DNA from: a virus
Direction: 5' to 3' (one strand)
Virus record (IMG/VR): IMGVR_UViG_3300017749_000005
Span: 1 to 64,000 of that record
Length of the DNA stretch: 64,000 nt
The translations under genes were made by a program, and so were the position numbers. The notes under the pieces are model-generated. The model did not search any database and was not told the origin of the DNA. It was given only the letters and a program-made list of their open reading frames with translations. Positions 1-64,000 of this stretch are shown in pieces (position 1 is the stretch's first letter; the number at the start of each line of letters is the position of its first letter).

Positions 1-1
1 T

Positions 2-406
2 ATTTGGGAGCGTATGGCAGATGATAAGGGTAAAGTCAGATCCAACTATGGTTGGCAATGGCAACGCAATAATCAAATAGATAAGGTAGTTAAGTTGTTG
101 AAAGAAAAGCCTGATACTAGAAAAGCATCTATAAGTATATATGATGCTAAAGAGTTTGATACTTACACTAACGATACTCCTTGTACTTATGCTGTCAACT
201 TTACGATAATGCATAACAGATTAAATATGTCTGTTGTAATGCGATCTAACGATCTGTGGTTTGGTTTCTGTAACGATCAATATTGTTTTTCAATGTTACA
301 TAAAATGATTGCAGACGCGTTGTCTATGGATCAAGGAACGTATTACCATTTTGCTCAGAATTTTCATATATATAAAAAACAATTAAAAGATCATGCTGGA
401 TACTAA
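2..406 (+). CDS. dNMP (dCMP-type) hydroxymethylase of the thymidylate-synthase superfamily, T4 gp42-like; C-terminal part only, the 5' end lies outside the window
   Basis: The frame is open from the window edge (IWERMADDKGKVRSNYGWQW...). Motifs SNYGW, PDTRK, TPCTY (catalytic Cys), MRSNDLWFGFCND and NFHIY match my recollection of T4 gp42 (SNYGW / MRSNDVVFGFRND / LHVY) better than canonical ThyA (RSxDxxLGxPFN). An Asp, not Asn, sits at the base-discriminating position. Confidence 0.75.
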   Translation: MWERMADDKGKVRSNYGWQWQRNNQIDKVVKLLKEKPDTRKASISIYDAKEFDTYTNDTPCTYAVNFTIMHNRLNMSVVMRSNDLWFGFCNDQYCFSMLHKMIADALSMDQGTYYHFAQNFHIYKKQLKDHAGY

Positions 407-1211
407 TAAAAGATATCATTTATATCATATACCGGGTAAAAAGATAGGTGTTACCTGTAATCTTAATAACCGGGTTACTAAACAACAAGGATATAAAAAT
501 CATGAATATGAGGTGTTAGAATCATCTAATGATATAAATTATGTATCTTTGAGAGAACATGAGTTACAAGAGGAGTATGGTTACATAAAAGACATGAGAC
601 CTTATTCAGAAGTAGTTAAATCTAGAATTAAAATTAAATCAAATAAAATGAGTAACAAAAAAATAGTAACTTCAAGTAGTGCAACAACTACTTTTCACTG
701 CCCAATAGTAGATCTTAGATCACATCTACTAACTAATCGAGAACATAAGTGGGAAATAGAAGAAGGTAACACTGTTTCATTAAATCAATCAAATATTGAT
801 TGGATATTAAAAAATGCTAACAGGTCTCAATTTGGAGATGATAAATGCTACATATATAACAAAGCATTTATAGATCAAATGGATGAAATGGTTGAGGTTG
901 ATCCAATAATGCAAGATAGGTTTTATCTAATACGTTCTTGGGCAGTTGAAAAAGGTATATACAAAAGTGGCGATTCAAAAACGCAATATGTTAAATTAAT
1001 GGAAGAAGCAGGTGAGTTAGCTAAAGCTCTACTCAACAGAGATGAACCTGAAATTATCGATGCTATCGGTGATATGGTTGTAGTGCTAACAAATCTAGCT
1101 AAGCTAGAAGGCTTTGATATTGAAGACTGTATTGACTCTGCATATAATGTTATTAAAAGCAGACAAGGTAAAATGGTTAATGGAACATTTGTAAAAAGAG
1201 AGTCGTTATGA
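393..1211 (+). CDS. Fusion protein: N-terminal degenerate GIY-YIG-like module plus C-terminal MazG-type NTP pyrophosphohydrolase
   Basis: The 272-aa ORF overlaps the upstream stop. The N-terminus (YHLYHIPGKKIGVTCNLNNRV...E..YGY) resembles GIY-YIG. The C-terminus (EEAGELAKALL...IIDAIGDMVVVLTNLA) carries the MazG EExGE / D motif pair. Confidence 0.6.
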   Translation: MLDTNKRYHLYHIPGKKIGVTCNLNNRVTKQQGYKNHEYEVLESSNDINYVSLREHELQEEYGYIKDMRPYSEVVKSRIKIKSNKMSNKKIVTSSSATTTFHCPIVDLRSHLLTNREHKWEIEEGNTVSLNQSNIDWILKNANRSQFGDDKCYIYNKAFIDQMDEMVEVDPIMQDRFYLIRSWAVEKGIYKSGDSKTQYVKLMEEAGELAKALLNRDEPEIIDAIGDMVVVLTNLAKLEGFDIEDCIDSAYNVIKSRQGKMVNGTFVKRESL

Positions 1212-1504
1212 GTAAATCAGAATTTTCAAAGATAGAGTTTAGAGATCCAGTCGTAAGACGAGTGGTAGAGAAATTTGTAGACAGATCAAATGTAGGGTTT
1301 GCTAAGTATGGTAGATCATTAGATGGTGAAAGAAGAGGTGGTCATAAAGACTTAGTTGGTTATCTAAATGATATACAAGAAGAGTTAATGGATGCAGTGC
1401 TATACATACAGGCTGCACGTGAGGAACTATCTGATCTTCGTGAAGATGAACTTGTTCGTAAGCTAAAAGAAAATTATGGCGAAGAAGCGATATTCGAAGA
1501 TTAG
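1208..1504 (+). CDS. Small all-alpha (MazG-like) nucleotide pyrophosphohydrolase-like protein
   Basis: 98 aa with an ATGA start/stop overlap to the upstream gene. The pattern FAKYG...LNDIQEELMDAVLYI resembles short phage MazG-like proteins. The functional call is weak. Confidence 0.4.
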   Translation: MSKSEFSKIEFRDPVVRRVVEKFVDRSNVGFAKYGRSLDGERRGGHKDLVGYLNDIQEELMDAVLYIQAAREELSDLREDELVRKLKENYGEEAIFED

Positions 1505-1955
1505 AAGAAAGAAAGGTCCAGTAACAGCTAGGAAGGTAATACACGATGGTGTTACCTTCGCTTCTGGCCTTGAGAAATATATGTACATCGCATTAAAAAA
1601 AGCAAAACTTAAATTTAAATATGAAGGAGAAAATTTTACACTGGTTGAATCGTTTAACTTTAACCGTGCAGCTCATGAGCGCCAGAATAATGGAAAAGGT
1701 GAGTATATTGATAGAGGCAATAAAAAAGTTCTAGGTATAAAATATACACCTGATTTTGTAGGTGAAAACTTTATAATAGAAACAAAAGGTAGAGCTAATG
1801 ACTCTTTTCCTATGAGATGGAAATTATTTAAAAGACATCTTATAGAGACAGGTGACAATAGGCTACTATATAAACCACAGACCAACAAGGAGTGTGACAG
1901 AACTGTAGAATTAATATTGAAAAAGCAAACATGGGATTATTTGAACAAAGAATAG
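1476..1955 (+). CDS. PD-(D/E)xK family nuclease (DUF1064-like / resolvase-like)
   Basis: 159 aa. YTPDF...IIETKG gives a D...ExK catalytic arrangement. The basic N-terminus and overall layout resemble DUF1064 phage nucleases. Confidence 0.45.
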   Translation: MAKKRYSKIRRKKGPVTARKVIHDGVTFASGLEKYMYIALKKAKLKFKYEGENFTLVESFNFNRAAHERQNNGKGEYIDRGNKKVLGIKYTPDFVGENFIIETKGRANDSFPMRWKLFKRHLIETGDNRLLYKPQTNKECDRTVELILKKQTWDYLNKE

Positions 1956-2890
1956 CATACAAGCCTTTTGAGTACCCTGAGTATTATACTGAGGGTTGGC
2001 TGAAACAAGCTCAAGCATTTTGGTTACACACAGAAATACCAATGTCAGGAGATGTTAAAGATTGGAATGAAAGATTAACACCTGAAGAGAAAAACCTAGT
2101 AGGTAATATACTATTAGGTTTTGCACAGACAGAGTGCGCAGTATCGGATTACTGGACACAAAATGTAGTATCATGGTTTCCAAAACATGAGATACAGCAG
2201 ATGGCTATGATGTTTGGTTCGCAAGAAACAATACATGCAGTAGCATATAGTTATTTAAATGAAACATTAGGACTTGATAATTTTGAAGCATTTTTACACG
2301 AGCCTGCAACGGCTCAGAGATTTGATAATCTCGTTGGATACGAAGGAACCGAAAAACTTGGGATTGCACGATCGCTTGCAATCTTTTCCGCTTTCGCAGA
2401 GGGTGTTAGCCTTTACAGTGCTTTTGCTGTTTTATATTCTTTCCAAATGCGTAACCTACTTAAAGGGATAGGTCAGCAGATGAAATGGAGTGTGAGAGAT
2501 GAAAGTCTTCACAGCAAAATGGGTTGTAGGTTATTTAACCATATGTGTGAGGAAGATTCTGGATTAAGAAGTGATACTGAAGGAGCAATTAAACTTGCTG
2601 CACAAGCTATGGTTGAGTTAGAAGAGAACTATATAGACAAGATGTTTGAGATGGGTGACATCGAAGGTATTAAGTCATATGATTTAAAACAATTCATAAG
2701 AAAAAGATGTAACGAAAAGCTAAGAGAGTTAGGTTATACTGATATGTTTACTTTTGATGAAAAGGCAGCAGCAGAACTTGATTGGTTTTATCATCTTACT
2801 GGTGGTCATACACATACAGACTTTTTTGCAATGAGACCAACTGATTATAGCAAAGCTAATGAAGGTGAAGATTTTGAAGATATTTGGTAA
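1931..2890 (+). CDS. nrdB: Ribonucleotide reductase class I beta subunit
   Basis: 319 aa with di-iron/tyrosyl radical motifs QETIHAVAYS, FAEGVSLYSAF and RDESLHS, and the acidic C-terminal tail EDFEDIW. Confidence 0.92.
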   Translation: MGLFEQRIAYKPFEYPEYYTEGWLKQAQAFWLHTEIPMSGDVKDWNERLTPEEKNLVGNILLGFAQTECAVSDYWTQNVVSWFPKHEIQQMAMMFGSQETIHAVAYSYLNETLGLDNFEAFLHEPATAQRFDNLVGYEGTEKLGIARSLAIFSAFAEGVSLYSAFAVLYSFQMRNLLKGIGQQMKWSVRDESLHSKMGCRLFNHMCEEDSGLRSDTEGAIKLAAQAMVELEENYIDKMFEMGDIEGIKSYDLKQFIRKRCNEKLRELGYTDMFTFDEKAAAELDWFYHLTGGHTHTDFFAMRPTDYSKANEGEDFEDIW

Positions 2891-2902
2891 ACAAACATAT
2901 AT

Positions 2903-4603
2903 ATGACTAGTAGTAATAGATGGATTAAAGGAGAAGATTACCCTGCGTGGGCAGATGGTGATGTTTATAAGAAAACAATTCAAGGAGGTTATTTACTCCC
3001 TGATGAGACACCACGTGATGCATACAAACGTGTTGCAACAGCCGTCTCGAGACGTTTAGACAAGCCAGAGATGGCAGATAAATTTTTTGAATATATATGG
3101 AACGGTTGGTTGTGTTTGGCATCCCCTGTGTTGTCTAATACAGGCACAGACAGAGGCTTACCAATTAGTTGTTTCGGTATAGACGTAGCAGATTCAATAT
3201 ATGATATTGGTACTAAAAACCTAGAGATGATGTTATTAGCTAAACACGGTGGAGGTGTTGGTATTGGTATTAACCAAATCAGACCTGCAGGTGCAAGCAT
3301 TACAGGTAATGGAACGTCTGACGGAGTAGTACCATTTTGTAAGATATATGATTCAACTATATTAGCTACAAACCAAGGATCAGTGAGACGAGGTGCTGCA
3401 AGTGTTAACTTGAATATTGAGCATGCTGATTTTGAGGAGTGGTTAGAGATTAGAGAACCAAAGGGTGATGTAAACAGACAATCACTTAATATGCATCAAT
3501 GTGCTGTGATTGGTGATAAGTTCATGCGTAAGCTTAGTTCAGGTGATAAAGTTGCTAGAAGAAAGTGGAGTTCGTTGTTACAGAAACGTAAAGCAACGGG
3601 TGAGCCATATGTAATGTTTAAAGGTAATATAAACAAAGTAAATCCTCCAGCATATAAAGATAATGCTTTGAAGGTATTTATGACAAACATATGCTCTGAG
3701 ATAGCATTGCATACAGATGAGAACCATAGCTTTGTATGTTGTTTATCTAGTTTAAACCTAGCTAAGTATGATGAGTGGAAAGATACAAATCTAATATATG
3801 ATAGTACTTTCTTCTTGGATGGTGTAATGGAAGAGTTTATACAAAGAGCTAAGGGTTTAAAAGGCTTTGAAAACGCTGTTAGATCTGCCGTAAAAGGTAG
3901 AGCTGTAGGTCTAGGTGTTTTAGGTTGGCATACATATCTACAAGAAAAACATCTACCATTTGAAGGATTATTAGCACAACATGAAACACGAAGAATATTT
4001 AGCCAAATTAAAATCGAAAGTGAACGAGCTAGTATGGCTCTCGCTAATCAGTACGGGGAACCGCTCTGGTGTGTTGGTACGGGATTTAGGAATACTCATC
4101 TTCGAGCTATCGCTCCTACTGTTAGCAATAGTAAGCTTAGTGGCAATATTAGTCCCGGCATTGAGCCTTGGGCTGCTAATGTATTTACTGAACAGAGTGC
4201 AAAAGGGACTTTTATACGTAAAAACCCTACTCTGGAAAAGTTCTTAGATAAGTTAGGTAAGAATACTAGTGAAGTTTGGGAGAAGATATTAGCTGACGGT
4301 GGATCCGTTCAGGATGTCAAAGAACTTGACGATGATGCTAAAGAGGTATTTAAAACTTTTAAAGAGCTTAACCAACTAGAGATAGTTAATCAAGCGGGTA
4401 TAAGGCAACAATATATAGATCAAAGCGTTAGCTTGAATCTAGCTTTCCCATCTCAAGCAGATCCTAAGTTTATAAACAAAGTACATCTTGAGGCTTGGAA
4501 AAAAGGTATTAAAACCTTATATTATATGAGAACTGAGTCAGTTCTGCGTGGAGACATAGCTGAAAAAGCTATGGATGAAGAGTGTTTGAGTTGTGATGGC
4601 TAA
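2903..4603 (+). CDS. nrdA: Ribonucleotide reductase class I alpha subunit, short form without ATP-cone
   Basis: 566 aa with the active-site NICSEIAL (Cys-Glu) motif, LSSLNL, SLNLAFP, and the C-terminal redox shuttle CLSCDG. It lies immediately downstream of nrdB. Confidence 0.9.
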   Translation: MTSSNRWIKGEDYPAWADGDVYKKTIQGGYLLPDETPRDAYKRVATAVSRRLDKPEMADKFFEYIWNGWLCLASPVLSNTGTDRGLPISCFGIDVADSIYDIGTKNLEMMLLAKHGGGVGIGINQIRPAGASITGNGTSDGVVPFCKIYDSTILATNQGSVRRGAASVNLNIEHADFEEWLEIREPKGDVNRQSLNMHQCAVIGDKFMRKLSSGDKVARRKWSSLLQKRKATGEPYVMFKGNINKVNPPAYKDNALKVFMTNICSEIALHTDENHSFVCCLSSLNLAKYDEWKDTNLIYDSTFFLDGVMEEFIQRAKGLKGFENAVRSAVKGRAVGLGVLGWHTYLQEKHLPFEGLLAQHETRRIFSQIKIESERASMALANQYGEPLWCVGTGFRNTHLRAIAPTVSNSKLSGNISPGIEPWAANVFTEQSAKGTFIRKNPTLEKFLDKLGKNTSEVWEKILADGGSVQDVKELDDDAKEVFKTFKELNQLEIVNQAGIRQQYIDQSVSLNLAFPSQADPKFINKVHLEAWKKGIKTLYYMRTESVLRGDIAEKAMDEECLSCDG

Positions 4604-4640
4604 AGGCTAAAAGTTATAACTATATGCTATACATAATACT

Positions 4641-4668
4641 AAGCCGGTCATAACGATCGGCTTTTTTT
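4641..4668. terminator. Intrinsic terminator between convergent modules
   Basis: AAGCCGGTC-ATAAC-GATCGGCTT is a 9-bp stem with one mismatch, followed by T7 on the + strand. It lies between the nrdA stop and the last leftward ORF. The + direction is canonical; the - direction has only a weak U tract. Confidence 0.8.
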
Positions 4669-4801
4669 ATTGCTTCTTCATTGATTTAATCTTACCTTTT
4701 TTATTAGGTACACAGTTAGGCACATTACGACCACCTTTTTTCTTCATACCGACCATTTGGTAACCTTTCCAACAAGGTCCTTTTTTTCCTTTCTTTTTCA
4801 T
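4667..4801 (-). CDS. 44-aa basic Cys-motif mini-protein (MKKKGKKGPCWKGYQMVGMKKKGGRNVPNCVPNKKGKIKSMKKQ)
   Basis: Below the ORF-track cutoff. The ATG at 4801 overlaps the stop of the upstream gene (4798), and the ORF ends at the terminator. The PCWKGY...VPNCVP pattern recalls small proteins I have seen in marine viral genomes; this is from memory only. Confidence 0.5.
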   Translation of the reverse strand: MKKKGKKGPCWKGYQMVGMKKKGGRNVPNCVPNKKGKIKSMKKQ

Positions 4802-4959
4802 TTTTTTTGTTTGTATGGGAATAAATTATTTAATATATTTTTTCTATGGTCACAACCGCATGGAATGTTTAATCCTTCAGAAACTTTATCAACCATACTC
4901 TTTATTCCGGTTTTTTGAGTAAACTTACCTATAGTGTCTCCTAATCCTTTTGATCTCAT
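4798..4959 (-). CDS. 53-aa protein with GLGDTI...CGC motif
   Basis: The track ORF 4798..5028 is trimmed to the internal ATG at 4959 (MRSKGLGDTIGKF...). That ATG lies 5 nt after the stop of 4964..5212. The longer form would overlap the neighbour by 65 nt. Confidence 0.55.
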   Translation of the reverse strand: MRSKGLGDTIGKFTQKTGIKSMVDKVSEGLNIPCGCDHRKNILNNLFPYKQKK

Positions 4960-4963
4960 AGTA

Positions 4964-5212
4964 TTAACATTTCCATCTTCTACGTGCTGCTCTACCTCTT
5001 TCACTAGTCCAACTCTTTGATCTAGCACAAAAAGCTTTTCTTCTTTTAGCAGCTTTACTACCTTTTTTAACTTTTCCAGTAACAGCTGTTTTTAATTTGC
5101 TACCAGGGTTTTTCTTTCTATATGCAGCAACACCTTTAGCTGTCATACCCGCACCTTCTTTAGTACTCCTAAAGTTTCTACCCTTACCTTTAGTTGTTTT
5201 TCTAATAGCCAT
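4964..5212 (-). CDS. Highly basic 82-aa protein (K/R-rich)
   Basis: The start abuts the stop of the upstream gene. About a third of residues are K/R by eye (KGKGRNFRSTK..KKGSKAAKRRK..RRRWKC). Function unknown; possibly nucleic-acid binding. Confidence 0.6.
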   Translation of the reverse strand: MAIRKTTKGKGRNFRSTKEGAGMTAKGVAAYRKKNPGSKLKTAVTGKVKKGSKAAKRRKAFCARSKSWTSERGRAARRRWKC

Positions 5213-5679
5213 TATTTACAAGTACAATTACATTCAGTACAACAATCAGTCACACTAATACTGACAAAGTCAGCATCACTCATTTTTTCGTATAACCTCT
5301 TAAATGCTGGTCCTGAGCTAGTTAAGTTATTATCTTCATTAAATCTATTTGATTTAACTGAATCACCTACCAAAAGGCATCCATCAGTATGATCATCATC
5401 GTTTCCTATATGAATATATACATATTGAAAACCTAGTACATCTTGAAGCATAAAGTGAAAATCAAACCAAGGATATTTTTTACGGTATTTTTCAGTTAAT
5501 CCACTAATCACCTCACGCTTTTCAACTTTATAAGTTCCAGCAGGTATCCTAGTTTCACCTTTTACCTTCTCAGCACGATACTCATCCTCTAATGTAAAGC
5601 ATTCAAACTCTCCATCAACAAACATTAATCCTAATGTAGTATCACTTTGACCACTAAATCGTTTTAGTTCTAATTTCAT
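5212..5679 (-). CDS. DUF5675-like protein, putative cell-wall-acting enzyme (L,D-transpeptidase-like H...GC motif) with Cys-rich tail
   Basis: 155 aa. The N-terminus TLGLMFVDGEFECFTLED, then IPAGTYKV and YIHIGNDDDHTDGCLLVG, match my memory of the DUF5675 family. The tail DCCTECNCTCK is unusual. The gene sits next to a TM protein at the end of the late module. Confidence 0.45.
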   Translation of the reverse strand: MKLELKRFSGQSDTTLGLMFVDGEFECFTLEDEYRAEKVKGETRIPAGTYKVEKREVISGLTEKYRKKYPWFDFHFMLQDVLGFQYVYIHIGNDDDHTDGCLLVGDSVKSNRFNEDNNLTSSGPAFKRLYEKMSDADFVSISVTDCCTECNCTCK

Positions 5680-5996
5680 TATCTATCTTTTTTACTGTAA
5701 AGGTCTTTTTGTAAATCTTCTACATGATTCCTAAGATCCTTAACATCTTGTTCTAAGTCCTTAACATGATCTAACATCCAAGCATGATTTAAATCATACT
5801 CTGTTCTATCTATGGCTGCGGGTGGCATTGATTTAGCATCTTCAATATCCATCTGTAACTTTACATACATGCTACCCAATGTAAATACTGCAGCTATGAT
5901 TAAACCTATTGATTTCAGTGTTAAGTGAAAATCAGGCTTACCATCTCCATCTACATCAACTCCCATATTTGTACTCCCTCCTAATTCTTTTGCCAT
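5679..5996 (-). CDS. Single-pass membrane protein with C-terminal coiled coil (holin/spanin-like candidate)
   Basis: 105 aa with one hydrophobic helix (IGLIIAAVFTLGSMYV) followed by a charged helical tail. It is start/stop coupled to the DUF5675-like gene. Confidence 0.4.
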   Translation of the reverse strand: MAKELGGSTNMGVDVDGDGKPDFHLTLKSIGLIIAAVFTLGSMYVKLQMDIEDAKSMPPAAIDRTEYDLNHAWMLDHVKDLEQDVKDLRNHVEDLQKDLYSKKDR

Positions 5997-6024
5997 ATTT
6001 TTAATTTTTTGTATATTGTTATTA

Positions 6025-9000
6025 TTACTTGTTTTTCTTGTTATTTATATATTCCTCAATTTCTTTGTCACTTAAATTGAAATCTCTTTTTAATCTTATT
6101 CTTAATCCTTTTTGTTTTTTAGTTAATGGCTTGAACTTATTACCTTTTCTTTCTTCCTCAGTAGCATTTAGCTCCCACTCAGACCATCCCATCATTAAAA
6201 ATGGTCTTTTCCAGTTTTTAGTGTCTGTGTCAAAAGCTTTTTCAATATTATTGTATTTTCTAAAAACTCTATCTAATGGTATGTTAAAAGCACCTGCCAT
6301 AACTTGACCTCCAGCTAAATAAGCTGGATTTTTTAAACTAAAACCTCTTTCTTTTATTTCAGCCATATTATAATCAAATGTTAATCCTGCTGATCTGAGT
6401 TTTGCTATTTTAGAATCTACTGGTGGAGACATATCTAGAAGTCTCAATCCAACATCAGCAAACTCTGTTTTTTTCTTATTATTTTGTTTGTGTATTTCTA
6501 ACATTATGTTTTTTAAAGTAGAAGCACCAGCACCAGCTATACCCATTCCTTTTAATAAACCATCAGCCATTGCATTAGCAAGTCCTAAGTGTTTTTTCTT
6601 AGAAGTAATATCATCTGTTTCTTCAAACAAACCAACAAATAAAGCATTTTGTGCAGCACTAAACATAATATTTTGAATAGCACTATAGTATATTATTTTA
6701 GAAACGTGTTCTTTCCAATCACCTCTACCATTTCTTAAGTCTGATAATGATTTATCCATTATTCTAACATACTGTGCAGGTGTATTTCCAAATGCCAAAA
6801 CTAAACGACCAAGAGTACTAGCCTGCTGTTGAGATATTAAATCAGGTCTACTAGACTGTTGAGATTGTTCCGTAACCTCTCTAAAATCCTCAAAAGCTCT
6901 ATCCTTAGCAGACCTTTCATTTAAACCTTGTTTTAAATATCTATTAAGTCTGTTTCTATAAAAAGTTGCTCCACCTGTAGCAATCGCAAAACTATCAGCA
7001 TACTTTGTAGGTGCAAATCCTTTTTGTAATATATACTTTAACGCACCTTTTATTTTATTTTTAGAAGTAGCAGCGGCATCAGCTATTTCTGATTCACTAA
7101 CATTTATCTTTAAACCACCTCTTCTTTCTACTAAAAAATCAGAATTAAATATGGTAGTAAAATCTTTCCAATATTGCTTTTGATTAGCTATAGCTTTTCC
7201 AGCAGCTAAAACATTATTGTCACTCCAGTTTATATAATTTATACTTGATAAAGTTTGTAATGCTGCCGATCTTGAATTAAGAAACATAATAGCACCAACA
7301 GAATTATTTAACCAATCTATAGCTAGGTTTTCTAACCTTGCACCTTTACCGCTAAACATGTTAATTTTGTTCCTACCAGTTTTCATTCTTTCCAAAGAAT
7401 TTTCTAAAGCCTCTCTGTGATTAGAACCTAATATAGCTTGTATTTTATTTAAATTATCTTCACTAAAAATTATATCAACATTAGCTTGCCATTCTTCTAA
7501 ATGCTTGGCTCTTCCATTTTCGTTTAAGCCTTTTAGTAAATCAGTTGTTATAGTACCAGTTTCCCAATTTTCACCTGGTTCAACATAACCTTCTCCCTTG
7601 CCCATTTCAATAAGCTTATCAGCAAAATATTGAAGCTGTGGATTAGAAGAAACATACTCACTTAACCTTCTTACTTGACCCTCGTTTAAGCCAGTTGTTG
7701 TATTACCCTGCTTGTTCCATATATAAACTCTAACAGCATCTTGATTTGAAAATATATTTTTACTTAAACCCTCTATCTTAGCCTTGCTAGTTAAATCTGG
7801 TATTAAACCTTTTAACTCCTTTTTTAAAGCAGCAAAATCATTAGTCATTGCAACTCTATCTGCATCAATATTTCTATTTGCTATTGCAAAAGGTCTTACT
7901 AAATTTTTTTGTATCCAATTTTCAGCTGCATCACCAACTATACCCTTACCTTTTAATGGTTGTAATAAACCTCTAAAGTCCTGAGCAGACCAAGCCATTA
8001 ACTTTAGCTTATTAGCATCAGCACCCAACTTGCTAGCCTCTATTTTAGAAAAAACTTTTTCTTTTGGTACACCAAATTTGTTTTCTATAGCTGTATTTAA
8101 TTCTTTACTTAAATTTTCAGATGCTAATGTAACTTTTTCAACCCTTCTTTGTCTGTCTATTTTTTCTGCTTCTCTCAATAAAAGTATTTGATTTGTTTTA
8201 CCATTAACAATAGGAACATTTAAATTTTTTGATACTCTTGTAACTTCTTTAGCTCTTTTAGCAAGTTTATCTTGTATCAAACCTAATTCTTTAAGTGACT
8301 CAAATATACCTATTTTTTCTTTTAGTATAATATCATAAGTTTTGCCAGTTTTAAGATCTAAAGTTGTCTCAGCATATGCTTGAGTAATCATTACATTTTC
8401 AGCACTCATTTGAGCTGTATTTTTAAGAGCAGTGCCTAAATTACCACCAAATTCTGGACTATCTATTATTTTCTGTAAAGCAGATCTTATTATACTTATC
8501 TTATAAGAATCTGCTAATTTATTAAAATCATCAGAACGAAGTTCTTTTTCACCTAAACTTTTTAACATTATATCAAAGAAATTAGCATTAAAATTAAGTG
8601 TTTGAAGTTCATGCTCTGTATAAACTCTAGACTTTAAAAAAGCTCTTTGCTTAGCAGTTGGTAAGTCTACAAATTTTTTTCCTTTTAATGAATCTGGATT
8701 CTTAGCTGTTTCAATTTGTTTATTCAACCATTGATTATATTCAACACCCAAAGATTTTATATCAAAAGATTCTATAGAAACACTTGTCATTTCTCCTAAA
8801 GCTCTAATAACACCTGTTTGTATACTAGAGTTTCTTTTAAAAAATTGAGCAATAAACGTTAAAGATTTAACTTTACCTTCTATAGTTTCTTTACTATTTA
8901 CATGCTTAAATAAAGCATTATATATTAATTTTAAAGCTTTTTTATTTGATTCAATTGTTTTTTCAAAATTAGCGTTATTGGCTCTACCACTTATACTTTC

Positions 9001-12000
9001 TCTTATAGCGGCTGCTATTTTAGGATATGCAGATGGTTTTATATTACCGTTTGAATCTAAATTATTATAATCTTTTAATTGAGTTATTAATCTTTCCTTT
9101 ACATTTCTAAAGTCAACTATTTTTAAATTTTCTAAACCTTTAGTAGATTCTTTAATATTTATTTTTTTAATAAAATTATCTGATTCTTTAGCACTTAATA
9201 CTCCTTTCAAAAAAGCATTTCTTAAACCAACTATAACCTTACCATTTTTAAATAATAGTTCTTTAGGTAGCATTAGAATAACTTCATTTACGTTATCTAA
9301 ATATGCCTTTTTTTGTTCAGGTTTACTCAAATCAAGCTCTGATGATACATTTTCTAATAATTCTTTTTTACCTGGATTACGTAATATTGCCTCTTGAATT
9401 ACTACATCATAACCAGATTTTCCTTCTTCAATTTTAGTTATATATTCGTAAGGTTGTTGGTCTATATCACTTAATGCTTTTTTAGCTAACTTTTGTGCTG
9501 CTATAAAAGCTTCCTTTACATTAAAGTTTTTTGAGTCAACAACATTATTTAAGATATCTATTATTTTATCTTTAGATTTATCTGTTGATATTAGATCTTT
9601 TATTTTACCATAAGCTTCTACAATAGCATCTTGCTTACTTTTTAAATAATTTTCATTATCTGGTTTAATTCTAATATTAATATCATTAACTTTACTACTT
9701 AATTCCTCAAAAGCCTCTGTTACTAATTTTTGACTTGCTAAGCTCTCAGGTAAACTACCCTTAAAACCCTCAAGTATATTTTCTAATTTTAAGTTTTCTA
9801 ATTTAGATCTATTAGTGCTATACAGAAACTCTTGATAAGTACTATTGCTTAATACTTCTCTGAACTTTTGATTAGAATATGTTCCACCTATCATTTCACC
9901 CAAAGATATTATTCTTTTAGCGGATTGCTGATTAGTATCTCCTTCTTTAAATATTGCATCTACTAAAATTTTACCAGTAGAATCTAATACCTTTTCTCTA
10001 ATTTTAACACCAGCACCTTTTTGGCTTTTAGTCATACTAGAAGGAGCTGTACTAAACTTTGCTCTACCAACCTCTGCAAACAAGCTTGGAAACGATTTAG
10101 CTGCATTTGTTACTGCTAAGTTCTCTGGGTTAAGACTTTTAGGCACTAACTCATAAATCTTTGATGCATTTTTTTCTATTATCTCTTTTTGTCTCTTTAA
10201 TTCTTTAGCACCTGACTTACCAGTTAAATCTAACGCTTCAAAAATAGCTTTTTTGCCTATATCAGCTGTAGCTTTTTGTATTTCTTTGTGACCAAGAGTC
10301 TCAATAGGTGTTGACTCTATTACTTCCTTTATCCTACTAACCATTTCAACATTAGATTTAGAACTAATTTCAAGTTCTTGTTCTACTGTTTTACCTTTTG
10401 TTGTTTTACCTTCTACGTTAGCGTATGTATCTACTTCTTTAAATTCGTAAGTATCTAAATCTATTTTAGACTCAGTAATTCTAGCTGATATATCTTCACC
10501 TGTTACTTTAGTAAGCTCTAACGCTTTATTGAAGTATTCAGGTGCTCTAATTTCTAATGTTTTTAAAACTGTTTTAGTAAGAGGCTGTTTAGTTGGATCA
10601 TAGTTTTTAACTATAGAACTAATACCTCTTGCTCCATACATCATCTCTATAGCCACTGAATAAGCTTTGCTATTAGGATCTGATATACTACCAAAATTAC
10701 CCATACCATTACGGTTAGCATAAGATGTAATTAAGCTTTGAGTTATTGCAGCAAAATCTCCAAAATCACTTTTTTCATTTGGTTGTTGAAACTCTTTAGT
10801 TATTTCTTCTTTTGATTTACCTTCTGCAACTAGTTTTTCGTATTTATTTTGTATTTCTTTAGAAGCCTCAATATTTTCAGGTGTTGATTGTTCTTTATCT
10901 AATTTTTCAGATTGTAATCTTTGTTGCTTAGGTCCAAACTCAACAGCTTCAACATGCTCAGCAAAACTTGATTTTATATTCAATAAAGGATTATATCCTT
11001 TTAAAGTGTTATTTGTAAAATTATATAAAAAATCAATTACATCTTTCTGCCTACTTAATTCAGGAACAAACTCTTTACCAATAGATTGTTCCATATTCTT
11101 TTGTATGACTTTTTTAACATTAGTATATCCCTCACTGTTAACAATGAAGTCTCGCATACCTGGCTCTGCTAAAAACTCTCCAGCATAAGCCATCATTTCT
11201 TCTAGCTTTACTTCTTTTTTAATGGATTTTCTATCTTTTATTTCTTGTAATACAGTTTTACCACTAGGTAGTTTTATTTGACTTAAAGCACCTTCTAGTT
11301 GAGATTGAAATTGTTTCTTGGCTTTTATATTTTTACCAAAAACCATGTCAGCTGCTGCATGTATTACTTCGTGAGGTACAACACCTGCTCTTTCCGCATA
11401 TACCGTATTTATAGTTATAGTCCCTCCTTTACCCGTACCATCAGACTTAAACTCAGCTTGGTTTTTACTTTCTGTTTTTTTATTTATAACTTCAACATTC
11501 AAGTTATAACCTTGCATTTTAAAAAAATTTGCTTGAGGCTTTAATAATTCTTCATATGCTCTCTTAGAAGTTAATGGATTAGAAAATCTTTCAGCCTTAG
11601 CTATTATATCAATTCTAGATTGTGCTTGTGTATATATATCAGCGTATCTCTTTTCAGCTTTTACATTTCCATTTTTTTGAGCTTTAGCCATTAAAATTAT
11701 AGAAGAATTTCTAATTTCAACAAGTCCCTCATTAGTTTTAAAGTCTAAAGATTTAGCATCTTTAAATGGTAACATAGCACCAAATGTCATACTAATAAAA
11801 CCTCTTTGTAAGAGATCTCTCATATCTTTTTTTCCTTCAAAATAATCGTTGAACTGTTCATCCATGAAATCAGTAAATGATTCATCATAAAGAAGTTCAT
11901 CCACAGCTGCTCTACCTATTTTAGAGGCTTCAGATGCAGTTACAAATCCAATAGAACCGCTAGATATTTTTGTAAAAAAATTAACTATATTGCTAGCTGT

Positions 12001-13758
12001 TTTAGGTGTAAGCTTACCTAAGATTTGTTGGGTTGCACCAAATGTAGATCCTTCAGAAGCCAAACCACCTATAAGCTGAAATTCAACATCTGTTATAGCT
12101 AGATTCAATAACGTATTGCCAAATGCCGCTATAGGATTAGCTCTTACTGCCGTATAACCAGCTGCTGCGGCAAATTCTTTTATAGCTTCCTTTGTTGGTC
12201 TTACTCCTTTTTTTAATTTAGAAGCAACATTAACTATTTTACCAGCCTTGTTAGTATACCTAATAGCAGAAGCAGCTTTATTTAATCTTACTAAAGCTGG
12301 AATTAATGTCATGCCTAAATTTTTGCCCGAACCTAAAAATGCTAACTCTCCTATTGCCATTACCATACCAGGTGTCTCAGTTGCTAATTGTTCTGAAAAA
12401 TCAACTCTAGAATATTCTTTATCCTCTGGAGATAATTCTTTACCAGCTGAAAGTAATAAATTTTCAACAGCATTTATTTCTTTTCTAGGTGTGCTTTCTA
12501 AGCCTCCATAAGGTATTAAATCTATACCAAAGAAAGATAATTTACTAGCACTATCAACCATCTCAGTTAAATCTGACTTTTCAATGTTTCTAAGCGATTT
12601 ATTCTCTATGAATGCATGATTCAAAGCTTTTCTTTCTATTTCTATTTGTTTATTTATATCTTTAAATTTAACTAAAGCTTTCTCAAAATCTTCTGCTGAA
12701 CCATCAAACGTAACAGGTTTTAGTGAATCATCTGATTCATTTAAATATGTACTGTATTTTAATACATCTTTATATTTAACATCTTTATATATGAAATTAC
12801 CATCTTCTTGTTTAGTTCCAGTATAACCCATACCCTGCATAAACATATTTAACTGAGTTCCACCTTCAGATATATAATCACTAGTTTGACGACCCTTTAA
12901 TTTAAAAGCTACTCTATCTTCGACGTTGCTATTATAAAGACTTTCTAAGGTTGACTCATCTTGTTTTACTCTAAGTTCAATAAGTTTTTCAACCTCACTT
13001 GTAACTTTTTGTTCTTCTCCAAAATTACTTATTATTACTTCTTTAAAGTCATCTAAAACTATAATCTCTTGTTCTAGATCGGGTAAACCAACAGCCCCAA
13101 CGCCACCGGATGCCATTGATGTTACTTTATTTAAATCTTTCTTAATTTTATTTTCTTCTGATTTTTTTTTATTTAAAGTGTTAATACTTTGTTCATACTC
13201 TTTTCTATCAGCTTCGGTTTTTGGGCTATTTCTATATTTCGATGCTAAAATGGCTTCAGGACTAGCAGTTTCATCATCTTCAATAGTTTGATCTACTACA
13301 TCATAGTATGATTCGTTATCTTTTATAGCCTCAAAAAGGTTTTCGTCTCTTATTAATTTATACTCATCCTCACTTTTCTTAGCTATCCTACTAGATATCA
13401 TTTCAGTTACATCAGATTTTTTGAGAGATTTAAAATCATTCTCTACATCTCTCATATACCAAGGATTGATACCTATGGATCTTCTGATTTTATCTGAAAC
13501 TTCTTCTAGTTTATCTTCATCTTTAAATATATCAGCAAAACTATCCGTATCAGCATAAGACCTCATTAAATTTTCATCACTAAAAACTTCATCATCTAAA
13601 AAACTGTTGAACTTAACAATATCCTGCTTATATTCAGTTGAAGATTTTCTAATATCTTCATCAGACATAGCAGGTTTGTTGCTAGATTTATCCTCATCAA
13701 AAGAAGTACCAATTATATTATCTATAATACCTAAGGGATTAAACTTACTTTCTGGCAT
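6025..13758 (-). CDS. Giant 2577-aa virion-associated protein with zincin HExxH motif (candidate ejected / polyvalent internal protein)
   Basis: One uninterrupted 7.7-kb ORF. HEVIH lies at aa 796-800 (nt 11359-11373). The protein is K/E-rich and helical, with no fibre-like repeats. It is the last and largest of three consecutive internal-protein-like genes, a T7 gp14/15/16-like position. Confidence 0.6.
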   Translation of the reverse strand: MPESKFNPLGIIDNIIGTSFDEDKSSNKPAMSDEDIRKSSTEYKQDIVKFNSFLDDEVFSDENLMRSYADTDSFADIFKDEDKLEEVSDKIRRSIGINPWYMRDVENDFKSLKKSDVTEMISSRIAKKSEDEYKLIRDENLFEAIKDNESYYDVVDQTIEDDETASPEAILASKYRNSPKTEADRKEYEQSINTLNKKKSEENKIKKDLNKVTSMASGGVGAVGLPDLEQEIIVLDDFKEVIISNFGEEQKVTSEVEKLIELRVKQDESTLESLYNSNVEDRVAFKLKGRQTSDYISEGGTQLNMFMQGMGYTGTKQEDGNFIYKDVKYKDVLKYSTYLNESDDSLKPVTFDGSAEDFEKALVKFKDINKQIEIERKALNHAFIENKSLRNIEKSDLTEMVDSASKLSFFGIDLIPYGGLESTPRKEINAVENLLLSAGKELSPEDKEYSRVDFSEQLATETPGMVMAIGELAFLGSGKNLGMTLIPALVRLNKAASAIRYTNKAGKIVNVASKLKKGVRPTKEAIKEFAAAAGYTAVRANPIAAFGNTLLNLAITDVEFQLIGGLASEGSTFGATQQILGKLTPKTASNIVNFFTKISSGSIGFVTASEASKIGRAAVDELLYDESFTDFMDEQFNDYFEGKKDMRDLLQRGFISMTFGAMLPFKDAKSLDFKTNEGLVEIRNSSIILMAKAQKNGNVKAEKRYADIYTQAQSRIDIIAKAERFSNPLTSKRAYEELLKPQANFFKMQGYNLNVEVINKKTESKNQAEFKSDGTGKGGTITINTVYAERAGVVPHEVIHAAADMVFGKNIKAKKQFQSQLEGALSQIKLPSGKTVLQEIKDRKSIKKEVKLEEMMAYAGEFLAEPGMRDFIVNSEGYTNVKKVIQKNMEQSIGKEFVPELSRQKDVIDFLYNFTNNTLKGYNPLLNIKSSFAEHVEAVEFGPKQQRLQSEKLDKEQSTPENIEASKEIQNKYEKLVAEGKSKEEITKEFQQPNEKSDFGDFAAITQSLITSYANRNGMGNFGSISDPNSKAYSVAIEMMYGARGISSIVKNYDPTKQPLTKTVLKTLEIRAPEYFNKALELTKVTGEDISARITESKIDLDTYEFKEVDTYANVEGKTTKGKTVEQELEISSKSNVEMVSRIKEVIESTPIETLGHKEIQKATADIGKKAIFEALDLTGKSGAKELKRQKEIIEKNASKIYELVPKSLNPENLAVTNAAKSFPSLFAEVGRAKFSTAPSSMTKSQKGAGVKIREKVLDSTGKILVDAIFKEGDTNQQSAKRIISLGEMIGGTYSNQKFREVLSNSTYQEFLYSTNRSKLENLKLENILEGFKGSLPESLASQKLVTEAFEELSSKVNDINIRIKPDNENYLKSKQDAIVEAYGKIKDLISTDKSKDKIIDILNNVVDSKNFNVKEAFIAAQKLAKKALSDIDQQPYEYITKIEEGKSGYDVVIQEAILRNPGKKELLENVSSELDLSKPEQKKAYLDNVNEVILMLPKELLFKNGKVIVGLRNAFLKGVLSAKESDNFIKKINIKESTKGLENLKIVDFRNVKERLITQLKDYNNLDSNGNIKPSAYPKIAAAIRESISGRANNANFEKTIESNKKALKLIYNALFKHVNSKETIEGKVKSLTFIAQFFKRNSSIQTGVIRALGEMTSVSIESFDIKSLGVEYNQWLNKQIETAKNPDSLKGKKFVDLPTAKQRAFLKSRVYTEHELQTLNFNANFFDIMLKSLGEKELRSDDFNKLADSYKISIIRSALQKIIDSPEFGGNLGTALKNTAQMSAENVMITQAYAETTLDLKTGKTYDIILKEKIGIFESLKELGLIQDKLAKRAKEVTRVSKNLNVPIVNGKTNQILLLREAEKIDRQRRVEKVTLASENLSKELNTAIENKFGVPKEKVFSKIEASKLGADANKLKLMAWSAQDFRGLLQPLKGKGIVGDAAENWIQKNLVRPFAIANRNIDADRVAMTNDFAALKKELKGLIPDLTSKAKIEGLSKNIFSNQDAVRVYIWNKQGNTTTGLNEGQVRRLSEYVSSNPQLQYFADKLIEMGKGEGYVEPGENWETGTITTDLLKGLNENGRAKHLEEWQANVDIIFSEDNLNKIQAILGSNHREALENSLERMKTGRNKINMFSGKGARLENLAIDWLNNSVGAIMFLNSRSAALQTLSSINYINWSDNNVLAAGKAIANQKQYWKDFTTIFNSDFLVERRGGLKINVSESEIADAAATSKNKIKGALKYILQKGFAPTKYADSFAIATGGATFYRNRLNRYLKQGLNERSAKDRAFEDFREVTEQSQQSSRPDLISQQQASTLGRLVLAFGNTPAQYVRIMDKSLSDLRNGRGDWKEHVSKIIYYSAIQNIMFSAAQNALFVGLFEETDDITSKKKHLGLANAMADGLLKGMGIAGAGASTLKNIMLEIHKQNNKKKTEFADVGLRLLDMSPPVDSKIAKLRSAGLTFDYNMAEIKERGFSLKNPAYLAGGQVMAGAFNIPLDRVFRKYNNIEKAFDTDTKNWKRPFLMMGWSEWELNATEEERKGNKFKPLTKKQKGLRIRLKRDFNLSDKEIEEYINNKKNK

Positions 13759-13766
13759 ATTTTTTT

Positions 13767-15326
13767 TTATTGAAATATTGATGGTGTATTTAAAAAAGAA
13801 CCTTCAAAGTGAGATACAAGTTGATTTGCAAGGCTACTTAAACTATTTGTTAATAAAGGATCAGAAGCATCAGTATATTCAACATTGCCCTCTGAATCTG
13901 TAGGAAATCTTCCATTAACAGAGCTTATTATCCAATATTTACTGGGTTTACCAGGAACCTCTTGTTCAACTATTTTCTTTTTACTAGTTCTAAATTCTTC
14001 TAGGTCAAGACTATTTATAATTTTTTGAACATAAGCTGGATTATTGTTTTTATTTTTTCCAAATGTTACATCAGACTTTAAATCAAAGGATTGATCAAAT
14101 TTACTTATAGCTGAGGTAATAGCAGTATTTACTTTTTCAGTGGCAAAATTAATTCTTTTATCTTTAGCACTAAGTTCAGTACCTGATCCAGGATCGTCTG
14201 GATTATTAGCTTTTGCTTCAGCATCTAAAAACTTTTGAGACTTAGCATTATGAATTTGTGTAGCTTGACTAATATTTAGCTTTAATCCATTCACTTGCTC
14301 TTGAGCAACAATATCCTTAAAATATTCATAAGCTTCTTCTTGATTTTTTTTATAGCTTTCACTAGGGTTATCAACAACCTTAAGATTGTCTTTATGCATT
14401 TTAAGCTCAAGTAATTGATATTCAGAGCCTTCGTTTGTAAATCTATTTTCTAATGATCTATAGTATCCATTATCGTTTCCATTTATACCTAGATCATCAA
14501 ACATAAAAGATAAAGCTTCGTTATTATCTAATGATTTTTTAAATCTTTCTTTTTGCTCACTATAAAAATCTTCACCAAATTTTCCCGGAGGTATTATCAT
14601 GTTTTCATAATCCACACCTACATTTAATCTTATTTTTTCAATTTGCTCTTTAAAATACTTAGCCTCAGCTTTTGCTGGTTTTTGATATGAAAAATCTTGG
14701 TCAATTCCACCATCTTCGTTTATTTTAAGTTTTTTGTTACCTAGAATATTATTTTTAATTGTTTCAAATAGATCTGGATTAGTAACATAATTAGCTTTAC
14801 TATAGTTTTTTAAGCCTTCTTCAGTAAATTCACTCGCATCTACTCTCATTTTATTGATATCTGCAACAACTCTTTGTATTTTATTTAGTGATAGTTGCTT
14901 TCTGTAATTTAATTCATTTTTTTCTTCTTGAGATATAGTGCCACTTTCAAGTTTACCAATAATATCAGAGTATTCATTTCTAACACTAGATACATAATCA
15001 TGTAATACAGCTTTTTGATCAGGATTTAATCCTTCTGGGTCAATTTTAGCATATGATTTATTAAAATCTTTCATGTATTTCTCTATGTTAGCATCATGTA
15101 GTTTTTGTAAATCTTGCTCGGATTTAGCAGCAGCATCTTTAACTGCTTTTTTAGCCGCTTTTTCTTCTTGACCCATTTTATACAATGCATTAAATGGTTT
15201 TTCAAAATCATCCATTGCATCATACATTCGTTGATCACCTTGTACTTTTGACTGAGCTATATCTCTTGCCCCTGTTATCAAAGCTTGATTAGTACCACCA
15301 CCACTTAATTGTCTTCTTCTAGCCAT
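13767..15326 (-). CDS. 519-aa coiled-coil-rich virion internal protein candidate
   Basis: K/E/D/N-rich helical sequence between the A/Q/G-rich membrane-like protein and the 2577-aa giant. The call is positional only. Confidence 0.4.
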   Translation of the reverse strand: MARRRQLSGGGTNQALITGARDIAQSKVQGDQRMYDAMDDFEKPFNALYKMGQEEKAAKKAVKDAAAKSEQDLQKLHDANIEKYMKDFNKSYAKIDPEGLNPDQKAVLHDYVSSVRNEYSDIIGKLESGTISQEEKNELNYRKQLSLNKIQRVVADINKMRVDASEFTEEGLKNYSKANYVTNPDLFETIKNNILGNKKLKINEDGGIDQDFSYQKPAKAEAKYFKEQIEKIRLNVGVDYENMIIPPGKFGEDFYSEQKERFKKSLDNNEALSFMFDDLGINGNDNGYYRSLENRFTNEGSEYQLLELKMHKDNLKVVDNPSESYKKNQEEAYEYFKDIVAQEQVNGLKLNISQATQIHNAKSQKFLDAEAKANNPDDPGSGTELSAKDKRINFATEKVNTAITSAISKFDQSFDLKSDVTFGKNKNNNPAYVQKIINSLDLEEFRTSKKKIVEQEVPGKPSKYWIISSVNGRFPTDSEGNVEYTDASDPLLTNSLSSLANQLVSHFEGSFLNTPSIFQ

Positions 15327-15343
15327 TTTATTTTTTTTAATAT

Positions 15344-16168
15344 TTATTTGTCTTTCAAAAAATCTAGATTTACATAATATGGGTTGTTTTTAGGATCTGA
15401 TCTAAATGGATCAATAAGCCCTGCCTGTAAATTACCATTATAATTTTGGAAGCCTACACCAACGCTTGGTGCTGTAATAGGCGCTGATGTTAAACCTGAC
15501 ATATCTGGCATAGCTTGGTTAATAGCACCATTAAACTTAGTAAAATCTTCAGCAAAATCTCCTCCTGCTTTTTTAGCTGCAGCAACTCCACCAATAACAC
15601 CTACACCGGATTGAATTCCACTCATTAATTCAGCTTCAGCATTTGCTTTTTGTGCATTAGCACCAGCTAATTGTTGCTGTGCCATACCTAACATTGTACT
15701 TGTTTTTCCATACTCTAAAGATCTAGCTTGCCCCGCTCCTTGAGCCTTCATAGCTTGTACCTTAGAAGCCATCTGAGCCGACGCCATTGAATTCTGTCTC
15801 TCTTGTTGACCTATAGATATAGATGCTTTCTGAGATGCTACATTAGCTCTACCTTGCGATGCTTGAGCTAAAGCTGCTATACCAGAACTACCAGCAGAAG
15901 CTTTAAGCGTTGATAAAGTATCAGCTTGATTAGCTCTTATTGCATTTTGTTGAAACTTAGCTTGCTCTTGATTAATAGTTAAATCCTCCATAGAATTTTC
16001 CATACCCTCATACAAATTAGAGGTGTCTAGAGATTCATAAGCCCTCATCATTTTTTGCTCTTTTTCTTCAGCTTCTTGTCGAGCATCTTTAGCTTTCTTA
16101 TTTTTTATTCCCGCTATCGTTATTTGTGTGGCAGCACCAACACCTGCTGCAATTGCTACAAAGGACAT
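15344..16168 (-). CDS. 274-aa Ala/Gln/Gly-rich protein with hydrophobic termini (internal virion / membrane-inserting candidate)
   Basis: The N-terminus FVAIAAGVGAATQITIAGI and the later GIQSGVGVIGGVAAA are hydrophobic Gly/Ala segments. The middle is low-complexity AQ-rich. Confidence 0.4.
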   Translation of the reverse strand: MSFVAIAAGVGAATQITIAGIKNKKAKDARQEAEEKEQKMMRAYESLDTSNLYEGMENSMEDLTINQEQAKFQQNAIRANQADTLSTLKASAGSSGIAALAQASQGRANVASQKASISIGQQERQNSMASAQMASKVQAMKAQGAGQARSLEYGKTSTMLGMAQQQLAGANAQKANAEAELMSGIQSGVGVIGGVAAAKKAGGDFAEDFTKFNGAINQAMPDMSGLTSAPITAPSVGVGFQNYNGNLQAGLIDPFRSDPKNNPYYVNLDFLKDK

Positions 16169-16172
16169 ATGT

Positions 16173-16661
16173 CTATATTTTATTTGTTAATAATTCAAAT
16201 TCTTTTGCTGTTATTAAAGGATCACTAAAGTCCTTAGCTATAACATCTTCTTCTACTTCATCAACCGTTAGCTTGTCAGTTGCGTGTACTGTAGTAAATA
16301 TACAATCAGTATGTGTGTATATTACTCTTTTTGTTCCAACCTTAGTTATACCTTGATAAGGTGCTCTTAGGTTAACTACACCATCTTCTGTTAAGATAGA
16401 AAGTTCTCCTCTCATTAAAAAGAAAGGATGATCTTTTTTGTGTATTTTTGTTACTATAATTTGACCGGCTGGAGTGAATATCTCTCTAATATAACAACCA
16501 TCCGTGAATGTGTGTTTCAAAGGATTAGTTTTCTTTTGTTCTTCATCACTCATCCATAAATTTTCATTGTAACCTTTTTTTTCTAACTCTGCTACTTTAT
16601 CTCTAAAGGTAGTAAGTTTTGATATAGTATCTTCTGGATCAACTAATTTACTTGATTTCAT
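16173..16661 (-). CDS. Hypothetical protein, possible small beta-barrel (cupin-like)
   Basis: 162 aa. IHKKDHPFFLMRGELSILTEDG...GTKRVIYTHTDCIFTTVH resembles a cupin strand pattern. This is weak. Confidence 0.3.
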   Translation of the reverse strand: MKSSKLVDPEDTISKLTTFRDKVAELEKKGYNENLWMSDEEQKKTNPLKHTFTDGCYIREIFTPAGQIIVTKIHKKDHPFFLMRGELSILTEDGVVNLRAPYQGITKVGTKRVIYTHTDCIFTTVHATDKLTVDEVEEDVIAKDFSDPLITAKEFELLTNKI

Positions 16662-16689
16662 ATATTATTATAGTTACATTGTTTAGCAA

Positions 16690-17040
16690 CTATTTACTAT
16701 TAATAGATATTTCTGATCCAACAGCAAACAGCTCTATTTCTTCATGCGAATCATTACTCATAACAACTTCAGCAAAATATCCTTTAAGCGAAGATAAGTT
16801 AGCTTTATTATCTTTTGTAAATAATATAAAATCAGTTGCATTAGGTCTTTGTGCTATTTCTGATATATTACAAGTAACTGTATCTCTATTTCTATCAACA
16901 GACGTTATAGAAGTACATTCACCTATAAGTATGGGATCTCCAGATATGTCTTCAGTTATAACTGATCTGTAAATGGTATCTCCGACTTGTATAGATGAAT
17001 TGATTGATTTGTTAAATTTTAAACTTATTGAGTCTGGCAT
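16690..17040 (-). CDS. Hypothetical virion-module protein (116 aa)
   Basis: A compact ORF 5 nt downstream of the 2638-aa gene, in the same orientation. No recognisable motif. Confidence 0.5.
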   Translation of the reverse strand: MPDSISLKFNKSINSSIQVGDTIYRSVITEDISGDPILIGECTSITSVDRNRDTVTCNISEIAQRPNATDFILFTKDNKANLSSLKGYFAEVVMSNDSHEEIELFAVGSEISINSK

Positions 17041-17044
17041 ATTT

Positions 17045-20000
17045 TTAAGGTTCTACTTGTAGAGTTATTTGAGGATTTAATCTTAAAACAGTGGTTGATG
17101 ATACTGTTGAACTAAGATTGAATACAGCATTAAAAGTTAATGTTCTTGATTGGTTTCCAGCATTACCAGAAAATGATGATGTAAATATAAAGTTATTTAT
17201 AGTTGTAGTAAAACCCAATGTTGATGGTCCTAATGCTAATCCTATCATATTAATAGTATTACCATGAAAAGTACCAGTAACAGAACCACTACCTGAGATT
17301 TGACCTGATGAACCTACCGCAACTTTTTTAGGCGTAAAAGTAAAAAAATCAATATAAAAGCTAGATGAAAATGTTTTTTGTATAAATATATCTGTTACAG
17401 TAGCATTATTATTATTTTGAGTACTACCTATTGTTGCTGTTAATATACTATTTAAGTTAATTGGTATTTGTAAATCATTAATTCCATATTTAGATACAGA
17501 TATTCTACCTTGTAATATATATTTATTTCCAGCACTTGTAGATGAAAGAGATTCAGTTAAATCTTCAAAGTTAAAATCCCAAAATGGATCATTTGCTGAT
17601 AAACTAGCATTTATAATGATACTAGAACCTACTATACTGCTTTGAAAATCATTAGGATTTGAACCATTCAAACCAACTGCATTTACCACAAAAGAATTAC
17701 TACTTATAGAACTTATAACATAAGTATCATCAAAAGAGCTCGAAGAAACTAGCATACCTATTGCAACATTAGAATCTAAAGTAGCTGTTAAAGTAAATGT
17801 TCTTGAAGAAGTGTTATAAGAACTTACTGATGCTTCAAATTCTTCAGGCTTTAAATCACTATTTGTTATTGGCAATGCATTGGTAGTTTTTGCTAATAAA
17901 GCTGTTCCTTCAGCTTTTGCTATAACTCTGAAAAATACTTCAGAAGCAAATGAACCTGGTACTGGTTCTCCATATGCATGATATTGTCCATTGTCTCCAA
18001 AAGTCAGTTCAGCTGCATCAGCTATAGCTACATTTGCAAAACTAGAGTTTTTAGGAACTTTATCTATATTTATTGTTGTTTTAGATCCATCACTACTAGT
18101 AGATACTACTCTAGTATATGCTTGTATATTGTTACCAAAAACAAGCATACCTGGTTTTATCTCTGAGTTAACAGCACTAAGTACTATACTATCAAGTCCA
18201 GAAGCATGACCATTAGAGTCAACAACAGTTGCATCATTTAAGTTTCTAAGCTTAACATAGTTATTAGAATCTGTTCCAGTAGCTGTAGTAGAATTAGTGT
18301 TAGTAGCCACAATACTTATTGTAGGTAATTTGTATTGATGTACAAGAAAAGATGCATGTACAACATTATTATTACTATCTCTTGTGTTTATTGCGCTTCC
18401 AGAAAAATCACTACTAAGTAATCCACTTACAATATTATTGTTAATAACATTGATTGGTCTTATAAAATAATTAAAACTATTAGTTGTAGAACTTTGGTCA
18501 TATTTTATAGTTATAGGATATCTACCTGAATCAGGAAGAAGTAAAATTGTTTCTGCCGCTATTGATTTAGTAGAGACAAACTCTGTACCATTCCAGTATT
18601 GTTTAAGGTAAATGTTTTGACCTATGCTTGGACTAATATTTCCGCTTGAGCCTAGTATTATAAATGCTGTTATTATGCCTGTAATACTATTTACACTGGT
18701 ATAGTTAATATAACTTCCAGGTGGAAACATTGCACCAGTTATTTCCATTTTAGGTCTTGGTGTTGCTGTTAAATTACCAAAAGTAGCATGAACAATACTT
18801 GTAGTTGTTTGAGAAAACGTGGCTAATGTACAAGTTACTTCATTACTAAAAGTAAAATAAGGATTAACTTTAGAAACATAGCCAGTAGATCCACTAACAA
18901 TCATTGTTCTATCTTCTCCTTTATTTAATATTGTTTTATTTGTTCCATCGAAAGAAGTAAGTTCTGAAACACCAGGATCAAAAACCTCAGCAGCAGTAGC
19001 TGTTAGCGTTATAACATCTTGTGTTGGATTATTAGTTCCAAAAACATATTTTACCTGTACTGTAACTTTAGCAGAAGTAAAAGTTAAAGTTGTTCCAGCT
19101 TCTATTGATTTAGCGGCACTTAAGGTTAAGCTTGAGTTATTTATAGCAGCAACTCTAATATTTTTACCTAAATTAACACCTGTAACAGCCATACCTACTT
19201 CTATGAGGTTGTTTGTTCCACTCAAAGTTACATTTACACTGTTAGAAGAACCTAGAGCAGTATCTTGAGTTGTGGTTGCCCAATTGTTAGTTATAGTATA
19301 ACCACTTATGTCATTATCATCTTGTTGTTCTATAATACCGCTAATACTACTAGCTGATGGGAAAAAATAATTATCCGAAGCTATAAATATTTTTGCAAAA
19401 ACTAACATTGGAGCGGTATTGTATATACCGTGATTGTTTTGAAATCTTCCTAAATCCCTAGAATCTGTTGTAGTATTTGTTTCATGTGTGTTATAAAAAC
19501 CAGAAACAGAATAGTATATAGGCGTTGCAACTCCTGTTAAATCATTAACATATGATTGATCAGAGCTAGGGTGATTTATGGAAAAGCTAAAAGTTGCAAT
19601 AACATTTTTTCCATCTTGCAAAAAAGTAACAGCGTTAGATCCTCTTAACACACTAGCACCCATTTGATAAGCAAATATTTTGTAACCTAAAACAGGTTCA
19701 ATTGTTAATTGAACATTAGCAATAGCGCTACCAGGTTCTCCATATATTACTTTAGTATCACTAACAATTGTATTATGGTTAGAAGATGCATTAGTCATTG
19801 ATACTGTAATTTTCTTTTGAGTTATAACAGTATCACCAGTCATTAGAGTAAAAGTACCTAATCCTTGCACAGACAATTCCTTAGTATCTATATTTGAAGA
19901 TGAGGTAACATCTCCCGTAATAAAATTACTCCATAAACCTTCTTTTTCTTTAAATGATAAAACATTACCAGATTGTATATTTGTTTTAACAGAGGATCCA

Positions 20001-23000
20001 GTCCAACCTTTAATATAAGATGTTGTAAGTTCTGCTATTTGGTTTGAATTATAACCCGATTTTTTGAGTTTATCTAGAGTAGTTCCCGCTGCTATAGTAA
20101 TATTACTTGATAATGATTGACCTGACGAGTTTTTTGTTATTACTCCAGAATATGTATAATATCTTGAGCTACTTCCTTCGTAAGATATAGTTTTATATTC
20201 TTTAACTATAGATGGTTGATCATTAATTAATAATGTTACTGAGGAATTATCTGTTGTTATTATTTCTAAATTAGCTGAATTACCTATAGTTATGCTGGAT
20301 GATAATGTTATTTGAGTATTTAAAGCTTTATTAGGTACTAACTGTTCTTCTCCAGCTCTACCCATTATTATTGTTTTACCATTCTTAGGTGCGCCAGTAC
20401 TTTCTTGAAGTGAAGGATTAATATTAGAGTTATTAAAACTTAAAGTGTAAGAAGGTGGATTATTTGGTACATCATCACTTAAGTTAGTATTGTTATAGCT
20501 ATAGCTAGCTTTATTTATTACAACACCATCTATATAAACTTCAACTTCTTTCTGTATTGAAGGTCTAACGTTAAAACCAGAAGATTCTAAAACATTAAAA
20601 CTAACTATAGATCCATTACCAGTGAATTTAACTGACTCATTAAATACAGGTATTATAGGTACTGTTATAGCTGAAACAGTTACATCTCCATTTACAGCTT
20701 CGTCTATTATATAATCTCCAACCTTTATATTAGCAACACTAGGTTGTGTGCCTAAGTAAAGAGTTGTACCACTAGAAACACTAGTTCCCTCTACACACAA
20801 ATGTTGATAAAAAGAGTTTCTTCTAGTATTATTATGACAATACAAACGCCCGTACTTAAATGTAAAATAATTATTATTTAGAGAAAAACCAGCTTCAGGT
20901 AAGAAAGACTTAAAAGAAGTCCAACCATCAACTCTTTCGTCAAAACTTAAAGTATAATCACTTAGTGTTATATTGTATAGTCCTTTCTTTTCATTGTATG
21001 TACCTATTATTGAATTAGACAACAGTAGATTGTCATTAAACCAATCAGTCATACCTTTGGATGATACCTCTGTTATACCATCTCTAGAAAGCCTTAAAAC
21101 AGCTCCTCTAGCTTTGTCAGAAAAATAAATCCTATAAGCGTGAGATACAAAAGATTCAGGGTTTTTAGATATTCCAAACTCACCTAAATAAGGTATTGCT
21201 TGGCCTAATACTCTATTTGTTGAAAGTAAATTAGGATTTCCATCAGCATTAAATAAAGCATCTTTATTTGCTAATATTTTTAAAACTTTATCTTCACAAA
21301 AAGCTATTAAATCAGTATCTCTTACGTGTAGTTTTTGTATACTACCATACTCTGGATTTAAATCCTTAGTTATTTTCTCAGCCATTAAAAACTGATTTAA
21401 CCTATTAACGCCACCAGTAGAATTAAATATGCCTGAATATATAATACTACTTGGTTTTATTTCTTCTTTGTATTTTTCATTTAATACTGTTGACACTATA
21501 GGCCCTTTGTCTATAGTCATAGCATTAAAATCATCTCTTAACCTATTAGACTCTACTCCTTGCCCAAAACTATAACAATTAAACCAATCTAGAGTATGTT
21601 CTTGGCCATGTACTTGATTTTCAGCTATAATAATAGAAGCTGCGTTTGCATTGTAAGCAGTTTCACCTATTTTTATATTGAAAGAATATGAATCATCTGC
21701 TGCTGTAAATACTAGAGTTTGGCCAGCTAATAAACTACCATTATTTAATGGGGATAATATTATTTTATTTTTGCTTGAAGAATAAAAGCTAACAATTGTA
21801 TTATTTGCTATACCAGTTTGACCCGCTAAAGTAGTTACTTTTAAACCAGTTTTTAATATAGGTATTGCACTCGTAGCTTCATTATATATGTCTATGTCAA
21901 TAGACTCTAGTGGCTCAGTTTCAAATATTGCTGGATTATCAGAAGATATATCAGTCTCATCTAAACTTTCAGTTGAAACTAATTTTCTTAGTATATTTAT
22001 TTGAGTTATTCTTCCCTTAAGTTCATTAGCTCCAGTAATATTATATCTAAAGTCGTCATCGTAGGTTTTTGTAATACCATCTACTTTTTCAAATTCAATA
22101 GTATAGTTTCTTCTTTTACCAGCTGTTCTTTTTTTTCTTGAATTATTTTTATGTCTATAGTTATGCTCTACTGTAGCACTTTTAACTCTATAAGGACTTC
22201 CAACTTCTCCTGCCTCATTTTGAAATTGTATTATAGTACTTTTATTTTGAGTTAGTTCTTTTTCAAAAGCGTTAACAGTAAAATCTGGTTGATGACTAGT
22301 GTCTTTGTCTCCAGGAAGATCAACTCCAGCTAAATATATAGTAAAACTATTTCCTCCTAATTCTGGATGTCTCGGTGTATTACTTACATCACCCGCACCT
22401 TTTGGATCTGTCCAACAAAATTCTGACTTACTACTTTTTTTGTCACCTTGGGGATCACTTGAAGCAGCTTCTACTATTTGTTGATCTCTAACTATTACAT
22501 ATTCAGTTACTACTGAAGGAAATGTTTCTACAATTGAAGTATCAAATAAGTTGTCTCTATTTATTTTAGCAAAAAATCTTCCAAAAAATTCCGACTTATT
22601 TTTTTTGGTCTTACCAAATATATTTATACTATATTCTTCACCACCATTGCCATTACTGTTTAAAAAAACAGATGTTGTACCTTCTTCAGAACTAGTGGCT
22701 AACAGCGTTTCGCTTTCTGATTCATCAAAAGAGTTTTTTAGCTCTACTTGATATATCTCTAAACCATTAGCATCAGTTTTTCCTGTTCCTCCACCTTTTT
22801 TAATATCATACTTTTTCGTTATACCATTAGATGTTGTTATTGCTATAGAATTTTCAGAATTAAAACTTCTATAAAAAGTAGGATTTTCTACATCGGTAGG
22901 ACCTAAAAATTGAAAACTTATAGACTTAACCCTTGGTTCATTGTTTAATCCATTATTATAAATACTTTTAACAGTAGCCACGGATAAAGATTTTAACTCT

Positions 23001-24961
23001 TCAGATATATAACTAGGTACTTCGTTTGATATATCTAATATTTTATATTTACCCGGTTCGCTTACAAATGTATCTTTGTCGTGTTGCTTTTTAAGGTAGA
23101 TGTAAGAATCTACTGTTATTTTATTTCTTTCCGAAGAAGGAAACGAAAGCCAAACATTGCCGTCTTCAGCTAAATAAAACCTGTCTAAAGCTAGATTATA
23201 ATATTCGCTAGAACTTTCTTTTATAAAATACTTAAAGTGAGTAGCAAAAGCAGGAGCTAAGTTACTTAATCTACATTTTAATGAATTTTTTTTATCTGCA
23301 TCACTTTTTTGTACCTTAACAGCTGCATCTTTATTTGTAAATACTGGTGTTTCTCTACCATATTTATCTAAATAAACAACACCTGTTTGATATGTTCTTT
23401 GTGATTTTAATGATTTTTCTGGATACCCAATTGTTGATATTTTATTAGATATTATTTTAGTGAAAATATCAGGAAGTCTAGTATTATCTATGTTATAACC
23501 TTGTTTGTAATTACCATATAATACTCTATTTGAACTTATTTCTTGAGATTTAGCTGTTAATGGAATAGCATCCCAAGGTCTAAGTATTTGATTAGACTCT
23601 ATTATATCACCTACTATTTCGTTAGTTATATTATATGGAAACTTAGATTCAACGTCTTCTGCTTTTATTCTATCAACTACAAATATGTTATCATTATTAG
23701 ATTCTTTGTATAAAAGCTCTACCTCAACAACACCATTAGCTATTTTTTCTATACTATCTAATGTTAATATTCTTGTTGTATTTATCATTCCAACGTTAAA
23801 TCCATCAGAAGATTTATACTTAAATTCAGATGGAAGAAAAGCAATTTCAGAAAATGGAGATAGTGTTGAATACTCTCCGTCTATATATTTCCATCTATGT
23901 GAGAATCTTACAAATTTATTCTCAAATAAAGGCTCGTCTTCCTTAAGAGAAATATCCCATTTTTTAGTACCAAAAGGAACTTCATCTGGTATTGATTGTA
24001 TACTAGCTTTTAATGTTTTAAAATTATTTTCTTCATCAACTATGGACACTGTTATTTCGTAGTATTTATCACCATTTATGGGATCTTCAACTTCATGAGT
24101 CAACTTTAGTCTATCTTTAAGACGATAATCACCTTGAATATTTAAATTTATAGTAATTATATCACCTGGTTTTAGATTAACTGTATCACTATTTCCAGTA
24201 GAGGTAAAAGAAGCGATATTACTTGATAAAGGTCTTGTTGTTGTACCTAGTCCAGTTCTTTTTGAAGAGCTAAAAGATATTTTTGGTGCATAGTTTGGTG
24301 AAAGCTTAATAGCTGTAATATCTGATTCTATAAAATCAGAAAAATTATTTAAGCTAAAGCCTTCTTCTGCTGTATTTAACACTGGATACTTAGTATGTGT
24401 TTCAAATTGAGCAGCTCCATTAACAGTACAACCTGCTTTAAAAGTTTTTATATTTATTTTTTTAGGTTCTGTTTTGTTGTCAGTCCACAATAACAGTCCA
24501 TTTATGATATTAATGCCTGTTATTAAGTTGTCTTTACTAAAATTAAGTATGTTTTTTACATCAACAAGTACTGGCTGAATTTCATCTGTTATATCGTTAT
24601 ATTCAAGTATTGCGCTTGCGGTATTAATACTACTACTATCTATGTTTGTGTATGAGTAAGTTATAAACCAATAAACTTTATCATTTTGAGTGTCTACTAT
24701 ATGCCCAACACAAAAGGGATTATGCAAATCAAAATAATTTGAGTCTGCGGTCCATTTGTCAAGTACTTTTGTAATTGGATTGTAATACTTTCCAGTCTTT
24801 AAACTAGTACCTATTACGTTTTGCACGGTTCCAACGTTGGATCCATCAGATGTAGCTATCTCTATATTTTGAGCATCTCTATACTCTCCATTAGGCAACA
24901 GCCTCTCATCAAGATCTTTATTCATACGACCTTTACGAAAGTGATGTTTTAATTCCGGCAT
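17045..24961 (-). CDS. Giant 2638-aa tail-associated structural protein (nozzle / tubular-B-like N-terminal part fused to a long beta-rich extension)
   Basis: One uninterrupted 7.9-kb ORF downstream of capsid and adaptor-size genes. The N-terminus GRMNKDLDERLLPNGEYRDAQNIE, LLWTDN, and the later DGWTSFKSFLPE..YFTFKYGRLYCHNN resemble podovirus tail-hub proteins as I recall them. The C-terminal ~1400 aa is S/T/N/G-rich, beta-like sequence. Confidence 0.55.
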   Translation of the reverse strand: MPELKHHFRKGRMNKDLDERLLPNGEYRDAQNIEIATSDGSNVGTVQNVIGTSLKTGKYYNPITKVLDKWTADSNYFDLHNPFCVGHIVDTQNDKVYWFITYSYTNIDSSSINTASAILEYNDITDEIQPVLVDVKNILNFSKDNLITGINIINGLLLWTDNKTEPKKINIKTFKAGCTVNGAAQFETHTKYPVLNTAEEGFSLNNFSDFIESDITAIKLSPNYAPKISFSSSKRTGLGTTTRPLSSNIASFTSTGNSDTVNLKPGDIITINLNIQGDYRLKDRLKLTHEVEDPINGDKYYEITVSIVDEENNFKTLKASIQSIPDEVPFGTKKWDISLKEDEPLFENKFVRFSHRWKYIDGEYSTLSPFSEIAFLPSEFKYKSSDGFNVGMINTTRILTLDSIEKIANGVVEVELLYKESNNDNIFVVDRIKAEDVESKFPYNITNEIVGDIIESNQILRPWDAIPLTAKSQEISSNRVLYGNYKQGYNIDNTRLPDIFTKIISNKISTIGYPEKSLKSQRTYQTGVVYLDKYGRETPVFTNKDAAVKVQKSDADKKNSLKCRLSNLAPAFATHFKYFIKESSSEYYNLALDRFYLAEDGNVWLSFPSSERNKITVDSYIYLKKQHDKDTFVSEPGKYKILDISNEVPSYISEELKSLSVATVKSIYNNGLNNEPRVKSISFQFLGPTDVENPTFYRSFNSENSIAITTSNGITKKYDIKKGGGTGKTDANGLEIYQVELKNSFDESESETLLATSSEEGTTSVFLNSNGNGGEEYSINIFGKTKKNKSEFFGRFFAKINRDNLFDTSIVETFPSVVTEYVIVRDQQIVEAASSDPQGDKKSSKSEFCWTDPKGAGDVSNTPRHPELGGNSFTIYLAGVDLPGDKDTSHQPDFTVNAFEKELTQNKSTIIQFQNEAGEVGSPYRVKSATVEHNYRHKNNSRKKRTAGKRRNYTIEFEKVDGITKTYDDDFRYNITGANELKGRITQINILRKLVSTESLDETDISSDNPAIFETEPLESIDIDIYNEATSAIPILKTGLKVTTLAGQTGIANNTIVSFYSSSKNKIILSPLNNGSLLAGQTLVFTAADDSYSFNIKIGETAYNANAASIIIAENQVHGQEHTLDWFNCYSFGQGVESNRLRDDFNAMTIDKGPIVSTVLNEKYKEEIKPSSIIYSGIFNSTGGVNRLNQFLMAEKITKDLNPEYGSIQKLHVRDTDLIAFCEDKVLKILANKDALFNADGNPNLLSTNRVLGQAIPYLGEFGISKNPESFVSHAYRIYFSDKARGAVLRLSRDGITEVSSKGMTDWFNDNLLLSNSIIGTYNEKKGLYNITLSDYTLSFDERVDGWTSFKSFLPEAGFSLNNNYFTFKYGRLYCHNNTRRNSFYQHLCVEGTSVSSGTTLYLGTQPSVANIKVGDYIIDEAVNGDVTVSAITVPIIPVFNESVKFTGNGSIVSFNVLESSGFNVRPSIQKEVEVYIDGVVINKASYSYNNTNLSDDVPNNPPSYTLSFNNSNINPSLQESTGAPKNGKTIIMGRAGEEQLVPNKALNTQITLSSSITIGNSANLEIITTDNSSVTLLINDQPSIVKEYKTISYEGSSSRYYTYSGVITKNSSGQSLSSNITIAAGTTLDKLKKSGYNSNQIAELTTSYIKGWTGSSVKTNIQSGNVLSFKEKEGLWSNFITGDVTSSSNIDTKELSVQGLGTFTLMTGDTVITQKKITVSMTNASSNHNTIVSDTKVIYGEPGSAIANVQLTIEPVLGYKIFAYQMGASVLRGSNAVTFLQDGKNVIATFSFSINHPSSDQSYVNDLTGVATPIYYSVSGFYNTHETNTTTDSRDLGRFQNNHGIYNTAPMLVFAKIFIASDNYFFPSASSISGIIEQQDDNDISGYTITNNWATTTQDTALGSSNSVNVTLSGTNNLIEVGMAVTGVNLGKNIRVAAINNSSLTLSAAKSIEAGTTLTFTSAKVTVQVKYVFGTNNPTQDVITLTATAAEVFDPGVSELTSFDGTNKTILNKGEDRTMIVSGSTGYVSKVNPYFTFSNEVTCTLATFSQTTTSIVHATFGNLTATPRPKMEITGAMFPPGSYINYTSVNSITGIITAFIILGSSGNISPSIGQNIYLKQYWNGTEFVSTKSIAAETILLLPDSGRYPITIKYDQSSTTNSFNYFIRPINVINNNIVSGLLSSDFSGSAINTRDSNNNVVHASFLVHQYKLPTISIVATNTNSTTATGTDSNNYVKLRNLNDATVVDSNGHASGLDSIVLSAVNSEIKPGMLVFGNNIQAYTRVVSTSSDGSKTTINIDKVPKNSSFANVAIADAAELTFGDNGQYHAYGEPVPGSFASEVFFRVIAKAEGTALLAKTTNALPITNSDLKPEEFEASVSSYNTSSRTFTLTATLDSNVAIGMLVSSSSFDDTYVISSISSNSFVVNAVGLNGSNPNDFQSSIVGSSIIINASLSANDPFWDFNFEDLTESLSSTSAGNKYILQGRISVSKYGINDLQIPINLNSILTATIGSTQNNNNATVTDIFIQKTFSSSFYIDFFTFTPKKVAVGSSGQISGSGSVTGTFHGNTINMIGLALGPSTLGFTTTINNFIFTSSFSGNAGNQSRTLTFNAVFNLSSTVSSTTVLRLNPQITLQVEP

Positions 24962-24964
24962 ATT

Positions 24965-26116
24965 TTAGTGTTTAATTTGCTTTGATTTATTTCTCATTAT
25001 TTGAGTTATTTCCTCGGACTTGAGGTTAGATAGTCTAAGTTTTGCAACTCTTTTAGAAGCAAACTTTTCTTTCTTTAATCTATTAACCAGATATTCAGGT
25101 ACATTAGATTTAGTTGCAACTATGGCATGTATTAAATATTTATACATTGCATCCTCTGCAAACTTATGTATAACCATCTCGCTATCGGTTCCGAGACCAT
25201 CAGTTATATATTTTAATGTTACAGTTTTATATGCTATACCAGAGCTAAAATACATAACACCTTTAAGCGGATCTATAAAAAAAGATCCATTTAACTGAGC
25301 ATATTCAGGTGTTAAACCAAATTTTTTACCTGACAAAGGTTGATCTATAGCATTTAAATTATTTTTATCCTCTTCAGCACTTGACTTAATTCCACCTGAT
25401 TTATAAGTATCCCAAGTTGTTGAATCAAATGATTTTTGAAGATTTCCAGCACTGTCATATATATATTTAAAATTAGAATCTTGCAATATAGCTAATGGAT
25501 TACTAGTATTTCTAGTAGGATATATTATTCTTTCAACACCAGACGAGTCTTTCCATGTTAATTTTACATAATTAACATAGTCTTGAGGTAGTGGCATTGT
25601 GAGTGATGGAGGTATTTCTATTTCTTGAGATTTAGTTGATTTAAAAGTGTCATAACTAAACTCTTGTATTGCTCTTTGAGCATGAAATGCTATGTCAGAT
25701 CTTTTAACTTTTGTAACTATTTTGTCTTCACCCACATAGGATACAATAAAGTTACTTATAACATCATCTATACCTATAAACTGGTAATTACCATATTGTT
25801 CGCTTGCACCAACTTGTCTTACTAATATCTTATTATTTGTTATAGGAGCTGCATTAGCATTATTATTTACCGCTACTTGTAGTGTTAAATTAATACTAGC
25901 AAACAAAAACGTTAATACTCCAGTATTAGCCACATATGAGTAATTAGCTGGGTTTATTAATTTATCACTTATAAAAACTTCAAAATCAGATTTTGCAGAA
26001 GGTAAAGGATCAAAATGTAATGTATTTAATGTAAAAGCAAACGTTGTACTATCACCAGTGAATGTTTGCGATTGATTATAGTATGATTCTTGAGTTGTTG
26101 TTCCTAATAATCCCAT
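24965..26116 (-). CDS. 383-aa structural-module protein
   Basis: Tightly packed between the adaptor-size gene and the 2638-aa gene. No motif recognised. Confidence 0.5.
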   Translation of the reverse strand: MGLLGTTTQESYYNQSQTFTGDSTTFAFTLNTLHFDPLPSAKSDFEVFISDKLINPANYSYVANTGVLTFLFASINLTLQVAVNNNANAAPITNNKILVRQVGASEQYGNYQFIGIDDVISNFIVSYVGEDKIVTKVKRSDIAFHAQRAIQEFSYDTFKSTKSQEIEIPPSLTMPLPQDYVNYVKLTWKDSSGVERIIYPTRNTSNPLAILQDSNFKYIYDSAGNLQKSFDSTTWDTYKSGGIKSSAEEDKNNLNAIDQPLSGKKFGLTPEYAQLNGSFFIDPLKGVMYFSSGIAYKTVTLKYITDGLGTDSEMVIHKFAEDAMYKYLIHAIVATKSNVPEYLVNRLKKEKFASKRVAKLRLSNLKSEEITQIMRNKSKQIKH

Positions 26117-26119
26117 TTA

Positions 26120-26836
26120 TTATGCTTTTTCTTGTTGTACATTCTTTATTTCTTCTTGAGAAGATATTTGGTATAAACTAGGATCTTTTATAACAACGCC
26201 AGCTAAAGTTAATATTTTAATAACTAAAACAGTTTCTTCTGACTCGTGTAATTCAAAACTAACACTATTGTTAGCATTATTTAAAGTTTCACCACCCACT
26301 ATAGTATATCCCCAAGAAACCTCAATTGGTTTTTTAATATAATTATATGACAGATTTGTCATGGTTAATGTAGATGGAAATACCTGAATAGACGTAGATG
26401 TTTTATCTATAAATATTGGTCTTTTTGCTGATGGATGAGTTAATGGAGATAGATGTATATTTGTTAACTCTTTTTTAGTTACCTCTTCAACTTCATAATC
26501 AATACCACTAACAGTATAATAAACCTCACCTAATTTATATATATTAGATTCTTTAGTTATAGTATTAGTATCACTAATATCATTAGATACAACAGGGTTT
26601 TTGAAGACTTTAAATATCTCCATTTTTTCTTCTAGTAAATCTACAGAATCAGAGTACTCATTTTCATAAGTTGGTAATCTACTCAACTGACCCAAATCAT
26701 AAAAGTATTGATTAAAAATATCTAATTGTGCTTGGTTAGCTAACAAGTTAAACTCTAAAGGTGTTATATAACCTCTTTGTTCTTTATTAGACATAGCCAA
26801 TACTCTTTGATATACCGTATCTATATTTACTGCCAT
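26120..26836 (-). CDS. 238-aa structural protein, possible tail adaptor / tubular-A-like (positional)
   Basis: Its position two genes after the capsid gene and its size are compatible with a podovirus gp11-like protein. No strong motif. Confidence 0.35.
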   Translation of the reverse strand: MAVNIDTVYQRVLAMSNKEQRGYITPLEFNLLANQAQLDIFNQYFYDLGQLSRLPTYENEYSDSVDLLEEKMEIFKVFKNPVVSNDISDTNTITKESNIYKLGEVYYTVSGIDYEVEEVTKKELTNIHLSPLTHPSAKRPIFIDKTSTSIQVFPSTLTMTNLSYNYIKKPIEVSWGYTIVGGETLNNANNSVSFELHESEETVLVIKILTLAGVVIKDPSLYQISSQEEIKNVQQEKA

Positions 26837-26855
26837 AATTTTTTATTTTGTATTA

Positions 26856-26883
26856 GTTAGGTCACCATTATAGATGACCTAAC
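26856..26883 (-). other. Intergenic 9-bp-stem hairpin (GTTAGGTCA-N10-TGACCTAAC)
   Basis: A perfect 9-bp stem in the 60-nt gap between 26897.. and ..26836. No U tract follows it in the - sense, so it is not a canonical terminator. It may be an RNA processing or stability element. Confidence 0.3.
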
Positions 26884-26896
26884 TTCTACATGGATG

Positions 26897-27715
26897 TTAC
26901 TCCTTTAATCGTTTCTCAATATTAGAGTATATTTCCATACCCTCATCTGTTTTAAAGAAAGCTGCTAAAGCAGAATATGGATGTTCATCAAAAGGAACAG
27001 TCATAATTTTTCTTCCATTACTACCCCAAGTAAAATTTCTTTGATCTTGTGATAGATTAATAATACCACTTTCAGTAGCTTTTATACCAAAGTTTCTTAA
27101 TTGAACATTATCATCAGAAACCAACTCTAAGAACAAATCTGGGTTTGACTTAGCAAACAGCAGTAAATCTCTCTTAAGCTCCTTAGAACTCATCTTATCA
27201 ACTTCAGATCCAACCTCTACACGCATAACAGCTTCAGCCATATCTATGTCTAAGTTCTTAGCGGCGTTTAAAGCATCAATTTGCATTTCTAGATCTACTA
27301 ATTCGTCTTGTGCTATTTTTGAAGGTATAAATTCTTCAAATTCACTGTCTTTTTGTGGGTGGTAAAGTGATAGTAGTTTTTGAAGAGTAGTTTTTTCTCT
27401 AGAAACAAATAATACTCCATTTTCAAATACTATTCTACCTAACAAATGATCACCTTTCATTTCATCAACAAATGGTGTTTTTTGATTTATAGTATACTTT
27501 AATTCTCTTTCATAACCCTTTTCTTCATCAAACCAGTATATACCACTAGTTTTCATTGCATATGTCAAGGGTGATAAATTATGTTTTAATATATATTGCC
27601 TATCTTTTATTTCCCAAGAGTTTCTATTAACTTCTTTTGTTTTTCTAATAGGTAGTTCTTGCTCAAGAACACCAGTATCCACCGATGATTCTTTAATTAC
27701 TTGTTTTTTAGCCAT
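26897..27715 (-). CDS. 272-aa protein downstream of the capsid gene (head-associated candidate)
   Basis: The track ORF is trimmed to the ATG at 27715 (MAKKQVIKESS...). The longer form would run through the post-capsid terminator hairpin. Confidence 0.55.
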   Translation of the reverse strand: MAKKQVIKESSVDTGVLEQELPIRKTKEVNRNSWEIKDRQYILKHNLSPLTYAMKTSGIYWFDEEKGYERELKYTINQKTPFVDEMKGDHLLGRIVFENGVLFVSREKTTLQKLLSLYHPQKDSEFEEFIPSKIAQDELVDLEMQIDALNAAKNLDIDMAEAVMRVEVGSEVDKMSSKELKRDLLLFAKSNPDLFLELVSDDNVQLRNFGIKATESGIINLSQDQRNFTWGSNGRKIMTVPFDEHPYSALAAFFKTDEGMEIYSNIEKRLKE

Positions 27716-27740
27716 AATATGATATAATATAATAAGTGTA

Positions 27741-27771
27741 AAAATTACCCTCATCCATTAGACGAGGGTAA
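27741..27771 (-). terminator. Intrinsic terminator/attenuator immediately after the major capsid gene
   Basis: In the - sense: TTACCCTC-N11-GAGGGTAA (8-bp stem) followed by TTTT. It lies 20 nt after the capsid stop codon. Confidence 0.7.
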
Positions 27772-27790
27772 TTATTATAATAATTGTTTG

Positions 27791-29233
27791 TTATTTAATT
27801 AACATGAAGTTATTAGCCCCTTGAGTAACCAAACATCTTTCAGAGAGGTAATGTACTTCCATTACATCTTTTCCAGAAGTTTGTGCTCCAACAGAACCAG
27901 TAACCCAAGTCTTAAGTTTACGGTCATCGGTCTCAGAAGATCTATAACGAACATGCAAGAAAGGACGTTTTAAATTCTTTCCTAGTTGCTCATCATAAAC
28001 AGTAGAAGTACCAGCTGGTACAATTACACCACGAATAGCACCTGTGCCAGAGTTTGCATTAATAAATCCTCTAGTTCCCTTGTCATTCAAATACTTCCAA
28101 TCAGTCTTATAAAAATCATAAGATCCTCTACGGAAACCTGAAAAACCAAGATTTAATGCCATGTCTTCAGAGTTATCAAAAACTCCAAAAGAAGTGCCAT
28201 TAGCAACGTGAGCATTTACTCCACCTAACATGTCATCAACTAAAAGTGCTGTTGATCGGTTCAAGAACATCATATTCTCTTCAATAGCACCTTGTGAATC
28301 AAAAGTAGCTAAAATAGAATCAAAATTACCTAAATTAGCTGCAGCTGATCCACTTCCAGTATTATTTACGTCAGTAGTCACATGGCCACGAGCTGTAATA
28401 GCAGCAAATAATCCTTCAGTACCACTTTCTCCAGCGCCTTTATCAGTACCACCGATTGCTCCGGCAGTTACATCATTTAGCTCACTTTCCATCATAGACA
28501 TTTCAAGATAATCAGCAAACCTAGCTCTAGTATCACCTTCAGCTTTCAAGTACCATAAGTATCCTGACTGACCTTCTTCTCCAGTAACCTCAACCCAACC
28601 AATGGCTGATGTATCAGAACCAGAAACTTCATAGAAGTCCTTCATAATAAGATGCTTATTTGAATAACTCTTAAACTGAGGAGCATTAGCTGAATCTCTT
28701 CCATCTGTTCCTTTATTAAATTCAGAACCAAATACTAATAGATGAACGACAGCACTATCAGCAAAAGCAGATCCAGTACCTAAATTTGCTATTCCGTAAG
28801 GAAGAACAGTTATTCTTGCAGCACCTGCAGTTCTAACTGAAACATAAGCTTTTATAGTTATGTTACCATCAGAAATCATTACTGTATCACCCACTCTAAT
28901 ACCGTGATCAGTTGTTACACCGTTTCCATCTACGTCGTGTGTGATATCTATTGTATTACCAGCTGCGGATACTACTGCTGCTTTATAAGCCAAGTGTAGT
29001 CTACCTTGCTCTGACCAGACTACACTGTCTGACTGCGAGGCTTCTTCAGCTCCAATCTGAGATAAAAATCCAGAAATTGTCCTTTTTCCATAAATCTCAG
29101 CTTCTTTTTCCATTAAATCTGGTAGGTACTGTTGTTCCCAACCAGTTGAACCATCTGTGAAATCAAGATAGTTAGTTGATAGTGTTTGTTTGCGTGGTGC
29201 CGCGTCGGGCCCAGCTGCGCTTGTTATTGACAT
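27791..29233 (-). CDS. Major capsid protein
   Basis: 480 aa, directly after the scaffold-like gene in the order terL-portal-scaffold-capsid. Local GC and codon quality are higher than in neighbours, and a terminator follows. Confidence 0.75.
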   Translation of the reverse strand: MSITSAAGPDAAPRKQTLSTNYLDFTDGSTGWEQQYLPDLMEKEAEIYGKRTISGFLSQIGAEEASQSDSVVWSEQGRLHLAYKAAVVSAAGNTIDITHDVDGNGVTTDHGIRVGDTVMISDGNITIKAYVSVRTAGAARITVLPYGIANLGTGSAFADSAVVHLLVFGSEFNKGTDGRDSANAPQFKSYSNKHLIMKDFYEVSGSDTSAIGWVEVTGEEGQSGYLWYLKAEGDTRARFADYLEMSMMESELNDVTAGAIGGTDKGAGESGTEGLFAAITARGHVTTDVNNTGSGSAAANLGNFDSILATFDSQGAIEENMMFLNRSTALLVDDMLGGVNAHVANGTSFGVFDNSEDMALNLGFSGFRRGSYDFYKTDWKYLNDKGTRGFINANSGTGAIRGVIVPAGTSTVYDEQLGKNLKRPFLHVRYRSSETDDRKLKTWVTGSVGAQTSGKDVMEVHYLSERCLVTQGANNFMLIK

Positions 29234-29245
29234 AGTTGTATGTTT

Positions 29246-30517
29246 TTATTTTTTAAACTTAAATTTTAATTTAGAAGAATCATCACCTAACACTTTAAAC
29301 TTCAATCCACTAGAATTAACTGAACCAGCAAGATCTTGTCTTGGATTCATATCGATGTTCTTAGACTTGGCTATACTTTGTTTTAAAGCATCAGCTTTAC
29401 CTTGTTCGTAGAAATGGCTTGCAATAGCATCTGGATTCATTGCTGTAAATAAAGATTTATGATAACCCTTAGCATCTGACATTTCATTCTTATCGTTTAG
29501 AAACTTTCTAACAAAATTATTAATGTCACTCTGGGTACTCTTAACCTTATCAGCTTCCTTCACGTTAAATCTATATCTCTTTTCACCAACATTATATTCA
29601 AAACCTTTGAATTCGTTAGAGAAAACTTCATTAGTTTTCTTTTGAAATAATGATTTTTGCTTTTCAGCTATCTTAGTATTATTTTCTGACTCTTTATTAT
29701 AACGATTGAAGAAATCAATTGCTTTTTGCTGCTCAGGTGCTAACTTAGAACCCATTTTGATATCTTCATAATATTTAGACTTTAACCCGTCTAGATGGCT
29801 TTTAGCATTAGCTACTTGCTCTTTTAATGCTAATTTTTTTCTTTTAATATCTCTTTCATCATCAATATCTTCATCATAAGAAAAATTATCATTCATCAAA
29901 AAATCAATCTCATCATTATCTAAATGAGGCTTTGTTGATTTGTAATATTCTTTTAATAATTGATTTTGATCTAAAGAGGTGTAATCTTGATTTAGCTTAA
30001 CATAATCTTCTAAGCTTCCTCCAGTTTCTTTCATGAAGTCAACAACCTTCTGTATATTTTCAGGTAAATCTTCTCCAGTTTGTTTTTGTTCTTCTACAGC
30101 TTCCTTAACCTCATCGATTAGTTCTTCTGTTTGTTCTTTTACTTCCTCGTCAGTTATCTCCTCGAGAACGCTGTCTTGCTCATCCTTGGAAACTTGTTCT
30201 TTATTTTCTTCTGAGGCTTGATCTGTGGCATCTTGTTTTCCCAACTCTTCGATTGGTGCTGATGATCCATCGGATGTTTCTGGTTTTTCTGTTGCATTTT
30301 CTTCTTTTTGCTCTTCTTTAGTAATCACATCTTCTTGAGATTTCTTAATCTCCCTAAGATCTATTTTAATAGTTTCTTCTTTTTGTTTTTTCATAGATGG
30401 TTTTTTCTTAACCTTAAATTCAGGTTCTTTATCAACCACCTCATCTTTTACTTGTACTTCTTTATTTTCAGTTGTAGTGTCTACAACCTCTTCTAGTTGT
30501 TCTTTTTTCTTAGCCAT
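29246..30517 (-). CDS. Scaffolding protein
   Basis: 423 aa, extremely acidic and K/E-rich helical sequence, located between the portal and capsid genes. Confidence 0.6.
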   Translation of the reverse strand: MAKKKEQLEEVVDTTTENKEVQVKDEVVDKEPEFKVKKKPSMKKQKEETIKIDLREIKKSQEDVITKEEQKEENATEKPETSDGSSAPIEELGKQDATDQASEENKEQVSKDEQDSVLEEITDEEVKEQTEELIDEVKEAVEEQKQTGEDLPENIQKVVDFMKETGGSLEDYVKLNQDYTSLDQNQLLKEYYKSTKPHLDNDEIDFLMNDNFSYDEDIDDERDIKRKKLALKEQVANAKSHLDGLKSKYYEDIKMGSKLAPEQQKAIDFFNRYNKESENNTKIAEKQKSLFQKKTNEVFSNEFKGFEYNVGEKRYRFNVKEADKVKSTQSDINNFVRKFLNDKNEMSDAKGYHKSLFTAMNPDAIASHFYEQGKADALKQSIAKSKNIDMNPRQDLAGSVNSSGLKFKVLGDDSSKLKFKFKK

Positions 30518-30547
30518 AATATAATATAATAAAAAATTTAAAAAAAA

Positions 30548-32974
30548 TTACTTAGGATCAAAAGCACCCATATTAAAACCACCTTTCATCACATCATTAC
30601 CTGATGATTCAAAGTTTTTAGGAGGTTTTTGATTAGTTCTTTGATCTATTAACTCTGATTGTTGACTTGCTTGTATTTTAGTTCTTTCATCTTTTCTGTC
30701 TTCTTTCTGAGTTTCTTTACCTTTAGTAGCTTCAACTTCCATTTTTCGCAGTTGCATGTTTAACTGAAATTCTAGTTGCATTAATTGCTTTTTTAACTGA
30801 GCTTCCTGATTCATTTTTTTAGACTCTAATTGAGATTTAACCTGCTCTAATTCTGTATTTATAGCTACTAAAGATTGTTGCTTTCTTATATCAGATTGAG
30901 CAGCTGCTTCTTGAGATCTAGCGTTTGCATCTGCCTGTGCATTAATATTTTGTTGTTGTATTAATTGATCTCTTTCTTGTTTTTTCTTTCTTCTAATTTT
31001 TAATAATTGATTAGCTAGTTTTATATTTTTTATTTCTCTAAGATCAATAGCATCCTCAAGATCTATACCTTTCTGCGCTACAGCAACTTGTATATTGTTT
31101 TCTAACATCTGTTTTTCCTCTTCATCAGGTGTTAGTTCTATAAATACACCAAAGTCATGTAGATGCAAGTTAGAAATTTCTTCCAGCGTTGCTACACTAT
31201 GTACTCCTATACTTTGTATAAAAGCTTGTTTAGCAGGTGAGTATTCTATTATATCAGATATTCTAAGAGAAAGTCCTTCAGCTAATTCAGATGTTAAAAA
31301 TAAACCAGCATCTAGTATATGTCTTGTTGCAACGTTAGAATTTGCAGCTGCTAGCTTTTGAATACCTACTAAAGCATCTTTACTTGGCATACTACCATCT
31401 CTAGCTTCGTTTAATCCAGTTACATCTCTTATCATTTGTAGATAATAGTTATAAGTTTGTATTAAACTCTGCATTTTAGCCCCACCATTACCACTTGCTA
31501 TTTCTTGTATAGGCACTTTTCCTGGATTCATATCACCTTCAGATGTAAGAGATCTGCCTATAATACTACCTGTTTGAAAAAACATATTTAGTGCTTCTTG
31601 AGGATTGTAGTTTGTTCCGTTACCTAAATCAACTTCTGCTATACCATCAGCATCTAAATAAACACCATCAGGTATCATTCTAGACATAACCTGCTGTAAC
31701 TTAAGATGAGTTAACTGAATCATATCAGCAAAACCAGTTATTCTACCAACTAAAGACTCTATTTTACCATTATACATTCTGGGAGCTACTATAGAATAAT
31801 TCATTTTAACTTTTGAACTATCACTTTTTGGCCTCATCATGTTTTTAGCCATCTCCCATTTTAATAACTTTTTAGTACCTAAAACCAAAGCTCCTTCATA
31901 TAAAACCTCTAGTGATCTAGATACTTTTTCAAAGTTTTCATCTAATAGTTCTTCTGGAGGATTAAAAGTATCATCTTTTACTATAACCTTGCTAGCACCT
32001 GACCCAGTTGTTTTAACTTTATAAACTTCATTCATATAAGTTTTATAATTAAAATATAAAACTTCTATTTGGTTTCTATCTACGTAACTATCGTTTAAGT
32101 GCGTTCTACTATAACCATTTTTCTTAGAGTGAGGTTGTTCCATTATATCTCTAAGATCTTCTTCTGATAGTTCTGGAAATTCTTTTTTTAACTCATTGAT
32201 AGGTATAACCTTAACTTCACCAGCATAATATATGTCTTCAAAATAAGGAGACTCTGTATAAGAATAAACAAGGTTTGATGGATCAACATATTCAACCTTA
32301 ACTCCTTCTGATTTAGAAAAAGTATTTTTAACAGCACCTATACCAATAACTGTTAAATCTTGATTAACTCTTTTTCTAGTTAATTCATATCTGTTTTTAT
32401 CTAAAATAGTATTTATAGCCTGTTCTTCTGCTAACTCAACAGATTGCTTGTAAGATAATTGCATGTGTAAATCCAGTTCTTCTCTTGATCCAGGTAATTC
32501 TTCTTCTGTTGTATTAGATGTATCTACACCTGTTTGATCAAAAACAAACTTAGTCATATCCTTTGTTCTCATATCAACTAATATATCTTTCATATATTTA
32601 GTTCTCTTGTGTAATCCATAGGGATCTTGAGAGTAAGCTTTTATATCATATGTTCTCTCTGATATACCATTAACAACTATATCAACAAATTTAGTTATAA
32701 TAGGTACTGGCTTCCAGTCTAGGTTTAGATAAGATAAATCACCATTTATAGATAATTCATCTTTATATTTCTGTATAGATTGTTCACCTCTAGAGTATAA
32801 TCTTAACCTATGAAAACTAGTTTCGTTACTTTTAAACCTGTTAGTGCCTGATTCAGATCCAAACCATTCGTTTTCAATAGCTTTACCAACTTCAAGTCCA
32901 TACTCAAAGCTAACTTTTTCAATATCACTTACCGTTTGACTAGGAAATAAATTTTTGTTAATTGACTCGGCCAT
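30548..32974 (-). CDS. Portal protein with long C-terminal helical extension
   Basis: 808 aa, immediately downstream of terL. The last ~150 aa are Q/K/E-rich coiled-coil-like sequence. Confidence 0.7.
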   Translation of the reverse strand: MAESINKNLFPSQTVSDIEKVSFEYGLEVGKAIENEWFGSESGTNRFKSNETSFHRLRLYSRGEQSIQKYKDELSINGDLSYLNLDWKPVPIITKFVDIVVNGISERTYDIKAYSQDPYGLHKRTKYMKDILVDMRTKDMTKFVFDQTGVDTSNTTEEELPGSREELDLHMQLSYKQSVELAEEQAINTILDKNRYELTRKRVNQDLTVIGIGAVKNTFSKSEGVKVEYVDPSNLVYSYTESPYFEDIYYAGEVKVIPINELKKEFPELSEEDLRDIMEQPHSKKNGYSRTHLNDSYVDRNQIEVLYFNYKTYMNEVYKVKTTGSGASKVIVKDDTFNPPEELLDENFEKVSRSLEVLYEGALVLGTKKLLKWEMAKNMMRPKSDSSKVKMNYSIVAPRMYNGKIESLVGRITGFADMIQLTHLKLQQVMSRMIPDGVYLDADGIAEVDLGNGTNYNPQEALNMFFQTGSIIGRSLTSEGDMNPGKVPIQEIASGNGGAKMQSLIQTYNYYLQMIRDVTGLNEARDGSMPSKDALVGIQKLAAANSNVATRHILDAGLFLTSELAEGLSLRISDIIEYSPAKQAFIQSIGVHSVATLEEISNLHLHDFGVFIELTPDEEEKQMLENNIQVAVAQKGIDLEDAIDLREIKNIKLANQLLKIRRKKKQERDQLIQQQNINAQADANARSQEAAAQSDIRKQQSLVAINTELEQVKSQLESKKMNQEAQLKKQLMQLEFQLNMQLRKMEVEATKGKETQKEDRKDERTKIQASQQSELIDQRTNQKPPKNFESSGNDVMKGGFNMGAFDPK

Positions 32975-32978
32975 ATTT

Positions 32979-35189
32979 TTACTTTATTATTGTTGATGAG
33001 CTTCCTTCGTTTTTATATCTTGAAAAGCTAATATTTATATTTTGTTTTTCTCTTTTAACATTAGGTGCATATAAATTTCTATTGCAAGCCATAACAGCTA
33101 AACCTGAACTTATTGCTGCATCAAATTTTGTTCTATTATTTATATCAAATCTAGACCAATCATTTAATGTTCTATTGAAATATATATCGCCGTAGTTGCC
33201 ATTAGTTTTTAAACCAACGTGTTCTTGTATGTACATCTCAATAGCTGCTGCATGTGCTTGCCTAATGTCCTCACTAGAGTTGGGTATGCCACCAATCTCT
33301 TTTTCTGTAGTAGATAATTTGTTCCAACTTCTATCAGGTCTGTTCATAGAATAACCTCTATAACCTCTACGTCTTAAATAATATAAAAGTCTAGGTTTGT
33401 TATTCTCAGCTAGTATTGGCATACCATAAAATATTAATGCCATCAAAACATCTTCAAAGAACATCTCAGCAGTCTGAGGTCTAGCAATGTATTCTAAGAA
33501 AAAGTGATTAGGAGGAGCATCTTCCATGGAAAATTTGGTGAGTCCATGCAGTGCTCCTTTGGAACCTAGCCCGTCGACCGTCCCCGAAATATCATAACTA
33601 TCACATCCAAATGCACCCATATGCTCGTTGCCCGGTGTCTTATAACCGTTACGTTCAACAACTCTATTTTGTAAGTGAGCAGGTGGTATCCAACTTATTT
33701 TGAACCTACCTTTTGGGTCTGGATAAAATATAACTTGTGAATCTTTAATACCGTTAACCCATTGAAAACTGCCTGTGTTAACTACTGAAGATCCTGATAT
33801 GTCTTCATTATAATCTATTTGTTCGTATATTTTAGTTAAGTTAAATATACTATTCTTAGTTTCATCTCTAAACGCGTGTTCCTCTGTTCTAGGAAACTGT
33901 CTATAAAATTCATTTAATGCATCTGGATCATTTTTTAAACCATCAACTTCATTTTGCCAATGCTCTAATATACCAATGTCTATGTATTCACCAAAAGGTC
34001 CTTTTACCTCATTGTCTGGTGTATCAAAAACAGGGTAACCATATTCATCTATAAATCCTTCATAGTTCCACTCCATTGGAATAAACAAACTATAAAGACC
34101 AGAACTTGTTTGCCCGTTTTTATTTCTTTTTTCTACGTTGGAATCTCTGTATAGTTTCTTAAAATTCTCACCACCTTTGTCTAAAGCATTAGACGTGGAT
34201 CCCATCATACATTTACCTATTACTCTACTACCTAATCTTAACGTTGTTTTGGTGACACGCCAGTTATTGAGTATGTTGTTCGGCCTTTCCCACTTCCCTG
34301 ATTCATCATGAACGAGGAGTTTGAGTTTCTCTCCATCGTAGGAGTTATCACCCGTGTTCTTCCAGTCGATGGTTGTGTCCAAGCCTTGTAGATCTTCTGG
34401 TTTGTCAGTACTCGTGATACTCCGTCTTGTAAGTTTTGATGCTGGGACTCTGAAAGCAAGCTCTGTTTTAGGTCTATCCATACCGTCTTGGATCGGTTTA
34501 AAGAAGAACGGGTAGTTGACGGATATTGGCACGACTTTGTCAGTGAACATCTTTTTAGCATCGGGACCAGACTTGGACAAAATCCCGTAGCGTGCATCAC
34601 TGGATATTGTTGCCAGGTTAACGGTTTCACCACTCGCCATGAAAGAGAACCCTGACCGTCTATTCTTAAGGTAACACATTCCATAACATCGTACATCGGC
34701 CTTACAGGCTTCCCAAAATATATAGAATAATCTATTGGCCTCGCGAAAGTCTGGTTTCCCGACGTCAATCTTACTCCACTGCAAGTACATGTAATGAGAG
34801 CCAGTAATATAAGTAGAAATATTGTTGTTATAATACCATAAGCCTTCATCTCTAATTTTGAACTCATCTTCTATATATTCTATGTATCTCTCTTTAAAGT
34901 CGTTAGGATATTCTTTCCAATCAAATATGGTTTTAATTTTACTTAATTCCTTAGGATATTCTTTTGGTTCGAACTTGTTGCTTTTAAACTTTACTATAGC
35001 TTCAGCTTTTGGCAAAGCAATTTTTAATCCTTGTATGCTATACACATCGCCGATTTTGCCTGTCTTACTAATAACAACAACATCATGCTCTTTGTTATAA
35101 CCGTAATTCCATTTCTTGGTTCTGTTGAGTCTAGATATAGTACTTTTCTTTATTGGTTCTATAACCTCATATAAAGTTTGTTCGTACAT
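32979..35189 (-). CDS. terL: Terminase large subunit
   Basis: 736 aa. It has a Walker-A-like LKNRRSGFS, a Walker-B-like KLLVHDESGKWE, and a C-terminal nuclease-like GAFGCDSYD. It sits upstream of the portal gene. Confidence 0.8.
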   Translation of the reverse strand: MYEQTLYEVIEPIKKSTISRLNRTKKWNYGYNKEHDVVVISKTGKIGDVYSIQGLKIALPKAEAIVKFKSNKFEPKEYPKELSKIKTIFDWKEYPNDFKERYIEYIEDEFKIRDEGLWYYNNNISTYITGSHYMYLQWSKIDVGKPDFREANRLFYIFWEACKADVRCYGMCYLKNRRSGFSFMASGETVNLATISSDARYGILSKSGPDAKKMFTDKVVPISVNYPFFFKPIQDGMDRPKTELAFRVPASKLTRRSITSTDKPEDLQGLDTTIDWKNTGDNSYDGEKLKLLVHDESGKWERPNNILNNWRVTKTTLRLGSRVIGKCMMGSTSNALDKGGENFKKLYRDSNVEKRNKNGQTSSGLYSLFIPMEWNYEGFIDEYGYPVFDTPDNEVKGPFGEYIDIGILEHWQNEVDGLKNDPDALNEFYRQFPRTEEHAFRDETKNSIFNLTKIYEQIDYNEDISGSSVVNTGSFQWVNGIKDSQVIFYPDPKGRFKISWIPPAHLQNRVVERNGYKTPGNEHMGAFGCDSYDISGTVDGLGSKGALHGLTKFSMEDAPPNHFFLEYIARPQTAEMFFEDVLMALIFYGMPILAENNKPRLLYYLRRRGYRGYSMNRPDRSWNKLSTTEKEIGGIPNSSEDIRQAHAAAIEMYIQEHVGLKTNGNYGDIYFNRTLNDWSRFDINNRTKFDAAISSGLAVMACNRNLYAPNVKREKQNINISFSRYKNEGSSSTIIK

Positions 35190-35467
35190 TATTTAGACCT
35201 CCTTTCAGCAAAGCCACCAAACGATACATCCTTATCTGTATCAACAGGTACTTTATTTTCTAATATATTCTCTTCCTCTTGTATTCTATTAAGTATTTCA
35301 AATGCATCAAAGATAGCTAGTTTCTTAGTCGCTGCTGCATTCTTTAGTCTATCAGCAGATATATCGTCATCTGAATCAACTATTGCCTCCTTGGCTACCT
35401 TAATTAATTCCTCAACTGCTACTTGCCCAGCTTGGATTATATTCCTCTTCGTTTCCTTGATATTCAT
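35189..35467 (-). CDS. 92-aa helical protein directly upstream of terL (small-terminase candidate, weak)
   Basis: Its stop overlaps the terL start. The protein is helical and acidic. The assignment is positional only. Confidence 0.3.
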   Translation of the reverse strand: MNIKETKRNIIQAGQVAVEELIKVAKEAIVDSDDDISADRLKNAAATKKLAIFDAFEILNRIQEEENILENKVPVDTDKDVSFGGFAERRSK

Positions 35468-36017
35468 ATTTGATTGAAATAAAATTAGTCATAACTCTGT
35501 ATAGTCTTTCACCATCTATTACAAATTCATATTCACTGTTAGGTAGAAATCCTACAAGATCACCATTGTTTATACCGTAACTAATTAACTCATCGTTAGT
35601 TAGTTTCATAACACCTGTTAATGGTTTCTCCTTATCAATATCAAATTTACCGTCTTGATGTATGGGCTTTACAAAGCAAAACCCTTTTATAGCGTACCAC
35701 TTATTATTTCTTTTGTAAGAAAAGATTTGATCCTCCCTAACACAATAAGTGTTTTCATCTAGAAAACTTCTACTATTTTTTTCTTCACCGTGCACGTTAT
35801 GCCATCTTCTAAATACGTTATGATGAACTATAATCTCATCACCTACTTGTAATTCAGTTTCTATAGCTAATGGTAAATGTTTTATAACTGCTTCTCTACT
35901 AACGTATTGATGATTAAAAATCTCTGTATTTAATACAAGTTCTTTATCACCAACTTTCTTAGTGTTGTTGTATCTAGTATTCTTTGGTTCGATTATAAAA
36001 TCATAAATACTCTTCAT
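35412..36017 (-). CDS. Hypothetical 201-aa protein
   Basis: Tightly coupled ORF of unknown function. Confidence 0.5.
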   Translation of the reverse strand: MKSIYDFIIEPKNTRYNNTKKVGDKELVLNTEIFNHQYVSREAVIKHLPLAIETELQVGDEIIVHHNVFRRWHNVHGEEKNSRSFLDENTYCVREDQIFSYKRNNKWYAIKGFCFVKPIHQDGKFDIDKEKPLTGVMKLTNDELISYGINNGDLVGFLPNSEYEFVIDGERLYRVMTNFISIKYEYQGNEEEYNPSWASSS

Positions 36018-36295
36018 TAATACTGTAGATTATACTCAACAGATACAGCCATATTTTTATTAAAGTCTTTCCATATCAAAACATCTTTTTCTTTCTTGAT
36101 ATAGATACTGTACTTATCGTCTTCTTCTATAATATTACAAATTGTATGCCCTCCGTAGACCTCTTGGCCCACGGAGTAATGCATAGCTTCATTTTTATAA
36201 TCTTTACCAATACTAATTTTACGTATTAGCTTGCTGCTCATCTTCTTTAATTGGTTCATAAGTTCCATCTTGAATATTGATAGATACTTTACCAT
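36017..36295 (-). CDS. Hypothetical protein (start ambiguous; internal ATG at 36241 reduces overlap with the upstream gene)
   Basis: The 92-aa track ORF overlaps 36219..36479 by 77 nt. The MSSKLIRK start at 36241 would leave a 23-nt overlap. Confidence 0.4.
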   Translation of the reverse strand: MVKYLSIFKMELMNQLKKMSSKLIRKISIGKDYKNEAMHYSVGQEVYGGHTICNIIEEDDKYSIYIKKEKDVLIWKDFNKNMAVSVEYNLQY

Positions 36296-36479
36296 ACTCT
36301 TTCTCTAACTTATCCTGTATTTCTTTCAACACTGTTTGGCTAGTAGCTAACTCATGAAGCATGTTATGCTTTTGAGTTTCCAACTGTCCAATCTGTAATT
36401 GACCTTGATTAATTATATTGACCCTACCTTGTAGTTCTTTTAACTCGTCTTCTTTAATTTTTAATACTATATCTTCCAT
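36219..36479 (-). CDS. 86-aa coiled-coil protein
   Basis: Heptad-like, E/K/Q-rich sequence. It is the first gene after a 47-nt gap. Confidence 0.45.
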   Translation of the reverse strand: MEDIVLKIKEDELKELQGRVNIINQGQLQIGQLETQKHNMLHELATSQTVLKEIQDKLEKEYGKVSINIQDGTYEPIKEDEQQANT

Positions 36480-36526
36480 TTTACTTTGTTTTATATGATT
36501 AAATTTAATTTACTTATAAATAGGTA

Positions 36527-36859
36527 TTACACACCAATTGTTTTTGTTACTACTGTTGGCGTGATTTTCTCTGCTATCTGAGCATTGATGCTATTTCTAA
36601 TAGATTCAACTTGCTCATCACCGAGTGCTGTTTGCACCCAAGCAATTACATCTTCTTCAGTTATATCAGCGAAAGCTGTAAAGGTACTCAAATCCTCAGT
36701 ATCTAAAGAGACTACTCCATAAGAATCTCCTGTATTCTTATCTTCCGTATCATCAACACCAGTTAGTCTCCAGTGTACATTAAAGATTACGTCTGCTTTA
36801 TCATCCTTCTTAGGATATGTATCAACTGTTTTACAGTTCCATGTATATGCTATCACCAT
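36527..36859 (-). CDS. Member 3 of a tandem triplicated small-protein family
   Basis: Trimmed to the ATG at 36859 (MVIAYTWNCK). It shares YTW..., FTAFADITEEDVIAWV and PTVV with the two upstream paralogues. Confidence 0.6.
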   Translation of the reverse strand: MVIAYTWNCKTVDTYPKKDDKADVIFNVHWRLTGVDDTEDKNTGDSYGVVSLDTEDLSTFTAFADITEEDVIAWVQTALGDEQVESIRNSINAQIAEKITPTVVTKTIGV

Positions 36860-36869
36860 TGTTTTTTGT

Positions 36870-37214
36870 TTAAATTTCATCCTCACCACCCCAAGGATTT
36901 GATTTTACTACTGTTGGTGGATTTTTTTGTGTTTTTATTTGAGAGGCTATATCAGCCTTAATGCTTACTAAGTCTAACTTTGGTTCTACCCAAGCCGTAA
37001 CTTGTTCTTCAGTTAAGTCAGCAAATGATGTAAATGAATCAGAGCTAGGTGCGTTAATTTCTACTGCACCTATAGCATATCCATGAAAATCTTCGCTATC
37101 AATAGTCTCTTTGCCAGTATACATATAGTGAATAATTTTCACTACATCTTGTAAGTCACCCTCTGTAGGTGCTGCATCGATATTTTTTATTGATAATTCG
37201 TATGATATAGCCAT
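36870..37214 (-). CDS. Member 2 of a tandem triplicated small-protein family
   Basis: 114 aa with DSFTSFADLTEEQVTAWV..KNPPTVV. Confidence 0.6.
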   Translation of the reverse strand: MAISYELSIKNIDAAPTEGDLQDVVKIIHYMYTGKETIDSEDFHGYAIGAVEINAPSSDSFTSFADLTEEQVTAWVEPKLDLVSIKADIASQIKTQKNPPTVVKSNPWGGEDEI

Positions 37215-37215
37215 A

Positions 37216-37578
37216 TTAATCTGTTTCTGGTCTAGGTGCTTCGTCCAAATCTTCCTCCTTTACCCAAGTAGGTGTATAATCATCGCTCTTAGGTGCTTTT
37301 TTATCTTCAATAATTTTTGCAATCATCTCTTGCATATGATCTACAGGATGATTTGCTTTTGCCCATTCAATTATTTCAGCCTCCGTTAATTTATCTATAG
37401 CTATGAAGCTATCTGAATTAGGTGCTCCAACTGGAACTGCTCCATCAAAAACTCCCTCGTTCCCATCAGAATCAACTCCCTTGTATTTAAACTTAATTCC
37501 TGTTACGACATCATCTAATCCATTTAGCGATGGTGCTTTTTTAAGTCCTGTTATAGTCCATGTATATGTTGTTGCCAT
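37216..37578 (-). CDS. Member 1 of a tandem triplicated small-protein family
   Basis: 120 aa with YTWTITGLKK...DSFIAIDKLTEAEIIEWA. Confidence 0.6.
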   Translation of the reverse strand: MATTYTWTITGLKKAPSLNGLDDVVTGIKFKYKGVDSDGNEGVFDGAVPVGAPNSDSFIAIDKLTEAEIIEWAKANHPVDHMQEMIAKIIEDKKAPKSDDYTPTWVKEEDLDEAPRPETD

Positions 37579-37582
37579 TGTT

Positions 37583-40021
37583 TTATTGTTTTAATAATTC
37601 GACCTCTGCTTTTAGATCGGTAATTTGTTGTGATAATTCTTGAATTGCTTTTGTAAGTACTGGAATCAAACTATTATCCATTATTGATTTATTGCCCTCA
37701 TGCCCACGAACTGCTTCTGGCAGTACCTCTTCAAGTTCTTGAGCAATAAAACCTATTTGTTTTACTTTAGATTTAGTTTCATCTTTCCAATAAAATCTTC
37801 TTGGTTTTAAACTATTTACTTCTGATAAACCATAGCTACTATCCTCTATATTTTTCTTGAATAATCGATCAGATGAGTTACCATGACCATTGTAGAAGGT
37901 TACATATCTACTTGCCTCACAAGCAAATGCTAGAGTATTACCCTGCATAAATAAAAATCGTCTTCCAACAGTACTTCCTCCAGATACTCTAGAGTAAAAA
38001 TATGTTTGAGTACTTGAGGCTGCTACTATGAAAGCTGATGAACTACCATCGGTTCTTTCTCCTTGAAAAATACAAGTACCACTATATCCTATGTGTATCG
38101 CTCTTGCTCCACTTCTAGTACTTATTGAACCTCCATATATGTAACCATCACTATCTGTCAATTTTATATAGTTAGCAGTTTGGAGTGTATATATATTACT
38201 AGTACTTGCTGGATCAACATAGTATCCAGTGTTATTTAAATCATACATAAGTCTTGGTCTTATTGATGACCCATCGTACTCAACATAATCACCACCCACG
38301 CACTTTATTCTCCAACTACTTCCTGAATTTAAAAAACCAAAATTACCACTCGTATCATAATATAAGATACCACGAACAGTAGAATTATGATTATCTCTAA
38401 GTTTAATACCTTGACCTCCAGCTCCTCCTCCTATGTTGAAATAACCCTGAGCATCACTGTACCAATGTGTTACAGTAGCTTGGTTGTATAAACCAGTGTT
38501 AGCGTTGTGGTTTCTAAGCCAAGAATGACTGTATATTTCAGTTCCTTGGATTATGTTTAAGCGTGAAGTACTATTTGCATCAATGTAATAGTTAGTATCG
38601 TTTGAGTCATAAAATATAGGGGCTCTTAGTGAAGAACTAGCTATTCCTATACTATTAATATTTATAGTGTTGTTTTCTCCTAGATACATTGTCTGAGTAC
38701 TACTATGACCATAGTAATGTTGTGATTGAGCAACATAAAATGATGTATCCCATCTTACAGCATTTACTTGATGATTTTTACCTGATCTAATCTTTAAAGT
38801 CTCAGTTAAAGAAGCAAAATCTCCATAATATGATGTATCATTTGAGTCGTAGAATATTGGAGCTCTGTAAGAGCCAATAGCATATCCATTTCCGCTAACA
38901 TCAAAACCACCAACGGTTTGTCCAGAAGTTGTATTGTAAAAATGAAATCCTGTTGTACCTAATAATTGAGATGAAGTTCTTATACCAACATACCATTGTG
39001 AACCGCTATTCCTGTAGTTCCACATGGCTTCATAATTACCATTAGAGTATACTTGAGGATATTGATGAACCCCAGTCTCATATAGTTGAAGTCCAGTTCC
39101 AGCACTTCCGCTACCTCCTGTTAAGGTTAAAGTACCACTCATTGTACCACCAGAGAGTGGTAGAGCGTAAGAGCTGTAGTTTCCAGTATGTATTGCGGTT
39201 TGTCCTGTGCCGCTTACATATATAGTTAACTCACCATTATTTGCTTTTTTTAAATCCCAGCCACCCCATTCGGATGCTAATAATCCGTAATGACCTCCTT
39301 CTCCATACAATTGCATTTTAAAAGTACCACCACTATCCTTTAATACAATTCCAGCTGCTCCTGTAGCTGCTGAAAGAACTTCAGCGTTGTTAGAGTTGTT
39401 ACCGTTACTTAATTTGTAACCATTACCCCAAGTTAAATCACCACTTAGAGTACCGTTAAAAGTATAGTTATTAGCACTAGCAGCTATACCATCTAGCTTG
39501 GTTTTTAATGTTGTCGTAAAGTTTTTCTGAGTTAAACCACCGTCACCAACTGCAATAGCAGATGTATAATGAGGTGCAGCAGTATTGGTAGCACCAGTGG
39601 CTATGCCATCTAATTTACCCTTTAACGTATTAGTAAAGTTGTTTTGTGTTAAACCACCATCACCAACAGAATATGTAGTGTTAGTATCTGTTGAACTTAT
39701 AGTACCGTTTGATGCAATTGCTATATTAGTTCCTGCTGTTAAAGCACCTATAGCTCTAGCGTTGGTAAAGAATAACTTATTACCCTCTGTTATATTAGTA
39801 GTATTTAGTGTTGGCATCGTAAAAGACATAACACCAGTGCTATTATTATAACTCAAAGATCCCGTTGCACTAATTGCAGCTCTAGCATTAGCAGTAGTAA
39901 AAAAAGTGTTTGTACTACCATCACCTATATGATCTAGTGTTATACCATGGCTACTATGCAAGTGACCTTGAGTTATCGAACCAGTCTCTATAAAATCTCC
40001 TGTTACTTTAGTTAATCCCAT
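37583..40021 (-). CDS. Tail fibre/spike protein with C-terminal S74-type intramolecular chaperone domain
   Basis: 812 aa. VGDGGLTQxNFTxTLKxKLDGIA occurs twice and the FYDSNDTxYY-type motif three times. The C-terminus SDRLFKKNI...IGFIAQELEEVLPEAV...coiled coil is the endosialidase-like autoproteolytic chaperone signature. Confidence 0.8.
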   Translation of the reverse strand: MGLTKVTGDFIETGSITQGHLHSSHGITLDHIGDGSTNTFFTTANARAAISATGSLSYNNSTGVMSFTMPTLNTTNITEGNKLFFTNARAIGALTAGTNIAIASNGTISSTDTNTTYSVGDGGLTQNNFTNTLKGKLDGIATGATNTAAPHYTSAIAVGDGGLTQKNFTTTLKTKLDGIAASANNYTFNGTLSGDLTWGNGYKLSNGNNSNNAEVLSAATGAAGIVLKDSGGTFKMQLYGEGGHYGLLASEWGGWDLKKANNGELTIYVSGTGQTAIHTGNYSSYALPLSGGTMSGTLTLTGGSGSAGTGLQLYETGVHQYPQVYSNGNYEAMWNYRNSGSQWYVGIRTSSQLLGTTGFHFYNTTSGQTVGGFDVSGNGYAIGSYRAPIFYDSNDTSYYGDFASLTETLKIRSGKNHQVNAVRWDTSFYVAQSQHYYGHSSTQTMYLGENNTININSIGIASSSLRAPIFYDSNDTNYYIDANSTSRLNIIQGTEIYSHSWLRNHNANTGLYNQATVTHWYSDAQGYFNIGGGAGGQGIKLRDNHNSTVRGILYYDTSGNFGFLNSGSSWRIKCVGGDYVEYDGSSIRPRLMYDLNNTGYYVDPASTSNIYTLQTANYIKLTDSDGYIYGGSISTRSGARAIHIGYSGTCIFQGERTDGSSSAFIVAASSTQTYFYSRVSGGSTVGRRFLFMQGNTLAFACEASRYVTFYNGHGNSSDRLFKKNIEDSSYGLSEVNSLKPRRFYWKDETKSKVKQIGFIAQELEEVLPEAVRGHEGNKSIMDNSLIPVLTKAIQELSQQITDLKAEVELLKQ

Positions 40022-42081
40022 TATCCTTCTAGTGTTTCAATTCTACTTTTTAAATCTTCTATTATGGTTTGTTGTTCTTGGATTGCTTTGGTTAAAATTG
40101 ACGTGATTTTATCGTAGTTAACTGCTTTGAGTTTGCTTAAATTATTTTCAGTAACAACCTCAGGAACAACCTTTTCTATTTCTTGAGCAACGAATCCAAT
40201 TTCTCTTGTTGTTCCGTAATCATTATCTATCCAATAAAAGGAAACTGGATTTAATTTTAAAACTTCGTTTATACCATAGTTTAAATTAGTAATATCTTTT
40301 TTCAAAGAAATATCTGATGATGCAGTTGTCAACATTCCCCCCGATGTTACATTTAAGGATGTTATAGAGCTAGATGCATAGTATGGTAAACTAATTGAAC
40401 CAGTATGATCCCAAGTTTGCAGATACCTTGAGTCTGTATAATTATACAATACAACCCTATTAGGTTCGTTATTTATGCCACACAAGTCGACACCGTTACT
40501 TCCATGACCTTGAAATAATACTCTTCCTGTGGCTATATCACCTCCATTAGCATTTATTGCAACACCAGAATAATTTTTACCACCTGCATTTGATGCATAA
40601 TTGTTTGCACTAAAATGTAATTTAGCAGTAGGTGAAGTAATTCCAATACCCACGTTTGCATCATTTTTTACAAATAATCCTGTACCACTATTTGTATATA
40701 CCGCAAAGGAAAATGCATTAGATGAGTTAGCAGTTGTGTCTATCGAAACTCCATATGGACCAGTACCAGTATTAATAAACTGAGCTGTCCACTCAGAATT
40801 TGCACTTTGAAGAACTCTAAATTTAGTTGTGTTAGTTCCAGTACCTATAGCCACTTGCCCACCCGAAGCAATGCGCATTTTTTCACTTCCTCCAGCCCAA
40901 AATACCCAATCTTGTGGAGAATCTAAATAACCATGTTGCGCTCCTGATATATAAATACCATCATAACCTACTTTAGTTGATCTATTAAAATTAGTATCAT
41001 ACCAATTTTGTATTCCACCTATAACTTGTAGTTTTTGAGTTCCACTTCCTGTTGTGTTTACTTTGACTACACCCCCCGATGAGATGGTGAGTTTTGGAGT
41101 TGCACTTGCTCCTGCTGCATTTGTTGCAAATACTAAAGCTTGCCCATTACTTCCACTAGTATTTTTAGCAGAGATATATGAATATCTACCCGTACTTATA
41201 ATATCATTTGTGTGAGCAGCAAACGCTAATCTAACTTCTGTATTAGTTGTAGTTGATTTATTAACTAAAAAAGCAGCAACTTCTGCATTTCCTGCATTTG
41301 TTGTTGTATGTATTTGTAACTTAGAACTAGGCGAAGTAGTTCCAATACCCACATTGCCGTTATTGAAGTTGAATTTAGTTGCATAAAACTCCATCGGTAT
41401 ATTAGCAGTAACAGCATCATTAACAGCATTAAGTCTTACAGCTGTATTGTCTGCAACACCAGTTGATATTGAAAAGTTAATATTGGTTCCTGATTTTACT
41501 TGCAATGGGTATTGTGGAACAGTAGTTCCAATACCCACGTTGCCAATGCTACTTATAACTAAGTCAGTATTAAATGCAGAGTTATATGAGTTTCCTAAAT
41601 ACAGATAATTACCTGCATCATTCCATTTTAAAAACCCAGCACCACCACCACCTGTACTTTCACCTATCCAAATTTCAGCGTTTGCACTTACTACGTTTAT
41701 ATTACCGTTAAAGTTAGCACGACCACTAAAAGTCTTTACACCACCAATCGTCTGATTACCAACAGTATAAACACCGTTAGTTACAGTTCCTGCGTTACCA
41801 GATATAGTTGTTTGATCACCTGTGTTTGTACCGCTTTGCCCTACAAGATATGTTTGATCTATAGCTGTACCATTCCATACACCACTTGATATTGTACCTA
41901 ACTCAGTAATATCTAATGCATTGATTCTTGCTAGTGTTTCATCACCTGTATTTGTACCACTCTGACCAACTAAATAAGTTTGGTTAATAGCAGTTCCTTG
42001 CCACACACCAGTACTTATTGTACCCACTGTAGTTACTCCACTTGAATCTAATATACGTGATGTTATTTTAGTTAATGCCAT
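40021..42081 (-). CDS. Tail fibre protein with C-terminal S74-type intramolecular chaperone domain
   Basis: 686 aa. There is an N-terminal ~39-aa internal duplication (GTISxGVWxGTAIxQTYLVGQSGTNTGD, twice). The C-terminus is SDISLKKDI...IGFVAQEIEKVVPEVV...coiled coil. Confidence 0.8.
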   Translation of the reverse strand: MALTKITSRILDSSGVTTVGTISTGVWQGTAINQTYLVGQSGTNTGDETLARINALDITELGTISSGVWNGTAIDQTYLVGQSGTNTGDQTTISGNAGTVTNGVYTVGNQTIGGVKTFSGRANFNGNINVVSANAEIWIGESTGGGGAGFLKWNDAGNYLYLGNSYNSAFNTDLVISSIGNVGIGTTVPQYPLQVKSGTNINFSISTGVADNTAVRLNAVNDAVTANIPMEFYATKFNFNNGNVGIGTTSPSSKLQIHTTTNAGNAEVAAFLVNKSTTTNTEVRLAFAAHTNDIISTGRYSYISAKNTSGSNGQALVFATNAAGASATPKLTISSGGVVKVNTTGSGTQKLQVIGGIQNWYDTNFNRSTKVGYDGIYISGAQHGYLDSPQDWVFWAGGSEKMRIASGGQVAIGTGTNTTKFRVLQSANSEWTAQFINTGTGPYGVSIDTTANSSNAFSFAVYTNSGTGLFVKNDANVGIGITSPTAKLHFSANNYASNAGGKNYSGVAINANGGDIATGRVLFQGHGSNGVDLCGINNEPNRVVLYNYTDSRYLQTWDHTGSISLPYYASSSITSLNVTSGGMLTTASSDISLKKDITNLNYGINEVLKLNPVSFYWIDNDYGTTREIGFVAQEIEKVVPEVVTENNLSKLKAVNYDKITSILTKAIQEQQTIIEDLKSRIETLEG

Positions 42082-42091
42082 GTTTTATTTT

Positions 42092-44788
42092 TTAACCTAT
42101 TTTTACAGCTACCCAACTATTACCATTTTCCATTATTTTCCATACTTTTCCAACTGATATTTTATATTGTTCAAAAGTTGGATTAGTAACTGCTTCACCA
42201 GTTATTTTTCCATCAGAAGATGCTACTGGAATTATGTAATCTCCTACACTTGCACCTGTTACATTACAAGGAACTTGACCAGAAAAAGCGACTCTATCTA
42301 CTTTAATTCTTGCTTCTTCTATATCATCTTCATCTTCACTTTCTATACCCCAAATATCACCTCCAACAAAAGATGGATCTGTTGATTTAATAACAAAAGA
42401 AATAGCATCACTAAAAATATTAGTTAATAAACAATCAGAGTTAATACCTACAACATCACCTTTACTTATATCATCAGTAATGGCTTTTGTCATGTATTCA
42501 GCATAGTCATTTCCACTTACATTAACAGTTCCTGCCGCACTAATAGATCTAGATGTTGAATTAGTTCCTCCTATTTTTAAACAAGTAGCAGGAGTATTGT
42601 TATAGCCCATATCACTTGCTTGAACTACTAAACTAAATCTTCCTGTTGTTGATGACCCAGCATATAAAATTCCACCATTAACAGAAGCACCTTTATTAAA
42701 ATAATGTGTACCAGTTATGTCAGATGCTGAACCACCTATAATATTACCATTTGATACAAAAAGTTTACCTGTTTTTACGTCTACGTCACCCCCCGATGTG
42801 ATGCGCATTTTTTCAGAACCTTTTATATTAATTCTAAGATCAGCACCCGCACCCCCTTGCCCACCATCATCAACACCAATGTATAATCCATCTCCTTGAT
42901 TTCTTATATTATGATAATAAGATTGTCCCGTTTGTCCAAGTATTAAACCCGATGTACTTGTTGCTATTATTGTAGTTTCACCAGTAGATGAGATGAGAAG
43001 TTTTCTAACTCCTCCGTTGGTTCTAAATTCGTGTGTATCACTATCAATATATAAAATTTGACCCGATGTGTTTATTATTCTAGCATAACTTGATTGTCCA
43101 AACAACAAAGCACTTGTTGTGCCATTACCTTTTAACGTAACATCACCCCCCGATGAGATGACAAGTTTTGCTGATCTACCTGTAACATTATTTGAAGGTG
43201 ATGTAAATGTTGCTACCTCCCAACCATTATCGGTAACCAACATACCAAAATTATTATTACCAGTACTACTACCATCACCGAGTCCTCTGGTTAATTTTAT
43301 TCCGCTATACCATCCTGCTGAAGATTTTGTAACTAAAAAAGTATTATTACCCGTACCACTACCTACTTCAATCAAACTTGATCCTCCAACTTTAAATTGT
43401 TCAGAACCATTAGTTGTTTGAACTACAAACCTACCAGCATTATCTGCTCTTAACTGCCAATCAGTAGATGTGTTGTTTAGTTGTATGTATTTTGTATCTG
43501 CTAGGCTTACATTACCACTAAAAGTAGCAGCGCCCGTCCCACTATTTACTCGAAAGTATTCCACCGTGCCACCGCTATTTGATACACTAAATAATGGATA
43601 ATTGTTTGCAGGACTTGATGCATCTTTTATTCGTAATCCATACGGATTAGTTCCGTTTGTATTTTGAAATTCAGCAATAAAATCAGTACTTGATTTACTA
43701 ACGGATAATTTACTATTAATAGTTAAGTTTCCCGTTAAAGTTCCACCCGCTAATGGAAGTTTAGTAGCTATAGAGTTTGTTACCGTTGTACTGAAGTTAG
43801 CATCGTCACCTAAAGCTGCAGCTAGTTCATTTAACGTATTTAGTGCGGCAGGTGATGAATCTACTATATTAGAAATACCTGTAGTTACAAAAGCAGTTGT
43901 TGCTAACTGTGTAGTATTAGTTCCTGCTGATGCTGTAGGTGCAGCTGGGACACCTGTAAAGGTTGGTCCAGCTAGATTTGCTTTTAAAGCTAAAGCATCA
44001 AACACAGCATTTTGTGATGGTGCTATAGCGGTAGTACCATTATTAATAGCATCTGCTACCTTAGCATCTGTATAAGCTGTTGTTGATATTTTAGTTGAGT
44101 TATTACCTGCTGACTGAGTAGTAGCGGTTGTGGCGGTATTTATAGTACCGTTGAGATCTCCAAGAAAAGTTGTTGCTGATAATGTACCATCAGCGGCTAC
44201 AACAGTATCAAATGTTATAACCTCTATATCAGATCCTGAGGGTGGAGCTGAAGAAAATTGTAAGGTTGTTCCGGATATAGAATAAGTATCTTTGTGTTGA
44301 TAAACACCGTTTATGTAAACTTGTGTAACCTTTTCATCTGAAACAGTTTGTGATAATGTAAAGTTTTGACCGCTAGTACCAGATATAGCGTCACCAGGTA
44401 CAAATTCATCTAACTTAATTACAGCTGTAGCATTACTAGCTATTGCAGTTGCAAAAGTAATGACTTCTACTTTAGATCCTACATCTAAACCAGTATCAAA
44501 TGTTAACGTAGTACCACTAACAGTGTAACCTGCTTTAGCCTGGTATGCACCATCTATATATACTTGCGTTTTGTTTTCTGCATCAACAGTATTACTTAAT
44601 GTAAAAGCAGTTTGATTAGCTGTAGCTGTAAATTGATCGTCATGGATGACTGTAGCTCCAGATCCTGCTTGAACCCAATTAGTACCTGAACCAGTTGATG
44701 ATAATACTTGGCCGCTAGCACCTAAGTCACCACTAGAGTCTTTTAACCCAGCTGTTGGGTGTATGTCACTTAAAAACTTTTGAGCCAT
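42092..44788 (-). CDS. Tail fibre protein with C-terminal Peptidase_G2-like intramolecular chaperone domain
   Basis: 898 aa. The N-terminus has GQVLSSTGSGTNWV. The C-terminus SGNDYAEYM...VGDYIIP..GKITG resembles the phi29 pre-neck-appendage type IMC domain. Confidence 0.65.
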   Translation of the reverse strand: MAQKFLSDIHPTAGLKDSSGDLGASGQVLSSTGSGTNWVQAGSGATVIHDDQFTATANQTAFTLSNTVDAENKTQVYIDGAYQAKAGYTVSGTTLTFDTGLDVGSKVEVITFATAIASNATAVIKLDEFVPGDAISGTSGQNFTLSQTVSDEKVTQVYINGVYQHKDTYSISGTTLQFSSAPPSGSDIEVITFDTVVAADGTLSATTFLGDLNGTINTATTATTQSAGNNSTKISTTAYTDAKVADAINNGTTAIAPSQNAVFDALALKANLAGPTFTGVPAAPTASAGTNTTQLATTAFVTTGISNIVDSSPAALNTLNELAAALGDDANFSTTVTNSIATKLPLAGGTLTGNLTINSKLSVSKSSTDFIAEFQNTNGTNPYGLRIKDASSPANNYPLFSVSNSGGTVEYFRVNSGTGAATFSGNVSLADTKYIQLNNTSTDWQLRADNAGRFVVQTTNGSEQFKVGGSSLIEVGSGTGNNTFLVTKSSAGWYSGIKLTRGLGDGSSTGNNNFGMLVTDNGWEVATFTSPSNNVTGRSAKLVISSGGDVTLKGNGTTSALLFGQSSYARIINTSGQILYIDSDTHEFRTNGGVRKLLISSTGETTIIATSTSGLILGQTGQSYYHNIRNQGDGLYIGVDDGGQGGAGADLRINIKGSEKMRITSGGDVDVKTGKLFVSNGNIIGGSASDITGTHYFNKGASVNGGILYAGSSTTGRFSLVVQASDMGYNNTPATCLKIGGTNSTSRSISAAGTVNVSGNDYAEYMTKAITDDISKGDVVGINSDCLLTNIFSDAISFVIKSTDPSFVGGDIWGIESEDEDDIEEARIKVDRVAFSGQVPCNVTGASVGDYIIPVASSDGKITGEAVTNPTFEQYKISVGKVWKIMENGNSWVAVKIG

Positions 44789-44798
44789 ATTATTTTAT

Positions 44799-45992
44799 TT
44801 ATGCTACTTTGATTATAAGCACTCTAATATCATTACTTGTTGGTGCTACTGCAAAACTTACAGTAACAACATTAGTGCTTGTTCTAACTACATCAGCAAT
44901 AACAGTGTCGTGAGTGCTATTGTCGTACAACTGAACAATAACAGATTCTGTACCCAGATTATGAGTTACAGTATATGATGCGTTTGAACCATCACCTATA
45001 TCTGTGGCAAACGTGTGATTACTTAATGAAGAAACAGTACCAGTAACATCTCCAGTAACATCTCCAGTAACGTCTCCAGTTAAATCACCAGTTACATTTC
45101 CCGTTAAGTTACCTGTTACGTTTCCAGTTACGTTTCCAGTTACATTTCCCGTTACGTTTCCAGTATGGACTCCGCTTGTGTTACCAGTTATATTACCAGT
45201 AACGTTACCTGTTAAATTTCCTGTAACATCACCTGTTACATCCCCTGTTATATTACCAGTAACATCTCCAGTGACATCACCAGTTAAGTTACCATGAAAT
45301 GACGTAGCTTGTAAAGGTTTATTAGCTGTTAACTTTGATGTAGAGTTTATCCAAGTAAACGTAGGTGTAGTGCCTGAACTCCAAGCACCAAAAGTCAATC
45401 CTGCCCCATCTGCGGCAGATGCTGTTGTTGCATTTTTACCTACAGTAATATTTAAATCTTCAACATCTAATGTTGCTGTGTTTAAAGTTGTTGTAGTTCC
45501 AGAAACAGTTAAGTTTCCATCAACAATAACACTTCCTCTAAAATTAACTATATCACCTGCATCAGCACCTATAGTTATAGTTTCATCTGCTGATCCACTT
45601 GAAGATTCAAGACTATTTAACAAACTTAATATATCTGAGTTGGCAACAGTTACTTCAACTGTGTTGGCTGTACCATGACCTAATGTTATACCACTTCCTC
45701 CAGTTATAGTAAAAGTTGGAGTTTTAGGTACTCCATCTTCATTTAAAGTTAAAACACCATTTGAACTACTAAAAGAATAAGTTGCACCTACTTTTATGAA
45801 AGTGCTACCATTGTATATTTTAAGTTTATTTTCACTAGTATTGTAATAAACTTGACCAACTTGAAAAGCTGAGCCAATACCATCATTAGCTGATGGATTA
45901 CTAGATCTTGGATGAATTACTGAATTGTTTATAAAAGACTTTTCTACGGAATTTCCATTTAAGTCTATATTAGATAAATATTTTAACGCCAT
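44799..45992 (-). CDS. Fibre-like protein containing 21 tandem G-[DN]-[VLI]-T tetrapeptide repeats
   Basis: 397 aa. The N-terminus MALKYLSNIDLNGN is similar in style to neighbouring fibre N-termini. The repeat block is GNLTGDVTGDVTGNIT...GDVTGDVTG. Confidence 0.65.
   Translation of the reverse strand: MALKYLSNIDLNGNSVEKSFINNSVIHPRSSNPSANDGIGSAFQVGQVYYNTSENKLKIYNGSTFIKVGATYSFSSSNGVLTLNEDGVPKTPTFTITGGSGITLGHGTANTVEVTVANSDILSLLNSLESSSGSADETITIGADAGDIVNFRGSVIVDGNLTVSGTTTTLNTATLDVEDLNITVGKNATTASAADGAGLTFGAWSSGTTPTFTWINSTSKLTANKPLQATSFHGNLTGDVTGDVTGNITGDVTGDVTGNLTGNVTGNITGNTSGVHTGNVTGNVTGNVTGNVTGNLTGNVTGDLTGDVTGDVTGDVTGTVSSLSNHTFATDIGDGSNASYTVTHNLGTESVIVQLYDNSTHDTVIADVVRTSTNVVTVSFAVAPTSNDIRVLIIKVA
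45042..45293 (-). repeat. 21 tandem copies of a 12-bp in-frame repeat (coding for GxVT)
   Basis: Read directly from the sequence: AGTAACATCTCC / AGTTACGTTTCC variants run head to tail, with two degenerate units (GNTS, GVHT) in the middle. Confidence 0.9.
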
Positions 45993-45998
45993 ATTCTT

Positions 45999-46727
45999 TT
46001 AGTTTATATAAGCAACACCTCTTATAGGTGAAGCAAATTTTATAGTTAATTGATTAATGCTATTGTATGTAACTTCACCAATAACTAAATCACCGTCTAC
46101 TTCGTTAGCAGTAGGGTCGCATTCCACTATTGAAACGCTTGGATACTTACCCATGTTGTGATTAACTGTCCACGTATTGCTAGAAGAGCTCTGAGTGTGG
46201 AGTATGTTTTTATCACCGGCTGAAAGTACACTAATTGAATATGATTTTAAATTATTTAAATTTCCGTTGCTACTAGCGTGAGTTAATGATAAATCATAAA
46301 AATTAGTTTCGCTAGAATCTTGAGTTATTGCTGTTACGTTATAAACGCCAAACTGATCTTGATCTTCTGTATCAGCTATTATTACATTAGCATCTAAAAA
46401 AGTGTTTATGAAGTTTACAGCAGGGTTATCAAAACCGTTAGGAAATTTACTTATTTTTACTGTTGTTATACTGGATAAAGCCACAACAGAAGCTCCACCA
46501 GAACTAAAACTTATAGTACCAGGTTGTCTAAAACCCGTACCGTTAAATGAGTTATCATGATAAACATAAACAATTTGACCTCCTACACCACCAGAATTTG
46601 TAGCTCGAAGATATTTACTTATATCACTAAGCTGAAAATTCTTCGTAGCACCTCCAGAATTAGATCCTATAAACTTATCTGTTTTTTCTACAGTAGTATC
46701 ACTTACATAGGTTGATATTCTAGCCAT
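45999..46727 (-). CDS. 242-aa fibre-module protein sharing the MARISTY N-terminal domain with 51057..53696
   Basis: The N-terminus MARISTYVSDTTVEKTDKFIGSNSGG..KNFQLSDISKYL aligns with MARISTYIRDIEISADDIVIGSEYNG..KNYRMSDLQEFF of the 879-aa fibre. Confidence 0.6.
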   Translation of the reverse strand: MARISTYVSDTTVEKTDKFIGSNSGGATKNFQLSDISKYLRATNSGGVGGQIVYVYHDNSFNGTGFRQPGTISFSSGGASVVALSSITTVKISKFPNGFDNPAVNFINTFLDANVIIADTEDQDQFGVYNVTAITQDSSETNFYDLSLTHASSNGNLNNLKSYSISVLSAGDKNILHTQSSSSNTWTVNHNMGKYPSVSIVECDPTANEVDGDLVIGEVTYNSINQLTIKFASPIRGVAYIN

Positions 46728-46733
46728 TTAGTT

Positions 46734-47180
46734 TTATTTTGCGCTTGTTCCGTAATAATAAGCAAAGATGTTACTTATAACAACACCTTCTACCATACCC
46801 ATAAGATGAACAAACAAATCGTTATCAGTTACAGTAGGTACATACACAACCGCATATATTATAAAAGCAAATGACATTAAACCAACTATTCCGGTTAATG
46901 TCATCATAAAGTCTTTCTTGCCAGTTTTAGCAACTTCTATTTCCCTATTTCTAGCAGAGTCTCTATCAGCTACTTCTAGTTTATACATTTCAGCGTGTTG
47001 CTTGTGTAATACTTTTTTATCTTCAACAGATATCTTAGGATCACTATCTATCATTTTACCTACCATACTAAGTACTCCAGCATCTGGTAATAGATCACCT
47101 GCAACATCCAATATCTTAGGTGCTAAACTTTTCAGCAATCCACCTAATTTAGTATCTTTAAATTTTTTCTTTTCGCTCAT
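46734..47180 (-). CDS. Membrane protein, holin candidate (amphipathic N-terminus plus two C-terminal TM helices)
   Basis: 148 aa. The TM segments are LTGIVGLMSFAFIIYAVVYV and MGMVEGVVISNIFAYYY. The layout is reminiscent of 3TM/GTA-type holins. It is coupled by an ATGA overlap to the upstream gene. Confidence 0.4.
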   Translation of the reverse strand: MSEKKKFKDTKLGGLLKSLAPKILDVAGDLLPDAGVLSMVGKMIDSDPKISVEDKKVLHKQHAEMYKLEVADRDSARNREIEVAKTGKKDFMMTLTGIVGLMSFAFIIYAVVYVPTVTDNDLFVHLMGMVEGVVISNIFAYYYGTSAK

Positions 47181-47617
47181 CTATCTTTGTCTTTTATCAT
47201 ATCATCTATGGCTTTATTCATAACCTTATCTGTATATGATTTATTTTTATGAAAAACACTTCTATCTGAAAAAGGTAAGTCTTCCTCTGCTAAAAGTATC
47301 CTGTAAATTCTACTTATCACTTGACTGCATTTAAATGAAGTTTTAAATATACTATACTTTATAGTAGTTCTATTACGTTGTCTCCATACTTCAATCCAGC
47401 CTTGCCGCTTTAACCTTTCCCACCGATGCTTATCCCACGTATAAGTATAAATACCATCCATAAACTCATTACGAGTAAATCTACCTTTACAGTCTAAATA
47501 TATAAGTAACTCTAAATCAGCGTCTTTTAAACCATAAGTCTTACAAGCCCATTTTCTAACAAGCCTATAATACTTAAGTAAATTAATTTCACGTATATCT
47601 GATGAGTTTAACTTCAT
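47177..47617 (-). CDS. Hypothetical 146-aa protein (possible winged-helix)
   Basis: Coupled by ATGA overlaps on both sides (groES upstream, TM protein downstream). No firm motif. Confidence 0.45.
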   Translation of the reverse strand: MKLNSSDIREINLLKYYRLVRKWACKTYGLKDADLELLIYLDCKGRFTRNEFMDGIYTYTWDKHRWERLKRQGWIEVWRQRNRTTIKYSIFKTSFKCSQVISRIYRILLAEEDLPFSDRSVFHKNKSYTDKVMNKAIDDMIKDKDR

Positions 47618-47871
47618 TCAACTAAAACAACGTCCGATATTTTTATTACTTTATATAACTTGTCTTTATAGTCAATACCGTGACCCGCATGCTTATCGTA
47701 GAATACGATATCGGATTTTTCAATACCTTCTACCTTATCTCCACAACTTATTATTCTAGCTTTAATGTATCTATTATCTACATCTGTTTTTTCAGTAAAT
47801 ATAAGTCCAGCAATTTTTTTTTGCTTTTCTTTTATATCATCTACTATAAGGTAATAATTAATCGCTTTCAT
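47614..47871 (-). CDS. groES: Co-chaperonin GroES (Cpn10) homologue
   Basis: 85 aa. YYLIVDDIKEKQKKIAGLIF..ARIISCGDKV..SDIVFYDKHAG..YKVIKISDVVLV follows the Cpn10 pattern (mobile-loop region, then the VGD-type hairpin). It overlaps the groEL stop by 14 nt. Confidence 0.75.
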   Translation of the reverse strand: MKAINYYLIVDDIKEKQKKIAGLIFTEKTDVDNRYIKARIISCGDKVEGIEKSDIVFYDKHAGHGIDYKDKLYKVIKISDVVLVE

Positions 47872-49420
47872 TTGTCCTCATGTTAGATATAACACAATCA
47901 GCAGATACAATAGTAGACACTACGCTTAAAGCATTTTTTAATGCAGTTTTAGTAACAAGCACTGGGTCTATAATACCAGCCTTTATCATATTTACTGGTT
48001 TACCAGATACTACATCTATGCCAAATCCTTTTTTAACAGAAGTTACAGAGTCTGAGATACCAGCATTATCTAATATCGTGTAGTGAGGAGCCTTGATAGA
48101 CTCAAGTATAATTCTTTCGCCCTCGTTATCATGTGCTATACACTGTGATGCATTAAGCAATGCTACACCTCCACCAGCAACAATTCCTTCTTTCAAAGCC
48201 GCTTTAACTGCATATATTGCGTCTTCAACTCTATCTTTTTTTTCTTTTAATTCAACCTTAGAGTCAGCACCTACTTTTATGATTCCTACTGAACCTGATA
48301 GCATCGCTAATCTTTGATCTAACTTCTTTTTAATAAAACCGTTCTTTTCTTTTTTAATTAAAGATTTAACTTGTTCTACTCTTTCTTTTACATCTAAGTC
48401 TTGCAAAGTTGTAATAACTGTTGACTTATTATCAGTTACAGCTTTATTAATTCTACCTAGTACGCTAGGATCTATAAAGTCCATATCATCGCCAAGTTCC
48501 TCATTAATGACCTTGGCGCCAGTCAAGAAAGCTAAATCATCAATAGTATCTTGCTTAGTAGGTCCAAAGCCTGGTAAATCAACAATATTAACATTAATAT
48601 TACCTTTAACTTTATTCATAAGTAAAGCAGACTTTACCTGCTGATCTACTTGAGCCACTATCAATAAACTCTTATTACCTTTTATAATGAACTCTAAGAC
48701 ATTTTGTATCTTTCTTATGTTACTTATCTCTGATGAGACAATTAACACCATAGGGTTATCTAAAACAGCCCTCTGCTTGTCTTTGTCAGTTATGAAGTGT
48801 GGGGATGTTAATGGACTTTCAAATTGTATTCCGTCTACAACTTCCACGTAGGTTTGATCTGTTTCAGATTCTTCCATAAGTACAACACCATCTGCTCCAA
48901 CCTTATTGTATGCTTCGGATATTATACCACCTAATATAGGGTCGTTGTTACAAGATATAGATGCAACGCTATTTAGCATTGAATCTTTAACTTTTATACA
49001 CTCGTCATCTAAATATTTATTTATTTTAGATAGACCTGTGTTCATGCCATTTTTAATATCTCTTATAGAGATATTATTATCAGCGTCATTGACGTTATGT
49101 AATAGTGATTCAGCAAGGACGATGGCAGTTGTTGTGCCATCCCCTGCTTCTTTCACTGTGTTTCTAGAAGCCTCTTTAATTAGAGTTGCTCCTATATTTT
49201 CCACTGGATCAAACAAGACAACCGATTCTGCTACGGTTACTCCGTCTTTTGTGATCACTGGATTTCCTCTTGCATCCTCGTAAATTACGCATTTACCAGA
49301 AGCACCAAGTGTGGACTTAACTGCTTTAGCAAGTTTATCCACCCCGGTTGATATTCTATTTTTAGCTTGGTCGCCAAAGTTTAAATCCTTGACGATTTCG
49401 CTAGGTTGATTATATTCCAT
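47858..49420 (-). CDS. groEL: Chaperonin GroEL (Cpn60) homologue, lacking the C-terminal GGM tail
   Basis: 520 aa. VKDLNFGDQAKNRISTGVDKLAKAVKSTLGASGKCVI...PVITKDGVTVAESV...EAGDGTTTAIVLAESL is collinear with the canonical GroEL equatorial domain, including the ATP-binding DGTTT. Confidence 0.9.
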   Translation of the reverse strand: MEYNQPSEIVKDLNFGDQAKNRISTGVDKLAKAVKSTLGASGKCVIYEDARGNPVITKDGVTVAESVVLFDPVENIGATLIKEASRNTVKEAGDGTTTAIVLAESLLHNVNDADNNISIRDIKNGMNTGLSKINKYLDDECIKVKDSMLNSVASISCNNDPILGGIISEAYNKVGADGVVLMEESETDQTYVEVVDGIQFESPLTSPHFITDKDKQRAVLDNPMVLIVSSEISNIRKIQNVLEFIIKGNKSLLIVAQVDQQVKSALLMNKVKGNINVNIVDLPGFGPTKQDTIDDLAFLTGAKVINEELGDDMDFIDPSVLGRINKAVTDNKSTVITTLQDLDVKERVEQVKSLIKKEKNGFIKKKLDQRLAMLSGSVGIIKVGADSKVELKEKKDRVEDAIYAVKAALKEGIVAGGGVALLNASQCIAHDNEGERIILESIKAPHYTILDNAGISDSVTSVKKGFGIDVVSGKPVNMIKAGIIDPVLVTKTALKNALSVVSTIVSADCVISNMRTNESD

Positions 49421-49460
49421 TAAATTATATTAAATTAAATTGATTATTTGTTATTATATT

Positions 49461-49844
49461 TTATTTATCTCCGTATTTAGATGAGTATAAAAAATCTCCT
49501 TTAGATGCAGTACCAGATGCAGTACCAACAAGCTTTTTAGTTTTACCAGCTAGATTTGAAGCTTTAGTTTGTTTTCTCTTAAGCTTACCTGCTTTTTTTG
49601 CTTTTAATCCACCACCTGCTCTAGTTGCATTACTAGCAGTAATACCGTCTACTTTAGATTGTGCCCTAGTTGTTCTTTTTTTAGTTCTTTTGATCTTTTT
49701 AGAATTATCTACGGTTCTAACTTTAGTACCATCAGCTAGTGTTGTTTTTGTAACTCTTTTTTTCTTAGGTGCAGTTTTACTTATTTTTTGTCCATCTACA
49801 ACAGTTGTTGTTGTCCTTGCTTTTTTTGAATTTTTTCTAGGCAT
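49461..49844 (-). CDS. 127-aa extremely basic K/T/R-rich protein (histone-H1-like composition)
   Basis: Low-complexity basic sequence (KKARTTTT..KKKRVTKTT..KRTKKRTTRAQSK..KAKKAGKLKRKQTK). Confidence 0.55.
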   Translation of the reverse strand: MPRKNSKKARTTTTVVDGQKISKTAPKKKRVTKTTLADGTKVRTVDNSKKIKRTKKRTTRAQSKVDGITASNATRAGGGLKAKKAGKLKRKQTKASNLAGKTKKLVGTASGTASKGDFLYSSKYGDK

Positions 49845-49861
49845 TTTTTTATTTTTAAGTT

Positions 49862-49936
49862 TTATTTCTTTTTACTTTTCTTTTTTTTAGGTGGTCTACC
49901 TTTTTTAGTTCCGTATGTACCTTTTCCACTTGGCAT
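49862..49936 (-). CDS. Possible 24-aa basic peptide MPSGKGTYGTKKGRPPKKKKSKKK
   Basis: An ATG-to-TAA ORF fills the gap between 49948.. and ..49844, and its composition matches the neighbouring basic protein. It is very short, so speculative. Confidence 0.25.
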   Translation of the reverse strand: MPSGKGTYGTKKGRPPKKKKSKKK

Positions 49937-49947
49937 AATATTATTAT

Positions 49948-50250
49948 TTAAAATGTTTTAACTACTTTAGGGCCTTCTAAAAAAGAAAGCTTTTTCTTAT
50001 AATGCTCGATACTACCATCAATAGCAGCTTCAGCACTCTCCATTGTTTCTCTTCTTGTTACATCATGCCAAAACTTATCGTTCTGCATATCTTTATACTC
50101 GGTTTGATAAAATCCATTAGGTAGCTGAACTATCCTCCAGTTTGACTTGTCTGAAATGTACTCCAGCTGCTCTTTAACAGTTTCATCGGTCATTTGTGTT
50201 TGTTGGTTATTGCTCCATGTATTGGTGCTATAGTGTATTGCGTATGTCAT
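49948..50250 (-). CDS. Hypothetical 100-aa protein
   Basis: A clean ORF with normal composition. No motif. Confidence 0.5.
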   Translation of the reverse strand: MTYAIHYSTNTWSNNQQTQMTDETVKEQLEYISDKSNWRIVQLPNGFYQTEYKDMQNDKFWHDVTRRETMESAEAAIDGSIEHYKKKLSFLEGPKVVKTF

Positions 50251-50326
50251 TGTTTTATTGGTTTTAAATTAGGTCCTGCAATATTGCAAGGTTTCTTAGA
50301 GTATAGTTACACACTCATTTAGTTTT

Positions 50327-51055
50327 TTAACCTTCAGTTATATCTAATTGAAATGTGTCACCATCAGCAACTCTCATATTACTGAAACTAAATGTTTTAG
50401 AAAACGTTTGTCCCATACTAAAAGTATAAACACCTCTAGTATTGCTAAGGGTTCTTATTGGATTACCATCAGTATTACTTGTTCCACCATTATGCCCTAT
50501 AGTACCTCCAGAAACATTTAAAACAACATCTCCAGCATCATTAACTTGATTATTACTATTAGTGCTAGAGTCAGCCATTCTTGTTACTGTTATTGTTCCG
50601 CCTCCGGTTATGCTCTCATAGATATTTCTTCTAGAAGCAGAAGTATATCCACAACCAAATAAACAACTAGTATTTGGACCAATAGTTACGGTCTTATTAA
50701 GATATCCAGCTATGTCTAAAAAAACTTGCCAGGTCAATGTTTGGTAACCAGTAGTTCCAAAATGACCTATTAAGTTTCCACTACCAAAGTTTGAAGCACC
50801 ATATACCGATGATGAACCAGCAGGGTAACCTCTATACTGAGATGCTTTGGTTACTTGATTTAAGTTTGTTATAGTTTGACCTGCATATATAGGTTCAAAT
50901 TTAGCTGGGGTTGATAAAGATATTATTTGAGTAAATGTATTAGCACCATTTATTTGTACATTAGCTCCAGCTGCTTTTACAGCTCCTTGTATAGTTGTAT
51001 CGTCACTAGCTCCAAACATTTCAAAATCAGTATTTTCATCAGTAGGTACACCCAT
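50327..51055 (-). CDS. 242-aa fibre-associated protein
   Basis: It starts 2 nt after the stop of the 879-aa fibre gene. The sequence is G/S/T/N-rich and beta-like. Confidence 0.5.
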   Translation of the reverse strand: MGVPTDENTDFEMFGASDDTTIQGAVKAAGANVQINGANTFTQIISLSTPAKFEPIYAGQTITNLNQVTKASQYRGYPAGSSSVYGASNFGSGNLIGHFGTTGYQTLTWQVFLDIAGYLNKTVTIGPNTSCLFGCGYTSASRRNIYESITGGGTITVTRMADSSTNSNNQVNDAGDVVLNVSGGTIGHNGGTSNTDGNPIRTLSNTRGVYTFSMGQTFSKTFSFSNMRVADGDTFQLDITEG

Positions 51056-51056
51056 A

Positions 51057-53696
51057 TTACTTAAGTTTTTCTTCTATTGCTATTAATCTTTCCTCTAACT
51101 CTAGTATTGCTTTATGCATATGAGCAACAACGCCTCTATCACTCATAGATAAATAACCTTCATTATTTTCATAAACTGTATGAGGTATTGCTTCTCTAAC
51201 TTCTTGTGCTATAAAACCAGATTCTTTTTCACCGCTTTTAATATAGTTATAAGATGTAAATTGTTTTATAACATTTAAACCTTCTTTAATAGGTTTTATT
51301 TCTGACTTAAGCCTTTTATCAGAGGATATTTTAAAGTTATCAGCAGTAACATCCCCACTGGAAAGGGTTATATCACCACTAGAGAGGGTTATATCACCAC
51401 TAGAAAGTGTTATATCCCCATTAGAAACGGTCATATTACCATTCGTACCAAAAATAAAATCACCGGTATTACCTCCACTACTTACAATTTCAAAGTTTCT
51501 ACTAGAACTAGCTGAACCTGTTTGGTTGTATGAGTAAATTCTATTAGCACCTCCAGCAACACCTATAACTACTGAGCCTCCAGTTCCATTAGTCATGGTT
51601 GATCTAATTTCAAAATAATTACCTGAAGTGTTTCCACTTTGACTAAATATAGATCTAGTATTTATAACACTTGTTGTGCCTATAGATATTTGTTTTACAG
51701 AAAGAGTGTTTGAGCTAGGATTAAAAAATATACTACTACTAGTACTTGAATCTCTGCTTAAAGCATTTGCAGCACTATTGAAAAAAGGTATTTGAAAAAA
51801 ACTGTTTGCGGTGGTTGATGTTACATCTAAACTAAAAACTGTTCCAGCTAAATCAACGCCTGAATTAGCAGAGTAAGTAGTGTTTGTATCTGTTGATGCT
51901 ATTGTTATGTTATCAGCATCCGTGTGAGTTAATGTTATATTAGATCCTGCAACAAATTTTATGTCATCACTTCCACTTCCTGCACCACCCGTTGTGTTTC
52001 TTAAAATTATATCGTTATTACTATCTACGAATGATAATGTTGTAGTGTTTTGAGTATTATCATTAGCTGTCATATCATCAACAGCTAAATCTATAGTTCC
52101 ATCACCATCTTGGTAAGTTACTGAAATTCTAGTTTCAGTATTATTACTAAACATTGCACCTACTATATCTTGAACTGCTTCTGTTGATAACTGACTGTCA
52201 GTCCATGGTACATTAATAACTGCTTGGTTATTACTATTTAATTGTAGTCCATATGTTCTTCCAGCAACAGATGTTGCTGCGTTAGCAGCATTGTTTAAGT
52301 TTGTGTCGTATCTTAGTTCAATACCACCTCTTATACTACTGGTGGCAATAGGTAGTGTATAAGTCCCTGGAGGAGTAGCCCATTGATTGTCACCTCTCAG
52401 AAATGTTGACGAATTAGGTGTTCCTCCAGCAGATAAATCAGGAGCTATGGTTACGGAACCAGTTACAGCACTAAGAGCTGATAATGAAACAAAAGTGCCA
52501 TTTGATGATGTTATTGATGTTTGGACTACTTCAGCCCAAGTAGCATCTCCTCTTAAAAATTTAAGCTCTTCATTTACAGCTGGTGCAGGAACTACTCCTA
52601 CTGAACCAGCAGTGTTTTCTGAAGTATCAGCACCTCCGAATGTTGGTAGTGTTCTTTTAGTTATTTCAGTAACATGACCGTACGCGTCAGAGACAAATGT
52701 GTGTAAAACATCTACAGCATTCGTAGTTATAGATTTTGCTGTATATTCATCATGACTAATTGTTATAGTGTCATCAGCAGTTATTATAGAGCTTATAGGT
52801 ACCGATGCAAGTATGTTTAATGTATCTAAAGCTGTACCACTAGTACTATGTATATCTATAGATGTTGTGAAAGCGGGATTGCCCACAGCAGGATTATTAG
52901 TACTATCAGCTGCTATATTAAATTTATAGTCAGGTAATATATATGTGTGTATCTGCTCCTTTATTACGTGACCCTTAGCATCACTTATCACAGCATCTGT
53001 TGTAGTGGTTACACCATTACTATCAGTATTTGAAACAGGTGCTGCTGCCTTGAAAGTACTGTCGTCTTCCAACTGTTTGTTAGGCGAAATAGATGCATTA
53101 GTTCTAGATACATCATTGTGATATATAGAAACTTTATCAGCAGCTGAATCTAAGCTTAATGTACTTATCCATGCATCTCCACCACTAATAGTTAGTGTTT
53201 GTTCAAAGTTTATTGTCTGGGATTGACTATCTACAGAGCCACTACCACTGTGATTAACACTCGCATCACCAATAACATTAAAACTATACTCTTCAGGCAT
53301 AGTAAATTCAGTTAAAGTGTAATTAGTTAAATGACCAGTAGTGTTAGTAGTTACACTGGTTATAGCACTAAATATATGAGGTGTGTTACTAGTTGTACCA
53401 TTACCATAATTATCTTTAGCATATAAAATAATTCCAGGATTTGGATCTTGTTTAGTTAGTAGTTGTGCGGCGTGTTCCCAGTTTCTATGCCCATCTTCAG
53501 AATCAATTCCTATAACTATAGGTGATGATGCTGTAAAATCTCCACCACCAAAAAACTCCTGCAAGTCAGACATGCGATAATTCTTAGTAGTGTATACAGG
53601 TCTATTACTAGAATCTGTACCATTATATTCAGAACCTATGACTATATCATCAGCCGATATTTCTATATCCCTTATATATGTACTAATTCTTGCCAT
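51057..53696 (-). CDS. Tail fibre protein with C-terminal S74-type intramolecular chaperone domain
   Basis: 879 aa with the MARISTY N-terminal domain and two FLRGDxxWA motifs typical of fibres. The repeat SGDITLS occurs three times. The C-terminus is SDKRLKSEI...SGFIAQEVREAIPHTV...coiled coil. Confidence 0.8.
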   Translation of the reverse strand: MARISTYIRDIEISADDIVIGSEYNGTDSSNRPVYTTKNYRMSDLQEFFGGGDFTASSPIVIGIDSEDGHRNWEHAAQLLTKQDPNPGIILYAKDNYGNGTTSNTPHIFSAITSVTTNTTGHLTNYTLTEFTMPEEYSFNVIGDASVNHSGSGSVDSQSQTINFEQTLTISGGDAWISTLSLDSAADKVSIYHNDVSRTNASISPNKQLEDDSTFKAAAPVSNTDSNGVTTTTDAVISDAKGHVIKEQIHTYILPDYKFNIAADSTNNPAVGNPAFTTSIDIHSTSGTALDTLNILASVPISSIITADDTITISHDEYTAKSITTNAVDVLHTFVSDAYGHVTEITKRTLPTFGGADTSENTAGSVGVVPAPAVNEELKFLRGDATWAEVVQTSITSSNGTFVSLSALSAVTGSVTIAPDLSAGGTPNSSTFLRGDNQWATPPGTYTLPIATSSIRGGIELRYDTNLNNAANAATSVAGRTYGLQLNSNNQAVINVPWTDSQLSTEAVQDIVGAMFSNNTETRISVTYQDGDGTIDLAVDDMTANDNTQNTTTLSFVDSNNDIILRNTTGGAGSGSDDIKFVAGSNITLTHTDADNITIASTDTNTTYSANSGVDLAGTVFSLDVTSTTANSFFQIPFFNSAANALSRDSSTSSSIFFNPSSNTLSVKQISIGTTSVINTRSIFSQSGNTSGNYFEIRSTMTNGTGGSVVIGVAGGANRIYSYNQTGSASSSRNFEIVSSGGNTGDFIFGTNGNMTVSNGDITLSSGDITLSSGDITLSSGDVTADNFKISSDKRLKSEIKPIKEGLNVIKQFTSYNYIKSGEKESGFIAQEVREAIPHTVYENNEGYLSMSDRGVVAHMHKAILELEERLIAIEEKLK
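51345..51419 (-). repeat. Three and a half tandem 21-bp in-frame repeats (GDITLSS heptapeptide)
   Basis: Read directly from the sequence: GGTGATATAACCCTCTCTAGT-type units just upstream of the IMC domain. Confidence 0.85.
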
Positions 53697-53807
53697 TTAC
53701 TCTTTTTTATCGTTAATCATAACATGTAAAGCAGATATACCCGCTAGCAACACTATCAATATTGTTATTAAGGCAATAAAATCACCTGTATTCATTAAAG
53801 CTGTCAT
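53697..53807 (-). CDS. 36-aa single-TM mini-protein MTALMNTGDFIALITILIVLLAGISALHVMINDKKE
   Basis: Below the track cutoff. It exactly fills the gap: its start is 6 nt after the upstream stop, and its stop abuts the fibre ATG. Confidence 0.5.
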   Translation of the reverse strand: MTALMNTGDFIALITILIVLLAGISALHVMINDKKE

Positions 53808-53812
53808 TTTTA

Positions 53813-54088
53813 TTAAGTTTTTTTCATAATTTTAGTGCTAAAACCCTCTTTTTTAGTCCCTTTTCCATCGTTTCCACGATTAGCCTTAACACTTTTAAAT
53901 TTATTGTCCTTATGGTCGTAGTCCTTACCCTTCATAGATGGATTATCTCGATGCTTTTTCTGTGAATCAGCCTTTTTAGCACGCCGATCAGCCCTCATTG
54001 CCCTCTTCTTGTCACGTACCTTCTTAGCAGCCGCAGCCTTAGCACTTAGCTTTTGCTTAGGACCACCCTTTTTCTTAGGTTTTGCCAT
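53813..54088 (-). CDS. 91-aa highly basic protein; first gene of the leftward module
   Basis: Trimmed to the ATG at 54088 (MAKPKKKGGPKQKLSAKAAAAKKVRDKKR...). The track extension begins at a TTG inside the palindromic element. Confidence 0.6.
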   Translation of the reverse strand: MAKPKKKGGPKQKLSAKAAAAKKVRDKKRAMRADRRAKKADSQKKHRDNPSMKGKDYDHKDNKFKSVKANRGNDGKGTKKEGFSTKIMKKT

Positions 54089-54149
54089 AATGTTTTTACC
54101 TTTTTGTCTATAAGATACTATTACATGGAAATAACTGTTATTAATACAG

Positions 54150-54195
54150 TGTGACAATAGCCCCTTACTCTATACTATAACTACCTAATGTCACA
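54150..54195. promoter_or_regulatory. Palindromic element copy 1 (TGTGACAATAG-N24-CTAATGTCACA)
   Basis: It has terminal inverted repeats TGTGACA/TGTCACA plus TAG/CTA, and the internal sequence is about 80% identical between copies. It sits at the divergence point of the leftward and rightward modules. Confidence 0.7.
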
Positions 54196-54416
54196 GTTTA
54201 GAAATATAGGGATTTTGTATTATACCTACATTATTAAATTTACAAAGCAAAACACAAACTCTTTTTATTTACCCCACCCCCACCTACATTTCACATTTTT
54301 CATTATATTTTTTTGCGTTTACCCTTTACACCACACTACACAACAGCTACTACTATATAATTTACTTATAACTTTTTATCTTTTTTCCTCTCTTATGTAT
54401 AGCATTTTTATATTTT

Positions 54417-54441
54417 AAATACGACTCGTCATGGATAATAT
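54417..54441 (+). promoter_or_regulatory. Bipartite promoter-like motif P1: AAATACGA-CTCGTCAT-GGATAATAT
   Basis: One of 12 copies with an exact 8-nt spacer. It is preceded by the 18-mer ATGTATAGCATTTTTATA, which it shares with P5. Confidence 0.65.
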
Positions 54442-54493
54442 ATATATAATAAATAACTTATCTCTTTTTTTTAAATTAAGAATTTTATAAAAT

Positions 54494-54518
54494 AAATACT
54501 AATATAAAGGGATAATAT
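54494..54518 (+). promoter_or_regulatory. Bipartite promoter-like motif P2: AAATACTA-ATATAAAG-GGATAATAT
   Basis: It has the upstream TTTTATAAAAT extension. The ATG of 54565 lies 46 nt downstream. Confidence 0.65.
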
Positions 54519-54564
54519 AATTAATAAATAAATAAATAAATTTTAAACTTTAAACGAGAATTCT

Positions 54565-54801
54565 ATGGAAACTTTAAACATAACTACTAAAAGATTTGTA
54601 ATTCGTAAAACATTAATTGGTACTAATACCATTATAACCTTCACTACTAACAAAGGTAATAAGGTAACGTACGACCACGACAAAGTATATAACGCACACA
54701 AACAACGGTTTGAAGATATGCCTTGCTTTGCAAAATATAAATCCTATACCAATACCAATAACTTACCAGTATTTGTTAGGAATATGAAGGAGCTTGTATA
54801 A
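54565..54801 (+). CDS. Early small protein, family A (paralogue of 55817..56059)
   Basis: 78 aa. KRFVIRKTLIGTNTIITF..YDHDKVYN..KYKSYTNTNNLPVFVRN aligns along its length with the 80-aa paralogue. Confidence 0.65.
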   Translation: METLNITTKRFVIRKTLIGTNTIITFTTNKGNKVTYDHDKVYNAHKQRFEDMPCFAKYKSYTNTNNLPVFVRNMKELV

Positions 54802-54817
54802 GCTTCTTTTATAAAAC

Positions 54818-54842
54818 AAATACTATTTTAAATGGATAATAA
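54818..54842 (+). promoter_or_regulatory. Bipartite promoter-like motif P3: AAATACTA-TTTTAAAT-GGATAATAA
   Basis: Same architecture as the other copies. It is the only copy ending in A. Confidence 0.6.
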
Positions 54843-54869
54843 ATATAAATAAATATAAATAAATATACT

Positions 54870-55121
54870 ATGATAGATTATAATAATAAAATGAAAACAA
54901 TACTTGGTAACAACCTTGAGTTAATGATTAGAGATAGAGCATTCGATAGCTGCTCATACATAGATGAAGATCGTGATCAGATCTACTGCATAATAAAGCA
55001 TAGCTTTGATCTGTATAAAAACAACGACTTTGAGGACATGCTCGATGGTGCTGACGAAGTCAGTGAGTTGTATGACCGACAGTCAGAACTTTATGAAACG
55101 CAGCTACTTTTTGTTAAGTAG
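54870..55121 (+). CDS. Early small acidic protein, family B (paralogue of 55282..55554)
   Basis: 83 aa. The C-terminal half (LYKNNDFEDMLDGADEVSEL...ETQLL) parallels LYENEDFVMILDGAEATSEM...ETQLI. Confidence 0.6.
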   Translation: MIDYNNKMKTILGNNLELMIRDRAFDSCSYIDEDRDQIYCIIKHSFDLYKNNDFEDMLDGADEVSELYDRQSELYETQLLFVK

Positions 55122-55183
55122 TTGCTTATTAAAGTAAGTAAGTAAGTGCTATACACCACTGGTTAGTTATTTTTTTATAAAAT

Positions 55184-55208
55184 AAATACTAATAAAGTTG
55201 GATAATAT
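55184..55208 (+). promoter_or_regulatory. Bipartite promoter-like motif P4: AAATACTA-ATAAAGTT-GGATAATAT
   Basis: Same architecture, with the upstream TTTTTATAAAAT. Confidence 0.65.
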
Positions 55209-55281
55209 ATATAATTAAATAATATAATAATAATACCAATAAACAATTGTACGGCGATTTTGCCACAGAACCTTAAACCCC

Positions 55282-55554
55282 ATGCTTATGGAGCCGTTTG
55301 AGTTGAAAAATCCTGCATCACCTGCAGGTATGTTGGTTGCTGAATTTGGCAACTGTGTGTTTAATTTCCTGGATCATGAAGGTCTGCTAACTATCGAGTG
55401 CGAGCGAGTACACGATGGTAAGTTGTATGCGACTTTCACTCATGACCGTAGCTTATACGAGAATGAGGATTTCGTCATGATTCTGGACGGTGCTGAGGCT
55501 ACCTCAGAAATGACCACCGACCAAGGCTGGATAGAAACCCAGCTAATAGCTTAA
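55282..55554 (+). CDS. Early small protein, family B, GC-rich allele
   Basis: 90 aa. Codon usage and GC (42-48% on hand-counted lines) differ sharply from the flanks. Confidence 0.6.
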   Translation: MLMEPFELKNPASPAGMLVAEFGNCVFNFLDHEGLLTIECERVHDGKLYATFTHDRSLYENEDFVMILDGAEATSEMTTDQGWIETQLIA

Positions 55555-55664
55555 GCTAACTAGCTAAGCTAGTTTACTGCTAAGTAACCATCGCCCACCG
55601 CGATGTGTATAGCAGACCTATGCCCTTTTCATTAGAAACTAGATGCTTTAATAAATGATAATAC

Positions 55665-55712
55665 TGTGACAATAGCCTGTTACTCTATATTATATAATAG
55701 CCTAATGTCACA
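55665..55712. promoter_or_regulatory. Palindromic element copy 2 (TGTGACAATAG-N26-CTAATGTCACA)
   Basis: Same arms as copy 1 and in the same orientation. It is followed by T8 and then the 18-mer and P5. Confidence 0.7.
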
Positions 55713-55750
55713 CTTTTTTTTAATAGTAATGTATAGCATTTTTATAAAAT

Positions 55751-55775
55751 AAATACGAACCAAGTTGGATAATAT
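55751..55775 (+). promoter_or_regulatory. Bipartite promoter-like motif P5: AAATACGA-ACCAAGTT-GGATAATAT
   Basis: Same architecture. It is preceded by ATGTATAGCATTTTTATA at the same 4-nt offset as P1. Confidence 0.65.
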
Positions 55776-55816
55776 AACTGAAATAAATAATTAATTAAAC
55801 TTAAATAAATTTAACT

Positions 55817-56059
55817 ATGGCTACTACTAAATTAAATAATAAAACTACTAAAAGATTTATAATCTCCAAATCTTTAATTGGTACTAATACTATAATTACC
55901 TTTAAAAATAATAAAGGTGATGACTGTACTTATAATCATGATAAAGTATATAATACTTTAAAAGACAGATTTGAAGCAATGGCATGCTTTCAGAAGTATA
56001 AAAGCTATACTAATTCCAATAATCTACCAAAGTTTGTTAGAAATATAGAATTTGCTTAA
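55817..56059 (+). CDS. Early small protein, family A (paralogue of 54565..54801)
   Basis: 80 aa; see 54565..54801. Confidence 0.65.
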   Translation: MATTKLNNKTTKRFIISKSLIGTNTIITFKNNKGDDCTYNHDKVYNTLKDRFEAMACFQKYKSYTNSNNLPKFVRNIEFA

Positions 56060-56067
56060 CATTAGTA

Positions 56068-56108
56068 GTCAGAGAGTTTGCCTTATGGCTGCTCTCTGCT
56101 ATTTTCTA
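56068..56108 (+). terminator. Candidate intrinsic terminator
   Basis: CAGAGAG-N16-CTCTCTG, with an inner GCC/GGC pair, followed by CTATTTTCT. It lies 9 nt after the stop of 55817..56059. Confidence 0.5.
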
Positions 56109-56144
56109 TTAAATAATATATCCACTTTTTAAATAAATAAAACT

Positions 56145-56384
56145 ATGACTTTTAATAAACTACAATCACTAGTTCCTAATACTGAATTACACTATATATC
56201 TGACTCAGATGAGTTTTTCTCTGATAATAATCTTAATATGGAAAACTATAAACAATATAAATATATTCTATTCGAGTATACTATAGATAATATGAGTGAG
56301 ACTATTAACTCACTAGATTATAATAATATAAATTATAAAATAGAAACTGATGATTTTGACTTAGACTACATTTTAATAAAATAA
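56145..56384 (+). CDS. Early acidic 79-aa protein
   Basis: D/E/N/Y-rich with no Arg. No motif. Confidence 0.55.
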   Translation: MTFNKLQSLVPNTELHYISDSDEFFSDNNLNMENYKQYKYILFEYTIDNMSETINSLDYNNINYKIETDDFDLDYILIK

Positions 56385-56386
56385 AT

Positions 56387-56506
56387 ATGAATGATTTTCC
56401 TTATGGTGATTTCCTAGTAGAACTAATGCTAGCAAATACCAAATTTACCTTAGAAGAAATAAATGAGATGACTAGAGATGAAATTAACATGCACTTAGGT
56501 TATTAG
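56387..56506 (+). CDS. 39-aa ORF MNDFPYGDFLVELMLANTKFTLEEINEMTRDEINMHLGY
   Basis: Below the track cutoff. It starts 3 nt after the upstream stop and has non-low-complexity composition. Confidence 0.4.
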   Translation: MNDFPYGDFLVELMLANTKFTLEEINEMTRDEINMHLGY

Positions 56507-56517
56507 TTTTATAAAAT

Positions 56518-56542
56518 AAATACTGATAGCATTGGATAATAT
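56518..56542 (+). promoter_or_regulatory. Bipartite promoter-like motif P6: AAATACTG-ATAGCATT-GGATAATAT
   Basis: Same architecture, with the upstream TTTTATAAAAT. Confidence 0.6.
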
Positions 56543-56579
56543 ATATAAATAAATTTTAAACATTTAAACATTTACTACT

Positions 56580-56720
56580 ATGCCTAAAAAATATAACACC
56601 ATAAAAATTATATCACCTAAAAAAATACTCCTTAATAACATTGCTTTTATTAAAATCAATTCCACTCTCGAGTATAAATCTTTCATCACTTATAAAAATA
56701 ATCACTATGCGCAAGCATAG
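56580..56720 (+). CDS. 46-aa ORF MPKKYNTIKIISPKKILLNNIAFIKINSTLEYKSFITYKNNHYAQA
   Basis: It is the first ATG ORF after P6, 37 nt downstream. Below the track cutoff. Confidence 0.35.
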   Translation: MPKKYNTIKIISPKKILLNNIAFIKINSTLEYKSFITYKNNHYAQA

Positions 56721-56739
56721 TTTTTAAACTAACAGAACT

Positions 56740-57012
56740 ATGATTAAATCACTAGCGCTAGCAGCAATGCTATACACCCCACAGGTAGACTCTGTTTCAA
56801 CTGAAGTATATATGTCATCACTTGAAATGATAAGTGATATGGCAAAAGATATTAGTCATAAAAACTTTGTTAAGTCAGAAATAATAATAACACTAGAAGA
56901 CTTATCTGAGTGGATGAGAAATGATATAGATAATGAAACTATAGATCCTCGCTTAGCAGAAATATACATTAATAATTTTAACAAACTAATTAAACAAGTA
57001 AAAGAATTATGA
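56740..57012 (+). CDS. Early 90-aa protein with hydrophobic N-terminus
   Basis: The start MIKSLALAAMLYTP is signal-like. The rest is acidic and helical. Confidence 0.55.
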   Translation: MIKSLALAAMLYTPQVDSVSTEVYMSSLEMISDMAKDISHKNFVKSEIIITLEDLSEWMRNDIDNETIDPRLAEIYINNFNKLIKQVKEL

Positions 57013-57134
57013 AGCAAAATAAATACTATCACCCAGTAACAAAAGTAGAGATGTCAAGAAAAGACTACATGGAACTTATGTTTGGCAAAGAGTTTATGAA
57101 CTCTAAAGATAAAGGTACCTTAAAAGAATATTAA
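57009..57134 (+). CDS. 41-aa ORF (MKQNKYYHPVTKVEMSRKDYMELMFGKEFMNSKDKGTLKEY)
   Basis: It has an ATGA overlap with the upstream stop. Below the track cutoff. Confidence 0.4.
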   Translation: MKQNKYYHPVTKVEMSRKDYMELMFGKEFMNSKDKGTLKEY

Positions 57135-57136
57135 TT

Positions 57137-57307
57137 ATGCAACTAACTGAAAAAGAAAAAGATGTACTAGAATCAGTACTATACTATGCTAAAGAAAACT
57201 ACTATGTTCTTTGGCATGCAGGTGAGATGAAAACTAAGAGGTATGAAGAATATGCACTAGCCATAGAATCAATTAAAAAGAAGATATGGACAAGTGAAGA
57301 TGACTAA
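57137..57307 (+). CDS. 56-aa ORF (MQLTEKEKDVLESVLYYAKENYYVLWHAGEMKTKRYEEYALAIESIKKKIWTSEDD)
   Basis: It starts 3 nt after the upstream stop. Below the track cutoff. Confidence 0.45.
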   Translation: MQLTEKEKDVLESVLYYAKENYYVLWHAGEMKTKRYEEYALAIESIKKKIWTSEDD

Positions 57308-57315
57308 TATAATTC

Positions 57316-57340
57316 AAATACGAATGACTATGGATAATAT
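57316..57340 (+). promoter_or_regulatory. Bipartite promoter-like motif P7: AAATACGA-ATGACTAT-GGATAATAT
   Basis: Same architecture. The ATG of the next gene lies exactly 4 nt after the motif. Confidence 0.65.
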
Positions 57341-57344
57341 AAAT

Positions 57345-57494
57345 ATGAAAAATAAAAAATCAAATATTTTTGTAACTAATTTTGGTATGCTTACGCACTT
57401 ACTAAGCGATGGCTATTATTATGGAATAGTAGGTGTAAAAGCTAAATCTCAAGACAAGTACAATGCAGAAATTAAATTTAAATATGGAAAATAA
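57345..57494 (+). CDS. 49-aa early protein (MKNKKSNIFVTNFGMLTHLLSDGYYYGIVGVKAKSQDKYNAEIKFKYGK)
   Basis: The track ORF 57294..57494 is trimmed because its 5' part is the P7 motif itself (MDNINM is an artefact also seen at 60107 and 58077). Confidence 0.5.
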   Translation: MKNKKSNIFVTNFGMLTHLLSDGYYYGIVGVKAKSQDKYNAEIKFKYGK

Positions 57495-57726
57495 AATAGA
57501 AATACCCGCAGAACATTGGCAAAAGCTTTCAGCAGAGATACGAGAAGCAGTAGAATTGTTTCTTGAAGATGTAGCAGATAATATAAATGACTATGAACCA
57601 GACTACATACTCAGTGACAAAGGTCAAGTTGCTATACACAACATCAACTTCGGCAGTCAAGCAGACGAGTTACTAATAGATAACATACTAAACAACTACT
57701 TTAAATTAAAAGAACATGATAAATAA
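57484..57726 (+). CDS. Early protein, family C (ADNINDYEPD domain; paralogue of 58277..58654)
   Basis: Trimmed to MENKIEIP. LEDVADNINDYEPDYILSDKGQVAIHNI aligns with LDSTADNINDYEPDFEIGYNNEVSISNI. Confidence 0.55.
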   Translation: MENKIEIPAEHWQKLSAEIREAVELFLEDVADNINDYEPDYILSDKGQVAIHNINFGSQADELLIDNILNNYFKLKEHDK

Positions 57727-57883
57727 GGTTGAGCATTCAGAGTGTATAGACGCACTTGACTACTTGTCAGGTTTTATATGTGAAATGACAAGAGATAAAA
57801 AACACTACGTTACAATATTAATGAAGCGAGTGGCAAATGAGTATAATATTAAACTAGAATTTGACGAAGATGAAAAGATATAA
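57716..57883 (+). CDS. 55-aa ORF (MINKVEHSECIDALDYLSGFICEMTRDKKHYVTILMKRVANEYNIKLEFDEDEKI)
   Basis: It overlaps the upstream stop by 11 nt and fills an otherwise empty 140-nt stretch. Below the track cutoff. Confidence 0.45.
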   Translation: MINKVEHSECIDALDYLSGFICEMTRDKKHYVTILMKRVANEYNIKLEFDEDEKI

Positions 57884-58064
57884 TGTAGAACTACGACCTC
57901 ACACAGATGATGGTGATTATCACGAAGAAGATTATGAGTTTGACGACCTTGAAGAAGCAATTGCTTTTTCTAAGAAAAATAGAATTGATTTATATGCACT
58001 AACAGACTATGGCTCAGAAGGTAAAACTTATGATCCAAGAGATATAACTCACAAAATAAAATAA
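57870..58064 (+). CDS. 64-aa acidic early protein
   Basis: Trimmed to the ATG at 57870 (MKRYNVELRPHTDDGDYHEEDYEFDDLEE...). Confidence 0.5.
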   Translation: MKRYNVELRPHTDDGDYHEEDYEFDDLEEAIAFSKKNRIDLYALTDYGSEGKTYDPRDITHKIK

Positions 58065-58087
58065 ATACGAAACACTTTGGATAATAT
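58063..58087 (+). promoter_or_regulatory. Bipartite promoter-like motif P8: AAATACGA-AACACTTT-GGATAATAT
   Basis: It overlaps the stop of the upstream gene. The ATG of the next gene lies exactly 4 nt after the motif. Confidence 0.65.
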
Positions 58088-58091
58088 ATAT

Positions 58092-58274
58092 ATGAATAAA
58101 TTAACACATTTCCAAAAGCTTATGTTAACTGAATGTATAAACAGTCATTTAACTAAATTACATGATGATGTAGTAGAGTATCACGAGCAATATCCTGATA
58201 AGAATCTACTCATTGGTCCTAAATTTTACCTACAAGAAAGAGATGAAATACTACGTAAACTTAAATTAGATTAA
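58092..58274 (+). CDS. 60-aa early protein (MNKLTHFQKLMLTECINSHL...)
   Basis: Trimmed from the track ORF 58077..58274, whose first codons are the P8 motif. Confidence 0.5.
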   Translation: MNKLTHFQKLMLTECINSHLTKLHDDVVEYHEQYPDKNLLIGPKFYLQERDEILRKLKLD

Positions 58275-58276
58275 CT

Positions 58277-58654
58277 ATGAATAAACAAGAAATAGAAGAA
58301 AAGATCAAGGATCTTACTAGACAAATAGAATATAATAATACTGCTAACGAGCGAATGAGAAACCAAATAAATTCACTAAACGAAGATATTATGATACTAG
58401 AAAAACCTAAAATATTAGAAAGTGATCTTGAAATAATGATTCAAGATATAGCTGACATAGTGTCAACTATATTAGATTCAACAGCTGATAATATAAACGA
58501 CTACGAGCCTGATTTTGAAATAGGATATAACAATGAAGTTTCAATATCTAACATATGCTTAGACTATGATGCTACTGAAGATATTAAAACATATCTTCAA
58601 ACAAGATTTTATACAGTTGTACCTGACCAAACAACTGATGAAGATACTAAATAA
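58277..58654 (+). CDS. Early protein, family C (coiled-coil N-terminus plus ADNINDYEPD domain)
   Basis: 125 aa; see 57484..57726. Confidence 0.6.
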   Translation: MNKQEIEEKIKDLTRQIEYNNTANERMRNQINSLNEDIMILEKPKILESDLEIMIQDIADIVSTILDSTADNINDYEPDFEIGYNNEVSISNICLDYDATEDIKTYLQTRFYTVVPDQTTDEDTK

Positions 58655-58685
58655 TAAACTATTCATTAAAGAGTATTTATAATAT

Positions 58686-58710
58686 AAATACGATTACTTA
58701 CGGATAATAT
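58686..58710 (+). promoter_or_regulatory. Bipartite promoter-like motif P9: AAATACGA-TTACTTAC-GGATAATAT
   Basis: Same architecture, in an intergenic position. Confidence 0.65.
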
Positions 58711-58738
58711 ATATATAAACAAATAAATAAATAAACCT

Positions 58739-58969
58739 ATGGACACCACTACTTTAATTAACCTACTTAAGTCACATGATTGGTACTACCACTACAGTGA
58801 CGATCACAGCAAATGGATCAATGGCGTACAGTCACAGCGAGCTATCTATGACGCTATGGATGAACTCGGTAACACCGATGATGTAAAACAATTATATTAT
58901 GAGTATATGCCTAAGCATTTATTTGATAAAATAGAGAAGGCAAATGCTATACACGGCGAAATATTATGA
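58739..58969 (+). CDS. Early 76-aa protein
   Basis: A clean ORF 28 nt after P9. Confidence 0.55.
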   Translation: MDTTTLINLLKSHDWYYHYSDDHSKWINGVQSQRAIYDAMDELGNTDDVKQLYYEYMPKHLFDKIEKANAIHGEIL

Positions 58970-59055
58970 TTAGATTTGTAGGTACAATAGTACAAATACT
59001 ATATTTCTGTATGATAATAACACTTATTATATCAATATATAAATTCTTTTTTTAA
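58966..59055 (+). CDS. 29-aa hydrophobic peptide MIRFVGTIVQILYFCMIITLIISIYKFFF
   Basis: It has an ATGA overlap upstream and a TAATG overlap downstream, which suggests a translationally coupled micro-gene. Very short. Confidence 0.35.
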   Translation: MIRFVGTIVQILYFCMIITLIISIYKFFF

Positions 59056-59312
59056 TGATTAAACCTGAATGGCATTTTATGGAACGTGATAAAAGACTAA
59101 TAAGAATATACTCTGACATACAAGGTAGGTTGAGTATACTTCGCGAAGATCTAACAGTTGTAGACAATACACTAAAAAAACTGTTAGCTAATAAACCTAT
59201 ATATTTACAAGATATAAATACAGTACGTGATTTGCTAGGCGATGATTTGTCTGAAAGATTACAGAACTTAGTTGTAAGTGATGATTATCCACCTAATCCA
59301 AATAGAATATGA
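59055..59312 (+). CDS. Early 85-aa protein
   Basis: A clean ORF coupled on both sides. Confidence 0.55.
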   Translation: MIKPEWHFMERDKRLIRIYSDIQGRLSILREDLTVVDNTLKKLLANKPIYLQDINTVRDLLGDDLSERLQNLVVSDDYPPNPNRI

Positions 59313-59665
59313 AGCTGATAAAAGTTGTACCTAAAACTCAAGCTATGTACTATAGGTTAAAAGATAACCGCATAGGTGTGATATATCCTAACACAGGTTA
59401 TATCAGAGTAAGTCCTAGTTGGGTAAATGATCCTGACTACACTAAACATATGCAACCATATGCATTACAACGTAAGATAAACAACACTAAAAACTTAATC
59501 TTATATCAGATAAATCCTAAGAAAAAGATAACATCACCAAATGGTAATTATACTTACGTTAGGATATTGTTTGAAGACATATGGAAAATGCAACAATACT
59601 TAGAAGAATATGAAAACAAAAACTGTACTAAACAAACCGATGGAAGATATAAAACCATGCCTTGA
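59309..59665 (+). CDS. Early 118-aa protein
   Basis: It has an ATGA overlap with the upstream gene. No motif. Confidence 0.55.
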   Translation: MKLIKVVPKTQAMYYRLKDNRIGVIYPNTGYIRVSPSWVNDPDYTKHMQPYALQRKINNTKNLILYQINPKKKITSPNGNYTYVRILFEDIWKMQQYLEEYENKNCTKQTDGRYKTMP

Positions 59666-59975
59666 ATGTGGCAAAATGCATACTAGACGTAAATTCTGTT
59701 CACCATACTGTGGCTCTAAATACAGTGCTAAAAATAAAAGATTAGAAATGGGTGTAAACGATCCAGTTTTTGCAACAGCAAATATAAATGCTATCATTAA
59801 AGGTAGAGACACACCTATAGTAGACAACTCTTTTAATTTTATATTCTCAAACAAACTAGAAGATTGGTTAGGTAGTAAGAATAAATTAAGAAGAGATAAA
59901 TGGAGAGAAGCTAAAGTAAGACAGAAATTAAAAAAACAACAGCAAATAAATGGAGAAAACACCAAAACAAATTGA
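59640..59975 (+). CDS. Zinc-ribbon protein (CxxC...CxxxC) with basic C-terminus
   Basis: MEDIKPCLECGKMHTRRKFCSPYCGSKY. The start is ambiguous: ATG 59610 or 59640. Confidence 0.5.
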   Translation: MEDIKPCLECGKMHTRRKFCSPYCGSKYSAKNKRLEMGVNDPVFATANINAIIKGRDTPIVDNSFNFIFSNKLEDWLGSKNKLRRDKWREAKVRQKLKKQQQINGENTKTN

Positions 59976-60114
59976 TACAATATATTACAATGAACCTGAG
60001 TCAAGAGTTTGTAAGTATAATTTTGTTTTCTCTAATAAAATAAAAGATTGGATTTACGGTGCTCAAAGGATGAAGAATATTAAATACAAATCAAATACGA
60101 ACAAAGATGGATAA
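59950..60114 (+). CDS. 54-aa ORF sharing the F.FSNK[IL].DW motif with the preceding protein
   Basis: MEKTPKQIDTIYYNEPESRVCKYNFVFSNKIKDWIYGAQR... compares with FNFIFSNKLEDWLGSK in 59640..59975. It runs through P10. Below the track cutoff. Confidence 0.35.
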   Translation: MEKTPKQIDTIYYNEPESRVCKYNFVFSNKIKDWIYGAQRMKNIKYKSNTNKDG

Positions 60115-60117
60115 TAT
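60093..60117 (+). promoter_or_regulatory. Bipartite promoter-like motif P10: AAATACGA-ACAAAGAT-GGATAATAT
   Basis: Same architecture. The ATG of the next gene lies exactly 4 nt after the motif. Confidence 0.65.
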
Positions 60118-60121
60118 AAAT

Positions 60122-60304
60122 ATGAATGATGAAATCGAAATAAAAGTTAATAAGAGATTCATGGTAAATACTATTATACATTTATCCCTTGAATCAAATC
60201 ATATGTCACTTAGTAATGTACCAGATGTTAGAGAGTTATATGAGACTATGACCATAGATCAAGTTAAAGAAGATTTTGAACGTTTAAAAGCAATATATAA
60301 ATGA
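60122..60304 (+). CDS. 60-aa early protein (MNDEIEIKVNKRFMVNTIIHL...)
   Basis: Trimmed from 60107..60304, whose first codons are the P10 motif. Confidence 0.5.
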   Translation: MNDEIEIKVNKRFMVNTIIHLSLESNHMSLSNVPDVRELYETMTIDQVKEDFERLKAIYK

Positions 60305-60492
60305 GAACATTTAATAGATATAAAACAAATCTACGTATGCACGATGGTGATATATGGAGTTATAATACTAAAGTTGCTACAATATCTGATGGTAAGCTAA
60401 TTGTACCTAAGTGGTATTCAGTTACTACCAGCAAGCACGTTAACTATGCAGCACACCAATTAGGTTTACAAATCGTAAGAGAATATGAATAG
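60301..60492 (+). CDS. 63-aa early protein
   Basis: It has an ATGA overlap. The SYNTKVA...SVTTSKHVN pattern looks like a conserved small phage domain, but I cannot name it. Confidence 0.5.
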   Translation: MRTFNRYKTNLRMHDGDIWSYNTKVATISDGKLIVPKWYSVTTSKHVNYAAHQLGLQIVREYE

Positions 60493-60877
60493 CTTACAAC
60501 GACGGGTTTACGAAAAGCTTGAGCTTATAGTATATAAAAACCTAGATCAAGATCAACTAGACAGTTACAAAATATCATATGAAGTTATATATGGTATGAC
60601 TGCTTGTCAGTTGCCATGCTATACACTTAAAAACGCCACAGACTTCTCAATACACGAAAATTTATTCGTAGATAAAGATCTTTTTGATCAAAGAGTTGTA
60701 GATTTGTGCATAACATATTGGCCATTTAACCTTCACGTAGATACTAAAAAGCTACCTATAACTATAGCTGAGAATCAAAACCAAGGTTTAGATAATGGTT
60801 TATGTACTAAAATATTAAAGAAAATAGATAGTCTTGAAAACGACTATAATAACGATTCAATCAGAAGATTTTTATAG
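60485..60877 (+). CDS. 130-aa early protein
   Basis: A clean ORF overlapping the upstream gene by 8 nt. Confidence 0.55.
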   Translation: MNSLQRRVYEKLELIVYKNLDQDQLDSYKISYEVIYGMTACQLPCYTLKNATDFSIHENLFVDKDLFDQRVVDLCITYWPFNLHVDTKKLPITIAENQNQGLDNGLCTKILKKIDSLENDYNNDSIRRFL

Positions 60878-60913
60878 TACTATTTAGTAGTAGTGTTTAT
60901 TTAGTTAGTTAAC

Positions 60914-61001
60914 TGTAAGGTGGTGGAATTGGCAGACACGCTACCCTATCTCGGTAGTAGTAACATATGTTACTTTGGAGGTTCGAATCCTCCTCTTACA
61001 G
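60914..61001 (+). tRNA. Class-II (long variable arm) tRNA-like gene with a non-canonical anticodon loop
   Basis: Hand-folded cloverleaf. Acceptor stem TGTAAGG/TCTTACA. D arm GTG-GAATTGGCAGA-CAC (Leu-like). Anticodon stem CTACC/GGTAG with loop CTATCTC. Variable arm GTAAC-ATAT-GTTAC. T arm GGAGG-TTCGAAT-CCTCC. No CCA is encoded. Confidence 0.7.
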
Positions 61002-61019
61002 CAATTTAAATTAAAAGTT

Positions 61020-61127
61020 ATGGGATTATTAGCTTGGCAGTGTTGTCACTGTAATGCATTTAATGGAATATATAGAGTTAAATGTGGTAAATGTAATAAT
61101 AAAAAGAAAGTTAAAATGTTATTTTAA
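61020..61127 (+). CDS. 35-aa zinc-ribbon mini-protein MGLLAWQCCHCNAFNGIYRVKCGKCNNKKKVKMLF
   Basis: It has the CxxC-N10-CxxC pattern and ends 1 nt before the next ATG. Below the track cutoff. Confidence 0.45.
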   Translation: MGLLAWQCCHCNAFNGIYRVKCGKCNNKKKVKMLF

Positions 61128-61128
61128 T

Positions 61129-61308
61129 ATGGAAATTAAATTTATTTTATTCATTTACGGACTACTTATAATACTGATATTCAGTATGTTAGCTCTAAAC
61201 TGCTACAAAGACTGGGTAAATAAAAAGGAAAATTTTATTGACTTTGTGCTTTTTGCTGTGATAGATATTATTACCATCATAGCTTTCATAGCTCAATTTA
61301 TAAATTAA
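61129..61308 (+). CDS. 59-aa two-TM membrane protein
   Basis: Trimmed to MEIKFILFIYGLLIILIFSMLALN... The second helix is FVLFAVIDIITIIAFIAQFI. Confidence 0.5.
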   Translation: MEIKFILFIYGLLIILIFSMLALNCYKDWVNKKENFIDFVLFAVIDIITIIAFIAQFIN

Positions 61309-61331
61309 ATACGATTACTATAGGATAATAT
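61307..61331 (+). promoter_or_regulatory. Bipartite promoter-like motif P11: AAATACGA-TTACTATA-GGATAATAT
   Basis: Same architecture. It overlaps the stop of the membrane-protein gene. Confidence 0.65.
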
Positions 61332-61360
61332 ATTTATACAAACCAATTCAAATTTAAACC

Positions 61361-61732
61361 ATGGAAACCGAAGAAAAAGTAGCAGCCGTGCTCAATCATT
61401 ACGGAACAACAATCACACACGATTATAATGATCAAGGCAATACAGAATATGTAATGTATTCAGATATAACTAGAGATGGTTACGATTTATACGTAGCTAA
61501 ATTTAATGGCGAACCAAGTAATGGCGCTTTATATTTATCTGAGCATGTTTGCATGTATGACCATGACTTATGTCAAATACTTATACAAGAGATACGTAAA
61601 GAAGGTATTGAAATGTATATTGAGGATGATATATATGAAAAATGTCATTTTGATGATGTACTTCAAGATGAATTTTATTATCTACAAGATAATGATAAAG
61701 AGTTCTTAGATAAATATCCAATGGAAGATTAA
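61361..61732 (+). CDS. 123-aa strongly acidic early protein
   Basis: D/E/Y-rich throughout. No motif. Confidence 0.55.
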   Translation: METEEKVAAVLNHYGTTITHDYNDQGNTEYVMYSDITRDGYDLYVAKFNGEPSNGALYLSEHVCMYDHDLCQILIQEIRKEGIEMYIEDDIYEKCHFDDVLQDEFYYLQDNDKEFLDKYPMED

Positions 61733-61733
61733 T

Positions 61734-62033
61734 ATGACAGATAAAGAAAAACAAGAGATAGCAGATATTGTTATCAAAAAGATGCTTGAAGCTAAGCATA
61801 AGATGGATAAAGATTTATTTAATATAAATGATGTACTATTTACTTTACTAAATACGCAGTTGTCTCAGGAAGAGATTCTGGTTGGTGAATTAGCTAGGCT
61901 AATGACATTGATGAATTTATATGAAGACAAAGAAGAATATGAGAAGGCTGCTATAATTAAGAACAAGGTAGACAAGATCAATGATAAACTTGATCAAATT
62001 GAAGACGAAAAACGAAACAATGGTAATATCTAA
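61734..62033 (+). CDS. 99-aa coiled-coil protein
   Basis: Heptad-like, K/E/L-rich sequence. Confidence 0.55.
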   Translation: MTDKEKQEIADIVIKKMLEAKHKMDKDLFNINDVLFTLLNTQLSQEEILVGELARLMTLMNLYEDKEEYEKAAIIKNKVDKINDKLDQIEDEKRNNGNI

Positions 62034-62361
62034 AATATTAGGAATATTAATGGTTACAGCTACAGTATACAATGCTGTACCCGAACAAACAGATTCTACG
62101 CCCCTTATAACAGCCTCAGGCGCACGAATTGATGAAAGATGTCCTGAACAACACCGATGGGTTGCTGTTTCACAGGATATGTTAAAACGAGGTTATAAGT
62201 TTGGTATGTGTATCGAGGTATCAGGTGCAGGAGATTTAGATGGCACTTGGGAAATACAAGATGTAATGAACAAGAGATATACAGACTCAATAGATTTTCT
62301 TGTAGAAGATACTAGAAAATTAGGTAAGTGGAAAAACGTAAAGATTAAACTAATAAGCTAA
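62020..62361 (+). CDS. Signal-anchored 3D-domain (MltA/RlpA-like double-psi beta-barrel) muralytic protein
   Basis: Trimmed to MVISKILGILMVTATVYNAV. Then come PEQTDSTPLITASG, WVAVSQDML, and G.WEIQDVMNKRYTDSIDFLV, the Asp-containing 3D-domain pattern. Confidence 0.6.
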   Translation: MVISKILGILMVTATVYNAVPEQTDSTPLITASGARIDERCPEQHRWVAVSQDMLKRGYKFGMCIEVSGAGDLDGTWEIQDVMNKRYTDSIDFLVEDTRKLGKWKNVKIKLIS

Positions 62362-62369
62362 AATAAATT

Positions 62370-62394
62370 AAATACGAACACTACAGGATAATAT
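62370..62394 (+). promoter_or_regulatory. Bipartite promoter-like motif P12: AAATACGA-ACACTACA-GGATAATAT
   Basis: Same architecture. The ATG of the next gene lies exactly 4 nt after the motif. Confidence 0.65.
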
Positions 62395-62398
62395 TATT

Positions 62399-62887
62399 AT
62401 GAATATATTTTATTTAGACCGAGACCCAATAAAAGCCGCAAGACATCAATATAATAAACATGTTGTTAAGATGATCTTAGAATCAGCCCAGATGCTGTGT
62501 ACGGCTCACAGGATGCATATGTTGGATTATGAATGCCATCATATACCTTATAAAAAAGCACACGTCAATCATCCTTCTAGTATGTGGGCCAGACGATCAG
62601 CAGAGAATTATGCTTGGTTATACAGTCATATGATAGAGCTAGGTAAACAGTATACCATTAGGTATGGTAAAATACATAAGACAATCAAAGATTGTGAAAA
62701 AGTATTAAGTTATTTACCTGGAGGTATATTGTATACAGGTTTTGAGGATCCACCGCAGTGTATGCCTGATGAGTATAAAGATGAATGTACTGTTAAGGCA
62801 TATTGGAAATATTATGTCGGAGACAAAAAAAATGTAGCTAATCGTAATGAAACTGTTAAGACTGATATACCTAAACAGTATGTGTGA
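62399..62887 (+). CDS. 162-aa conserved-looking hypothetical protein
   Basis: The N-terminus MNIFYLDRDPIKAARHQYNKHVVKMILESAQMLCTAH and HVNHPSSMWARRSAENYAWL look like a widely distributed viral family that I recall but cannot confidently name. A distant DNA-glycosylase-like relationship is only a guess. Confidence 0.5.
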   Translation: MNIFYLDRDPIKAARHQYNKHVVKMILESAQMLCTAHRMHMLDYECHHIPYKKAHVNHPSSMWARRSAENYAWLYSHMIELGKQYTIRYGKIHKTIKDCEKVLSYLPGGILYTGFEDPPQCMPDEYKDECTVKAYWKYYVGDKKNVANRNETVKTDIPKQYV

Positions 62888-62929
62888 CAATAGGGTATTA
62901 ATATAATAGGGTAAGGGGCTAATGTCACA
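62883..62929. promoter_or_regulatory. Palindromic element copy 3 (inverted relative to copies 1 and 2)
   Basis: TGTGACAATAGGGTATTAATATAATAGGGTAAGGGGCTAATGTCACA. Its reverse complement is about 80% identical to copy 1. It overlaps the upstream stop and the first candidate ATG of the HTH gene. Confidence 0.7.
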
Positions 62930-63548
62930 TAGAAATCTTGAATATTTACATCGTAATAAAATTATATATAAGATGTTTCCAACATCGGATAAACCTACAA
63001 AAACTTTTTATTGGGGTTATTTCTTTGAACAAGGTACACATCAGTGTTATGATCTGTTTCGTAGTAAAGCTAAGATTACATCTTATAAGTCTCTTAAATG
63101 GCATATGTATGTTCTATATTATATTAATAAATCAGAGTCTGAGGTCAGCATGAAAAAAATAATAGATTATATATGCAATAAAGACAATGGATTCATTACA
63201 TTTACAGTTAAGGACAACATTAAAGACAATATGATATCTGATGTTCTTAACTCTGATTTGGATGAACCACCAAAAAATAAATTAAGAAAAGTTATATTTA
63301 AAGACTCTACTGGTTTATCTACAAAGAAGAAGTTAAAGATAGTTGGAGAGTTAATAGGTAAGTCTAAGTTGGTTAATAATGATGACATATATGAGTGTAT
63401 GTTAGAAATTAATAACTCAAATACAAGAATTACAATAGCTAACTTAGCTAGAATATTAGGTTGTTCCTCAAGAACTATTCATAGAAATATGGACAAAGAG
63501 TTAAAAAGAGAAAAGGATATACTTAATATTCAAAATGAAGAAATATAA
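62922..63548 (+). CDS. DNA-binding protein with C-terminal helix-turn-helix
   Basis: 208 aa. ITIANLARILGCSSRTIHRNMDKEL is a strong HTH. The start may instead be ATG 62973 (MFPTSDKP), because 62922 lies inside the palindrome arm. Confidence 0.6.
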   Translation: MSHRNLEYLHRNKIIYKMFPTSDKPTKTFYWGYFFEQGTHQCYDLFRSKAKITSYKSLKWHMYVLYYINKSESEVSMKKIIDYICNKDNGFITFTVKDNIKDNMISDVLNSDLDEPPKNKLRKVIFKDSTGLSTKKKLKIVGELIGKSKLVNNDDIYECMLEINNSNTRITIANLARILGCSSRTIHRNMDKELKREKDILNIQNEEI

Positions 63549-64000
63549 TATAAATACATACAGGTTATATAAAGAAGATGTTAAGCAAACTATAAAATCT
63601 CTGCCTGACGTAGATTATGAGCAATTAACTAGAAACCAATTAATAACAAAATTTATGCCTCTTGTAGAAAATATCGCTAAAAAGTTTTCAACCGCTGCAC
63701 AAGCATCAGGTACATTAGACGTACTAGATATAATACAAGAAGGTAGTGTAGGTTTAGTTAAAGCTGTAGATAGGATAGATTGGAACGTGTTTAACTTATC
63801 AGAAGATAAAGAAAAGACCATGAAGTCTTTCTTATCAAAAAGAATAAGAGGTGCAATCAGAAGATCAATAGATATGTATCGAGGTGATATGCGTATACCT
63901 GAACATAAGTTAAATGATATACGTAAGAACTTTGGTAAAGATGAGAAGATGGTTGCTATGTTCTTCAACTCTATATTTTTATCTACAGATGATACAATGG
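63535..64000 (+). CDS. Sigma-70-family RNA polymerase sigma factor, N-terminal part (continues past the window end)
   Basis: It is not in the ORF track because there is no stop in the window. My own translation is MKKYNINTYRLYKEDVKQ...MPLVENIAKKF...LDIIQEGSVGLVKAVDRID...SFLSKRIRGAIRRSIDMYRGDMRIPEH. This matches region 2.1-2.4 (DLIQEGxxGLxKAxxxFD; YAxxWIRxAI). The start overlaps the HTH gene end by 14 nt. Confidence 0.75.
   Translation, partial: MKKYNINTYRLYKEDVKQTIKSLPDVDYEQLTRNQLITKFMPLVENIAKKFSTAAQASGTLDVLDIIQEGSVGLVKAVDRIDWNVFNLSEDKEKTMKSFLSKRIRGAIRRSIDMYRGDMRIPEHKLNDIRKNFGKDEKMVAMFFNSIFLSTDDTM

Follow-up and report, generated by a model that had tools for sequence, protein, structure and literature searches.

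A gene cut by the first nucleotide of this viral DNA encodes the end of a protein of the thymidylate synthase (ThyA) superfamily, and genes for a MazG-type pyrophosphohydrolase and a class I ribonucleotide reductase (RNR) lie downstream of it. This arrangement raises the question of whether the phage supplements its thymidylate or whether it hydroxymethylates deoxycytidylate in the manner of phage T4 gp42 and builds the product into its DNA as 5-hydroxymethylcytosine (5hmC). The analysis favours a gp42-type pathway that would place 5hmC in the phage DNA, with a probability of roughly 0.6. Throughout the text, the window denotes the whole stretch that was analysed, i.e. 64,000 nucleotides of the record IMGVR_UViG_3300017749_000005.

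Active-site residues of the truncated first gene

The first gene and the codons of its key residues (Asp169 and Asp177 in ThyA numbering) are located as follows:

2..406, + strand: ORF1, dCMP hydroxymethylase-like protein of the ThyA superfamily; C-terminal 134 codons and stop codon, frame 2
41-43, + strand: Ser
47-49, + strand: Tyr
119-121, + strand: Arg
173-175, + strand: Asp at Cys-3
182-184, + strand: Cys
185-187, + strand: Thr
242-247, + strand: Arg-Ser
251-253, + strand: Asp169
275-277, + strand: Asp177
365-367, + strand: His
371-373, + strand: Tyr

ORF1 is cut by the window start, and about 255 nt of its 5' end lie outside the window. A full-length homologue of 219 aa (P0001), which is 96% identical to ORF1, is encoded on a contig with 97.5% DNA identity (L001). 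ORF1 matches the Pfam family PF00303 (Thymidylat_synt; E 5.6e-24), and a search of the PDB ranks T4 dCMP hydroxymethylase (dCH; E 2.5e-14) and MilA above every ThyA. P0001 gives the same ranking: T4 dCH reaches 78.8 bits and MilA 69.3, the top-scoring ThyA 61.8 and the E. coli enzyme 50.5. In addition, P0001 fails all NCBIfam ThyA equivalog models; its highest score is 91 bits, and the cut-offs lie between 108 and 427. T4 gp42, RB69 gp48 and SPO1 gp29 likewise fall below these cut-offs, and E. coli ThyA, the positive control, passes with 579 bits. Compared with ThyA, the ORF1 family is missing ~45 residues at the C-terminus, a segment that covers the folate during hydride transfer, and it is also shorter than T4 dCH. 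In metagenomes, the hydroxymethylase search matched 7,069 proteins, a count that extends beyond the ORF1 family. Megablast of window positions 1-6000 gave no match among 50,697 phage records, which therefore include no close relative in culture.

Identity of the ORF1 family to gp42 (35-38%) is higher than to ThyA (28-32%), with similar E-values and thus only a modest edge for gp42. The case leans on the active-site residues, whose diagnostic rules are themselves partly correlative. ORF1 contains IWERMADDKGKVRSNYGW, MRSNDLWFGFCND and HIY, so that all three motifs quoted by the sequence-only reading in support of a gp42-like enzyme are present. In the HMMER alignment, FGFCND of ORF1 falls on FGFRND of T4, which places the Asp encoded at 275-277 in the column of T4 Asp179; this column holds Asn in the deposited T4 D179N mutant (6l18). 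The earlier proposal that ORF1 has Asp where ThyA has Asn is thereby confirmed, and Asp stays at the discriminator when the full-length P0001 is aligned with T4 gp42, SPO1 gp29 and ThyA. Asp at position 177 specifies cytosine, and Asn/Asp swaps (N177D/D179N) switch the substrate (PMC8670742, PMC13326640). Among the best 150 representatives listed, position 177 is Asp in every one that is aligned there, with one gapped. dUMP hydroxymethylases of the SPO1 gp29 type combine an acidic Cys-3 with a retained Asn177, whereas ORF1 has Asp at 177.

The catalytic Cys (182-184) aligns with T4 Cys148 and E. coli Cys146, and the residue at Cys-3 is Asp (NDTPC, vs SDFMC in T4 and ALAPC in E. coli). An acidic Cys-3 has been given as a rule for hydroxymethylases (PMC6400193, PMC13326640); the T4 D145N mutant is inactive and ThyA has Leu at this position (PMC6400193). 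Ser-x-Tyr of ORF1 (SNYGW) is identical to T4 Ser94/Tyr96, a pair regarded as diagnostic (PMC6400193), and the position of ThyA H147 is Thr, as in T4. The catalytic Glu (ThyA Glu58, T4 Glu60) corresponds to Glu62 of P0001 and is encoded upstream of the window. Ser167 and Arg126 are kept in ORF1 (RSND, DTRK) and are invariant across alignment A1. Deoxyribose specificity has been assigned to the T4 residues Ser169 and Arg123', for which MilA has Ala and Lys, and by this rule a deoxyribose substrate is indicated (PMC5175136). The five-residue signature of the T4 type, D-C-T-D-D, is found in 119 of 132 sequences compared, a set of 126 representatives of 50%-identity clusters, with P0001, and six reference sequences. 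It is thus well supported by PDB ranking, by the published discriminating residues, all of which agree with T4 gp42, and by failed ThyA equivalogs that ORF1 resembles a gp42-type, cytosine-specific hydroxymethylase more than a thymidylate synthase, as had been claimed from the truncated gene, and the protein is probably a dCMP hydroxymethylase.

A conserved cassette around ORF1

The genes that follow ORF1 are arranged as listed here:

393..1211, + strand: ORF2, 272 aa, three domains with MazG at the C-terminus (Pfam, PHROG, AF2, Foldseek)
414-575, + strand: ORF2 domain 1 (residues 8-61), beta-beta-alpha-beta-alpha with a GIY-YIG-like motif
666-881, + strand: ORF2 domain 2 (residues 92-163), alpha/beta, no family assigned
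903-1196, + strand: ORF2 domain 3 (residues 171-268), MazG-type NTP pyrophosphohydrolase with EExGE and DAIGD motifs
1208..1504, + strand: ORF3, 98 aa, all-helical, no family assigned (AF2, alignment A2)
1476..1955, + strand: DUF1064 gene, 159 aa, resolvase/endonuclease-like (PF06356, E 1.2e-7; PHROG 190 'Holliday junction resolvase')
1931..2890, + strand: NrdB-like, class I RNR small subunit (PF00268, E 8.6e-60)
2903..4603, + strand: NrdA, class I RNR large subunit, short with 566 aa (PF02867, E 4.8e-92; PF00317)

Adjacent cassette genes overlap at their start and stop codons in the window: ORF2 begins 14 nt before the end of ORF1, and the start of ORF3 overlaps the stop of ORF2 in ATGA. The order of hydroxymethylase, MazG, ORF3, DUF1064 and RNR is repeated in about 80 marine viral contigs, and across 82 related loci the ThyA-like gene is present in all 82, MazG in 81, ORF3 in 66 and DUF1064 in 62. 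After the cassette, a class I RNR comes next in 20 of these loci and a class II RNR in 38. The sequence-only reading had placed a class I RNR immediately after the MazG genes; the enzyme class is borne out by NrdB and NrdA, but the DUF1064 gene stands between ORF3 and the RNR, which is thus not directly adjacent. A Pfam search of the RNR large subunit detected no ATP-cone domain. In related loci, a PLP-dependent enzyme and a DNA ligase adjoin the ThyA-like gene, and both domains have been linked to DNA modification (PMC8670742).

The C-terminal domain of ORF2 matches PF03819 with 31.9 bits (cut-off 22) as well as PF01503 and MazG-like PHROG families, and the metal-binding helices (EExxE and (E/D)xxD) are represented by LMEEAGEL and IDAIGD, which are invariant. 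The invariant residues of ORF2 were taken from the alignments A4 and A5. An AF2 model of ORF2 (pLDDT 73) was compared with the PDB using Foldseek and matched 1vmg, 5ie9, 7mu5 (DCTPP1) and 7ody; the MazG domain resembles MazG (probability 1.0), DCTPP1 and S-2L MazZ structures. Its neighbours 5ie9 and human dCTPase DCTPP1 (7mu5) have also been reported for the gp56-type dCTPase of RB69 (table in PMC13326640). By hhalign, the domain shows no relation to T4 gp56, and its ~100-aa MazG type is common in siphophages of Firmicutes. For both reasons, its designation as a candidate dCTPase is a guess by analogy.

ORF2 as a whole is a three-domain fusion rather than a plain MazG protein. Foldseek matched only its MazG part to the PDB, with no match for the N-terminal domain, and the sole match of this domain in a PDB profile search, glutamate dehydrogenase, was judged spurious. 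A search of BFVD returned two GIY-YIG proteins with weak E-values (~0.02-0.04), and the domain is tentatively described as GIY-YIG-like.

ORF3 had been taken for a second MazG-type gene, and only the first member of the proposed pair holds up, namely ORF2. ORF3 was rejected as a MazG protein: no Pfam match was obtained in 22 members, the AF2 model has no fold match in the PDB and hhalign against the MazG domain gives a probability of 2%. The sole MazG-like trace is an EELMDA motif that resembles the second MazG helix. ORF3 is nevertheless highly conserved, with 38 invariant columns in A2, and is predicted by AF2 to consist of helices only. Its search yielded 6,518 metagenomic homologues, and the 120 best listed carry no Pfam domain.

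Gene content of the remaining genome

The window and a relative (L007) that supplies ~4.1 kb together cover essentially the whole genome of ~68 kb, which is AT-rich (about 32% G+C). The phage is probably podovirus-like and its host probably a member of the marine Bacteroidota. Among the ORFs of the window and L007, no dNMP kinase was found with Pfam, and no DNA polymerase, dCMP deaminase, canonical ThyA or ThyX was recognised. The ORF1 gene is therefore not a spare copy. Extending blastp to the window and 80 related loci revealed no homologue of T4 gp1, of the RB69 thymidylate kinase, of T4 beta-glucosyltransferase or of gp56. A Walker A scan matched only an ERF-family recombinase, the primase-helicase, three giant structural ORFs and a 127-aa ORF, and the motif is absent from every kinase-sized ORF. 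Neither glycosyltransferases nor other tailoring enzymes were matched by Pfam or PHROG in the scanned window ORFs and the ~4.1 kb of L007. Genes for carbamoyltransferase hypermodification, arabinosyltransferases and downstream steps of small-molecule biosynthesis are absent from the genome as well. Here, absent is to be read as not recognised, since about thirty small early ORFs carry no annotation.

T4 depends on gp1 for the phosphorylation of hm-dCMP, and the failure to recognise a dNMP kinase, a phage DNA polymerase, a dCMP deaminase or a glycosyltransferase counts against a T4-like pathway. The sequence-only reading had considered hypermodified DNA and had named a dNMP kinase and glycosyltransferases as genes to look for; neither was found, and with no tailoring enzyme recognised across essentially the whole genome, hypermodification is not supported. 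On this gene content, plain 5hmC is plausible.

Comparison with known systems

ORF1 shares the ThyA fold with T4 gp42 (PDB 1B5E, 6A9A), and IW(x6)KG(x3)SNYGW and MRSND(x2)FGF(x)ND are common to both. The T4 residues Glu60, Ser94-x-Tyr96, Asp145, Cys148, Thr149, Arg168-Ser169, Asp171, Asp179, His216 and Tyr218 are identical in ORF1 or, for Glu60, in P0001. In both phages, the enzyme has an all-alpha NTP pyrophosphatase (gp56 dCTPase in T4) and an RNR as partners, and it is plausible that a hydroxymethylase and a pyrophosphatase would work together here by the same logic. There are also differences: identity is only about 36%, the protein has 219 aa rather than 246 and ends a few residues past HxY, T4 Arg124 is replaced by Lys, and neither a gp1 kinase nor glucosyltransferases nor a phage-encoded DNA polymerase is recognised. 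Moreover, the pyrophosphatase is a MazG domain unlike gp56 in sequence and is fused to two more domains. With E. coli ThyA (PDB 2TSC), the ORF1 protein shares the fold and Cys146, Glu58, Tyr94, Arg126, Arg166, Ser167, Asp169, His207 and Tyr209, but it differs in the missing C-terminal segment and in the replacement of Asn177 and Leu143 by Asp and of His147 by Thr.

Searches of the literature found nothing specific on hmC in Flavobacterium, Cellulophaga or marine phages. That such a modification would be new to this kind of phage, as suggested from the sequence, nonetheless has to be tempered, because ThyA homologues with Asp177 already mark environmental contigs of cytosine-modified phages and are the domain most strongly tied to such experimentally identified contigs in sewage and coastal viromes (PMC8670742). 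These MetaGPA contigs are similar to the present locus in that they encode ThyA homologues of uncultured phages with Asp at 177 and a residue other than His at 147, and loci related to the ORF1 cassette likewise contain the DNA ligase domains PF01068 and PF14743. In contrast, the further work on these contigs dealt with hypermodification by carbamoyltransferases, which is absent here. The closest cultured homologue is the 'deoxycytidylate 5-hydroxymethyltransferase' of the Bacteroides phage BF486P2 group (46% identity), which is also short (226 aa), carries the D-C-T-D-D signature and belongs to phages of a Bacteroidota host. It differs by the presence of two paralogues and a dUTPase, by an annotated neighbourhood without the MazG/ORF3/DUF1064 cassette and by a name that was assigned by similarity only. 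No literature on the DNA of phages with these homologues was found.

Alternative explanations

The locus could serve ordinary nucleotide supply, in which a thymidylate synthase, an RNR and a housekeeping MazG protein boost dTTP for an AT-rich genome of canonical DNA. RNR, ThyA/ThyX and MazG are described as a common trio of marine phages, the source annotations name the ORF1 family 'thymidylate synthase', and a genome in which no kinase, glycosyltransferase, own polymerase or other thymidylate synthase is recognised would agree with this explanation. It is considered improbable because the three ThyA residues Asn177, Leu143 and His147 are all exchanged in ORF1, because P0001 falls far short of all curated ThyA equivalogs and because D179N-type swaps abolish or switch T4 dCH activity (PMC6400193), while Asp177 is kept in all nearest representatives aligned at this position among the best 150 listed. 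Little weight is also given to the idea that ORF1 resembles the dCMP methyltransferase of Xanthomonas phage XP12 and makes 5-methyl-dCMP, which would lead to 5mC in the DNA. Asp177 fixes only cytosine as the substrate, ThyA N177D mutants indeed make 5-methyl-dCMP (PMC8670742), and the MazG/dCTPase logic would be equally applicable. However, the ORF1 family is devoid of the C-terminal ThyA segment, and Asp rather than a bulky hydrophobic residue at Cys-3, together with a Ser-x-Tyr as in T4, is tied to water attack over hydride transfer (PMC6400193, PMC13326640). A flavin-dependent 5-hydroxy-dCMP synthase like RB69 gp48, resulting in 5-hydroxycytosine DNA, is highly improbable. ORF1 and RB69 gp48 have the fold, Asp177 and an acidic Cys-3 in common, but the synthase type is marked by D169N (PMC13326640), and ORF1 keeps Asp169 (RSND) where RB69 gp48 has Asn (RSQN), which sets it apart from this type. 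Arabinosyl- or glycosyltransferase genes were not found in the genome either.

A different objection accepts the cytosine specificity of ORF1 and questions the fate of its product. The enzyme could generate hm-dCMP, or act on another cytidine nucleotide, without bulk incorporation into DNA, either by draining dCMP/dCTP from the host, so that the AT-rich genome is favoured or host replication is starved, or within a small-molecule pathway as for MilA. This is rather unlikely, even though no enzyme that would convert hm-dCMP to the diphosphate is recognisable, MilA uses the same fold for a purpose other than DNA (PMC5175136) and a ThyA homologue expressed without its cognate kinase in E. coli led to trace incorporation only (PMC13326640). 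Ser167 and Arg126 favour a deoxy substrate over CMP (PMC5175136), no genes for downstream small-molecule biosynthesis are present in the genome, the pairing with RNR and replication genes suits the synthesis of DNA precursors, and the neighbouring PLP-dependent enzyme and DNA ligase of related loci are linked to DNA modification (PMC8670742). Hydroxymethylation of dCMP as a step towards 5hmC in phage DNA is thus preferred.

A putative pathway and its implications

In the proposed gp42-type pathway, dCDP would be supplied by the RNR, and the MazG domain of ORF2 would cleave dCTP to dCMP and pyrophosphate, which would lower the amount of the competing canonical nucleotide. ORF1, as a compact 219-aa form of the folate-dependent deoxycytidylate 5-hydroxymethyltransferase of the T4 gp42 type, would then convert dCMP and methylene-tetrahydrofolate to 5-hydroxymethyl-dCMP. 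Host kinases, or a phage protein that was not recognised, would raise hm-dCMP to the triphosphate, and a host replicase loaded by the phage primase-helicase would incorporate it. 5hmC would replace some or all cytosine in the phage DNA, allowing escape from restriction. Of this scheme, the sequences show the fold, the complete active-site signature, the disqualification as ThyA, the conserved cassette and the gene content; the product of ORF1, the MazG substrate, phosphorylation by the host and the presence and extent of 5hmC in virion DNA are inferred. Judged from the sequence, the chances that virion DNA contains 5hmC or a derivative of it are about even.

A more far-reaching version is doubtful. 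Here, the four small genes for the hydroxymethylase, the GIY-YIG-like/MazG fusion, ORF3 and the DUF1064 nuclease would form a minimal portable cassette that suffices for 5hmC DNA with the help of host kinases and replicase. The missing function would come from ORF3 or from the domains at the N-terminus of the fusion, and could be that of an hm-dCMP kinase or adaptor, or of a nuclease selective for unmodified C-DNA. For the latter, T4 endonuclease II, a GIY-YIG enzyme, offers an analogue. If such a minimal cassette exists, 5hmC would, given the thousands of homologues, be common in marine phages that lack their own polymerase.

The gp42-type pathway is predicted to represent a known anti-restriction strategy in a new, stripped-down gene context. 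If this holds true, 5-hydroxymethylcytosine DNA would be carried by many marine phages that form a large group not yet brought into culture; many of the metagenomic proteins retrieved by the hydroxymethylase and ORF3 searches originate from Tara Oceans. Such a modification would affect the recovery of these phages by sequencing and enzymatic library methods, and would bear on the evasion of restriction and CRISPR in marine Bacteroidota as well as on targeting by type IV, modification-dependent defences. Cytosine could then be replaced without the kinase, polymerase and glycosyltransferases that make up the complete T4 set, and two abundant families that lack annotation, ORF3 and the domains N-terminal to MazG in the fusion, would gain a function.

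Identification of ORF1 as a hydroxymethylase-like gene

The window opens in frame 2 with an ORF that is truncated by the window start, and the plus-strand genes behind it form a chain with overlapping starts and stops:

2-406, frame 2: ORF1, 134-residue fragment
393-1211 (+): ORF2, 272 aa
1208-1504 (+): ORF3, 98 aa
1476-1955 (+): DUF1064 resolvase/endonuclease-like protein, 159 aa
1931-2890 (+): NrdB
2903-4603 (+): NrdA

The ORF1 fragment matches Pfam Thymidylat_synt (E 5.6e-24) and PHROG 'thymidylate synthase' families, and the three motifs quoted for it in the sequence-only reading, IWERMADDKGKVRSNYGW, MRSNDLWFGFCND and HIY, are all present. Among all PDB sequences, T4 dCMP hydroxymethylase (dCH; 1B49, E 2.5e-14) and the CMP hydroxymethylase MilA are its top matches, with thymidylate synthase (ThyA) entries ranking below. 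P0001, a metagenomic protein of 219 aa, shares 96% identity with ORF1 over the fragment, and the contig that encodes it shares 97.5% DNA identity with the window; it was therefore used as the full-length sequence. It scores 78.8 bits against T4 dCH, 69.3 against MilA, 61.8 against the best ThyA and 50.5 against E. coli ThyA, a modest margin of dCH over ThyA, so that residue-level tests were relied on.

For these, experimentally characterised references were taken from annotated genomes and aligned with the window family: E. coli ThyA, T4 gp42, RB69 gp48 (a flavin-dependent 5-hydroxy-dCMP synthase) and SPO1 gp29 (a dUMP hydroxymethylase). Diagnostic positions were mapped in E. coli ThyA numbering. 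Position 177, at which Asn specifies dUMP and Asp dCMP (PMC8670742; PMC13326640), is Asp in ORF1 (window codon 275-277). The residue three before the catalytic Cys (Cys-3), which is Leu in ThyA and Asp/Glu in hydroxymethylases and whose D145N exchange is dead in T4 (PMC6400193; PMC13326640), is also Asp (NDTPC). The Ser-x-Tyr element that holds the catalytic water (PMC6400193) reads SNYGW, as in T4. Asn at position 169 marks 5-hydroxy-dCMP synthases (PMC13326640); ORF1 keeps Asp169 where RB69 gp48 has Asn. Additionally, Ser167 and Arg126, which confer deoxyribose specificity and are replaced by Ala and Lys in MilA (PMC5175136), are both retained, and position 147, which varies between modified and unmodified contigs (PMC8670742), is Thr, as in T4.

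Signature at five positions (Cys-3, 146, 147, 169, 177)
Window family: D-C-T-D-D
T4 gp42: D-C-T-D-D
E. coli ThyA: L-C-H-D-N
RB69 gp48: E-C-T-N-D
SPO1 gp29: D-C-N-D-N

Searching 1.84 billion cluster representatives exhaustively with HMMER gave 8,293 relatives (E up to 0.001). The signature was compared in 132 sequences, drawn from the best 150 of the 8,293 (representatives of at least 170 aa), six references and P0001; 119 of them carry D-C-T-D-D. Asp177 is found in all representatives among these best 150 that align there, one being gapped. In an NCBIfam scan, P0001 scores no higher than 91 bits with ThyA models whose cut-offs are 108-427, and T4 gp42, RB69 gp48 and SPO1 gp29 fail these models in the same way; the control, E. 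coli ThyA, passes its equivalog model with 579 bits (cut-off 405). The proposal that ORF1 is gp42-like rather than a true ThyA is thus upheld by Asp177 and the NCBIfam failure. On these sequence features, ORF1 most likely encodes a dCMP 5-hydroxymethyltransferase, an assignment to which we give a probability of roughly three in four.

A MazG fusion and a helical protein downstream

ORF2 and ORF3 had been read as two MazG-type genes. For ORF2 this holds, though it is no simple MazG: residues ~200-258 match Pfam MazG (PF03819) above cut-off, and an AlphaFold model built from database homologues (pLDDT 73) has three domains:

Residues 8-61: domain 1, beta-beta-alpha-beta-alpha
Residues 92-163: domain 2, alpha/beta
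Residues 171-268: domain 3, helical

The helical domain resembles MazG structures with a Foldseek probability of about 1, its matches including human dCTP pyrophosphatase DCTPP1 (7MU5), Bacillus MazG (5IE9) and cyanophage S-2L MazZ. Two of these, 7MU5 and 5IE9, have likewise been reported as neighbours in structure of the RB69 gp56-type dCTPase (PMC13326640). Since Firmicutes siphophages commonly carry this type of MazG, it is solely the position of ORF2 that suggests its MazG as a candidate dCTPase. The N-terminal 170 residues (window 393-902, +) comprise two conserved domains without an assigned family. Domain 1 has the invariant pattern YxxYHIPGKKIGVT...R...E and gives two weak matches to GIY-YIG proteins in BFVD (E 0.02-0.04), with no meaningful match in a profile search of PDB sequences; its GIY-YIG-like motif and topology are a lead rather than a finding.

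For ORF3 the MazG assignment is unsupported, with no Pfam match, an hhalign probability of 2% against the MazG domain and no structural neighbour of its predicted helical model in the PDB. The protein is abundant (6,518 homologues) and extremely conserved, with 38 invariant columns across 22 diverse members. Flavobacterium phage elemoA encodes a 151-aa protein (L089:6758-7213, annotated 'ABC-type histidine transport ATPase'), part of which resembles ORF3 (37% identity over 57 aa, E 6e-4). As no ThyA or MazG is annotated within the 14 kb examined around it, the role of ORF3 may be independent of the hydroxymethylase.

Conservation of the cassette

Scanning IMG/VR yielded 80 loci, located on contigs between about 4 and 72 kb long, with genes for 56-85%-identical hydroxymethylase-like proteins; with the window and the P0001 contig, 82 loci were counted. 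A MazG protein adjoins in 81, free-standing (~100 aa, without the N-terminal domains) in 17; ORF3 is present in 66 and DUF1064 in 62, and contig ends may be part of the cause of the missing genes. Downstream, class I ribonucleotide reductase (RNR) is found in 20 loci and class II in 38, and a primase-helicase lies upstream in about 55. The hydroxymethylase, MazG, ORF3 and DUF1064 genes form a cassette that is conserved as a functional unit and does not reflect chance proximity.

In 13 related loci, a gene for a PLP-dependent enzyme (PF00291) ends 11 nt upstream of the hydroxymethylase-like gene. Two unannotated ~300-aa genes lie no further than ~2 kb upstream, in overlapping sets of 13 and 10 loci. 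Coordinates recorded for these upstream genes are L059:3852-4742, L052:2910-3806 and L044:4467-5399; all three genes are absent from the window. In that sublineage 5hmC may be modified further, with these genes as candidates. Additionally, 23 loci (L036:2836-3681 and 22 others) carry an ATP-dependent DNA ligase (PF01068 and PF14743) upstream of the cassette, which the window lacks; both domains are enriched on cytosine-modified contigs (PMC8670742).

Genome and host

Two related loci, L007 and L008, are about 80-90% identical to the window in DNA over most aligned stretches, and in each a bridge of about 4.1 kb (L007 6101-10255) connects the sequence matching the window's 3' end (62880-63998) with that matching the window's start (position 2). 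The window therefore represents about 94% of a ~68 kb genome that is circularly permuted. The bridge encodes a sigma factor, ERF recombinase, PDDEXK exonuclease, SSB-like protein, primase-helicase and an 82-aa protein; sigma factor, ERF, exonuclease and primase-helicase are the recognised replication genes. The large terminase shares 63% identity with its counterpart in an uncultured Caudoviricetes genome and 45% with those of Flavobacterium elemoviruses, with Cellulophaga phages among further matches, and these relatives indicate that the host is probably a marine member of the Bacteroidota. The cassette is missing from the elemovirus replication module. Other features observed are:

6025-13758 (-) and 17045-24961 (-): giant ORFs (2577 and 2638 aa) in the structural module, without any Pfam match; relatives of the first in 36 related loci
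35412-36017 (-): GroES-like co-chaperonin (phrog_13932)
36527-37578 (-): three tandem DUF7936 paralogues, 114-120 aa each
47858-49420 (-): GroEL-like chaperonin (phrog_5725, E 1.5e-131)
54565-54801 / 55817-56059 and 57463-57726 / 58277-58654 (+): small early paralogue pairs, one sharing ...KRF(V/I)I(R/S)K(T/S)LIGTNTIITF..., the other an ADNINDYEPD motif
Between ~58273 and 58297: site lacking an L007 insertion of about 440 bp with a staphylococcal-nuclease-like gene (PF00565; L007:315-713)
60914-61002 (+): 89-nt tRNA-Asp (ARAGORN) with unusual anticodon ATC, possibly genuine but atypical, possibly a false positive

Proposed pathway and implications

Pfam or PHROG scans, which covered the L007 bridge and every window ORF of 90 aa or more, detected no dNMP kinase, glycosyltransferase, dCMP deaminase, DNA polymerase, ThyX or second ThyA; about 30 small early ORFs are without annotation. 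T4 gp1, RB69 thymidylate kinase, T4 beta-gt and gp56 have no blastp match in the window or any locus, and no kinase-sized ORF carries a Walker A motif. The genome offers no support for further base decoration, and the term 'hypermodified', used initially for this DNA, is an overstatement.

By analogy, the simplest model is T4-like synthesis of hm-dCMP at the precursor level: RNR would act upstream, the ORF2 MazG would be the candidate dCTPase and ORF1 would make hm-dCMP. Phosphorylation is the weak link. T4 requires gp1 for this step; with no recognisable gp1, it would have to fall to kinases of the host or to a phage protein that has escaped recognition, and the host replicase would carry out incorporation. 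Such incorporation is possible in principle: when T4 gp42 is expressed in E. coli together with a nucleotide kinase, 5hmdC appears in plasmid DNA (PMC13326640). We put the odds that virion DNA is actually modified at about even.

Systems of this kind are already known: T4 is the classic example, and for environmental phage contigs with modified cytosine the leading marker is already the presence of Asp177 ThyA homologues (PMC8670742). The novelty lies in a compact, very abundant marine hydroxymethylase-like family and in its context: a phage without a recognised polymerase, kinase or transferases of its own, and a fixed cassette with a three-domain MazG fusion and the helical ORF3 protein.

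Follow-up and report, generated by a model that had tools for sequence, protein, structure and literature searches.

A predicted phage ejection cluster ending in a giant polyvalent-type protein with a conserved HExxH motif

The three consecutive genes analyzed here, carried by a 64,000-nt stretch of viral DNA (the window), probably form the cargo/ejection cluster of a podovirus related to the Pervagoviridae. They encode proteins of 274, 519 and 2577 residues, and the last of these, the giant, would be a polyvalent protein in which a carrier C-terminal module and an exchangeable cassette are combined with a zincin domain cutting either the giant itself or a host target. Its kind is most likely already known, namely the phage-type polyvalent proteins described by Iyer, Burroughs, Anand, de Souza and Aravind (2017, PMC5512222), whereas its large family is unannotated. 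An earlier note, made from the sequence, had proposed an ejectosome-like trio; this placement is in agreement with the position of the genes, which is that of podovirus ejection/cargo proteins, and with the remote homology of the first member to a virion protein verified by mass spectrometry.

The three ORFs are all on the minus strand, start with ATG and are separated by gaps of 17 and 8 nt (Table 1). Two small genes further upstream, a 2638-aa protein was matched to phrog_14478 ('virion structural protein', E 2.6e-125). It is homologous to gp097 of Cellulophaga phage phi40:1, verified by MS/MS, and its residues 1125-1385 share 44% identity (E 9e-61) with a 513-aa protein carrying Pfam crAss_MUZ_C. 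Taken as a pair, the genes for the 2577-aa and 2638-aa proteins cover 15,651 nt, or 24.5% of the window, compatible with the 15.6 kb and about 24% given earlier. The genes are ordered terminase, portal, capsid, nozzle/muzzle-like giant, small genes, a gene for a protein of ~200-430 aa, another of ~500-700 aa and the cargo giant, and this order from terminase to cargo giant was found in the window and in five other genomes. In the structural operon, no large gene comes after that of the giant, a terminal position also observed in four other phage genomes, and the convergent nucleotide-metabolism genes found downstream of it end the conserved gene order. In phi40:1, each of the syntenic proteins gp097 to gp101 carries a structural annotation based on MS/MS proteomics. 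The portal and capsid proteins (26-46% identity for the latter) place the window in the lineage of phi40:1, and the phage is most likely a marine Bacteroidota podovirus related to the Pervagoviridae, represented by phi40:1, the Flavobacterium 'elemo' phages and Maribacter phage Panino. No above-threshold match was obtained for any of the three proteins in Pfam, PHROGs or NCBIfam.

Table 1. Position of the predicted features in the 64,000-nt window, with the evidence used for each.
Feature	Position (nt)	Strand	Basis
2577-aa giant (~290 kDa), predicted virion-packaged polyvalent cargo protein	6025..13758	-	ORF and family
C-terminal all-alpha module defining the family, aa ~1865-2545 (~680 aa)	6124..8166	-	Identity, AlphaFold2
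Swappable cassette of the giant, aa ~1350-1880 (~500 aa)	8119..9711	-	Identity to P0002 and P0003
Predicted zincin-like (gluzincin-type) metallopeptidase module, aa ~732-864	11167..11565	-	AlphaFold2, Foldseek, Pfam
E853-E854, at which the following conserved helix starts, with E854 as candidate third zinc ligand	11197..11202	-	Alignment, model
HEVIH (H796, E797, H800), two predicted zinc ligands and predicted catalytic base	11359..11373	-	Motif, alignment
Gly/Ala-rich, mildly hydrophobic region of the giant, aa ~400-700	11659..12561	-	Composition windows
519-aa charged protein	13767..15326	-	ORF; cargo/ejection role by position only
274-aa Ala/Gly/Gln-rich protein, predicted small cargo/ejection protein	15344..16168	-	ORF and family profile
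Hydrophobic, transmembrane-like N-terminal segment of the 274-aa protein, aa 3-21, FVAIAAGVGAATQITIAGI	16106..16162	-	Kyte-Doolittle
Nozzle/muzzle-like tail protein of 2638 aa, lying upstream of the trio with two small genes in between	17045..24961	-

A link to a verified virion protein was obtained with the first gene. The profile built for the 274-aa family, which contains 396 metagenomic homologues and the conserved core LDTSN.Y..MEN.MEDLT.N ... AAG.SGIAALAQ ... SIGQQE..N, was aligned by hhalign to gp099 of phi40:1 over 161 columns (probability 89.4%, E 2.1e-6), the alignment spanning residues 8-168 of 200 and thus most of gp099. By this profile comparison, the 274-aa family is a remote homologue of gp099, an MS/MS-verified virion protein occupying the same syntenic slot. 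The 274-aa protein was previously said to be rich in Ala, Gln and Gly with hydrophobic ends. Its composition (A 17%, G 9.5%, Q 9.5%) bears out the first statement, and its N-terminal segment is strongly hydrophobic (Kyte-Doolittle 19-residue mean of 1.78 for residues 3-21), but the C-terminal end is polar and the claim of hydrophobic ends is therefore half right. The hydrophobic N-terminus is seen throughout the family alignment and also in the syntenic 239-aa protein of L008 (Kyte-Doolittle 1.84 at aa 1).

K, N, E, S and D are abundant in the 519-aa protein, and no hydrophobic segment was found in it. Only five homologues (43-93% identity) were recovered, and profile comparison gave no match to phi40:1 gp100, the 698-aa protein of L004, N4 gp51 (E 0.65) or T7 gp15 (hhalign E 0.057, probability of 1% or less). 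As the same slot is filled by a gene of 497-698 aa in every relative examined, the protein is assigned as a cargo/ejection protein by position alone.

The trio had been compared with the T7 internal core proteins gp14, gp15 and gp16. As in T7, three consecutive late genes of increasing size are present and the first one encodes a hydrophobic segment; unlike in T7, the giant is modular and twice as long as its counterpart. The 274-aa family is not related to gp14 at the profile level (hhalign E 0.5, probability of 1% or less), gp15 gave the value reported above, and no PHROGs or Pfam match was found. As the profile comparisons with gp14 and gp15 and the PHROGs and Pfam scans revealed no homology to the T7 core proteins, the resemblance is one of order, size and character only. 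The gp52-gp51-gp50 genes of phage N4 and the muzzle-cargo cluster of crassviruses are closer analogues than T7. In N4, proteins of 150 aa (gp52) and 644 aa (gp51) accompany a 3500-aa virion RNA polymerase (vRNAP, gp50) with a zincin module; the order of the three genes, their rising sizes and their place at an end of the block of virion genes are those of the trio, and the HExxH module is preceded by a beta-strand in gp50, as is predicted for the giant. However, homology to N4 could not be detected (E 0.87 for the 274-aa family against gp52; hhalign probability of 3.9% for the zincin profile against the peptidase region of gp50), and the trio is devoid of a polymerase. In PhicrAss001, the muzzle gp44 is followed by the cargo proteins C1 (gp45), C2 (gp46) and gp47/49/50 (Bayfield et al. 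2023, PMC10172136). There too, cargo genes follow a muzzle-type tail gene, the 2638-aa protein of the window sharing its residues 1125-1385 with proteins that carry Pfam crAss_MUZ_C. The first cargo protein bears a transmembrane helix at its N-terminus, predicted in the case of the trio, and sizes rise from smaller proteins to a predicted helical one of about 260-290 kDa. This likeness is known from the order, the sizes, the transmembrane helix and the crAss_MUZ_C region; the trio differs by a giant lacking an RNA polymerase signature and by a genome of ~68 kb instead of ~100 kb. Finally, gp099, gp100 and gp101 of phi40:1 (genus Callevirus) occupy the same slots as the trio and are all MS/MS-verified, but no homology of gp100 and gp101 to the 519-aa and 2577-aa proteins could be detected, and gp101 is shorter (1691 aa) than the giant.

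Forty-seven homologues of the giant were collected, with lengths from 1767 to 3938 aa and differing inserts. The family has no cultured representative, a tblastn search of 50,697 phage records yielding no match, and the syntenic giants of phi40:1, Panino and MW202828 show no detectable homology to the 2577-aa protein; HExxH is absent from those of phi40:1 and Panino. In the first part of the giant, a Gly/Ala-rich region with a Kyte-Doolittle peak at aa 472-490 contains G411, G482 and G506, which are, with the zincin motif, the sole positions conserved at 70% or more in the first 1660 residues. This region may interact with a membrane or a partner.

The best-conserved part of the giant, overlooked in the earlier note as was the swapped cassette, is its C-terminal module, with 38-53% identity across the family against less than 20% elsewhere, in a module family of at least 2,336 clusters at 50% identity. 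The AlphaFold2 model of this module is composed of about 36 helices (pLDDT 72, pTM 0.67). Foldseek found no match for it among solved structures (best E 0.46), whereas 49 matches at E <= 1e-3 were obtained in BFVD. Four of these belong to the same family and the remaining ones are mostly the second or third, i.e. downstream, pieces of giant phage proteins, several of which are annotated as PolyVal ART, LPD, MuF-C or nuclease (TMq of 0.5-0.64 for the best of them).

The central part behaves differently. Compared with its nearest relatives, P0002 and P0003, the giant is 90-100% identical over most of aa 1-1300 (down to 58-78% with P0003 in aa ~900-1200) and 83-100% identical over aa 1900-2577, but identity falls to 41-56% at the edges of the cassette and to 16-28% in its core (aa ~1400-1800). 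At the sequence level, the replacement of this ~500-aa cassette between phages whose giants are otherwise mostly 90-100% identical is domain shuffling. In other relatives, the interval is occupied by Zeta-toxin/AAA_33, DNA (N6_N4) methylase or HAD-like modules, the latter with the signature DFDDT...LTAR...FADD, and DUF5763 is also carried by relatives. The Zeta-toxin/AAA_33, methylase and HAD-like modules are found in relatives in combination with the zincin. The cassette of the giant itself shows no motif of the Zeta-toxin/AAA_33, methylase or HAD-like modules, and no second enzymatic module beside the zincin motif was recognized in the protein with Pfam, PHROGs and NCBIfam.

The earlier note had located HEVIH at aa 796-800, in the context AERAGVVPHEVIHAAADMVFG, at the nucleotides listed in Table 1. 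The motif was recovered at this position and is the only HExxH of the giant, for which the expected number from composition is 0.005 because the protein contains just 12 His. Were the motif not conserved in orthologues and no metallopeptidase fold predicted around it, the same note stated, its reading would fall; exactly one HExxH, at the same relative position, was detected in 113 of 126 independent full-length representatives (0.003 expected). Judged from these sequences, HEVIH is not of chance origin. In an unbiased alignment of 43 family members, conservation is 86% for H796, 93% for E797 and 95% for H800, and E854, located 58 residues downstream, reaches 77% in the full-family alignment and at least 90% in the trimmed alignment A4. 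The motif is missing from 13 of the 126 representatives and a few family members display QExxH or HDxxH; catalysis is therefore not universal in the family. HExxHxxGxxH is absent from the giant, which is thus not a metzincin.

The AlphaFold2 model of the module (mean pLDDT 56; 70-86 for the catalytic helices and 50-64 for the strands) shows a helix, three strands, the HExxH helix (model residues 134-148), another helix and a helix starting at E853/E854 (model residues 193-205), 53-58 residues past the motif. The top Foldseek matches among solved structures are zincins, none of them significant: MATCAP (E 0.26), anthrax lethal factor (0.98), SPRTN (2.8) and PepO, all with E > 0.2. Similarly, zincins are the only recurring theme among the weak Pfam matches of the region (SprT-like, DUF3267, ATLF, Peptidase_Mx and DUF6782, all sub-threshold). 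No curated zincin profile reaches its cut-off with the giant, the best being SprT-like (E 0.024, 14.9 bits for a cut-off of 25.6), and one relative matches ATLF at E 7.9e-4. The predicted model suggests a metallopeptidase fold around HEVIH. The zincin-type peptidase first proposed is in agreement with the conserved motif, the downstream Glu and the predicted topology, but received no significant Foldseek or curated-profile match.

Among the domains of polyvalent proteins, zincin peptidases are the most frequent (PMC5512222). For a 2811-aa example with a metallopeptidase domain, gp47 of the Stx phage phi24B, proteomics showed its presence in virions, and ejection has been proposed. Like it, the giant is a multi-module protein encoded among podovirus virion genes, with a zincin-type HExxH and module shuffling, and the C-terminal model resembles downstream pieces annotated PolyVal, LPD and MuF-C. 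The giant differs from known polyvalent proteins by the result of the Pfam scan, in which no family was found at E <= 0.1 (LPD, MuF, ART-PolyVal and MPTase-PolyVal included), by a single recognizable catalytic motif, and by a constant part which is C-terminal and all-alpha instead of an N-terminal MuF/portal-type head-targeting domain. The link to 'polyvalent' injected proteins made in the earlier note is nevertheless backed by the structural matches and by the variable effector modules of the relatives.

Other explanations were considered. The three proteins could be packaged and ejected as proposed while the zincin acts, with no self-processing, on the host, i.e. on peptidoglycan cross-links, on envelope proteins or on a cytoplasmic defence or other host protein. 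In the phi24B study, envelope degradation was the role proposed for the gp47 metallopeptidase, proteolysis of host proteins as an effector is one option put forward for polyvalent peptidases (PMC5512222), and no lytic transglycosylase, SLT or lysozyme family was recognized in the trio with Pfam, PHROGs and NCBIfam, so that an envelope-breaching activity is otherwise missing from it. We regard this explanation as rather unlikely, since phages do not usually employ HExxH gluzincins as peptidoglycan peptidases and a domain placed about one third into a 2577-aa chain, beside exchangeable modules, has the arrangement of autoprocessing polyvalent peptidases (PMC5512222). That HExxH has no catalytic role and is a structural metal site or a relic, the giant being only a component of a scaffold or conduit, would be compatible with the QExxH, HDxxH and motif-less relatives and with the lack of significant matches to curated zincin models. 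This is very unlikely, given that, within the first 1660 residues, no position is better conserved than E797 and H800, which is unexpected for a purely structural site, and that 90% of the independent representatives keep the complete motif.

The location of the gene in the structural operon, straight after the tail genes, and the description of the syntenic phi40:1 gp101 merely as 'structural' would also suit a fibre, a tape-measure-like ruler, a plug or another structural protein that is external or tail-associated. The chance of this is slight: the modelled regions (aa 660-1120 and 1850-2577) are both predicted almost entirely alpha-helical, the protein is K/E-rich and free of beta-helix or fibre repeats, tail-fibre genes are encoded separately in the phage genome, the structural matches are polyvalent proteins and not fibres, and the relatives carry enzymes with cytoplasmic substrates (Zeta-toxin-type kinase, DNA methylase, HAD-like phosphatase). 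A virion-packaged RNA polymerase, of the N4 gp50 or the crAss-like two-barrel type, would agree with the size of the giant and its place after two smaller virion proteins, as in N4 gp52-gp51-gp50 and crAss001 gp45-gp46-gp47. No polymerase motif had been noticed at first sight and a search for DxDGD and N4 vRNAP had been advised; neither D.D.D nor DxDGD occurs in the 2577 residues, BLASTP against the N4 vRNAP gave a best E of 0.99, and no such family was found in Pfam, PHROGs or NCBIfam or among the structural matches, making a polymerase extremely improbable.

The preferred reading, an ejected trio with a polyvalent giant, can be described as a sequence of events. The three proteins would be made late, alongside the other structural proteins, to judge from their position in the operon, and would be packed in the capsid, as suggested by synteny with MS-verified virion proteins and by the remote homology of the 274-aa protein. 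They would then leave via the tail, either before the DNA or together with it. The N-terminal hydrophobic helix of the 274-aa protein, by analogy with T7 gp14 and crAss001 gp45, may enter the host envelope, and this protein may help the 519-aa protein to form a conduit. The giant would act as a phage-type polyvalent protein whose constant C-terminal 'carrier' docks in the virion or conduit and whose exchangeable middle cassette would bring lineage-specific effectors. After delivery, the gluzincin-like domain (H796, E797, H800 and E854) would most likely cut the polyprotein itself or a host target. Tentatively, we also raise the possibility that the C-terminal module is an undescribed and very widespread 'carrier' which docks giants in podovirus capsids and threads them through the tail, the zincin releasing the swappable effectors in the host.

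What happens in the first minutes of infection is decided by the proteins that phages eject, and anti-defence and takeover enzymes are thought to be among the modules of giant polyvalent proteins. The large family of the 2577-aa protein is tied to Bacteroidota phages and is apparently marine. Neither Pfam nor PHROGs nor any of the cultured phage genomes searched contains it, and it is now linked to proteomically verified virion proteins. A new domain map is available for it, leading from a Gly-rich region and a zincin module to an exchangeable cassette and the constant C-terminal part; mutagenesis and structure determination can be aimed concretely at the conserved HExxH/E854 site and at the C-terminal module, and the cassette swapped between near-identical phages marks where new effectors may be sought. 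If the proposal of a carrier module is true, the giants would represent a general modular protein-injection platform of marine Bacteroidota phages, in which effector cassettes (kinase, phosphatase, methylase, nuclease) could be added and exchanged.

The three consecutive genes coding for proteins of 274, 519 and 2577 aa that the earlier note had described were recovered as adjacent ORFs, separated by gaps of 17 nt and then 8 nt. They come last in a minus-strand block which also contains the large terminase, portal and capsid-like genes, several PHROG 'virion structural proteins', a 2638-aa protein and two small genes. This block is a podovirus structural operon. The genes of the two giants (2577 and 2638 aa) together represent 24.5% of the window, in agreement with the share of about 24% estimated previously. 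On the 3' side of the trio, three further small minus-strand genes (105, 155 and 82 aa) are followed by convergent plus-strand ribonucleotide reductase genes. No terminator-like site was found directly after the 2577-aa giant gene, the minus-strand unit running on through the three small genes; a strong hairpin with a T-run is present at window 4641-4663 (+), just past the end of the plus-strand ribonucleotide reductase gene, at its convergence with the minus-strand structural operon. Searches of Pfam, PHROGs and NCBIfam with all three trio proteins gave no match above threshold, and tblastn of each protein against 50,697 phage records gave zero matches.

Coordinates of the features in the window, in syntenic phage genomes and in metagenomic homologues of the 2577-aa giant
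Feature	Sequence	Position	Strand	Remarks
Trio gene 1, 274 aa	window	16168..15344	-	ORF
Trio gene 2, 519 aa	window	15326..13767	-	ORF
Trio gene 3, 2577-aa giant	window	13758..6025	-	ORF
Swapped cassette, giant aa ~1350-1880	window	8119-9711	-	identity drop vs two nearest relatives
2638-aa protein, Ser/Thr/Asn-rich, nozzle/muzzle-type tail protein	window	17045-24961	-	phrog_14478; homologous to MS-verified phi40:1 gp097
Capsid-like protein	window	27791-29233	-	structural operon
Portal	window	30548-32974	-	structural operon
Large terminase	window	32979-35189	-	structural operon
Three large tail-fibre-like proteins	window	37583-40021, 40021-42081, 51057-53696	-	similar C-terminal ~100-aa domain
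MW202828 giant, 3859 aa	L003	741-12320		two HExxH modules
phi40:1 gp101	L006	26571-31646		no HExxH
Panino giant	L002	35444-40933		no HExxH
HAD-like phosphatase motif set (examples among P0004-P0046)	P0013	aa 2191-2338
	P0017	aa 1530-1648

The portal and capsid proteins group the phage with the uncultured podovirus MW202828, Maribacter phage Panino, the Flavobacterium 'elemo' phages and the Pervagoviridae Cellulophaga phages. A common gene order recurs in all these relatives and in three metagenomic genomes encoding relatives of the window's giant: a nozzle/muzzle-like giant is followed by small genes, by a 200-430 aa protein and a 500-700 aa protein, and by another giant, after which comes the convergent replication/nucleotide module. 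For Cellulophaga phage phi40:1, the annotation as structural of the syntenic gp097, gp098, gp099 (200 aa), gp100 (549 aa) and gp101 (1691 aa) comes in every case from MS/MS proteomics. Since the 2638-aa protein is related to gp097 and its residues 1125-1385 share 44% identity with a metagenomic protein carrying Pfam crAss_MUZ_C, the trio occupies the place held by the cargo proteins of PhicrAss001, after the muzzle gene. The 2638-aa protein is about twice as long as its homologues in the relatives (946-1721 aa), some of which have two genes in this region. When the family HMMs were compared with the giants at the syntenic position in MW202828, Panino and phi40:1, no full-sequence significance and no detectable homology to the window's giant were obtained; the sole signals came from the MW202828 giant, both of whose HExxH regions gave a weak domain match to the zincin HMM (i-E 0.013 and 4.9e-4). 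The slot of the giant is conserved, and the protein filling it turns over.

Ala, Gly and Gln are abundant in the 274-aa protein. Of the hydrophobic ends proposed for it, the N-terminal one was found (a strongly hydrophobic segment, aa 3-21) whereas the C-terminus is polar. Its family comprises 396 proteins from metagenomes, many of them sampled by Tara in the ocean; their alignment shows that the N-terminus is hydrophobic throughout the family and that a core region is sharply conserved. The family profile aligned with phi40:1 gp099 over 161 columns (hhalign probability 89%, E 2.1e-6), which makes the 274-aa protein a remote homologue of this MS-verified virion protein; no match was obtained to the 302-aa protein of MW202828, N4 gp52 or T7 gp14. 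The 519-aa protein is charged, has no hydrophobic segment and only five homologues. Profile comparisons with phi40:1 gp100, the 698-aa protein of a relative genome (L004), N4 gp51 and T7 gp15 revealed no similarity, and its role is predicted from gene position alone. The resemblance to T7 gp14/gp15/gp16 put forward by the earlier note thus holds for the three-gene layout but not for homology, none to gp14 or gp15 being detectable by profile for the two families.

As first noticed by inspection, the giant carries an HEVIH motif at aa 796-800 (nt 11359-11373). This is the sole HExxH of a protein with just 12 His, whose composition predicts 0.005 occurrences. An unbiased alignment built from 43 relatives showed only seven positions with at least 70% conservation among the first 1660 residues: G411, G482, G506, H796, E797, H800 and E854. 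Exactly one HExxH was found in 113 of the 126 independent full-length representatives and two in none (0.003 expected). The median relative position of the motif is 0.31, and QExxH or HDxxH is found in a few relatives. Residues 660-1120 were modelled by AlphaFold2 with a low overall pLDDT (56), which reaches 70-86 around the motif. In this model a helix and three strands precede the HExxH helix, and after it come a second helix and then one that starts at E853/E854; the same topology has been described for the zincin peptidases of polyvalent proteins (PMC5512222). Foldseek comparison of this model with solved structures gave nothing significant; the non-significant ranks 1 to 3 were zincins (MATCAP, anthrax lethal factor), and the hits also included SPRTN and PepO. 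Among family members, weak Pfam matches fall repeatedly on zincin families (SprT-like, DUF3267, ATLF, Peptidase_Mx, DUF6782), none above cut-off. In the hhalign comparison with the N4 vRNAP peptidase region, only a strand and the motif were aligned (probability 3.9%), and the zincin-region profile retrieved nothing relevant among PDB sequences. The compatibility with zincin-type peptidases suggested earlier is therefore backed by the conserved HExxH/E854 and the predicted topology, but not by a significant zincin profile or solved-structure match. We predict a gluzincin-like module, well supported by sequence conservation and plausible in its modelled fold, which cannot be assigned to any curated zincin family.

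Other identities were considered for the giant. It has neither similarity to N4 vRNAP nor a D.D.D motif, and the virion RNA polymerase for which a search had been suggested was therefore rejected; no lytic transglycosylase was detected. A resemblance by eye to sigma-70 regions 2 to 4 at aa ~1060-1100 (NYDPTKQPLTKTVLKTLEIRAPEYF), and in part of the metagenomic homologue P0047, was dropped as unsupported because no Pfam sigma family was found in the giant, P0047, P0007 or P0036, the model has a pLDDT below 65 there and no sigma factor appeared among the Foldseek matches. A HAD-like domain was likewise discarded: the corresponding part of the giant can be aligned with the HAD-like module found in relatives, yet every motif residue is absent.

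The giant has 47 homologues of 1767-3938 aa, the common part being mainly the last ~680 residues (38-47% identity). An exhaustive search with this C-terminal module retrieved 2,336 cluster representatives at 50% identity (E <= 1e-3), and in 150 of the 150 matches listed its position is C-terminal or nearly so; the lengths of these matches are 749-3305 aa, mostly above 1900 aa. No cultured phage with this family was found by tblastn among the 50,697 phage records. AlphaFold2 predicts an all-alpha module of ~36 helices (pLDDT 72, pTM 0.67). Foldseek against solved structures gave only generic helical proteins (E > 0.4, TM < 0.15), and a search of PDB sequences with the profile of the whole family picked up nothing beyond coiled-coil and designed-protein noise. 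Among predicted viral structures (BFVD), 49 matches were obtained at E <= 1e-3, four of them from the family itself; most others come from uncultured tailed-phage giants, of which they represent the second or third (downstream) piece, with 10-17% identity, the best of these non-family matches reaching TMq 0.5-0.64. Several of them are annotated as PolyVal ADP-ribosyltransferase, large polyvalent-protein-associated domain, MuF C-terminal domain, nuclease or type I restriction enzyme. Judged from these models, the C-terminal module is akin at the fold level to polyvalent proteins.

Between the zincin and C-terminal modules, the modules differ among relatives. Zeta toxin/AAA_33, a kinase-type module, is found in some and an N6_N4 DNA methylase in some; a HAD-like module (DFDDT...LTAR...FADD motifs) lies immediately upstream of the C-terminal module in about half of the representatives. 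By eye, a segment of P0007 resembles a PD-(D/E)XK nuclease. The window's giant has no Zeta toxin/AAA_33, N6_N4 methylase or HAD-like motif. Its identity with its two closest relatives, P0002 and P0003, is 90-100% across most of aa 1-1300 (except 58-78% to P0003 within aa ~900-1200) and 83-100% over aa 1900-2577, and falls to 16-28% at aa ~1400-1800; towards both edges of the ~1350-1880 cassette it is 41-56%. The sole landmark common to the cassette versions is a conserved 'EH' motif (TEHELQ in the window's giant, ~aa 1715). The giant has a modular, shuffled architecture, and the identity drop marks a cassette replacement of the type expected for arms-race effectors.

Elsewhere in the window, a GroEL-type chaperonin is encoded at 47858-49420 (-) (phrog_5725, E 1.5e-131); MW202828 and Panino also have GroEL, plus a GroES-like co-chaperonin. 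The C-terminal domains of all three tail-fibre-like proteins match PHROGs including phrog_5668, 33119 and 28992, and those of the first two only match phrog_8215, suggesting paralogous receptor-binding proteins. ARAGORN called a single 89-nt tRNA-Asp with anticodon ATC at 60914-61002 (+), which may be a false or atypical tRNA, since its length and A34 anticodon are unusual for tRNA-Asp.

Operon position, synteny, the remote homology of the 274-aa protein to an MS-verified virion protein, the conservation of HExxH and E854, the shuffled modules of the giant and the fold-level kinship of its C-terminal module with polyvalent proteins are established by this analysis. The trio proteins would be packaged in the capsid and ejected ahead of or with the DNA, the 274-aa protein inserting in the membrane by its N-terminal helix. 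The constant C-terminal module may have a docking or threading role and, after delivery, the predicted zincin would self-process the giant or else attack a host target. The layout of the trio parallels that of the crassvirus cargo cluster (PMC10172136) and of N4 gp52-51-50. The giant belongs to an already described kind, the phage polyvalent proteins (PMC5512222), among which phi24B gp47 is an experimental counterpart. What is new is its family, which is large, uncultured and absent from domain databases, together with the distinctive C-terminal module and the clear cassette hot-spot of that family.

Follow-up and report, generated by a model that had tools for sequence, protein, structure and literature searches.

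A GroEL–GroES pair in reversed order in an uncultured marine phage related to Cellulophaga phi38:1 and the Flavobacterium 'elemo' phages

The phage represented by the IMG/VR record IMGVR_UViG_3300017749_000005 very probably encodes a group I chaperonin system of its own, and this system very probably belongs to the already described 'GroEL>GroES' type of the virioplankton. Viral chaperonins show that some phages are independent of the protein-folding machinery of the host, and the stretch analysed here, positions 1–64,000 of the record (hereafter the window), contains a clean, complete example of a concept that was published in 2017 and that is annotated in cultured phages. Within the region studied (46,734–49,420), the genes for GroEL and GroES are followed by two smaller genes, denoted p146 and p148; these genes and the other relevant features of the window are listed in Table 1.

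Table 1. Features of the window that are discussed in the text, with their positions in the window.
Feature	Coordinates	Strand	Basis
GroEL (group I chaperonin, Cpn60), 520 aa	47858..49420	−	PF00118, phrog_5725, NF000592, NF009487
GroES (Cpn10 co-chaperonin), 85 aa	47614..47871	−	Pfam Cpn10, phrog_3188
GroES start / GroEL 3' end overlap, 14 nt	47858..47871	−	read from sequence
p146, 146 aa, predicted MarR-like winged helix-turn-helix	47177..47617	−	AF2 model and Foldseek
p148, 148 aa, two C-terminal TM segments	46734..47180	−	hydropathy
127-aa lysine/arginine-rich ORF between p100 and GroEL	49461..49844	−	composition
p100, 100-aa conserved ORF without assigned function	49948..50250	−	synteny
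p201, 201 aa, predicted tandem Cpn10 fold, before TerL in the head/packaging module	35412..36017	−	phrog_13932, AF2 and Foldseek
480-aa structural protein of the head module (probably the major capsid protein)	27791..29233	−	phrog_13704

The positions, lengths and shared strand of the four ORFs of the region agree with the original prediction, and so do their junctions. GroES is located immediately 3' of GroEL, and this reversed order, seen in the window, is kept in 79 of the 80 related loci from IMG/VR. The 14-nt overlap between the two genes (ATGAAAGCGATTAA), as well as the ATGA junctions that link GroES to p146 and p146 to p148, can be read directly in the sequence. The GroEL/GroES overlap is present in all of the intact related loci (79 of 79), with a length of 14 nt at 37 of them, 17 nt at 39 and just 1 nt at the remaining three; it is the sole conserved overlap of the gene chain (79 of the 80 IMG/VR relatives), and the translation of GroES is probably coupled to that of GroEL through it.

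The two genes also move together. When the window is compared with one relative (L007), the nucleotide identity is mostly 65–85% over GroEL and GroES and ~95% from the GroES/p146 junction onward, and the protein encoded by p100, on the upstream side, is 99% identical. The junction of GroES with p146 is precisely where the recombination breakpoint falls, and GroEL and GroES recombine together as a cassette. The comparison of GroEL and GroES phylogenies that had been proposed along with the original prediction gives a compatible picture, with the same lineages grouped in both trees.

Tail-fibre-like genes are found on both sides of the chaperonin region of the window, and TerL, the portal and the 480-aa head-module protein are encoded downstream, on the same strand as the chaperonin pair. 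The claim that the pair resides within a virion module, between fibre clusters, is accurate for the window, where the pair lies among late and structural genes, but does not extend to most of the relatives, in which the 11-kb fibre block is missing and 1.4–4.7 kb separate the pair from p201–TerL on its downstream side. The siting between fibre clusters is specific to the sub-lineage of the window.

The 520-aa protein was confirmed as a GroEL homologue by the match to Cpn60_TCP1 (PF00118; E = 1e-51, 176.7 bits compared with the cut-off of 34.3, covering residues 30–513 of 520), the match to phrog_5725 (E = 1.5e-131), and scores above the cut-offs of two NCBIfam GroEL subfamilies (NF000592, 452.4 against 397; NF009487, 451.8 against 352). 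The equivalog model of the housekeeping bacterial GroEL, TIGR02348, was missed (444.9 bits against 582.1), so that the protein represents a divergent viral subfamily rather than an orthologue of the cellular GroEL. In the PDB, the best match is to an ancestral chaperonin of the FCB group, 9rwr (E = 3e-109); for comparison, E. coli GroEL is matched with E = 1e-93 and gp146 of Pseudomonas phage EL (6tmt) with E = 1.7e-24. The sequence identity does not exceed 40% (about 36–40%) to E. coli or any bacterial or cultured-phage GroEL tested, and in the genomes of 185,579 species, only one fragment was matched, as befits a gene that belongs to a viral lineage.

Despite this divergence, the phage GroEL is apparently functional, as far as can be judged from its sequence. 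The DGTTT motif of the ATP site is intact (D94–T98), and the search for inactivating substitutions in this site turned up none: the counterparts of E. coli D52, D87-G-T-T-T91, D398, G414-G-G416 and D495 are all present and invariant in 79 related viral GroELs, a set whose members differ by up to ~30%. The changes that are fixed in the clade (P33A, K34S, R36K, N479D/N and A480V) all map to non-catalytic contacts, and the dN/dS of 0.08–0.21 corresponds to purifying selection. As had also been predicted, the C-terminus (...NMRTNESD) lacks the GGM repeats; additionally, most of the acidic residues of the cavity wall are absent.

The apical groove, scored at the positions of E. coli Y199, Y203, F204, L234, L237, L259, V263 and V264, remains hydrophobic or aromatic-like at six of the eight (L, F, L, L, M, and H in place of Y203), and the remaining two carry polar substitutions, L234Q and L259K, that are fixed in the clade. 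In E. coli, L234 and L259 are essential for the binding of both polypeptide and GroES, and therefore, with polar residues at these positions, either kind of binding may work differently in the phage protein; the groove changes suggest specificity for a particular lid. The inter-ring contacts (K105, A109, E434, R452, E461, S463 and V464) are unlike those of E. coli and vary within the clade, the position of E434 being deleted; because these residues are not conserved, a canonical back-to-back double heptameric ring is not assured.

The assignment of the 85-aa protein to Cpn10, on which the original prediction hinged, passed the profile search, with 25.0 bits for Pfam Cpn10 (PF00166), above the gathering cut-off of 21.1, along with a match of phrog_3188 (E = 3e-10). 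All 15 GroES sequences of the clade match Cpn10 and no other family (best E = 5e-10), and the ten best PDB matches of a profile built from the clade only are all Cpn10, Cpn20 or GroES structures (best E = 1.9e-7). In NCBIfam, all eight matches to the protein are GroES models, each scoring below its own cut-off. At the sequence level, the GroEL-binding mobile loop, i.e. Gly followed by three hydrophobic residues, is retained: A21-G22-L23-I24-F25-T26, which takes the form G-L-I-F/M-T in the clade, aligns with E. coli G24-I-V-L-T, and all 15 aligned sequences of the clade share G22, L23 and T26. The roof β-hairpin is missing owing to a 9-residue deletion at the position of the E. coli hairpin, and the Cpn10s of the uncultured phage MW202828 and of phi38:1 have the same deletion; this hairpin is not needed for the co-chaperonin function. 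The gene is under purifying selection (dN/dS of 0.06–0.16).

Phage-encoded pairs of this kind have been characterized in viromes. Marine et al. (2017; ISME J 11:2479; PMC5649160) detected a co-chaperonin on 133 of the 337 GroEL-bearing virome contigs, in the GroEL>GroES order on 70 of the 133, and defined two 'GroEL>GroES' clades. The virioplankton operons that they described combine this order with a roofless GroES, a recurrent downstream ORF homologous to a protein of the Oxic3_1 fosmid, and Cellulophaga-podovirus-like structural genes; the roof deletion was reported for the co-chaperonins of the GroEL>GroES viromes and for T4 gp31. The window has the same reversed order, roofless GroES, Gly and hydrophobic residues in the mobile loop, Cellulophaga-podovirus-like structural genes and marine origin, and a recurrent downstream ORF (p146) that may correspond to theirs, without any essential difference, where the likeness is to the description in that paper rather than to its sequences. 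The pair is thus an ordinary member of a published type. The original prediction had considered the presence of both partners in one phage uncommon, a view contradicted by the 133 of 337 contigs and by genome annotations, in which the two are listed together for the cultured Flavobacterium phages elemoB and immuto and Cellulophaga phi38:1, as well as for the uncultured MW202828.1. Nishimura et al. (2017) placed such genomes among putative Flavobacteriaceae phages. To PMC5649160, the present analysis adds exact figures for the overlap, the recombination of the pair in the manner of a cassette, the prediction of p146 as MarR-like and the second, tandem Cpn10-fold gene; the cassette exchange, the groove changes, the MarR-like neighbour and the tandem gene are leads that can be tested in cultured Flavobacterium and Cellulophaga phages.

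The TerL and the 480-aa head protein of the window match those of MW202828, Flavobacterium elemo, Cellulophaga phi38:1 and Calle, Maribacter Panino, and Tenacibaculum phages. By sequence similarity, the source is a marine, podovirus-like phage that has not been cultured and that shares its lineage with Cellulophaga phi38:1 and Flavobacterium 'elemo', and its host is probably a member of Flavobacteriia, an assignment made solely from the similarity to cultured phages. With >8000 metagenomic homologues of one head-module gene and >4400 of the 146-aa gene, this phage belongs to a group of very high abundance in the ocean.

Among GenBank genomes, ctfjg026 (uncultured Caudoviricetes sp., MW202828.1) is the nearest in both TerL (63%) and head protein (46%). 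As in the window, its groEL overlaps the Cpn10 gene that comes after it, and homologues of p146 (annotated as 'repressor protein') and of p201 are present, but its GroEL is only 37% identical and the repressor-like gene is convergent. The contrast between 37% identity for GroEL and 63% for TerL implies that the chaperonin cassette has either diverged rapidly or been replaced. In elemoB (vB_FspP_elemoB_14-3B, Elemovirus, NC_062741), gp45 GroEL is likewise followed by an overlapping 83-aa gp46 GroES, a layout that is annotated in RefSeq; gp47, the homologue of p146, adjoins GroES, and gp32, a ~180-aa 'co-chaperonin GroES', directly precedes TerL and the portal. The differences are the low identity (36% for GroEL and 27% for GroES), the overlap of 1 nt compared with 14 in the window, the convergent orientation of the p146 homologue and the lack of large fibre genes flanking the pair.

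If GroEL and GroES operate as a self-contained system, they would form a ring-plus-lid folding chamber, the volume of which could be enlarged by the loss of the roof hairpin and the C-terminal tail, in analogy to T4 gp31–GroEL. The altered groove (L234Q, L259K and Y203H) might make the phage GroEL dependent on its own GroES, and the clients would be late proteins of large size, the 480-aa head protein and the fibres among them. T4 gp31 and RB49 CocO resemble the window GroES as phage Cpn10-fold co-chaperonins without the roof hairpin, and in the case of T4, the roofless lid is thought to enlarge the chamber for the ~50–56 kDa capsid protein gp23. T4, however, contributes no more than the lid and relies on the GroEL of its host, whereas the window phage brings both the ring and the lid; the lid-only type was rejected for the window because a full-length GroEL adjoins GroES. 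The 480-aa protein matches phrog_13704 ('head and packaging'; E = 1.5e-101), is encoded after the portal and a scaffold-sized ORF, and, from this position, is probably the major capsid protein. Its designation as the capsid protein in the original prediction stands insofar as it is a structural protein of the head module and a plausible chaperonin client, but the annotation in the relatives goes no further than 'structural protein'.

The window encodes a second co-chaperonin-like protein, p201, that the original prediction did not include. This protein matches phrog_13932 ('co-chaperonin GroES'; E = 1.5e-22), and its AF2 model, of moderate quality (pLDDT 70), has the tandem Cpn20 7ekq_R as the best Foldseek match in the PDB (E = 6.9e-5, TM 0.57, 205 columns), followed by Cpn10, GroES and gp31; in BFVD, it matches 'Chaperonin cpn10' of Cellulophaga phi18:3 (TM 0.69). 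Two Cpn10-fold domains are predicted in the p201 chain, at the level of predicted structure only, and chloroplast Cpn20 would be similar in having two such domains in a chain of ~200 aa. Unlike Cpn20, p201 has no detectable sequence family, is encoded in the terminase/head module and has homologues in phages outside the GroEL matches; it has no match in Pfam (PF00166 included) or NCBIfam, and hhalign gives only a 29% probability against the GroES of the clade. In each of the 44 relatives in which TerL was also detected, the gene closely precedes it, and the same module is seen in elemoB gp32 and phi19:3 gp101. Proteins of this type are labelled 'cpn10' in GenBank, and no paper analysing them as a double-domain lid was found.

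An extended system with three parts, namely a GroEL with a re-tuned apical groove (L234Q/L259K), the coupled roofless GroES and the tandem p201, the latter contributing to a mixed lid or hijacking the host GroEL in a gp31-like manner, is unlikely; were it real, the head and fibre proteins of the phage would be folded along two parallel routes. The narrower proposal, that p201 and the 85-aa GroES assemble into a mixed seven-domain lid in the style of Cpn20/Cpn10, or that p201 itself is the true lid, is quite unlikely. It draws on the match of the p201 model to the tandem Cpn20 over the full length, on a largely invariant loop, 'GDKELVLNT', that resembles a mobile loop and occurs in the N-domain only, and on the co-occurrence of p201 with GroEL>GroES across the lineage. 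However, p201 is separated from GroEL by ~11 kb in the window, the structural and profile matches are of the limited quality given above, and genes of this type, at the same position before TerL, are present in Cellulophaga phi19:3/phi18:3-type phages that are not among the 269 GroEL-bearing records, which links p201 with the head/packaging module and possibly with the GroEL of the host.

Neither does the evidence favour a division of labour, in which the phage GroEL would act without a lid and the 85-aa GroES would redirect the host GroEL as gp31 does. The model for the former is gp146 of Pseudomonas phage EL (6tmt), a phage-encoded GroEL homologue that works without a co-chaperonin (PMC7185714). 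The groove that differs from that of E. coli, the unusual inter-ring contacts and the gp31-like roofless GroES are all compatible with such an arrangement, but the overlap in 79 of 79 loci, the exchange of the genes as a cassette, the grouping of the same lineages in both trees and the large distance from EL gp146, compared with the far closer E. coli GroEL, render it very unlikely. The lid-less type was rejected for the window in view of the overlapping GroES and of the similarity to gp146 that reaches only E = 1.7e-24.

GroEL and GroES as a coupled, self-contained pair also fit the data better than a chained functional unit of four genes, GroEL–GroES–p146–p148, with the downstream genes as dedicated chaperonin partners. 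The 14-nt overlap and both ATGA junctions exist in the window, 78 of the 80 relatives carry p146 on the downstream side of the pair, and its homologues adjoin GroES in elemoB (gp47, E = 3e-10) and MW202828 ('repressor protein', E = 6e-22). The chaining to two more genes, correctly seen in the window, is nevertheless not conserved: just 3 of 76 relatives have p146 joined directly to GroES, the median gap being 476 nt (maximum 2253 nt), with other ORFs inserted; p148 was found in only 9 of 80; and the recombination breakpoint falls between GroES and p146. The elemoB and MW202828 homologues of p146 are encoded on the other strand, which precludes translational coupling in these phages. The AF2 model of p146 (pLDDT 74.5; topology α-α-α-α-β-hairpin-α) retrieves MarR-family regulators as all of the top 50 Foldseek matches in the PDB, with modest scores (E ~3e-3, TM ~0.47), and the prediction for this gene is a DNA-binding protein of the MarR-like winged-helix kind, possibly a regulator, rather than a chaperone component. 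The four-gene unit, largely refuted by comparative synteny, is accordingly given hardly any weight. The columns of an alignment of 20 p146 sequences are 94% identical on average. The gene would be a separately exchangeable, lineage-wide neighbour of the pair and not a part of the folding machine.

The least credible alternative, recent capture of a host groESL as an auxiliary gene serving host proteostasis rather than virion assembly, could appeal to the Bacteroidota-type (FCB ancestral) GroEL as the closest structure and to the broader role of viral chaperonins raised as a possibility by Marine et al. (PMC5649160), but is very unlikely in view of the lack of a close cellular homologue among the 185,579 species' genomes, of the identity of about 36–40% to any bacterial or cultured-phage GroEL tested, of the reversed order, roofless GroES and missing tail, which are traits of the viral lineage common to >134 viral contigs, and of the co-orientation of the pair with the late structural genes.

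The flanking genes differ in their conservation. The two transmembrane segments ascribed to p148 were recovered as hydrophobic stretches at residues 90–119 and 122–140; the protein belongs to no family in Pfam or NCBIfam, shows a weak tblastn match to a 'holin'-annotated region of phage DSL-LC04 (E = 2e-5, 28% identity) and is possibly holin-like. It is an accessory gene outside the conserved chaperonin module. On the other side, the 127-aa ORF, which has no family match in Pfam or PHROG and lacks a homologue at all 80 related loci, is specific to the window and strongly skewed in charge (38 K+R compared with 6 D+E). The gene next to it, p100, has no family match in Pfam, PHROG or NCBIfam, but is found upstream of GroEL in 73 of the 80 relatives, normally directly adjacent, and its dN/dS is 0.02–0.06.

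The window phage encodes a GroEL and, from an ATG 14 nt before the end of the GroEL gene (ATGAAAGCGATTAA), a GroES, followed by two more ORFs, p146 and p148 (window ORFs are named by length in amino acids). The ORF list exactly matches the coordinates originally predicted for these four genes, and direct reading of the minus strand confirms the GroES start and two ATGA overlaps, one shared by GroES and p146, the other by p146 and p148. The GroEL C-terminus (...NMRTNESD) is free of Gly-Gly-Met repeats, and p148 has two C-terminal hydrophobic segments, both as described before. A scan of positions 45900..54400 is uninformative on operon boundaries, with 31 sigma-70 promoters compared with 38.6 expected from shuffled sequence (the scan does not cover Bacteroidota promoters) and 4 intrinsic terminators compared with 3.4.

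Chaperonin-related genes and other features of the window
Feature	Position	Strand	Description
GroEL	47858..49420	−	520 aa; ORF list
GroES	47614..47871	−	85 aa; ORF list
p146	47177..47617	−	146 aa; ORF list
p148	46734..47180	−	148 aa; ORF list
p201	35412..36017	−	201 aa; predicted double (tandem) Cpn10 fold; followed closely by a 92-aa ORF and TerL (large terminase)
p127	49461..49844	−	127 aa; 38 K+R, 6 D+E
DUF7936 trio	36527..37578	−	three consecutive small paralogues, 120, 114 and 120 aa
Giant ORF	6025..13758	−	2577 aa
Giant ORF	17045..24961	−	2638 aa
tRNA-Asp	60914..61002	+	89 nt, anticodon ATC; ARAGORN
Left end	1..4603	+	MazG-like pyrophosphatase, ribonucleotide reductase small and large subunits

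The larger protein is a chaperonin, matching Pfam Cpn60_TCP1 (E 1e-51) and phrog_5725 'chaperonin groEL' (E 1.5e-131). It also exceeds the cut-offs of two NCBIfam models for GroEL subfamilies but not that of the housekeeping GroEL equivalog. Its top match among solved structures is the reconstructed ancestral chaperonin of Fibrobacteres–Chlorobi–Bacteroidetes (9rwr, E 3e-109), with E. coli GroEL at E ~1e-93; close kinship to the chaperonin of Pseudomonas phage EL, which works without a lid, can be dismissed (E 1.7e-24). The protein was aligned to E. coli GroEL, with 36.5% identity, and to 78 viral GroELs related to it. D52, D87-G-T-T-T91, D398, G414-G-G416 and D495, which belong to the catalytic and nucleotide sites, are invariant, and no inactivating substitution is found; the nucleotide pocket bears the clade-fixed changes P33A, K34S and R36K. 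Other parts of the molecule depart from E. coli: the apical binding groove is altered (L234Q, L259K, Y203H), the inter-subunit salt bridge R197–E386 is gone (S/K), and the acidic residues of the cavity wall (E252, D253, D359, D361, E363) are mostly lost. The inter-ring positions K105, A109, E434, R452, E461, S463 and V464 are not conserved and differ among the GroELs of the clade, a variability that may be compatible with either a single or a double ring.

The original prediction was to fail if profile searches did not classify the 85-aa protein as Cpn10, or if ATP-binding residues of GroEL bore inactivating substitutions; neither is the case, and Pfam, PHROG and clade-profile searches agree on Cpn10. 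The protein scores 25.0 bits with Pfam Cpn10 (gathering score 21.1) and matches phrog_3188 'co-chaperonin GroES', and as a single sequence it gives a weak match in the PDB (E 0.013). Because the Pfam margin is small, a profile was built from 15 viral clade members, with bacterial GroES left out; its ten best PDB matches are all co-chaperonin structures (best E 1.9e-7), and all 15 members match Cpn10 and no other Pfam family. The mobile-loop signature is kept (G22-L-I-F-T26, compared with G24-I-V-L-T28 in E. coli), and a 9-residue deletion occupies the site of the roof β-hairpin. Against close relatives, dN/dS (Nei–Gojobori) is 0.08–0.21 for GroEL and 0.06–0.16 for GroES, low values which indicate that both proteins are kept by selection.

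A phage with both partners had been called uncommon, a view that the literature and databases have overtaken; the inverted order, too, is already on record. Marine et al. 2017 (PMC5649160) found a co-chaperonin on 133 of 337 GroEL-bearing virome contigs, 70 of the 133 in GroEL>GroES order and forming two clades ('GroEL>GroES-1' and '-2'); 44 GroEL>GroES contigs have in common a downstream ORF of unknown function, the structural genes of such contigs resemble those of Cellulophaga podoviruses, and their GroES is without the roof hairpin, an absence that may make for a larger cavity, as with T4 gp31. Nishimura et al. 2017 (PMC5332604) grouped 78 environmental genomes, putatively of Flavobacteriaceae phages, with Cellulophaga phage phi38:1 and found GroEL in 36 of them. 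Among individual genomes, Flavobacterium phage vB_FspP_elemoB_14-3B (elemoB, NC_062741) has, in its RefSeq annotation, GroEL (gp45) and an overlapping 83-aa GroES (gp46), MW202828.1 (Uncultured Caudoviricetes sp. ctfjg026) has groEL and then an overlapping Cpn10, phi38:1 has the order Cpn10–ORF–GroEL, and the myovirus immuto has groES before groEL. The pair in the window is confirmed as observed and its interpretation is partly supported, but the GroEL>GroES type to which it belongs was already known.

Megablast of the region finds no match among GenBank phages, so that, judged by DNA, the phage lacks close relatives in culture. In IMG/VR, by contrast, GroELs 69–90% identical to that of the window occur on at least 134 viral contigs, and 80 loci were fetched for synteny counts. 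GroEL is followed by GroES in 79 of the 80, the exception being a truncated contig, and the two genes overlap by 14 nt (37 loci), 17 nt (39 loci) or 1 nt (3 loci); a 100-aa ORF (p100) lies upstream of the pair in 73 loci and p146 downstream in 78. By contrast, p146 directly abuts GroES in 3 of 76 loci (median gap 476 nt, maximum 2.25 kb), and p148 is found in 9 of 80. The conserved core therefore is p100–GroEL–GroES, and the translational chain to two more genes, real as both ATGA junctions are in the window, is a feature of a sub-lineage. The same holds for the position between two fibre clusters: p201 lies just upstream of TerL in every locus whose contig extends there, typically 1.4–4.7 kb beyond p146 in the relatives, against 11.2 kb in the window, which has an inserted block of fibre genes that most relatives lack. 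Two local variants were also seen. The extremely basic p127 is inserted between p100 and GroEL in the window and has no counterpart in the 80 related loci; in one IMG/VR relative (L071:2209..3936), a deletion has produced an in-frame fusion of the GroEL C-terminus with the part of GroES that starts near residue 25, so that the mobile loop is missing; this fusion is a defective variant or else an artefact of assembly.

Comparison with one relative, locus L007 (segment 5212..7499), delimits the unit that is exchanged. The flanking proteins p100, p146 and p148 are 99%, 96% and 99% identical (dS ≈ 0.23–0.26); GroEL and GroES are 75–76% identical (dS 1.1–1.5). Nucleotide identity in sliding windows is about 57–92% across the two chaperonin genes, mostly 65–85%. 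Precisely at the GroES/p146 junction (window position 47610) it rises to about 95%, a level that begins with the opening bases of p146. This junction is a recombination breakpoint, and GroEL and GroES are inherited and exchanged together within the phage group, apart from p146. A single conserved unit of four genes is rejected on this breakpoint together with the rarity of the direct GroES–p146 junction and of p148. The joint acquisition of the two chaperonins is answered only in part, by this exchange within the group; in small neighbor-joining trees the GroELs and GroESs of the podovirus lineage group alike, but at ~35% identity and with few taxa such agreement is not strong evidence.

The window TerL is 63% identical to that of MW202828.1 and 45% to those of Flavobacterium 'elemo' podoviruses, followed by Cellulophaga, Tenacibaculum and Maribacter phages, and, judging from TerL and the 480-aa head-module protein, the phage belongs to the phi38:1/elemo-like group of Flavobacteriia phages. 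Its GroEL is 33–40% identical to those of all these cultured relatives, about as much as to E. coli GroEL, compared with up to 63% for TerL, which implies much faster divergence or replacement of the chaperonin cassette than of the packaging genes. Bacterial and archaeal genomes, one for each of 185,579 species, were scanned for cellular donors or prophages, and the sole match to the GroEL clade is a fragment of 18 residues at the end of a contig of 3.4 kb (NZ_JAYQDQ010000165.1, L087, 'MAG: Vibrio sp.'); the clade is therefore viral, without a recent cellular donor or prophage copies. As evidence of a Vibrio host this contig was rejected, being most likely a viral contig mis-binned into the MAG.

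Neither Pfam nor NCBIfam has a match for p146, p148, p201, p100 or p127. Among the genes of the region, p146 is one of the most conserved (mean column identity 94% over 20 aligned sequences, dN/dS 0.04–0.10, more than 4400 metagenomic homologues). Its AF2 model has a winged-helix topology (pLDDT 74.5), and all 50 of its 50 best PDB matches are MarR-family regulators, with modest scores (E ~3e-3, TM ~0.47); p146 may plausibly be a regulator. Homologues (L085:1189..1881 and L001:5833..6309 among the positions compared) adjoin GroES in MW202828.1 ('repressor protein', E 6e-22), elemoB (gp47, E 3e-10) and Maribacter phage Panino, in all three on the opposite strand and convergent with GroES; the association of p146 with the chaperonins is therefore lineage-wide and not translational. 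The accessory two-TM protein p148 shows no more than a weak resemblance to a region that carries a 'holin' annotation.

A second gene with a predicted Cpn10 fold, p201, matches phrog_13932 'co-chaperonin GroES' (E 1.5e-22) and has more than 8000 metagenomic homologues. Since hhalign to GroES was only suggestive (29% probability), its structure was predicted; the AF2 model (pLDDT 70) best matches, over its full length, a tandem chloroplast-type Cpn20 (7ekq_R, E 7e-5, TM 0.57), then Cpn10, GroES and T4 gp31 structures and, among viral models, that of a 200-aa protein from Cellulophaga phage phi18:3, 'Chaperonin cpn10' (TM 0.69). The module also occurs in elemoB, where gp32, a 180-aa 'co-chaperonin GroES', directly precedes TerL, and in Cellulophaga phage phi19:3, which shares the window's order of a ~200-aa Cpn10-like protein (gp101), a ~95-aa ORF, TerL and portal. 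As phi19:3 is absent from the tblastn matches of GroEL, p201 belongs to the head/packaging module, independent of the phage GroEL. By analogy with gp31 it may act with host GroEL, it may join the 85-aa GroES in a mixed lid, or it may have another assembly role; a three-component chaperonin system including p201 is possible but not likely. Such tandem proteins are known by annotation, and a published analysis was not found.

The intact ATPase site, the retained mobile loop, the loss of the roof hairpin and GGM tail, the conserved overlap, purifying selection and co-exchange together suggest how the pair might work. Termination-reinitiation at the overlap would couple synthesis of GroES to that of GroEL, and the two would form a ring-plus-lid chamber with a larger, less acidic cavity. 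The apical changes could make the phage ring dependent on its own lid; such dependence would account for the presence of both partners. The clients would be large late proteins such as the head protein (480 aa, ~53 kDa) and the fibres, as T4 gp23 and gp31 suggest by analogy.

Several other features of the window deserve mention. The three DUF7936 paralogues (Pfam, E 1e-19 to 1e-25) have the fibre block on one side and the p201–TerL module on the other. The two giant ORFs follow downstream of the head genes; in PHROG, the longer (2638 aa) matches phrog_14478 'virion structural protein' (E 3e-125), and the shorter (2577 aa) matches nothing at E ≤ 1e-5. The single tRNA call seems doubtful or atypical, given its length and unusual anticodon. 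Near 4–5 kb, and a second time near 54–56 kb, the GC skew and the coding strand both switch; these two points bound one ~50-kb late-gene block on the minus strand.
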